A stretch of DNA of 24,000 nt from Senegalia massiliensis (GTDB lineage Bacteria > Bacillota > Clostridia > Tissierellales > SIT17). Under the pieces are notes generated by a model that was not told where the DNA came from, did no database searches, and worked only from the letters and a program-made list of their open reading frames with translations. The stretch spans positions 6,374 through 30,373 of the forward strand of contig NZ_QXXA01000010.1 in the NCBI RefSeq assembly GCF_009911265.1, read 5' to 3'. Shown piece after piece: positions 1 to 24,000 of the stretch. Both the position numbers and the translations under genes were made by a program. Position 1 is the first letter of the stretch. Each line of letters opens with the position of its first letter.

Positions 1-1
1 T

Positions 2-178
2 AAATTAGAAGGAAATTTTGATAAAATAAAGAAAACAGATTATTTTAAGAATAGTAGAATGAGCAAAAAAGCAGAATTAATATTATATTGTTATTTTCCT
101 GAACTATGTCATGGTATTGTATTGCTAAGGAATAATTTAATGAAAGTAAAAACTCAAAGAAGAGGTTCTAGTAAATGA
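2..178 (+). CDS. Possible 3' end of an upstream CDS truncated by the window edge (product unknown)
   Basis: Frame 2 is open from the window edge to TGA at 176-178 (...ELILYCYFPELCHGIVLLRNNLMKVKTQRRGSSK*). Its stop overlaps the next start in an ATGA junction (ATG 175-177), the coupling style used elsewhere in this array. No recognisable motif, so coding status is unproven. Confidence 0.3.
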   Translation, partial: KLEGNFDKIKKTDYFKNSRMSKKAELILYCYFPELCHGIVLLRNNLMKVKTQRRGSSK

Positions 179-1626
179 AAAGTTTAAAATCTACAGTTCT
201 CTCTTCACTTTTCTGGAAACTGATGGAGAGGAGTGGAACTCAAGGGATACAATTTATTGTACAAATAGTCTTAGCGAGATTATTAGCACCAGAGCAGTTT
301 GGAACTATTGCAATAGTTATGGTTTTTGTTTCAGTAGCTAGAGTATTTGTTGAAAGTGGATTCAATACAGCATTAATACAAAAAAAAGACTCTGATGAAG
401 TAGATTTTTCTTCTGTATTCTATATTAGTCTATTGATTGCAGGAGCTCTTTATATACTCATTTATATTTCGGCACCATTTATATCTGATTTTTATAGAGA
501 GCCAATATTAGTTCCGGTTCTAAGAGTTTTATCTTTAACATTATTTTTTGGGGTATTTAACTCTATTCAAAATGCTTACATAGCAAAAAATATGATGTTT
601 AAAAAGTTGTTTACAAGTAGTTTAGGAGCTATTATTATATCAGGTGTTTTGGGAATTATTGCAGCATACCAAGGATTGGGAGTATGGGCGCTTGTAATTC
701 AACAATTAGTGAATCAAATATCAATAACCGTTCTGCTACTATTTATAGTAAAATGGAGACCTAAGTTAATCTTTTCTTATAAACGAGTAAAAATTTTATT
801 TTCATATGGATGGAAGTTATTAATATCTGCATTGTTAAATGTTCTATATATAGAACTAAGAACATTAATAATAGGGCGAACATATAGTTCATCAATGCTT
901 GGATTCTACAATAGAGGTGAACAGTTTCCAAAAGTTATAGTACTTAATATCAACGGTTCTATACAATCTGTAATGTTACCAACACTCTCATCTTATCAGG
1001 ATAATAGAAAAAAGGTAAAAGATATAGTTAGACGTTCAATTGTAACCAGTTCTTTTATGATTTTCCCTATTATGATTGGTTTAGCAGTAGTAGCAGAACC
1101 CTTAGTAAAAATAGTGTTAACTGATAAATGGATACCATCAGTTCCATTTTTACAAATATTTTGTATTTCTTATGCTTTAATGCCCATACATACTGCTAAT
1201 TTGCAAGCAATTAATGCTATGGGTAGAAGCGATATATTTCTTAAGCTTGAAATAGTTAAGAAAATATTAGGTGTTATTATACTGATTATCAGTATTCCTT
1301 TTGGAATATATGCTATAGCTTTGGGTATGGTTATAAATAATATTATTGCATCATTTATTAATGCATACCCGAACAAGCAACTACTTAATTATAGTTATAA
1401 AGAGCAATGGGTTGATATTATGCCATCATTTCTGATAACTCTTGTTATGGGTACTATAGTTTATTTATTTAACTTTATTAATATTGCTGCGTGGAAAATT
1501 TTGACTTATCAAGTTATAGTTGGAGTTATAACATATATAGTCCTAGCAAAGGTGTTTAGGTTAGAGAGTTTTAGATACTTACTTGAATCAATTAGACAAC
1601 TAATTAAATTTAGGACAAAATCCTAG
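175..1626 (+). CDS. wzx: Polysaccharide/oligosaccharide flippase, MOP/PST superfamily (Wzx / TuaB-like)
   Basis: 483-aa polytopic membrane protein with hydrophobic segments along its whole length. The N-terminal signature LFWKLMERSGTQGIQFIVQIVLARLLAPEQFG is typical of Wzx/TuaB/EpsK-type polysaccharide biosynthesis proteins. AGAAGAGG RBS lies upstream, and the gene sits in a sugar-nucleotide gene cluster. Confidence 0.85.
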   Translation: MKSLKSTVLSSLFWKLMERSGTQGIQFIVQIVLARLLAPEQFGTIAIVMVFVSVARVFVESGFNTALIQKKDSDEVDFSSVFYISLLIAGALYILIYISAPFISDFYREPILVPVLRVLSLTLFFGVFNSIQNAYIAKNMMFKKLFTSSLGAIIISGVLGIIAAYQGLGVWALVIQQLVNQISITVLLLFIVKWRPKLIFSYKRVKILFSYGWKLLISALLNVLYIELRTLIIGRTYSSSMLGFYNRGEQFPKVIVLNINGSIQSVMLPTLSSYQDNRKKVKDIVRRSIVTSSFMIFPIMIGLAVVAEPLVKIVLTDKWIPSVPFLQIFCISYALMPIHTANLQAINAMGRSDIFLKLEIVKKILGVIILIISIPFGIYAIALGMVINNIIASFINAYPNKQLLNYSYKEQWVDIMPSFLITLVMGTIVYLFNFINIAAWKILTYQVIVGVITYIVLAKVFRLESFRYLLESIRQLIKFRTKS

Positions 1627-1649
1627 GAATCAAAAATGGAGGTTATGAA

Positions 1650-2942
1650 ATGAAAAAAAAGGTTGCAGTATTTCCTGCAGGCTCAGAAATTGGATTAGAA
1701 ATTAATAGAGCATTAAAATATTCAATGTATATTGAACTTTTTGGGTTTTCTAGTGTGAATGATCATGCTAAATTTGTATATAAAAATTATATAGGAGACA
1801 TACCATTTTATAATGATGAAAACTTCATTGAAGTGATTAATTATCATATAGAAGAAAACCAAATAGATTTTATATTTCCTGCACATGATGATGTACAATT
1901 ATATTTGACAGAGAATAAGGAAAAAATAAATGCAGATATTTTAACACCAGACTTAGAAACAGTGAAAATCTGTAGATCTAAAATTAAAACTTATAAGTAT
2001 TTTGCCGAATTTGATTTTATACCTCAATATTATGAAAAGGATAATATAAATGAAATAAATCTAGAATTTCCTTTGTTTATAAAACCTGATATAGGTCAAG
2101 GTTCAAAAGGAGCACGAAAAGTAAATTCTTTAAGTGAATTATTAGATGAAATCAATAAAGATCCTGAGATTGTTATTTGTGAATATTTACCAGGAGAAGA
2201 ATACACGATTGATTGTTTTACAGATTCTAATGGAAAACTGAGAGTATGTAATGCAAGAAATAGAAATAGAATTAAATTAGGAATAAGTGTAAACTCAAAG
2301 ATTCTTGAGACAGATGATAGTATAACAAATATTGCTAATATAATTAATGAAAAACTTAGATTTGATGGAGCTTGGTTTTTCCAATTAAAAAAAGATGTAA
2401 ATAATCAATATAGACTTATGGAAATAGCTCCAAGAGTCTCAGGAACAATGGGACTAAGTAGAAATACAGGTGTTAACTACCCATTATTAACAATATTTAA
2501 TAAGATGGTAGATGAGGTAAAAATAATCAAAAATAATTATGATATTGAGGTTGATAGAGCATTTTTCAGTAGGTACAAAATCAATATTCAATATGATTAC
2601 GTCTATGTAGATTTAGACGATACATTAATTATTGATGGAAAAGTAAACAATTATTTAATGATGTTCTTATATCAAGCAGTTAATCTAGAAAAGGAAATAA
2701 TACTGATAACAAAGCATATTAATAATGTAAAGGAGACTCTTTCAAATCACAAAATATCTATAGGTTTATTTGATAAGGTCATTCATTTGAGGAAAGAAGA
2801 TGAAAAAAATATTCATATTGAATCTGAAAAATCAATTTTTATTGATGATTCGTTTTCTGAAAGATTAAGAATGTTTGAAGAAAAGAACATTCCGGTATTT
2901 GATACTAGTGAAATTGAAAGTTTATTAGAGTGGAGGGGTTAG
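1650..2942 (+). CDS. Two-domain enzyme: N-terminal ATP-grasp ligase fused to a C-terminal HAD-superfamily phosphatase-like domain
   Basis: GGAGG RBS at 1637-1641. ATP-grasp-type motifs: FPLFIKPDIGQGSKGARKV, EYLPGEEYTIDCF, WFFQLKKD...YRLMEIAPRVSG. The C-terminal ~115 aa carry HAD motifs: motif I YVDLDDTLI (DxDxT, nt 2610-2624), a Thr motif ILITK, and an acidic motif IFIDDS. Confidence 0.8.
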   Translation: MKKKVAVFPAGSEIGLEINRALKYSMYIELFGFSSVNDHAKFVYKNYIGDIPFYNDENFIEVINYHIEENQIDFIFPAHDDVQLYLTENKEKINADILTPDLETVKICRSKIKTYKYFAEFDFIPQYYEKDNINEINLEFPLFIKPDIGQGSKGARKVNSLSELLDEINKDPEIVICEYLPGEEYTIDCFTDSNGKLRVCNARNRNRIKLGISVNSKILETDDSITNIANIINEKLRFDGAWFFQLKKDVNNQYRLMEIAPRVSGTMGLSRNTGVNYPLLTIFNKMVDEVKIIKNNYDIEVDRAFFSRYKINIQYDYVYVDLDDTLIIDGKVNNYLMMFLYQAVNLEKEIILITKHINNVKETLSNHKISIGLFDKVIHLRKEDEKNIHIESEKSIFIDDSFSERLRMFEEKNIPVFDTSEIESLLEWRG

Positions 2943-2943
2943 T

Positions 2944-4245
2944 TTGAAGAAACAGTTAAAAATAGGTGTTACAGGTCCAATATCTGAAGTTAACTTTGGA
3001 GACTACGCGATGTTTGTTAATAATTTCTATGAACTTAATGCTGATAAAATTTATATTTTTTCATATAATAAAGGCTTCTCTGAAAAAATTAGAGATGATT
3101 ATTGTAAAAATATGAATATAGATACTATAGAAGTGAAACTTAAAGATAATAAAAATAACATTTTATATAATGAAGAGGAAAATAAACCAAAAGTTGGATT
3201 TTTGCCATTTAATTATCCTACCGAGACACCTTTAGATATTCTGAATAGAATTGATAATTTAAGTGAAATGCAAAAGGCTATTAGAGATATGGATATACTT
3301 ATTGTTAATGGTGGAGGATATTTTAATCATCTTTGGAATAATAGTTTATGGCGTTCTGATATGTTAAAAAAAATAATTGCTCCAATACTTTTAGCTAGCC
3401 AAATGAGAAAGAAAATATATTTTACAGGAAATGGATATGGTCCTTTTGACCAAAGTGAAGAATTCTTTAATTATACATTTAATTATTTACGTAATACCAC
3501 ATATGGAGTTAGGGATCGTATGTATTCAAAAAAATATCTTGAAAAGATTGGAATTGAATCTGACAAAATACATTTCATTCCAGATGATTTATTTTTTATA
3601 AATGATAGGATTCTAGATATTCCATCTTCTAATGTTGATAATCTTCTAAAAAATAAGAGATATATACTAATGGAACTTTATTATCCACTTGAGGAAATAA
3701 AAAAATATAGAGATATCTTAAAAAGATTTAGCGACAATATTCACAAAAGATATGGGTTATCCATAATATTTGTACCATTTGATTTTGAAAGAGGGGGTAC
3801 TTGGCAAGGAGAATATCTTGCTGAACAGCTTGATAATTTTTATATGTATGATTTGAGTGATAGTGGTTATTTGCCTATTCAGGACATTCATAATTTAGTT
3901 AAAAATGCAGAGTTGGTTATTTGTAATAGATACCATGCATTTGTTTTATCAATTGCTTTGGGAACACCAGTAATCAATTTAATAAAAAAGGTCTGTGATG
4001 ATCATAGATACTATTTTAATAAAAATTATGGATTATTAGAATATACATTTTCCGGATTAGATTTTAATGAAATGGATTATATTAAAATAGATTTGGATGA
4101 TGCACTTAAAGCTATTGAAGAAGATTTTGATGTAATTGTTAGAAAACAAAAAGAACTATACTTTACAAAGGAATATAGTTCAAACAAAGAAATGTTGAAA
4201 AAGCTTAGAGTTGATTATTTCTCTAAAATACAGTTGGAGGAATAA
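2944..4245 (+). CDS. Polysaccharide pyruvyl transferase family protein (CsaB/WcaK-like)
   Basis: TTG start 5-6 nt after a strong GGAGGGG RBS (2932-2938). Motifs ILIVNGGGYFNHLW and LVICNRYHAFVLSIALGTPVI resemble the conserved glycine-rich and R-x-H motifs of the pyruvyl transferase family (PF04230-type). Lies in a glycan locus. Confidence 0.75.
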   Translation: MKKQLKIGVTGPISEVNFGDYAMFVNNFYELNADKIYIFSYNKGFSEKIRDDYCKNMNIDTIEVKLKDNKNNILYNEEENKPKVGFLPFNYPTETPLDILNRIDNLSEMQKAIRDMDILIVNGGGYFNHLWNNSLWRSDMLKKIIAPILLASQMRKKIYFTGNGYGPFDQSEEFFNYTFNYLRNTTYGVRDRMYSKKYLEKIGIESDKIHFIPDDLFFINDRILDIPSSNVDNLLKNKRYILMELYYPLEEIKKYRDILKRFSDNIHKRYGLSIIFVPFDFERGGTWQGEYLAEQLDNFYMYDLSDSGYLPIQDIHNLVKNAELVICNRYHAFVLSIALGTPVINLIKKVCDDHRYYFNKNYGLLEYTFSGLDFNEMDYIKIDLDDALKAIEEDFDVIVRKQKELYFTKEYSSNKEMLKKLRVDYFSKIQLEE

Positions 4246-4247
4246 TC

Positions 4248-5342
4248 ATGACTAATAAAATACAAGTAACCCGTTCATCAATGCCACAACTTGATGAATA
4301 TATAGATGAAATTAGAGAACTGTGGAATAGTCGTTGGTTGACTAATATGGGAGTAAAACATAAAAAATTAGAATCAGATTTGATTAATTATTTAGACGTA
4401 TCTAATATAGCCCTATTTACAAATGGTCATATTGCGTTGGAAACTGTGATTGCAGCTTTGGATCTAGAAGGAGAAGTTATTACTACTCCCTTTACTTTTG
4501 TTTCTACAACACATGCTATAGTAAGAAATGGATTAGAACCAGTATTTTGTGATATTAATTCTGAGGATTATACAATTGATGTAGAGAAGATAGAGAGTCT
4601 CATAACAGAAAGAACTAGTGCAATAATCCCAGTACATGTATATGGTAACGTGTGTAATATAAATGAAATTCAAAGAATTGCTAATAAATACAACTTAAAA
4701 GTAATTTATGATGCAGCTCATACTTTTGGAGTTAAAGTTGATGATACAGGTATTGGAAACTTTGGAGATGCTTCTATGTTTAGTTTCCATGCAACTAAAG
4801 TATTTAATACTATTGAAGGTGGAGCTGTGACTTTCAATGATAAAAAATTAGATAAGAAATTAAATGAATTGAAAAATTTTGGTATAACAGGTCCAGCATC
4901 TATTCAATATATTGGTGGTAATGGAAAAATGAATGAGTTTCAGGCAGCTATGGGAATTTGTAATCTTAGACATGTTAGTAATGAGATAGAGAGGCGTCGG
5001 ACCGTAGTAAAAAGATATATATCTAATCTTAATGGAATAGAAGGAATAAAGCTTATTAAACCTCAGAAAGGTGTTAAGAGTAACTATTCATATTTTCCAG
5101 TAGTTTTTGATGGATATAAAAAGACAAGGGATATGATATTTGAAGAACTCAAAGAACATGATATAATTGCTCGAAAATATTTTTATCCTTTAACAAATAA
5201 TATTAAATGTTATAAAGATATATTTAATTCAAATAATACTCCTATTGCTAAATATATAGCAGAGAGGGTATTAACATTACCACTTTATGCAGATTTAAAC
5301 TTAGATGATGTTGATAGGATTTGTAAAATAATTAAGAAATAG
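4248..5342 (+). CDS. DegT/DnrJ/EryC1/StrS-family PLP-dependent sugar aminotransferase (likely dTDP-4-keto-6-deoxyhexose 4-aminotransferase)
   Basis: GGAGG RBS at 4232-4236. Fold-type I sugar aminotransferase motifs: [19 protein letters not shown], and the Schiff-base lysine context SMFSFHATK. Sits immediately upstream of rmlA-rmlB, which supply a dTDP-4-keto-6-deoxyglucose substrate. Sugar and stereochemistry are not determinable by eye. Confidence 0.85.
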
Positions 5343-5353
5343 AGGTGGAAAGA

Positions 5354-6220
5354 ATGAAAGGTATAATATTAGCAGGTGGTAAAGGGACAAGATTATACCC
5401 TATGACAAAAGCAGTATCAAAACAATTGTTACCGATTTATGATAAGCCATTAATTTATTATCCAATTTCAGTATTAATGCTAGCAGGTATTAAAGAAATA
5501 CTAATTATTTCAACCCCTGAGGATATAGGAGTTTATGAGAAATTACTTGGAGATGGGTCTACATTTGGAATTAAATTATCATACACTGTTCAAGATAGGC
5601 CAAGAGGATTGGCTGATGCTTTTATATTAGGTGAAGACTTCATAGGTGATGATAATGTTTGTTTAATTTTAGGAGACAATGTATTCTATGGACAAGACTT
5701 AACAAAAGTATTGAATAGAGCTCAAGAACATGAAGAAGGAGCTGTTATTTTTGGGTATCCTGTAAAAGATGCAAGGTCATTTGGTGTAGTTGAGTTTGAT
5801 GAAAATAGAAAGGTTGTTTCTATAGAAGAAAAGCCAGAAAAACCAAAGTCTAACTATGCAGTTCCAGGTCTTTATTTTTATGATAATAGAGTAGTTGATA
5901 TTGCTAAAAACATAAAACCATCAGCTCGTGGAGAAATAGAAATAACTGCAGTAAATAATGTATACCTAGAAGAAGGGGATTTAAATGTAATACTTCTTGG
6001 TAGAGGAATGGCATGGCTAGATACAGGAACACCGGACGGTATGCTTAAAGCTGCTGAATACGTTGAAGCTGTTCAATCAAGGCAAGGGTTTTATATAGCT
6101 TGTTTAGAGGAAATTGCATGGCGTAGAGGATTTATTAATGATGAGCAGTTTAGAGAAGTGGGAGAAGGATTGAAAATGACTGATTATGGTCAATATATTC
6201 TCACTTTATTAGAAGAATAA
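5354..6220 (+). CDS. rmlA: Glucose-1-phosphate thymidylyltransferase
   Basis: [18 protein letters not shown] nucleotidyltransferase loop, plus conserved RmlA blocks ([46 protein letters not shown]). The ORF track starts at GTG 5345, but ATG 5354 follows the AGGTGG RBS and matches canonical RmlA N-termini. Confidence 0.95.
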
Positions 6221-6248
6221 ATCAACTTAAGTTGGAGGTAGTAGAAAA

Positions 6249-7310
6249 ATGAAAACAATATTAGTTACAGGTGGAGCTGGTTTCATTGGTAGTAACTTTA
6301 TAAAAATGATATTGACAAAGTATCCTAATTATAAAATTATAAATGTAGATTCATTGACTTATGCAGGAAATTTAGAAAATTTAAAAAATGTAGATAAAAA
6401 TGATAATTATATTTTTATAAAAGCTGATATAAGAGATAGAAAAAAAATTGATGAAATATTTAGTTCTTATGACATTAACTCTGTTGTAAATTTTGCTGCA
6501 GAATCTCATGTAGATAGAAGTATCGAAGAACCTGAAATTTTTCTAACAACTAATGTAATAGGAACACAAGTATTATTAGATGTAGCTAAAGAATATTGGA
6601 AAGTCAAGCCAAAGGATAAATATAGTAAAAAGTATAAAGAGGGTGTAAAATTTTTACAAGTATCAACTGATGAAGTATATGGAGCTTTGGGTAAAACAGG
6701 GATGTTTGTAGAAAATATGCCTTTAAAACCAAATAGCCCATATTCTGCCTCTAAAGCAAGTGCAGATATGATAGTGAGATCTTATCACAAAACATATGGA
6801 ATGCCTATTAATATTACTCGTTGTAGTAATAATTATGGGCCATATCAGTTCCCAGAAAAATTAATACCACTTATGATTAATAATTGCTTAAAAGAAAAGT
6901 ACCTACCAGTTTATGGTGATGGTATGCAGATAAGAGATTGGTTACATGTCTCAGACCATTGTTCTGCAATTAATACTGTGCTTCATAATGGCAAAGAGGG
7001 AGAAGTATACAATATTGGTGGTAATAATGAAAAAGCAAATATTGAAATAGTTAAGTTGATAATTCAAGAATTAGGTAAATCAGAAGATTTAATTAAATAT
7101 GTAAAAGATAGACCAGGTCACGATAGAAGATATGCAATAGATAATAAAAAAATAACATCTGAATTAGGATGGGAACCAGAATATACATTTGATCAGGGAA
7201 TGAAAGAAACCATTCAATGGTATTTAAATAATACAGAATGGATTGAAAATATAGTATCTGGTGATTACATGAATTATTATGAAGATATGTACTTTAATAT
7301 TAATAATTAG
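6249..7310 (+). CDS. rmlB: dTDP-glucose 4,6-dehydratase
   Basis: Rossmann motif ILVTGGAGFIGSNF, catalytic STDEVYG and YSASKASADMIVRSY (Y-x3-K), and DRPGHDRRYAID near the C-terminus. GGAGG RBS upstream. Confidence 0.95.
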   Translation: MKTILVTGGAGFIGSNFIKMILTKYPNYKIINVDSLTYAGNLENLKNVDKNDNYIFIKADIRDRKKIDEIFSSYDINSVVNFAAESHVDRSIEEPEIFLTTNVIGTQVLLDVAKEYWKVKPKDKYSKKYKEGVKFLQVSTDEVYGALGKTGMFVENMPLKPNSPYSASKASADMIVRSYHKTYGMPINITRCSNNYGPYQFPEKLIPLMINNCLKEKYLPVYGDGMQIRDWLHVSDHCSAINTVLHNGKEGEVYNIGGNNEKANIEIVKLIIQELGKSEDLIKYVKDRPGHDRRYAIDNKKITSELGWEPEYTFDQGMKETIQWYLNNTEWIENIVSGDYMNYYEDMYFNINN

Positions 7311-7371
7311 TATTCATATTAATTGTTCTTAGAAATAAACTATACTAATCTTTAGATAATAGGAGTTATTC

Positions 7372-7414
7372 AAAATGTGCCAGATCAATATATTGATTTG
7401 GTACATTTTTATTT
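7372..7414 (+). terminator. Rho-independent terminator after rmlB
   Basis: AAAATGTGCCAGATCAA / TTGATTTGGTACATTTT forms a ~17-bp stem (two G-U pairs) with a 4-nt loop (7389-7392). It is followed by T-rich sequence, 62 nt after the rmlB stop. Confidence 0.7.
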
Positions 7415-7439
7415 AAATATTATATACAAATAATAATTA

Positions 7440-7468
7440 TTGAAATTATACATATGTTACTATAAAAT
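7440..7468 (+). promoter_or_regulatory. Candidate sigma-A promoter for ugd (TTGAAA-17 nt-TAAAAT)
   Basis: TTGAAA at 7440-7445 and TAAAAT at 7463-7468 with a 17-nt spacer, downstream of the rmlB terminator. Hexamer matches are common by chance in DNA this AT-rich. Confidence 0.25.
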
Positions 7469-7534
7469 ATTTATAATGTCATTTATTTAACTATTTAATA
7501 CTAATTAATGCTAAAATTTATATAGTGATAATTA

Positions 7535-7609
7535 TTAAATAGTTTATATCATGCATTTAATAGTAAATTATATTATATATTAATAGATTTTATTTAGAAA
7601 TTAATAGAT
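7535..7609 (+). repeat. Four phased TTAATAG-like motifs upstream of ugd
   Basis: TTAAATAG at 7535, and TTAATAG at 7557, 7580 and 7601 (start-to-start spacing 22, 23, 21 nt). The last two extend to a 10-nt repeat ATTAATAGAT (7579-7588, 7600-7609). Confidence 0.35.
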
Positions 7610-7648
7610 AAAAATGTGATAGTATAAAATAAAGGGAGGAACATTTAA

Positions 7649-8815
7649 ATGAAAATAACAATAGCAGGAACTGGATATGTAGGATTATCAAATGCAATAT
7701 TACTTGCTCAAAATAATGAGGTAAAAGCATTAGATAGAAATCAATGGAAAGTAGATCTAGTTAATGATAAAAAATCACCAATAGTTGATAAAGAAATCGA
7801 AGATTATTTAGTTAATAAAGATTTGAACTTATTAGCTACACTAGATGTGAAAGAAGCATATAAAGATGCTGAATATGTAATAATAGCAACACCAACAAAT
7901 TATGATCCTGAAAAAAATTACTTTGATACATCTTCAGTGGAATCAGTAATAAAGGATGTATTAGAAATAAACCCAAATGCAGTAATGGTAATAAAGTCAA
8001 CAGTACCTGTAGGGTATACTAAAGAAATAAAAGAAAAATTTAATACAGAAAATATTATCTTTTCTCCAGAATTTTTAAGAGAAGGAAAAGCATTATATGA
8101 TAATCTATATCCGTCAAGAATAATAGTTGGAGAAAGATCTGAAAGGGCTAAAAAGTTTGCAAATCTTTTAGCAGAAGGAGCAATAAAAGAGGAGATAGAT
8201 ATATTATTTACAGACTCAACAGAAGCAGAAGCTATAAAATTGTTTTCTAACACTTATCTTGCAATGAGGGTAGCATTTTTTAATGAGTTAGATACTTATG
8301 CAGAAGTTAGAGGGCTTAATACAAAGCAAATAGTAAAGGGAGTAAGTTTAGATCCTAGAATAGGAAGTCATTACAATAATCCTTCATTTGGATATGGTGG
8401 ATATTGTTTACCTAAGGATACAAAGCAGTTACTTGCAAATTACAAAGATGTACCAAATAATATAATGAGAGCAATAGTAGATGCAAATAGAACTAGAAAA
8501 GATCATATAGCAGAAATGCTTATAAAGAAAAAACCAAACATAATTGGTGTATATAGATTAACTATGAAAACTAATTCAGATAACTTTAGACAATCTGCTA
8601 TTCAAGGGATAATGAAAAGAGTAAAAGGTAAAGGAATAGAAGTGATAGTATATGAGCCAGTATTAAAAGAAAATGAGTTTTATGGTTCAAAGGTAGTGAG
8701 GGATTTAGATGAATTTAAAAAGAAATCAGATATAATAGTAACAAATAGAATGTTTGATGAATTAGAAAATGTGAGAGAAAAAGTATATACAAGAGACTTA
8801 TTTGGCAGGGATTAA
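7649..8815 (+). CDS. ugd: UDP-glucose 6-dehydrogenase
   Basis: AAGGGAGG RBS at 7632-7639. N-terminal Rossmann [10 protein letters not shown]. Catalytic-cysteine motif [15 protein letters not shown]. 388 aa with typical Ugd/TuaD/HasB blocks ([47 protein letters not shown]). Confidence 0.93.
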
Positions 8816-8832
8816 TTTCCTGCCTCTTTTTT
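8804..8832 (+). terminator. Rho-independent terminator of ugd (overlaps its stop codon)
   Basis: GGCAGG (8804-8809) / CCTGCC (8819-8824) stem with a 9-nt loop, followed by TCTTTTTT (8825-8832). Confidence 0.75.
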
Positions 8833-8838
8833 ATGTAC

Positions 8839-8866
8839 ATAAGTTCTGTATAATTACAGAACTTAT
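8839..8866. promoter_or_regulatory. Perfect 12-bp inverted repeat ATAAGTTCTGTA-TAAT-TACAGAACTTAT upstream of the PTS regulator gene (candidate operator/activator site or second hairpin)
   Basis: Arms at 8839-8850 and 8855-8866 are exact reverse complements. They lie ~30 nt upstream of a perfect TATAAT (8896-8901), which precedes the RBS and ATG of the regulator. Confidence 0.4.
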
Positions 8867-8924
8867 ATGTTATAGTTTTATAAATAAGCGTAACATATAA
8901 TTAAGTAGAAAGGATTTGTATAAT

Positions 8925-10730
8925 ATGAATAAAAGGCAAGTAAATTTATTGAAAAGTTTAATAATAGAAGATGAATATCTACCTATAAAGTATTTTTCAA
9001 ACAAATTAGGTATATCAGATAAAACTACATCAAAAGATTTAAAAGAAATACAAACTATTATTAACTCCACAGGTGCAAAAATAGATAAAAGAAGAGGTCT
9101 TGGTATAAAACTATATTATACATCTTCTCAACTTGATGTTCTAAATTCTAAATTAAACAAAATGAAAGTTTCTATTGGTGATGATGATTTAATCCATAGA
9201 AGAATACAAATCTTATTAAACCTCTTAATAAATACAGACAAATATACTACTATTCAAAAACTATCAGATAAATATATAGTAAGCAGAACTTCAATTAATA
9301 ATGATTTAAATGAAATGGAAGATAAGCTATCAAAATATAATCTAAAACTTTCTAAAACATTAAAAGGAACTAAAATAATTGGCAGTGAGATAAATATAAG
9401 GAAGGCTTTAGTATTTACTATTCAAGAATATGCCAAAATAAATCCAAACTATATTACAGAATACCAAAATATACGTCATGAAGAATTAAATATAAATCAA
9501 ATAAATACAATTTTAAATCATGAAACAACTTCATTTTTTGAAAATCTATTAAATCATATAGAGTCAAAACTTAAGCTGGTTATATATGAACCATATTATA
9601 CTAATTTATTAACTCATTTATTAATAATGACCAACAGAATAATGAGAGGAAATTATATATCTAGTAATTCAGAGGTAAGTGATGTTGTAATCGTTAGGAA
9701 TAATGACTTATATAATATTGCTATTTATATGATAGAAAAAATAGAAGATAAATTTAAAATCAAAGTAAGTAAAGAAGAAGTAGGTTATATTTATAAATAC
9801 TTGACATCTATAGGGTTAAGTTACGATGATATGAAGAATAAAGAGGATAAAAAACACGATATGCCTCATGTTCATTTTACAAATAATTTAATAGATATTG
9901 TATCTCAGATGTCTCATAGAAACTACAATATAAGGGTCACTCTATATGAAAGATTGTTATTACATATAAAGCCTATGTTAAATAGAGTGAAATACAATAT
10001 TCAAATAAAAAATCCATTATTAAAAGATTTTCTAAAAGAATTTAAAGAGGAATTTCTCGTAATAAAAATTGCTTGTATGTTAGTTTGCAATAAGTTAGGA
10101 ATTAATATGATTAGTGACGATGAAGTTTCATATATACTAACTTATTTTATATCTGAAGATGAAAAAATATCAGAAACTATAAAGATAAGAACATTAGTAG
10201 TTTGTCATAGTGGATATGGAACAAGTCAATTACTTTCAACTAGATTAGAAAAAGCATTTAATAATATTGAAGTAGTAGATGTAATAGCATCAAATTCCAT
10301 ATCAAATATGGATTTAATAGATATAGATTTAATTGTTACAACAGCAGATTTAAATATTGAAAAGTCATTTTTATTGGTATCTGCATTTTTAAATGAAATT
10401 GATAAGAAAAATATTAAAAATTTTATTGATAATATCTTAGAAAGTAAAAGAAAATCATTTTCTAATTATCATATAAAAAATATTGAAATAGAATCTATTG
10501 ATGATATAAGTGATATAGATGAAAAAGAATTAGTCTATATAAAAAATAATTTATATATATGCTTAATAAACTCCTTAGAAAATTTAAACATACAATATAT
10601 AACAGAAAAAGATGAAACAGGAAAACGTATTTTTGTTATAAATTATTCTGATTATAAATATCTTTCTAAGGCTTTAAGAAAGATAATAAGGGAATTTGTA
10701 ACTGAGGAGAATATAAATGAAAAACACTAA
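8925..10730 (+). CDS. PRD-domain, PTS-controlled transcriptional regulator (LicR/MtlR/ManR class: HTH - PRD - PRD - EIIB-like), lacking a fused EIIA domain
   Basis: N-terminal HTH-like region (NLLKSLIIEDEYLPIKYFSNKLGISDKTTSKDLKEI). Two PRD-like segments with conserved His (YYTNLLTHLLIMTNRI; LYERLLLHIKPMLNRV). An EIIB-like module with a phospho-Cys motif (TLVVCHSGYGTSQLL). The ORF track starts at TTG 8916, but ATG 8925, 10 nt after AAAGGA (8909-8914), is preferred. Confidence 0.85.
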   Translation: MNKRQVNLLKSLIIEDEYLPIKYFSNKLGISDKTTSKDLKEIQTIINSTGAKIDKRRGLGIKLYYTSSQLDVLNSKLNKMKVSIGDDDLIHRRIQILLNLLINTDKYTTIQKLSDKYIVSRTSINNDLNEMEDKLSKYNLKLSKTLKGTKIIGSEINIRKALVFTIQEYAKINPNYITEYQNIRHEELNINQINTILNHETTSFFENLLNHIESKLKLVIYEPYYTNLLTHLLIMTNRIMRGNYISSNSEVSDVVIVRNNDLYNIAIYMIEKIEDKFKIKVSKEEVGYIYKYLTSIGLSYDDMKNKEDKKHDMPHVHFTNNLIDIVSQMSHRNYNIRVTLYERLLLHIKPMLNRVKYNIQIKNPLLKDFLKEFKEEFLVIKIACMLVCNKLGINMISDDEVSYILTYFISEDEKISETIKIRTLVVCHSGYGTSQLLSTRLEKAFNNIEVVDVIASNSISNMDLIDIDLIVTTADLNIEKSFLLVSAFLNEIDKKNIKNFIDNILESKRKSFSNYHIKNIEIESIDDISDIDEKELVYIKNNLYICLINSLENLNIQYITEKDETGKRIFVINYSDYKYLSKALRKIIREFVTEENINEKH

Positions 10731-11175
10731 TGTAATAGATATAAATAATATTATATTTACAAATAAGTTTAGTTCTAAACAAGAAGCAATATTAAAATTA
10801 TCAGAACTACTAGTAGAATCACAAATAGTCATAGATAAACAAAAATTTATAGAAGATATATTTGAAAGAGAAAATAGAGGTTCTACATTTGTAGGTGAAA
10901 ATTTAGCAATACCTCATGGGTTTTCAAATCAGGTAAAAAAACCTTCAATTGCCATTGCAAGAGTAGATAATCCATTTCTATGGGATGAAAATGATAATAA
11001 GGTAAAACTCACAATATTATTTGCAATACCAGAAGATGATGAAATGGAAGAAGAATCTGAGGTTTTAAAGAAAATAGCAGCAGCATTAGGTGATGAAGAT
11101 TTGATAAAAGATTTATTAAATGCACATACAAAAGAAAAATTAATATATATCTTGAAAGATTATATTAATTTGTAA
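10717..11175 (+). CDS. Stand-alone PTS EIIA, mannitol/fructose/Ntr (EIIA-2) family
   Basis: 152 aa. Active-site His context GENLAIPHGFSNQV plus the downstream block KLTILFAIPEDD typical of EIIA-2. GAGGAG RBS at 10704-10709. The start overlaps the last 14 nt of the regulator gene. Confidence 0.85.
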   Translation: MKNTNVIDINNIIFTNKFSSKQEAILKLSELLVESQIVIDKQKFIEDIFERENRGSTFVGENLAIPHGFSNQVKKPSIAIARVDNPFLWDENDNKVKLTILFAIPEDDEMEEESEVLKKIAAALGDEDLIKDLLNAHTKEKLIYILKDYINL

Positions 11176-11185
11176 GGAGGATATC

Positions 11186-11761
11186 ATGGGAGCACAATCT
11201 GGAGCTTTAGCATTTCAATCTGAAAAAGTAAATATATTTAGAAGAGCAATAGCTGCCTTATTTGATATATATATTTCATCTGTTCTAGCAAATATACCAA
11301 TTTTAATTATATATAGCATAGAAACTGGAGAGACACAGATGACTAGAGATTTATCTTCACTTTCAACTCTATCTGGAATATTAGCTAGTGTTCTAGGGAT
11401 ATTAATAGTTTCTGTTTACTATATAGTAATTCCCCTATATAAATTTGATGGTCAAACTTTAATGAAAAGATTGTTAGGATTTAAAATTATAAAGACAGAT
11501 GGTACAAAATTAGATTTAAAAACTATGCTAAAAAGAGAAATATTAGGTTCTATGATTGTAGAAGGTGGATTTGTAAGTAGTGCTAATTATTTAAGACAAT
11601 TAATACTAATATTAACTGGATCCCAACTACTTTACACAGGACTATTATATACATCATTTGCAACAACAATATTATCTATTATATTTATACTATTTTCAAA
11701 AAAACAAAGAGCATTACATGATTATATTGGAAATACAAAAGTATTGAGAGGAGGTGAATAA
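11186..11761 (+). CDS. RDD-family integral membrane protein (function unknown)
   Basis: AAGGAGG RBS. N-terminal FRRAIAALFDIYISSVL (Arg/Asp of the RDD signature), several hydrophobic helices, and C-terminal QRALHDYIGNTKVL (the terminal Asp motif). Confidence 0.7.
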   Translation: MGAQSGALAFQSEKVNIFRRAIAALFDIYISSVLANIPILIIYSIETGETQMTRDLSSLSTLSGILASVLGILIVSVYYIVIPLYKFDGQTLMKRLLGFKIIKTDGTKLDLKTMLKREILGSMIVEGGFVSSANYLRQLILILTGSQLLYTGLLYTSFATTILSIIFILFSKKQRALHDYIGNTKVLRGGE

Positions 11762-11762
11762 T

Positions 11763-12086
11763 ATGAAAAAGATATATTTATTCTGTGATAATGCAATGAG
11801 TACAAGTATGATTGCAAAAAAGATGCAAGATGTTGGAGATAAACATAATTTAGACATAGAAGTAAAAGCTTATCCAGTAAGAAATTTAGAAAAAATATTA
11901 GAAGAAAAAAATCCACATTGCGTATTATTAGGACCTCAAGTTAGACATTTACTAGAGGATACAAAGAATAGAGTAAAAGACTATGACATACCAGTAGGAG
12001 TTATAGATTCAGTTGATTATGGAATGATGGATGGAGAAAAAGTATTAAAGAAAACAATATTATTAATGAAAAAATATAAAAAATAG
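11763..12086 (+). CDS. PTS EIIB, lactose/cellobiose/chitobiose family
   Basis: MKKIYLFCDNAMSTSMIAKKM carries the N-terminal phospho-Cys loop of Lac-family EIIB (~105 aa). GGAGG at 11750-11754 sits 8 nt before ATG 11763. The GTG at 11754 in the ORF track lies inside that RBS. Confidence 0.9.
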   Translation: MKKIYLFCDNAMSTSMIAKKMQDVGDKHNLDIEVKAYPVRNLEKILEEKNPHCVLLGPQVRHLLEDTKNRVKDYDIPVGVIDSVDYGMMDGEKVLKKTILLMKKYKK

Positions 12087-12097
12087 GAGGGGTATTA

Positions 12098-13444
12098 ATG
12101 TTCAACAAACTTGAAGATGTTTTAATGCCTATAGCAGACAAGCTAGGTAAAAATAAAATACTAGTGGCTATACGTGATGGATTTTTGATATCAATGCCAT
12201 TAATTATAGTAGGTTCATTATTTTTACTTATAGCAAACTTCCCAATACCTGGGTGGTCAGAATTTTGGGCAAGATTTTTTGGAGAAGGATGGGAATCTTA
12301 TTTATCTACTGTATCTAGAGCAACATTTAATATAATATCATTGCTAACAGTAATTGGTATAGGGTATTCTTATGCTAGAGAAATAGAAGCAGATAGAATA
12401 CAAGGGTCAATTGTAGCTATAGTATCTTTTATAATATTAATGCCAACTGATATAGCATATGAAGGGGTAGAAGGCCCAGCAACATTAAGTGCAATTAGCT
12501 TTTCATTTACAGGAACAAACGGAATATTCTTAGCAATGGTAGTAGGTTTATTATCTGTACAAATATTCCACTGGGTATATAAAAAAGGTTGGACAATAAA
12601 AATGCCTGAAGGTGTACCTCCAGCAGTAACAGATTCATTTGCAGCACTTATTCCAAGTGGGATAGTAATGTTATTATTCTTTTTAGTAAGAATTGGATTT
12701 GGACTTACACCTTATGAATCAGCACATAATTTCATATATACAGTATTACAAGCACCACTTATGGGAGTAGGAAATAGCTTAGGTGCACAAATAGTATATG
12801 TAGTATCTAGCTCAATATTCTGGTTCTTTGGTATAAATGGACCTGCAGTTACAAACTCAGTGTTCTCACCAATATTTAGAACATTATCAATAGAAAACTT
12901 AGCAGCATTTGAAGCAGGATTACCATTACCACATATTTATACAGGACAATTTGTAGATTTATTTCAAACATTTGGTGGTGGAGGAAGTACTCTTTCTCTA
13001 GTTATTTTAATGGTAGCAGTAGGTAAATCTCAAAGAATTAAAAAGCTTGGTAAATTGTCAATAGTACCAGGGATATTTGGAATAAATGAACCTATCATAT
13101 TTGGTTTACCAATAGTACTTAATCCAGTAATGATAATACCTTTTATAGGGGTACCACTTATGAATACAATATTGTCAGCAATAGCATTTGAAACAGGATT
13201 TTTACCATATACTAATGGAGTTGCATTACCTTGGACTACACCACTTGGTTTCTCTGGCTATCTATCAACAGGAAGCTTAAGAGCAGCAATATTCCAAGTT
13301 ATATTAGTAATACTTGGTTGTGTAGTATATTATCCATTTATAAAAGTATTAGATAAAAACTACCTAAAAGATGAACAAGCTAAACCTAGTGAAGATGAAT
13401 TAGAAGATATATCATTTGATGATTTATCTATGGAGGATCTGTAG
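12098..13444 (+). CDS. PTS EIIC permease, lactose/cellobiose/chitobiose family
   Basis: 448-aa polytopic membrane protein. Has the N-terminal LMPIADKLGKNKILVAIRDGF block and the GINEPIIFGLPIVLNP block characteristic of CelB/ChbC/LicC-type EIIC. AGGAGGGG RBS. Confidence 0.92.
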   Translation: MFNKLEDVLMPIADKLGKNKILVAIRDGFLISMPLIIVGSLFLLIANFPIPGWSEFWARFFGEGWESYLSTVSRATFNIISLLTVIGIGYSYAREIEADRIQGSIVAIVSFIILMPTDIAYEGVEGPATLSAISFSFTGTNGIFLAMVVGLLSVQIFHWVYKKGWTIKMPEGVPPAVTDSFAALIPSGIVMLLFFLVRIGFGLTPYESAHNFIYTVLQAPLMGVGNSLGAQIVYVVSSSIFWFFGINGPAVTNSVFSPIFRTLSIENLAAFEAGLPLPHIYTGQFVDLFQTFGGGGSTLSLVILMVAVGKSQRIKKLGKLSIVPGIFGINEPIIFGLPIVLNPVMIIPFIGVPLMNTILSAIAFETGFLPYTNGVALPWTTPLGFSGYLSTGSLRAAIFQVILVILGCVVYYPFIKVLDKNYLKDEQAKPSEDELEDISFDDLSMEDL

Positions 13445-13455
13445 GAGGTAATAAA

Positions 13456-13977
13456 ATGAATGTATTAATGATATTTGATCAAATACAAGCAGGTATGGGT
13501 GGAAAAGAAAAAGCAGATATAGCTCCTGGTGGAAAAAAAGGAGAAATAGGTTCAGTTCCCATGATTAAACCTCATTTAGCAGAAGTAGATGGAAAGGTAA
13601 GTGCATGCTTGTATTGTGGAGATAAATATTTTAAAGACAATCAAGAGGAATTAGAAAGAAAAATGATAGGCATGGTTAAAAAGTTAAATCCAGATGTAGT
13701 CATTTGTGGTCCAGCATATAATTATGAAGGCTATGCATATATGAGTGCAGTTTTAGCACATAAAATAAATGAAAACACTGACATACCAGGACTTGCTGCC
13801 ATGTCTAAAGAAAATCAAGATGTAATAGCTAAATATAAAGATATAGTAAACATAGTGAAAATGCCTAAAAAAGGTGGAACTGGACTTAATAAATCATTAA
13901 GTAATATATCTATATTGGCAGAAAAAATGTTCAAAAAAGAAAATATAGAACAACTAAAAAAAGACATATGCTATTAA
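13456..13977 (+). CDS. Short protein resembling only the N-terminal domain of the GrdB/PrdB reductase family (no selenocysteine region)
   Basis: GGAGG RBS. From memory of GrdB sequences, the blocks QIQAGMGGKEKADIAPG, CLYCGDKYFKDN, PDVVICGPAYNYEGY and the C-terminal KSLSNISILAEKM segment align with the first ~170 aa of GrdB-type proteins. The ORF ends at TAA with no in-frame TGA. Confidence 0.45.
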   Translation: MNVLMIFDQIQAGMGGKEKADIAPGGKKGEIGSVPMIKPHLAEVDGKVSACLYCGDKYFKDNQEELERKMIGMVKKLNPDVVICGPAYNYEGYAYMSAVLAHKINENTDIPGLAAMSKENQDVIAKYKDIVNIVKMPKKGGTGLNKSLSNISILAEKMFKKENIEQLKKDICY

Positions 13978-14013
13978 GTATATAAGGTAGTCTTATAAGA
14001 CTACCTTATATAC
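13978..14013. repeat. 36-bp perfect palindrome (intra-operon hairpin) GTATATAAGGTAGTCTTA|TAAGACTACCTTATATAC
   Basis: Checked base by base: the sequence equals its own reverse complement. It begins immediately after the TAA of the GrdB-like gene, 28 nt before the M20 peptidase start, and is not followed by a clean U-tract (TTACTTTAGC). Confidence 0.8.
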
Positions 14014-14041
14014 TTACTTTAGCTATAATGGAGGTGATTTA

Positions 14042-15166
14042 ATGGAGAAGATTTTAAACCATAATATTGATAAATATAAACAAGGATTATTACAATCAAT
14101 AATAGAAGTAGTAAATATACCAAGTGTGAAAGGTGAGGCAAAAGAAGACGCACCATTTGGAGAAAATCCTAAAAAAGCACTCTCAAAAACACTTGATATA
14201 GCAAAGGATTTAGGATTTAAAACTAAAAATATAGATAATTATATAGGATATGCAGAATATGGTGAAGGTGAAGACTATATAGGAGTATTAGGTCATTTAG
14301 ATGTAGTAGATGTAGGAGAAGGTTGGAAATCACCACCATTTAATGCTGAAATAAGAAATGAAAAGATATATGGTAGAGGAGTACTGGATAACAAAGGACC
14401 AATAATGTCAGCCCTTTTTGCACTATATGCAATAAAACAATCAAATTTAAATATAAATAAAAAAATAAGAATAATATTTGGAACAGATGAAGAAAGTGGT
14501 TTTAGTGATATTCCATATTATTTAAAATATGAAAAACCTCCTATAATGGGTTTTACACCTGATTGTAAATATCCAGTAGTATATGGGGAAAGAGGTAGAG
14601 CAAATATATTATTTACTATTAAGTATAGTGATGAAAATTATGAAGAAAAAACAAAAGAATTTTTTAACTTTATAAATGAATATATACTTTCAAGTAAAGG
14701 TAATGGAGAAAGACTTGGTATAGATTATAGTGATGAAGAATTTGGTACAATGGAGATGAAAAATTTCAAAGCTGGAATAAAAGGCTCCCATTTGACATTT
14801 CATATGAGTTTAAGCTATCCAGCTACTGTTAATATAGATAGAATATTAGAAAAAATAAAATTAAAATTAACTGAGAATATAAAATTAATATTATTATTAA
14901 ATTATAATCCAGTAAAATTTAAAAAAGAATCATTCTTAGTAAAGAGCTTACAAAAAGCATATGAAGATATTACAGGACTAGATGGTACACCTGTAACTAC
15001 AACAGGAGGAACATATGCCAAAGTAATGCCAAATATAGTACCCTTTGGCCCATCATTTCCAGGACAAAAAGGTATAGCACATAATCCAAATGAATATATG
15101 GATATAGAAGATATAGTATTAAATGCAAAGATATTTGCAAATGCAATATATAATTTAGCAAAATAA
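14042..15166 (+). CDS. M20-family metallodipeptidase (PepV/Sapep-like), cytoplasmic
   Basis: GGAGGTG RBS at 14030-14036. Metal/catalytic motifs GVLGHLDVV, RGVLDNKGP, FGTDEESG, and C-terminal TTTGGTYAK ... AHNPNEY. No N-terminal signal peptide. At 374 aa it is shorter than typical PepV, but the ORF is uninterrupted. Confidence 0.85.
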   Translation: MEKILNHNIDKYKQGLLQSIIEVVNIPSVKGEAKEDAPFGENPKKALSKTLDIAKDLGFKTKNIDNYIGYAEYGEGEDYIGVLGHLDVVDVGEGWKSPPFNAEIRNEKIYGRGVLDNKGPIMSALFALYAIKQSNLNINKKIRIIFGTDEESGFSDIPYYLKYEKPPIMGFTPDCKYPVVYGERGRANILFTIKYSDENYEEKTKEFFNFINEYILSSKGNGERLGIDYSDEEFGTMEMKNFKAGIKGSHLTFHMSLSYPATVNIDRILEKIKLKLTENIKLILLLNYNPVKFKKESFLVKSLQKAYEDITGLDGTPVTTTGGTYAKVMPNIVPFGPSFPGQKGIAHNPNEYMDIEDIVLNAKIFANAIYNLAK

Positions 15167-15189
15167 AGATAGAAAAGAGGTAAAGATAT

Positions 15190-16149
15190 ATGAGTTATGC
15201 GATTATAGCTACATGGAGAATGGCATTAGAAGGAATAGAAGAAGGAGTAAAATTATTAAAAGATAATGGCTCTTCAGCAGATGCCATAGAGAAGGCAGTG
15301 AAGATGGTGGAAGATTTTCCATACTATAAATCAGTAGGATATGGTGGACTTCCAAATGAAAATGGAGAAGTAGAATTAGATGCAGCATTTATGGACGGAG
15401 ATAGTCTATCTATAGGAGCAGTTGCAGGGATAAAAGACTTTAAAAACCCTATATCCATAGCAAGAAAATTAAGTGAACAAAAATTTAATTGTTTTCTAGT
15501 AGGAGCTGGAGCAGAAGAATATGCACATAAAAATGGATTCGAAAGAAAAAATATGCTTACAGATAGAGCAATAATTCACTATAAAAACAGATTAAAAGAA
15601 ACAGTGGAAAAGGGACTAAGTCCATATGATGGGCATGATACTGTAGGAATGGTAGCACTTGATAATAGTGATTCAATGGCTAGTGGAACATCTACATCAG
15701 GATTGTTTATGAAAAAAAGAGGTAGAACAGGAGATTCAGCTGTATCAGGTTCAGGATTTTATGTAGATAGTGAAATAGGAGGAGCAACAGCTACAGGCCT
15801 TGGAGAAGATATAATGAAAGGCTGCTCATCTTATGAAATAGTAAGATTAATGAAAGAAGGATATACTCCACAACAAGCAGCAGATAAAGCAGTATCGGAA
15901 TTAAATGATTTATTAATAAAGAGAAGAAAAAAAGCAGGAGATATATCTGTAGTATGTATAAATAACAAGGGAGAATTTGGAGTAGCTACAAATATAGAAA
16001 ACTTTTCCTTTGTAATAGCAACAGACAAAATAGAACCAATAGTATATGTATGTAAAAATAAAAATGGTAAAACAACTTATAGAGTTGCAACAGAAGAATG
16101 GTTAGAAAATTATATGAACAAAAGAACAGCACCTTTAAAATTAAAGTAA
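15190..16149 (+). CDS. Ntn-hydrolase of the asparaginase-2 family, glycosylasparaginase-like (N4-(beta-N-acetylglucosaminyl)-L-asparaginase candidate), cytoplasmic
   Basis: Autoprocessing/nucleophile motif DGHDTVGMVALD. Motif TSTSGLFMKKRGRTGDSAVSGSGFYVD ... GGATATGLGEDIM is typical of glycosylasparaginase/isoaspartyl peptidase. N-terminal ATW and YGGLPNENGEVELDAAFMDG blocks are present. The N-terminus MSYAIIATWRMALEG has no signal sequence. Confidence 0.8.
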   Translation: MSYAIIATWRMALEGIEEGVKLLKDNGSSADAIEKAVKMVEDFPYYKSVGYGGLPNENGEVELDAAFMDGDSLSIGAVAGIKDFKNPISIARKLSEQKFNCFLVGAGAEEYAHKNGFERKNMLTDRAIIHYKNRLKETVEKGLSPYDGHDTVGMVALDNSDSMASGTSTSGLFMKKRGRTGDSAVSGSGFYVDSEIGGATATGLGEDIMKGCSSYEIVRLMKEGYTPQQAADKAVSELNDLLIKRRKKAGDISVVCINNKGEFGVATNIENFSFVIATDKIEPIVYVCKNKNGKTTYRVATEEWLENYMNKRTAPLKLK

Positions 16150-16175
16150 AATAGGATAAAATATATAGAAAGACG

Positions 16176-16496
16176 GTGAATATTGTGGAAGGAATGGAAT
16201 TATTAAATTTTCAAATAATAAGCAATGTGGGAGATGCAAAATCATATTTACATCAAGCACTAAAAGCATCAAGGGAAGAAAAATTTAGTGAAGCAGAAGA
16301 ATTAATAAAAAATGCAGAAGATAGTTTAGGAAAAGCACATGAAATCCATATGGACATATTACAAAAAGAAACACAAGGGGACGATTTTAAAATCACCCTA
16401 TTATTAATGCATGCAGAAGATCAAATGATGACAACAGAACTATTAAGAGATGTAACACAAGAAATGTTACTAACTCATAAAAAATATTCAAAATAA
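16176..16496 (+). CDS. PTS EIIA, lactose/cellobiose/chitobiose family
   Basis: ~105-aa helical protein. QIISNVGDAKSYLHQAL and LLLMHAEDQMMT (active-site His context) match CelC/ChbA/LacF-type EIIA. The start is uncertain: GTG 16176, GTG 16185 or ATG 16194. Confidence 0.88.
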   Translation: MNIVEGMELLNFQIISNVGDAKSYLHQALKASREEKFSEAEELIKNAEDSLGKAHEIHMDILQKETQGDDFKITLLLMHAEDQMMTTELLRDVTQEMLLTHKKYSK

Positions 16497-16515
16497 TATA
16501 TGTTAGGAGAAGATA

Positions 16516-17262
16516 ATGAAAAAGAAAATTGAAGTATGTTGTGATAGCTTAGAGGATGTAATAATAGCTGAAAAAGCAGGAGCAGATAGAGTAGAACTTA
16601 ACAATAGTATGCATCTAGGAGGGCTTACACCTTCAATGGGTACAATAAAATTAGTATCAGAAAGATGTGTAATCTCTACTATAGTCATGGCAAGACCAAG
16701 AGGAGCAGGTTTCTGCTATAATGATTATCAATATGACACTATGGTAGCAGATATAGAAGAAATGATGAAATATAATATAGCAGGAGTAGCATTTGGCTGC
16801 TTAACAAAAAATAAAGAAATAGATATAGAAAAAAACAAAAAAATAATAGAAATATTAAAGAAGAATGATAAACAAGTAGTATTTCATAGAGCATTTGATT
16901 GTGTAGTTGATCCATATAAATCAATAGAAATATTAATAGATTTAGGAGTAGATAGAATACTTACATCTGGACTTGCATCTAAAGCAGTAGAAGGAGTAGA
17001 ACTATTAAAAGATTTGCAAAAAAAATATGGACAAAAAATAGAAATACTTGCAGGTAGTGGAGTAAATGAATCAAATGCAAAGTATATAATGGATGGAACA
17101 GGAATAAGTCAATATCATAGTTCTTGCAAAACATGGGAGATAGACCCTACAACCATAGGTAATGATGTATCATATGCATATGCTAATAGTCCTCATGAAA
17201 ATGAATATAATGTAGTAAGCTATGAAAAGGTAAAAGAACTTATAAATATTGTTAAAGAATAA
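16516..17262 (+). CDS. cutC: CutC-family TIM-barrel protein (annotated copper homeostasis protein; true function unresolved)
   Basis: AGGAG RBS. N-terminal IEVCCDSLEDVIIAEKAGADRVELNNSMHLGGLTPSMG and later VFHRAFD and ILTSG blocks are the conserved CutC signature. 248 aa. Confidence 0.88.
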   Translation: MKKKIEVCCDSLEDVIIAEKAGADRVELNNSMHLGGLTPSMGTIKLVSERCVISTIVMARPRGAGFCYNDYQYDTMVADIEEMMKYNIAGVAFGCLTKNKEIDIEKNKKIIEILKKNDKQVVFHRAFDCVVDPYKSIEILIDLGVDRILTSGLASKAVEGVELLKDLQKKYGQKIEILAGSGVNESNAKYIMDGTGISQYHSSCKTWEIDPTTIGNDVSYAYANSPHENEYNVVSYEKVKELINIVKE

Positions 17263-17269
17263 GTAACAC

Positions 17270-17298
17270 TTGACTTCCATATTCATATATTGTAATAT
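17270..17298 (+). promoter_or_regulatory. Sigma-A type promoter TTGACT-17 nt-TAATAT for the downstream membrane-protein gene, overlapped by an inverted repeat
   Basis: TTGACT at 17270-17275, a 17-nt spacer ending in TG, and TAATAT at 17293-17298. Lies ~37 nt upstream of ATG 17335, with a GGAGG RBS between. Imperfect inverted repeat ATATTCATATAT (17279-17290) / ATATACGAATAT (17295-17306), 11 of 12 positions, spans the spacer and -10. Confidence 0.5.
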
Positions 17299-17334
17299 AC
17301 GAATATAACGATATTAAGATATGGAGGAATAAAA

Positions 17335-17814
17335 ATGAAAAGAAAATCTCATATGAAATGGTCATGGATAATAATAGTGAGCTTTTTTGTGTTGTCCATA
17401 ATAGATTTTAGATTTGGTATATTTGGATTTATATGCATGACTGCACCAATATATCATGCACTAAGAGGTAGGGGAAAAGTACATTGTTCACATTATTGTC
17501 CTAGAGGATCATTTTTAGGTAAATTCCTACAAAAAATAAACTTAGGTAACAATATGCCTAAATGGATGAAAACAAAAAAAGCTAAAAATATATTACTTGG
17601 AATAATGATTACATTACTTTCTATATCACTAATACATTCAGGAGGAGATTTCAACAAAATAGCATTTAGCTTATTTAGATTTATGGGAGTATCATTTATA
17701 GTAGGAATTATGATGGGAATAATATTCAAACCTCGTAGTTGGTGTCAAGTATGTCCTATGGGATATAGTACAGGATTAATAAAGAAAGTAAAAGATAATA
17801 GAAAAGCGATTTAA
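17335..17814 (+). CDS. Small polytopic membrane protein with paired Cys motifs (4Fe-4S-binding-like, NapH/Fer4_5-type)
   Basis: GGAGG RBS. Four hydrophobic segments. Motifs HCSHYCPRGS and SWCQVCPMG resemble the CxxxCP motifs of membrane 4Fe-4S-binding proteins. Has its own promoter and terminator. Confidence 0.6.
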   Translation: MKRKSHMKWSWIIIVSFFVLSIIDFRFGIFGFICMTAPIYHALRGRGKVHCSHYCPRGSFLGKFLQKINLGNNMPKWMKTKKAKNILLGIMITLLSISLIHSGGDFNKIAFSLFRFMGVSFIVGIMMGIIFKPRSWCQVCPMGYSTGLIKKVKDNRKAI

Positions 17815-17828
17815 TAAAAATTATTGGG

Positions 17829-17860
17829 CTACTTAGTAAAATAAAACTAAGTAGTTTTTT
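17829..17860 (+). terminator. Rho-independent terminator closing the catabolic block
   Basis: CTACTTAGT (17829-17837) / ACTAAGTAG (17846-17854) form a perfect 9-bp stem with an 8-nt loop, followed by TTTTTT (17855-17860). Confidence 0.8.
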
Positions 17861-17931
17861 ATTTTGTCACATAATGTCGAAAAACAAAATAAATTGTAGT
17901 ACGAAAATAGGCATATAGCCCTATGTTAGAC

Positions 17932-17960
17932 TTGACCTTATGTAGTTTATACTATAAACT
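17932..17960 (+). promoter_or_regulatory. Candidate sigma-A promoter for the second glycan locus (TTGACC-17 nt-TAAACT)
   Basis: TTGACC at 17932-17937 and TAAACT at 17955-17960 (alternatively TATAAA at 17953-17958). This would give a ~190-nt leader before ATG 18158. Low specificity in AT-rich DNA. Confidence 0.3.
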
Positions 17961-18157
17961 AAGCATTAGAGATTCGAGCTATTTAGACTTGTTTAGATAA
18001 AATAGCTTTAAAAATAATGTTAAGAGAAATGATTAGCATTATTTTTTTTGACTTTAGAAATGGAAAAAGTTAGTTAAATTATAGATATACCTTTTGAGGT
18101 ATTGGGATAAACAAAAAATATACAAAGTCAACTTCATTATGAAAGGGCGACTTACAT

Positions 18158-19273
18158 ATGAAAGAAAAAATTTGGCTTTCATCACCACATATGAGTGATG
18201 AAGGATATGAAAAAGAATACATAAAAGAAGCATTTGATACAAATTGGATAGCACCACTTGGAACAAATGTAAATGAATTTGAAAAGGAATTAGCAGGTAA
18301 AGTTGGAGCAAAACATGCAGCAGCATTAGTATCTGGCACATCTGCTATACATTTAGCACTTAAATCAGCTGGAGTAGAAGAAGGTGATATTGTATTTTGT
18401 CCTACCCTTACATTTTCAGCAACAGCTAATCCTATAATATATCAAAATGCAAAACCGGTATTTATAGATAGTAATTATGAAACTTGGAATATGGATCCAA
18501 AAGCTTTGGAACAAGCATTTGAAAAATATCCAGAAGTTAAATCAGTTATAATAGTTCATCTATATGGGTTATCATCTGATATGGATAAGATAATGGAAAT
18601 CTGCAATAAACATAATGTAGTAGTAATAGAAGATGCAGCAGAATCTTTAGGTACATATTATAAAGGAAGACATACTGGAACATTTGGTGAGTTTGGAGTG
18701 TTCTCTTTTAATGGAAATAAGATTATCACCACATCAGGTGGAGGCATGCTTGTTTCCAATGATGAACAGAAAATTAAGAAAGTTAGATTCTGGTCTACTC
18801 AGTCTAGAGATGCAGCAAGGCATTACCAGCATAGCGAGTTAGGGTTCAATTACCGTATGAGTAATGTGGTTGCTGGGATTGGAAGAGGGCAGCTTAAGGT
18901 ATTAGACAGAAGAGTAGCTAAGAAAAAATATATATTTGAGTTTTATAAGAGGGAGTTAAGTTCATTAGATGGTATAGAATTTATGCCGATCAACGACTGG
19001 AATGAACCGAACTACTGGTTGAGTGTGATCACATTAAAAGGTTCAGTAAGACCTCTTGATGTTATGGAAGCATTGGAGAAAGAGAACATTGAATCAAGAC
19101 CCGTATGGAAGCCAATGCATATGCAGCCATTCTTCGCTGAGTATGATTATGTTGGTGGGGATGTGAGTGAGAAGTTATTTGAAAATGGTGTGTGCTTGCC
19201 ATCTGATACGAAGATGATGGATGATGATCTTGAGAGAATATGTTCAATTATAAAGGGACTGTGGTCTAAATAA
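18158..19273 (+). CDS. PLP-dependent UDP-4-keto-6-deoxy-HexNAc 4-aminotransferase, EpsN/PglE-like (DegT family)
   Basis: The N-terminus IWLSSPHMSDEGYEKEYIKEAFDTNWIAPLGTNVNEFEKELAGKVG closely parallels B. subtilis EpsN as I recall it. Schiff-base Lys context FSFNGNKIITTSGGGML, and the block FNYRMSNVVAGIGRGQL. Confidence 0.88.
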   Translation: MKEKIWLSSPHMSDEGYEKEYIKEAFDTNWIAPLGTNVNEFEKELAGKVGAKHAAALVSGTSAIHLALKSAGVEEGDIVFCPTLTFSATANPIIYQNAKPVFIDSNYETWNMDPKALEQAFEKYPEVKSVIIVHLYGLSSDMDKIMEICNKHNVVVIEDAAESLGTYYKGRHTGTFGEFGVFSFNGNKIITTSGGGMLVSNDEQKIKKVRFWSTQSRDAARHYQHSELGFNYRMSNVVAGIGRGQLKVLDRRVAKKKYIFEFYKRELSSLDGIEFMPINDWNEPNYWLSVITLKGSVRPLDVMEALEKENIESRPVWKPMHMQPFFAEYDYVGGDVSEKLFENGVCLPSDTKMMDDDLERICSIIKGLWSK

Positions 19274-19290
19274 GAAGTAGGTGCTGATAA

Positions 19291-19947
19291 ATGCAGAGTG
19301 AAGTGAAGGAAGAAGCGAAAGTGAATAAAGGTATATACAGAAGACTAGTCAAAAGACCAATGGACTTGATATTGTCTTTGATGGCAATTATCTTTTTAAG
19401 TCCTGTTCTTATAATTGTTGCAATTCTTGTTAGGCTTAAGCTCGGTAGTCCTGTGCTGTTTAAGCAGAAAAGACCTGGACTTAATGAGAAGATCTTTACT
19501 ATGTATAAGTTTAGAACAATGACGGATGAGAAGGATGAGAATGGTGAGCTGCTTCCAGATAGTGTTAGATTAACAAAGTTTGGTAGGATGTTAAGGTCTA
19601 CTTCTTTAGATGAACTTCCGGAGTTGTTCAATATTCTTAAAGGGGATATGAGTATAGTAGGACCAAGGCCTTTACTCATTCAATACTTGGAACTCTACAA
19701 TGATTATCAGAAGATAAGACATGAAGTGAGACCTGGTCTTTCAGGACATGCTCAAGTCAATGGACGTAATGCCATTAGCTGGGAAGATAAGTTTAATCTT
19801 GATGTTGAGTATGTTGACAGCGTGAGTTTTAAAGGCGATTGGAAAATTATATTTCTTACTATAAAAAAAGTATTTGTTAAGGAAGGTATCAGTTCAGATA
19901 CATCGGTTACGATGGAGCCGTTTAGAGGAAGTAAGGTAGACAGTTAA
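19291..19947 (+). CDS. Small monotopic phosphoglycosyl transferase (initiating undecaprenyl-phosphate sugar-phosphate transferase; EpsL/PglC/WcfS-like)
   Basis: Single N-terminal hydrophobic helix (MDLILSLMAIIFLSPVLIIVAILV), then GSPVLFKQKRPG, YKFRTMT, and LDELPELFNILKGDMSIVGPRP. These are canonical bacterial sugar transferase motifs. Confidence 0.92.
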   Translation: MQSEVKEEAKVNKGIYRRLVKRPMDLILSLMAIIFLSPVLIIVAILVRLKLGSPVLFKQKRPGLNEKIFTMYKFRTMTDEKDENGELLPDSVRLTKFGRMLRSTSLDELPELFNILKGDMSIVGPRPLLIQYLELYNDYQKIRHEVRPGLSGHAQVNGRNAISWEDKFNLDVEYVDSVSFKGDWKIIFLTIKKVFVKEGISSDTSVTMEPFRGSKVDS

Positions 19948-20011
19948 AATATTGAGATATTAGACTTACTGCAATTATAAATTTATTACTTCAGAGAGGA
20001 ATGTACTGTTC

Positions 20012-20635
20012 ATGAAAGACAAATTGATTATTATTGGTGCCAGTGGACATGGTAAGGTTGTCGCTGACATCGCAATAAAAATGAATAAATGGCAAAGTAT
20101 CGTATTCCTCGATGATGACGAGTCTATTAAAACATCTTTGGGATTGGAAATCATTGGCAAGACTGAGGATGCTTTTACCTATAAGTATGAAGCTGATTTT
20201 TTTGTTGCTATAGGTAATAATGAGATAAGAGAGAATATTCAAGAGAAATTTATTGAGAGAGGATTAAATGTAGTTAGTTTAATTCATCCTGAAGCTGTCA
20301 TCGGTACTGATGTAGAAATTGATATTGGAACTGCTATTATGGGGGGAACTGTGATCAATAATTCTACTAAAATTGGTAAGGGTTGTATCGTCAATACAAG
20401 TGCCAGTTTGGACCATGACAATGCAATTGAAGATTATGTGCACATATCCCCTGGAGTTAGGACTGCGGGAAGTTTAAGCATAGGCAAAGGTACATGGTTA
20501 GGGATAGGAAGTATTTTAAGCAATAACGTAAAGATCTGTAGTGGTTGCAAAGTAGGTGCAGGGGCTGTGGTAGTTAAGGATATTACTGAACCTGGGACAT
20601 ATGTAGGGGTTCCGGTGAGGAGAGTTGATAGATGA
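20012..20635 (+). CDS. Sugar N-acetyltransferase, NeuD/PglD/EpsM family (left-handed beta-helix)
   Basis: N-terminal Rossmann-like LIIIGASGHGKVVADIA, followed by hexapeptide-repeat segments (IGKGCIVNTSASLDHD; IGKGTWLGIGSILSNNVKICSGCKVGAGAVV). Sits beside the aminotransferase and sugar transferase. Confidence 0.88.
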   Translation: MKDKLIIIGASGHGKVVADIAIKMNKWQSIVFLDDDESIKTSLGLEIIGKTEDAFTYKYEADFFVAIGNNEIRENIQEKFIERGLNVVSLIHPEAVIGTDVEIDIGTAIMGGTVINNSTKIGKGCIVNTSASLDHDNAIEDYVHISPGVRTAGSLSIGKGTWLGIGSILSNNVKICSGCKVGAGAVVVKDITEPGTYVGVPVRRVDR

Positions 20636-21846
20636 AGGTATTATTTCTAACATTATTGGATTTTTCTTCAGTTGACGAAAATGGTATTTATACAGATTTA
20701 ATGCGTGAATTTGTCAAAGATGGTCACGATTTATATATTATTTCTCCAACAGAAAAAAGAAGGAATGAGCCAACGAGATTAATTGATAATGGCAAAGTGA
20801 AAATTTTAAAACTTCAAATTGGAAATACACAAAAAACAAATTTAATTGAAAAGGGAATCTCGACTTTAACGATTGAATCAAAGTTTAAGAATGGAATTAA
20901 AAAGTACTTTGATGATGTGAAGTTTGATTTAGTTTTATACTCAACACCACCTATTACACTACAAAAGGCAGTTGAATTTATAAAATATAGAGACCAAGCT
21001 AAGACGTATTTACTTCTGAAAGATATATTTCCACAGAATGCAGTGGATTTGGGTATGCTTAAGACTTCAGGTATTGAGAGCTTAATATATAAGTCTTTTA
21101 GGAATAAAGAAGAGAGATTATACAAAATTTCTGATTATATAGGATGTATGTCGAATGCAAATGTTGAGTTCCTATTAAAACATAATCCATCTATATCTAA
21201 TGAAACTGTAGAAGTATGCCCAAATAGTATTGAACCAATAAAAGTGGATATTTCAGAACAAGAAAAAAAGCAAATTAGAGAGAAGTACAATATACCTGTT
21301 AATAAGACTATTTTTATTTATGGTGGAAACTTAGGGAAGCCACAAGGGATAGATTTCTTGATTGATTGTATAAGAGCTAATGAAGATAATGAGAATTCAT
21401 ACTTTTTCATTGTTGGTTGGGGAACCGAGTTTGTAAAGTTAGAGAACTTCTTTGAAAGAGAGAAACCTAAGAATGCTAAGCTACTCAGTCAATTGCCCAA
21501 AATAGATTATGGAGTATTAGTTAATTCATGTGACGTAGGTCTGATATTTCTAGATAGAAGATTTACAATACCAAACTTTCCGTCTAGGCTTCTTTCATAT
21601 ATGCAGGCATCCATGCCCGTTTTAGCAGCGACTGATACAAATACGGATATTGGAAAATTGATAGAGAGTGGCAGTTTTGGATATTGGTGTGAAAGTGTTG
21701 ATGTTGATAAATTTAATCAACTAGTTAATAAACTATGTGATAAAGATTTAAGAGTCGGTTTAGGTAGAAATGCAAGAGAATATTTGGAAAAACATTACTC
21801 AGCAAAGCACTCATATGAAATAATCATAAAACATTTTAAAAATTAG
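20632..21846 (+). CDS. GT-B fold glycosyltransferase, family 4 (WbuB-like; candidate L-FucNAc transferase by context)
   Basis: The start overlaps the upstream stop (ATGA). 404 aa. The C-terminal half has GT4-type blocks (IFIYGGNLGKPQGIDFL, FPSRLLSYMQASMPVLAATD, GYWCE). It lies next to fnlA/fnlB, but acceptor/donor specificity is inference only. Confidence 0.75.
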   Translation: MKVLFLTLLDFSSVDENGIYTDLMREFVKDGHDLYIISPTEKRRNEPTRLIDNGKVKILKLQIGNTQKTNLIEKGISTLTIESKFKNGIKKYFDDVKFDLVLYSTPPITLQKAVEFIKYRDQAKTYLLLKDIFPQNAVDLGMLKTSGIESLIYKSFRNKEERLYKISDYIGCMSNANVEFLLKHNPSISNETVEVCPNSIEPIKVDISEQEKKQIREKYNIPVNKTIFIYGGNLGKPQGIDFLIDCIRANEDNENSYFFIVGWGTEFVKLENFFEREKPKNAKLLSQLPKIDYGVLVNSCDVGLIFLDRRFTIPNFPSRLLSYMQASMPVLAATDTNTDIGKLIESGSFGYWCESVDVDKFNQLVNKLCDKDLRVGLGRNAREYLEKHYSAKHSYEIIIKHFKN

Positions 21847-21861
21847 AAGAGAGGTAATCAA

Positions 21862-22881
21862 ATGTTTAAAGGAAAGACTTTACTAATAACAGGTGGAACA
21901 GGATCTTTTGGGAATGCTGTAATGAAAAGATTCCTTGATACAGATATCAAAGAAGTCCGAATTTTTTCACGTGATGAAAAAAAGCAAGATGACATGAGAA
22001 AACTTTATAAAAATGACAAATTGAAATTTTATATAGGAGATGTTAGAGATCTTTCAAGCATTAAAAATGCTATGCATGGAGTAGATTATATTTTCCATGC
22101 AGCTGCTCTTAAGCAGGTGCCTTCTTGTGAGTTCTTTCCACTTGAGGCGGTAAAAACTAATGTGATAGGAACTGACAATGTACTATCTGGTGCTATTGAA
22201 ATGGGAGTTAAAAAGGTTATATGTCTTTCTACAGATAAGGCAGCCTATCCGATTAACGCAATGGGAATTTCAAAAGCAATGATGGAGAAGGTGTTTGTAG
22301 CTAAAGCAAAGATTGTTGATTCTGATAGAACACTTATTTGTGGTACAAGATATGGTAATGTTATGGCTTCAAGAGGCTCAGTAATTCCATTGTTTATAGA
22401 TCAGATTAAGAATGGACAACCACTGACAGTAACTGATCCCAATATGACAAGATTTCTAATGAGTCTTGAAGAAGCAGTTGAGCTTGTTGTGTTTGCATTT
22501 CAGAATGCTGAAGCTGGCGATATTATGGTTCAGAAATCTCCTGCATCAACCATTGGAGACTTAGCTCAAGCAGTTAAAGAACTTTTTAAAGCAGATAACG
22601 AAATCAAAGTAATAGGTACTCGTCATGGAGAAAAACTCTATGAGACACTCCTAACAAAAGAAGAGCATGTTGTAGCAAAAGATATGGGTGGATTCTATAG
22701 AGTGCCTGCTGATAAGAGAGATTTAAACTACGATAAGTACTTTGTTGAAGGAGATCAAAAGCTTTCATCAGAAGATGAGTATAACTCTCATAATACAGAA
22801 AGGCTTAACATAGAACAGATTAAAGAAAAGCTACTTCAGCTTGATTATGTAAGAGAACAATTGGAAAGTTGGGATAGATAA
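21862..22881 (+). CDS. fnlA: UDP-N-acetylglucosamine 4,6-dehydratase/5-epimerase (inverting), first enzyme of UDP-L-FucNAc synthesis (FnlA/CapE/WbjB)
   Basis: GAGAGG RBS. The N-terminus KTLLITGGTGSFGNAVMKRFLDTDIKEVRIFSRDEKKQDDMRK...KLKFYIGDVRD is near-identical in pattern to S. aureus CapE as I recall it. Also has the STDKAAYPINAMGISKAMMEK catalytic block. Confidence 0.93.
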   Translation: MFKGKTLLITGGTGSFGNAVMKRFLDTDIKEVRIFSRDEKKQDDMRKLYKNDKLKFYIGDVRDLSSIKNAMHGVDYIFHAAALKQVPSCEFFPLEAVKTNVIGTDNVLSGAIEMGVKKVICLSTDKAAYPINAMGISKAMMEKVFVAKAKIVDSDRTLICGTRYGNVMASRGSVIPLFIDQIKNGQPLTVTDPNMTRFLMSLEEAVELVVFAFQNAEAGDIMVQKSPASTIGDLAQAVKELFKADNEIKVIGTRHGEKLYETLLTKEEHVVAKDMGGFYRVPADKRDLNYDKYFVEGDQKLSSEDEYNSHNTERLNIEQIKEKLLQLDYVREQLESWDR

Positions 22882-23990
22882 TGAAGATTTTAGTCACTGG
22901 GGCAAAGGGCTTCATAGGAAAAAACTTAATAGCGGAACTGAGAAATAGAAAGTACGATGATATTTTAGAGTATGACAGAGATACAGATTCTTCTTTACTT
23001 GATGGGTTCTGTAAAGAATCTGACTTTGTATTTCATCTTGCAGGAGTAAATCGACCAAAAGAACAATCTGAATTTATGGAGGGTAACTTTGGGTTTACCT
23101 CAGATCTATTAAATTCGCTCAAGAAACATAATAACACCTGCCCGGTGATGATTTCATCTTCCATTCAAGCTGAGCTAGACAATCCTTATGGTGAAAGTAA
23201 GAAGGCAGGAGAAGATCTTCTGTTTTCTTATGGAGAAGAAATAGGAGCCAACGTTCTTGTTTACAGATTTCCAAATGTGTTTGGTAAATGGTGTAGGCCT
23301 AATTATAACAGTGCAGTAGCTACTTTCTGTCATAATGTTGCTCATGATTTGCCTATTCAAGTGAATGATCCAAGCGTAGTAATGAATCTTGTTTATATAG
23401 ATGATGTCGTTAATGAGCTGATTAATTCGCTAGAGGGAAAAGAAAACAAAATAGGTTCATTTTGTGAAGTTCCTGTAGTACATACTATAACACTTGGTGA
23501 AATAGTAGATTTGATTGATACATTCAAGAAGAGTCGAGAAGATAGGTCAGTGCCGAATATGTGGGATGCATTTACAAAGAAGCTCTACAGTACATATCTA
23601 AGCTACTTGCCAGAAGACCAGTTTAGTTATGACTTAAAGATGAATGTGGATCAGAGAGGCTCATTTACTGAATTTATAAAAACGCCTGATCGCGGCCAGG
23701 TTTCAGTTAATGTCTCAAAACCTGGAATTACGAAAGGTAATCACTGGCATCACACGAAGAATGAGAAGTTCTTAGTTGTAAGTGGTACGGGTGTTATCAG
23801 GTTTAGAAAAATAGATTCAGATGAAGTGATAGAGTATTTCGTAAGTGGTGAAAAAATGGAAGTTGTTGATATACCAACAGGCTACACACATAATATAGAA
23901 AATCTTGGTGATACAGATATGGTTACGATAATGTGGGCCAATGAGCTATTTGACCCTGAAATGCCTGATACTTATTATTTGGAGGTATAA
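22881..23990 (+). CDS. fnlB: UDP-2-acetamido-2,6-dideoxy-hexulose epimerase/reductase with C-terminal cupin domain (FnlB/CapF/WbjC)
   Basis: TAATG stop-start overlap with fnlA. N-terminal ILVTGAKGFIGKNL. Long conserved blocks shared with S. aureus CapF as I recall it (NPYGESK, FGKWCRPNYNS, MNVDQRGSFTEFIKTPDRGQVSVNVSKPGITKGNHWHHTKNEKFLVVSG, IPTGYTHNIENLGDTDMVTIMW). Confidence 0.93.
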   Translation: MKILVTGAKGFIGKNLIAELRNRKYDDILEYDRDTDSSLLDGFCKESDFVFHLAGVNRPKEQSEFMEGNFGFTSDLLNSLKKHNNTCPVMISSSIQAELDNPYGESKKAGEDLLFSYGEEIGANVLVYRFPNVFGKWCRPNYNSAVATFCHNVAHDLPIQVNDPSVVMNLVYIDDVVNELINSLEGKENKIGSFCEVPVVHTITLGEIVDLIDTFKKSREDRSVPNMWDAFTKKLYSTYLSYLPEDQFSYDLKMNVDQRGSFTEFIKTPDRGQVSVNVSKPGITKGNHWHHTKNEKFLVVSGTGVIRFRKIDSDEVIEYFVSGEKMEVVDIPTGYTHNIENLGDTDMVTIMWANELFDPEMPDTYYLEV

Positions 23991-24000
23991 CTGATGAAAA

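Follow-up and report, generated by a model that had tools for sequence, protein, structure and literature searches.

An ega-type PTS operon of Senegalia massiliensis with a predicted role in GlcNAc-Asn catabolism

Introduction

PTS permeases of the chb/lic type take up beta-linked GlcNAc or glucose conjugates, and GlcNAc-Asn is the remnant of N-glycoproteins that have been trimmed by endo-beta-N-acetylglucosaminidases and proteases. Which substrate, then, is served by an operon of the gut bacterium Senegalia massiliensis that encodes a Lac/Cel-family PTS together with a glycosylasparaginase (AGA) and an M20 peptidase, and no glycosidase? The initial annotation had proposed uptake of GlcNAc-Asn or a short N-glycopeptide remnant by the PTS, trimming by the dipeptidase and cleavage by AGA in the cytoplasm, had regarded characterised glycosylasparaginases as lysosomal or periplasmic and had implied that such a PTS-coupled route would be new.

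Results

Ten ORFs on the plus strand form one co-directional, tightly packed unit at positions 8925-17262 of the window, i.e. the whole 24-kb stretch of DNA that was analysed (Table 1). Each of the ten genes is preceded by its own RBS, and the intergenic distances range from -14 to +26 nt, with the single exception of a 64-nt gap that contains a palindrome. ORF coordinates and family assignments based on Pfam and NCBIfam models agree with the unit and the domains as initially listed. Likewise, the claimed lack of a 6-phospho-beta-glycosidase, ChbG and a sugar kinase holds across the whole window, in which no GH1/GH4 glycosidase, ChbG deacetylase, sugar kinase or NagA/NagB is encoded. The flanks of the unit belong to a surface-polysaccharide biosynthesis cluster. 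Upstream of the regulator gene, an inverted repeat is a candidate promoter/operator. No terminator was found between the CutC gene and the following gene for a Fer4_5 membrane protein, although operon membership of the latter is doubtful because it is absent from the related loci examined.

Table 1 Features of the operon and its boundaries. Positions refer to the window.
Feature	Position	Strand	Remarks
Terminator-like hairpin with T-run (intrinsic type)	8804..8824	+	Ends upstream UDP-glucose dehydrogenase gene; upstream boundary of the unit
Perfect inverted repeat, 12+12 nt	8839..8866	+	ATAAGTTCTGTA-TAAT-TACAGAACTTAT; overlaps TGTATAAT extended -10-like box
PRD transcriptional activator, LicR/MtlR type	8925..10730	+	HTH_Mga, Mga HTH, two PRD, EIIB(Gat)-like domain (PTS_IIB)
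Stand-alone EIIA, Mtl/Fru type (PTS_EIIA_2)	10717..11175	+	His67; overlaps regulator gene by 14 nt
RDD-family membrane protein	11186..11761	+	RDD domain; about three hydrophobic segments
EIIB, Lac/Cel family (PTS_IIB)	11754..12086	+	Phosphorylatable Cys in LFCDNAMSTS motif
EIIC permease, Lac/Cel family (PTS_EIIC)	12098..13444	+	
GrdB-N-domain-like protein	13456..13977	+	GRDB N-terminal part, no selenocysteine; NF041545 'GrdB_like_no_Se', 'GrdB-related putative oxidoreductase'
RNA stem-loop	13975..14016	+	Palindrome of 21+21 nt without mismatch; lacks a T-tract; separates transport half from catabolic half of operon
M20 metallopeptidase, Sapep/PepV lineage	14042..15166	+	Peptidase_M20; complete set of metal ligands
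N4-(beta-N-acetylglucosaminyl)-L-asparaginase (AGA), Ntn hydrolase	15190..16149	+	Asparaginase_2; autoprocessing site H149-D150-T151
EIIA, Lac/Cel family (PTS_IIA Lac)	16176..16496	+	His79 in LLMHAED motif
CutC-family TIM-barrel protein	16516..17262	+	CutC domain; repeated genomic partner of glycosylasparaginase
Membrane protein with Fer4_5 (4Fe-4S-binding) motif	17335..17814	+	
Terminator-like hairpin with T-run	17826..17857	+	Downstream boundary

The HDT nucleophile motif reported earlier for the Ntn hydrolase lies at residues 149-151 and is followed by RGRTGDSAVSGSGFY; in addition, the protein keeps W9, T169, R179, D182, T202 and G203. Its best PDB match is the Flavobacterium glycosylasparaginase (1.6e-63), with isoaspartyl peptidases at about 1e-37, and the identical protein in NCBI is named N(4)-(beta-N-acetylglucosaminyl)-L-asparaginase. 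AGA scores 118 bits on its only NCBIfam match, a beta-aspartyl-peptidase model with a cut-off of 567. AGA shares the Ntn-hydrolase fold, the autoproteolytic H-D-T with its Thr nucleophile and the aspartate-binding Arg, Asp and Thr-Gly residues with the Elizabethkingia/Flavobacterium and human enzymes, whereas the position of Phe13, one of two sugar-stacking residues in the Flavobacterium enzyme, is occupied by Met. In line with the earlier claim that neither protein has a signal peptide, a hydrophobic N-terminus is absent from both AGA and M20. Residue 5 of AGA is matched to residue 7 of the Flavobacterium enzyme in its mature form, so that a signal peptide would not fit. AGA is therefore most likely a cytoplasmic glycosylasparaginase and would meet a phosphorylated substrate, in contrast to the secreted or lysosomal Elizabethkingia/Flavobacterium and human enzymes with their signal sequences. 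This localisation is not without precedent: L. casei AsnA2 is cytoplasmic, lacks a signal peptide, is active on GlcNAc-Asn and tolerates a 6-O substituent (fucose) (PMC6960285), and EgaG of E. faecalis is described as a further characterised cytoplasmic glycosylasparaginase (PMC11976118, PMC11160706), which renders the earlier lysosomal-or-periplasmic view out of date.

EIIC is 50-61% identical to the ega-type EIICs of enterococci and Latilactobacillus, which are thus nearer than the B. cereus chitobiose EIIC (3QNQ; 42%) or the paralogues in the compared loci (35-36%). It scores 420 bits on the NCBIfam cellobiose EIIC model, slightly below the cut-off of 434. Given the identity to the chitobiose EIIC, chitobiose or longer glycosyl-Asn conjugates may also be substrates. 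EIIA(Lac) is the dedicated EIIA of the transporter, and for EIIB a start at the ATG at 11763 is likelier than at 11754.

The regulator ends in a tail of about 100 aa without domain assignment. In Catenibacterium and Terrisporobacter, an EIIA(Mtl) domain is fused to the regulator, and the stand-alone EIIA(Mtl) is most likely a regulatory domain split off from the PRD activator rather than a transport component, a small correction to the initial annotation. The RDD gene stands just upstream of the PTS genes in 18 of the 80 related loci described below.

With 374 aa, compared to 431-470 aa (431-433 aa in ega-type loci), the M20 protein has a lid that is shorter by about 60-90 aa. As the missing part carries substrate-binding residues in PepV, and PepV Arg350 aligns with Ser, its substrate may differ from that of PepV. 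The GrdB-like protein has a flavodoxin/CheY-like alpha/beta fold, in which C54, C84 and PKKGGxGL are invariant and C172 is near-invariant. The palindrome between these two genes, listed initially and confirmed as perfect, has a folding energy of -30.1 kcal/mol (z -6.9) and shows compensatory changes in 9 of 17 pairs among six relatives; TATAAT (14024-14029) and an RBS follow downstream. Judging from these comparisons, it behaves as a conserved RNA stem-loop.

A neighbourhood survey, as suggested with the initial annotation for AGA, M20 and Lac-family EIIC, covered 80 loci with an AGA homologue and counted same-strand partners no more than 8 kb away. EIIB, EIIC, EIIA(Lac), M20 and CutC are each present in 44-48 of these loci (CutC in 46) and the GrdB-like gene in 37, a recurrence which shows that the association is not due to chance. 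The cluster is kept in dozens of Firmicutes genomes from Clostridia, Tissierellia, Erysipelotrichia and some Bacilli, and no glycosidase was found in the conserved AGA-PTS-M20 clusters across these classes. The order varies from GntR-Sapep-AGA-EIIB-EIIC-EIIA (E. gilvus) to AGA-GntR-GrdB-like-EIIC-Sapep (L. curvatus) and GntR-M20-AGA-EIIC-GrdB-like (E. gallinarum, with two additional M42 aminopeptidases), and a Tissierella variant includes an M19 dipeptidase. Identities of the window proteins to loci of Latilactobacillus and of enterococci other than E. faecalis are 58-61% for AGA, 46-49% for EIIB, 40-44% for the GrdB-like protein and 36-39% for M20.

The closest known counterpart is the enterococcal glycosylasparaginase (ega) locus of E. 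faecalis (Combret et al., Res Microbiol 2023/2024, PMID 37977353). It is described as comprising EgaG, EIIB and EIIC of the Lac/Cel family, a GrdB-like 'oxidoreductase' gene, an M20 dipeptidase and a GntR regulator, and for this locus PTS uptake of GlcNAc-L-Asn was shown experimentally (PMC11976118, PMC11160706). Both systems combine these enzymes without a glycosidase; kinship was measured via same-order loci (E. gilvus, E. thailandicus-type, E. gallinarum; 36-61% per protein), with E. faecalis itself compared by description. The gene order differs. Moreover, ega has a GntR regulator (LSA1692 subfamily) instead of the LicR/MtlR-type activator with separate EIIA(Mtl), borrows CelA1 from the cellobiose system whereas S. 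massiliensis encodes its own EIIA(Lac), and lacks CutC and the RDD protein. The alf-2 cluster of Lacticaseibacillus casei/paracasei BL23 (Becerra et al. 2020, PMC6960285) also pairs a cytoplasmic AGA with an M20 peptidase (asnA2 is genetically linked to pepV) and degrades an N-glycan core glyco-amino acid. However, it imports fucosyl-alpha-1,6-GlcNAc-Asn via the MFS permease AlfH instead of a PTS, needs the fucosidase AlfC, phosphorylates the released GlcNAc with the ROK kinase SugK and also encodes a homologue of aspartate decarboxylase as well as a regulator of the GntR type (PMC6960285); the window contains no gene for AlfH, AlfC, SugK, the decarboxylase homologue or the GntR regulator. E. 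coli chb, B. subtilis lic (LicR) and B. cereus ChbC resemble the operon in their Lac-family EIIA/EIIB/EIIC and LicR-type PRD activator, but those operons encode a 6-phospho-beta-glycosidase or ChbG deacetylase, whereas the bond-breaking enzyme here would be an amidase.

Discussion

Gene content, homology, catalytic motifs and cluster conservation are established for the S. massiliensis operon, and together with the comparison to ega-type loci they make an ega-type operon for the catabolism of GlcNAc-Asn the probable explanation of the unit. From them we infer the substrate in S. massiliensis, the phosphorylation site, the role of M20 and the regulatory logic. EIIC, with phosphorylated EIIB and EIIA(Lac), would import GlcNAc-Asn and phosphorylate the sugar, presumably at O6. 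After self-cleavage at D150|T151, AGA would cut the N-glycosidic amide, yielding L-aspartate and (6-phospho-)N-acetylglucosaminylamine, which would lose ammonia to give GlcNAc-6-P for NagA/NagB encoded elsewhere. In dipeptides that contain Asn(GlcNAc), M20 would probably release the alpha-amino or alpha-carboxyl group of the Asn and thereby make it accessible to the asparaginase, a proposed step given that pepV is dispensable in L. casei (PMC6960285). The PRD activator and EIIA(Mtl) would make transcription dependent on substrate availability and on the phosphorylation state of the PTS. The conserved stem-loop lies between the transport half of the operon and the catabolic half. CutC, the GrdB-like and the RDD proteins are conserved accessories.

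These accessories bear on a second reading, which we consider unlikely: a glyco-amino-acid system with a substrate other than plain GlcNAc-Asn, for which M20, CutC and the GrdB-like protein add chemistry that E. faecalis does not need. Longer or different conjugates such as chitobiosyl-Asn, Asn(GlcNAc) di- or tripeptides, GlcNAc-Asn with a substituent at position 6 or Glc-Asn from N-glucosylated proteins of bacteria could serve in its place. The altered M20 lid and the clostridial-type CutC and RDD extras, missing in enterococci, are in line with it, the M42 pair of E. gallinarum and the Tissierella M19 dipeptidase point to peptide-bearing substrates, and L. casei AsnA2 accepts a 6-O-fucosylated substrate (PMC6960285). 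On the other hand, the window contains no extra glycosidase for removal of a second sugar, and the known GlcNAc-Asn system has homologues of the core proteins. Still less probable is a PTS for an ordinary beta-glucoside (cellobiose/chitobiose), with the phospho-glycosidase elsewhere and AGA and M20 as an unrelated co-transcribed pair for isoaspartyl-peptide or asparagine salvage: the score of EIIC on the cellobiose model, its identity to the chitobiose EIIC, the aspartate-binding residues common to AGA and isoaspartyl peptidases and the sole NCBIfam match of AGA would fit, but AGA is far nearer to glycosylasparaginases, the association spans classes in clusters without glycosidase, and use of GlcNAc-Asn by the homologous enterococcal system is reported from experiment (PMC11976118, PMC11160706).

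Homology to ega-type loci lends good support to the proposed uptake and cleavage of GlcNAc-Asn, although not its implied novelty: with the E. faecalis system already characterised, the S. massiliensis operon most likely represents a further instance of a known PTS-coupled route and no new pathway. The most interesting by-product of the analysis is the pairing of CutC with glycosylasparaginase, seen across three phyla. It suggests that CutC, a 'copper' protein by misnomer, may have an enzymatic function that has so far been overlooked.

Gene content and boundaries of the operon

The ten-gene unit is an uncharacterised system of the same kind as the enterococcal glycosylasparaginase locus (ega) of Enterococcus faecalis, from which it differs in its regulator and in having further conserved accessory genes. 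Its ten co-directional ORFs, whose domains were assigned with Pfam and NCBIfam (see table), are separated by −14 to +26 nt with a single exception of 64 nt, and a Shine-Dalgarno sequence precedes all of them. Glycosidases, sugar kinases, ChbG, NagA and NagB are absent from the whole 24 kb. Both the gene list of the initial annotation and its observation that glycosidase, deacetylase and kinase genes are lacking were thereby confirmed.

Features of the window and of the related loci compared with it. Handles beginning with L denote fetched related loci, each with its own coordinates. The last column gives the number of loci with a counterpart near the glycosylasparaginase gene, among the best 80 of 260.
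Feature	Locus	Coordinates	Assignment	Loci of 80
Surface-polysaccharide cluster (flanks)	window	1-8815; 18158-24000		
Terminator-like hairpin	window	8804-8824	upstream boundary; closes UDP-glucose dehydrogenase gene	
Inverted repeat	window	8839-8866	perfect, 12+12 nt	
Ten-gene unit	window	8925-17262 (+)		
Regulator, with EIIA(Mtl)	window	8925-11175	HTH_Mga/Mga, two PRDs, PTS_IIB-like domain	20
EIIA(Mtl type)	window		free-standing PTS_EIIA_2	
RDD membrane protein	window	11186-11761		18
EIIB	window		Lac/Cel type	48
EIIC	window		Lac/Cel type	46
GrdB-like protein	window	13456-13977	173 aa; NCBIfam NF041545, 250 bits; corresponds to the N-terminal half of selenoprotein GrdB	37
Palindrome	window	13975-14016	perfect, 21+21 nt	
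M20 peptidase	window	14042-15166	Sapep/PepV lineage	44
Glycosylasparaginase (AGA)	window	15190-16149	Asparaginase_2 Ntn hydrolase	
EIIA(Lac type)	window			45
CutC	window	16516-17262	Pfam PF03932, 1.1e-60	46 (Firmicutes loci)
Small membrane protein	window	17335-17814	Fer4_5 (4Fe-4S-binding), CxxC-like motifs	
Terminator-like site	window	17826-17857	next downstream, past the Fer4_5 gene	
Regulator/EIIA(Mtl) region	L048	4828-6726		
Regulator/EIIA(Mtl) region	L024	3258-5150		
Regulator/EIIA(Mtl) region	L001	3641-5915		
GrdB-like relative	L093	10359-10880		
GrdB-like relative	L082	10701-11225		
Two EIIB-EIIC sets	L002, L005	about 4140-5800; about 11560-13300		
Tissierella symporter variant	L072	4176-10933		
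CutC/AGA pair	L083	5899-7765		
CutC/AGA pair	L084	6884-8664		
CutC/AGA pair	L095	7048-8732		
CutC/AGA pair	L096	5610-15478		
CutC/AGA pair	L072	9201-10933		
CutC/AGA pair	L079	9989-11681		

The flanks form a surface-polysaccharide biosynthesis cluster, with the operon in its middle, and encode a flippase, ATP-grasp and pyruvyl transferase proteins, DegT, RmlA/RmlB-like proteins, UGDH and a second DegT, as well as a PglC-like transferase, a PglD-like acetyltransferase, GT1 and CapD-like proteins. Since the flanking UGDH and DegT genes adjoin the cluster in none of the best 80 of 260 related loci, the insertion site is apparently lineage-specific. Directly upstream of the regulator gene, the inverted repeat spans TGTATAAT, an extended −10-like box, and may serve as an operator or in autoregulation. 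At the other end, no terminator separates CutC from the gene of the small Fer4_5 membrane protein, which has no counterpart in any of the related loci examined.

The glycosylasparaginase and the phosphotransferase system

The products of the asparaginase and GrdB-like genes are 100% identical to proteins of Senegalia massiliensis (Clostridiaceae), for which NCBI already uses the names N(4)-(beta-N-acetylglucosaminyl)-L-asparaginase and GrdB-related putative oxidoreductase, respectively. The former, AGA, is nearer to glycosylasparaginases (EC 3.5.1.26) than to isoaspartyl peptidases, plant-type asparaginases or taspase: it matches the Flavobacterium/Elizabethkingia glycosylasparaginase over its full length (1.6e-63), with about 5e-37 for isoaspartyl peptidases and L-asparaginases and about 1e-18 for taspase. 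The autoproteolytic site, whose Thr becomes the N-terminal nucleophile, is H149-D150-T151; alignments with beta-chain structures start at residue 151, and T169, R179, D182, T202 and G203 correspond to the aspartate-binding and oxyanion residues T170, R180, D183, T203 and G204 of the Flavobacterium enzyme. Of W11 and F13, the aromatic residues of that enzyme that stack on the sugar, the first is kept as W9 and the second position is occupied by M11. In the alignment its first residues coincide with the N-terminus of the mature Flavobacterium protein, and a hydrophobic leader is lacking, so the enzyme is cytoplasmic. The HDT nucleophile motif and the missing signal peptide had already been recognised in the initial annotation.

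Regarding transport, EIIB carries its phosphorylatable N-terminal Cys in LFCDNAMSTS and EIIA(Lac) has His79 in LLMHAED, and EIIC is homologous to the chitobiose EIIC of Bacillus cereus (3QNQ, 7e-104). The domain order of the regulator is that of LicR/MtlR-type activators (N-terminal HTH, two PRDs, EIIB(Gat)-like domain), with the EIIA(Mtl)-like part in a separate gene. Over residues 1-497 it aligns with its counterpart in the Catenibacterium cluster. In the Catenibacterium and Terrisporobacter regulators (630-632 aa) PTS_EIIA_2 is fused C-terminally; in the window and in Schnuerera it forms its own gene, overlapping or abutting the regulator gene. As PTS EIIA classes are family-specific and the operon has a Lac-type EIIA, the Mtl-type EIIA is best read as the detached regulatory domain of the PRD activator and not as part of the transporter. 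The window regulator also has an extra tail of about 100 aa to which no domain was assigned.

In 18 of the 80 loci (best 80 of 260), from two classes (Tissierellia/Clostridia and Erysipelotrichia), an RDD gene immediately precedes the PTS genes. The protein may be an accessory membrane subunit; the cellodextrin PTS of E. faecalis likewise requires small proteins, CelGHI, of unknown function (PMC11976118).

Comparison with the ega and alf-2 loci

As described in PMC11160706, the 'enterococcal glycosylasparaginase locus (ega)' consists of the glycosylasparaginase EgaG (OG1RF_10935) and the EIIB and EIIC of a lactose/cellobiose PTS, together with a GrdB-type oxidoreductase gene, which is a pseudogene in OG1RF and coding in other strains, and a GntR regulator and a dipeptidase (OG1RF_10933/34) under a separate promoter. 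Growth on GlcNAc-L-Asn and its PTS-dependent uptake are reported for E. faecalis only (PMC11976118; Combret et al. 2023, cited therein). The initial annotation had known of no characterised PTS-coupled route and had placed characterised glycosylasparaginases in lysosomes or the periplasm only. The first statement is superseded by the published ega route (PMC11976118 and PMC11160706) and the second by Lacticaseibacillus casei AsnA2, a characterised enzyme without a signal peptide that is active on GlcNAc-Asn and 6-O-fucosylated GlcNAc-Asn (PMC6960285). The asnA2 gene adjoins pepV, and the authors propose trimming of glycopeptides by PepV, yet a pepV mutant grew normally (PMC6960285).

Loci of four Lactobacillales, taken from a plasmid/chromid collection and from contig look-ups, were compared with the window: E. 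gilvus pCR1A (GntR(LSA1692 subfamily)-Sapep-AGA-EIIB-EIIC-EIIA), an E. thailandicus-type chromosome (GntR-M20-AGA-EIIB-EIIC), E. gallinarum (GntR-M20-AGA-EIIC-GrdB-like-M42-M42) and L. curvatus (AGA-GntR-GrdB-like-EIIC-Sapep). Identity to these loci is 58-61% for AGA, 46-49% for EIIB and 50-61% for EIIC; the EIIC values exceed those for the chitobiose EIIC (42%) and for unrelated Lac-family paralogues in the fetched loci (35-36%). The GrdB-like protein is 40-44% identical to those of L. curvatus and E. gallinarum, and the M20 peptidase 36-39% identical to its Lactobacillales counterparts, with a common C-terminal motif, DGTPVTTTGxTYA...FGPSFPGQKGIAHN, and a lid that is about 60 aa shorter in the window protein. 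Through the congeners among them with the published gene order we infer orthology to the characterised E. faecalis genes (OG1RF_10933-10939). Of the four loci, those of E. gallinarum and L. curvatus contain a GrdB-like gene and show no EIIB, whereas those of E. gilvus and the E. thailandicus-type chromosome contain EIIB and lack the GrdB-like gene.

The window thus shares AGA, adjacent Lac/Cel EIIB and EIIC, the M20 dipeptidase and the GrdB-like gene with ega-type loci. It differs in having a PRD/Mga-type activator, whereas GntR, of the LSA1692 subfamily in E. gilvus, is the ega-type feature, and in its CutC gene, which has no adjacent equivalent in enterococcal ega loci. No family member of the MFS permease AlfH, the alpha-L-fucosidase AlfC or the ROK kinase SugK of the L. 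casei alf-2 locus is encoded in the window.

Conservation of the cluster

A scan of one genome per species gave 260 loci with an AGA relative, of which the best 80 (62-87% identity) were examined by counting genes on the same strand within 8 kb of AGA. This neighbourhood survey of Asparaginase_2, M20 and Lac-family EIIC, proposed in the initial annotation, showed that the association is conserved, with EIIC near AGA in 46 and M20 in 44 of the 80 loci (best 80 of 260). Two architectures recur. The first, EIIA-EIIB-EIIC-GrdB-like-AGA-M20-CutC, is found in C. difficile, Paraclostridium, Romboutsia, Terrisporobacter, Catenibacterium, Sharpea and Ileibacterium, and in Tissierellia with the gene order of the window itself. 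The second, regulator-EIIA-AGA-EIIC-CutC-EIIB, occurs in Tepidanaerobacter, Thermosediminibacter, Peribacillus, Shimazuella and Geosporobacter. Their recurrence among the 80 loci indicates that the gene association is real and old.

Duplications were also seen. In L002 and L005, two EIIB-EIIC sets flank the catabolic genes. One genome encodes two AGA paralogues (L006 and L019), which lie on the same scaffold (LN874948.1) at a distance of 0.8 Mb.

Proposed pathway and alternative substrates

The functional reading put forward in the initial annotation, uptake of GlcNAc-Asn by the PTS and cleavage by a cytoplasmic glycosylasparaginase, is supported by homology to ega-type loci and by the enterococcal experiments. 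Our own analysis contributes gene content, catalytic motifs, homology and conservation; the use of GlcNAc-Asn by the ega PTS and EgaG and the activity of AsnA2 were established by others. EIIC, EIIB and EIIA would import GlcNAc-Asn and phosphorylate its sugar, likely at O6 by analogy with Lac-family PTS substrates. AGA would then free L-Asp and a phospho-glycosylamine, and a 6-phosphate on its substrate is plausible because AsnA2 tolerates a 6-O substituent. With loss of ammonia, GlcNAc-6-P would enter a NagA/NagB pathway encoded elsewhere. The M20 peptidase would unblock dipeptides containing Asn(GlcNAc), and the PRD activator would sense substrate flux via the PTS.

Additional peptidases in some loci and the altered M20 hint at a related glyco-amino acid or a glycopeptide, other than plain GlcNAc-Asn, as a possible substrate. 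A plain cellobiose or chitobiose PTS next to an unrelated isoaspartyl-peptide salvage pair is unlikely, because AGA scores far better against glycosylasparaginases (1.6e-63) than against isoaspartyl peptidases (about 5e-37), the absence of a glycosidase is conserved across clusters, and enterococci have been shown experimentally to use GlcNAc-Asn.

A stem-loop between the transport and catabolic genes

The palindrome lies in the 64-nt gap and folds as RNA with −30.1 kcal/mol (z = −6.9). In the closest relatives (GrdB-like/M20 intergenic regions of L001, L003, L006, L014 and L044) a stem-loop likewise follows directly on the GrdB-like stop codon, with different stems and loops of 0-6 nt, and the alignment of the six sequences shows compensatory changes at 9 of 17 pairs. 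Conserved position and pairing with compensatory changes in a differing sequence point to an element acting at the RNA level. In the window the stem-loop has no T-tract; its probable role is that of a processing or stability element, or of a partial (leaky) terminator, between the transport and catabolic halves. This division has a parallel in ega, for which two transcription units are described (PMC11160706).

The M20 peptidase and the GrdB-like protein

Judged by its alignment, the M20 peptidase clearly belongs to the PepV/Sapep lineage: H85, D116, E150/E151, D174 and H347 align with the metal ligands and catalytic Glu of PepV (H87, D119, E153/E154, D177 and H439). In PepV, the lid residues N217, H269 and R350 bind the substrate carboxylate. 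The alignment contains no counterpart of PepV 202-290, the part of the lid that includes the N217/H269 region; Arg350 aligns with a Ser, and the lid is short by about 60-90 aa. Its substrate recognition may not be PepV-like, and the shortened lid predicts a DapE-like dimer. The lid deletion is common to most clostridial-type loci: M20 has a median length of 374 aa in 44 loci, whereas the Lactobacillales proteins measure 431-440 aa and those of Cetobacterium and Paraclostridium 456-472 aa.

The GrdB-like family is small and uniform, with 330 matches of which nearly all have 172-175 aa. C54, C84 and PKKGGxGL are invariant and one C-terminal Cys is near-invariant. The AlphaFold model has an alpha/beta fold (pLDDT 97.3). 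A sequence search of the PDB gave no match, and Foldseek returned CheY/flavodoxin-like matches only (E >= 6e-3, TM about 0.5).

CutC as a genomic neighbour of glycosylasparaginase

CutC is the most persistent neighbour of AGA, in several gene orders, in both architectures and also in loci without a PTS. The pairing spans Bacillota, Bacteroidota and Pseudomonadota, frequently with a 4-nt overlap, as between AGA and CutC in the gammaproteobacterium Microbulbifer. In Holdemania, AGA-CutC stands amid housekeeping genes. The pair is adjacent or overlapping in Hymenobacter sp. DG25B, where GH92 adjoins it, and in H. tibetensis and H. volaticus, and Fulvitalea axinellae (Bacteroidota) has AGA-CutC-GH2-CBM9-like-GH92. 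In Novosphingobium, CutC is the first gene of an operon with double-SIS (NagB-II-like) and Amidohydro_1 (NagA-like) genes, which is divergent from a TonB receptor-GH92-AGA-TonB receptor cluster. The two genes are distant or on separate replicons in Sphingomonas and Persicobacter, CutC was not found near AGA in Thermomicrobium, and it stands alone in Parabacteroides, Cetobacterium and enterobacteria. A PTS-less Tissierella locus encodes an M19 dipeptidase, a two-component system (YcbB-type) and a Na:alanine-family symporter followed by CutC-AGA; through the symporter, the same substrate or a related one would enter without being phosphorylated.

The window CutC matches human CUTC (3IWP) at 1.7e-45. 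Cysteine ligands for Cu(I) have been proposed for the Shigella and human CutC proteins. An alignment of 17 CutC sequences contains no invariant Cys, and C8/C9 are replaced by I, G, A or T in several AGA-linked members; invariant are E6, R25, E27, R60, F66, Y68, H124, D128, T150, G152, G182 and H201. Beyond CutC structures, the profile found only weak PDB matches (E 0.01-1), to phosphate-binding TIM barrels. The classical copper phenotype of E. coli cutC stems from the MicL sRNA, which is encoded within the gene, and not from the protein (PMC4102768).

The AGA pairing across phyla, the GH2/GH92 N-glycan and NagA/NagB-like neighbours, the catalytic-looking invariant residues and the phosphate-binding TIM-barrel relatives lead us to the tentative and, on balance, rather improbable suggestion that CutC is here not a copper protein, and that it acts in the cytoplasm as an enzyme of glycosyl-asparagine degradation on the hexosamine product of AGA. 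It may, for example, convert N-acetylglucosaminylamine(-6-phosphate) to GlcNAc(-6-P) and ammonia, a hydrolysis usually taken as spontaneous, or otherwise feed NagA/NagB. Against such a role, enterococcal ega loci function without an adjacent CutC, and copper-related phenotypes of CutC are still reported from other bacteria (Xylella study cited in PMC13198582). The searchable literature yielded no link of CutC to glycosylasparaginase or nag genes.

Biological implications

By this pathway, gut Firmicutes obtain both carbon and nitrogen from what finally remains of N-glycoproteins of the host and its diet and would otherwise be indigestible; in E. faecalis it affects infection. In a richer form, the same module is widespread in Clostridia (C. 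difficile among them), Tissierellia and Erysipelotrichia, so that a trait described only recently, in enterococci, extends to a large part of the anaerobes of the gut. The conserved accessories, namely CutC, the GrdB-like and RDD proteins and the lid-shortened M20, point to pathway steps for which the published model has no explanation. The cross-phylum link opens the long-standing question of what CutC does to a direct test, and the proposed enzymatic activity would, if true, be the first biochemical function for the CutC/CUTC family, including the human protein.
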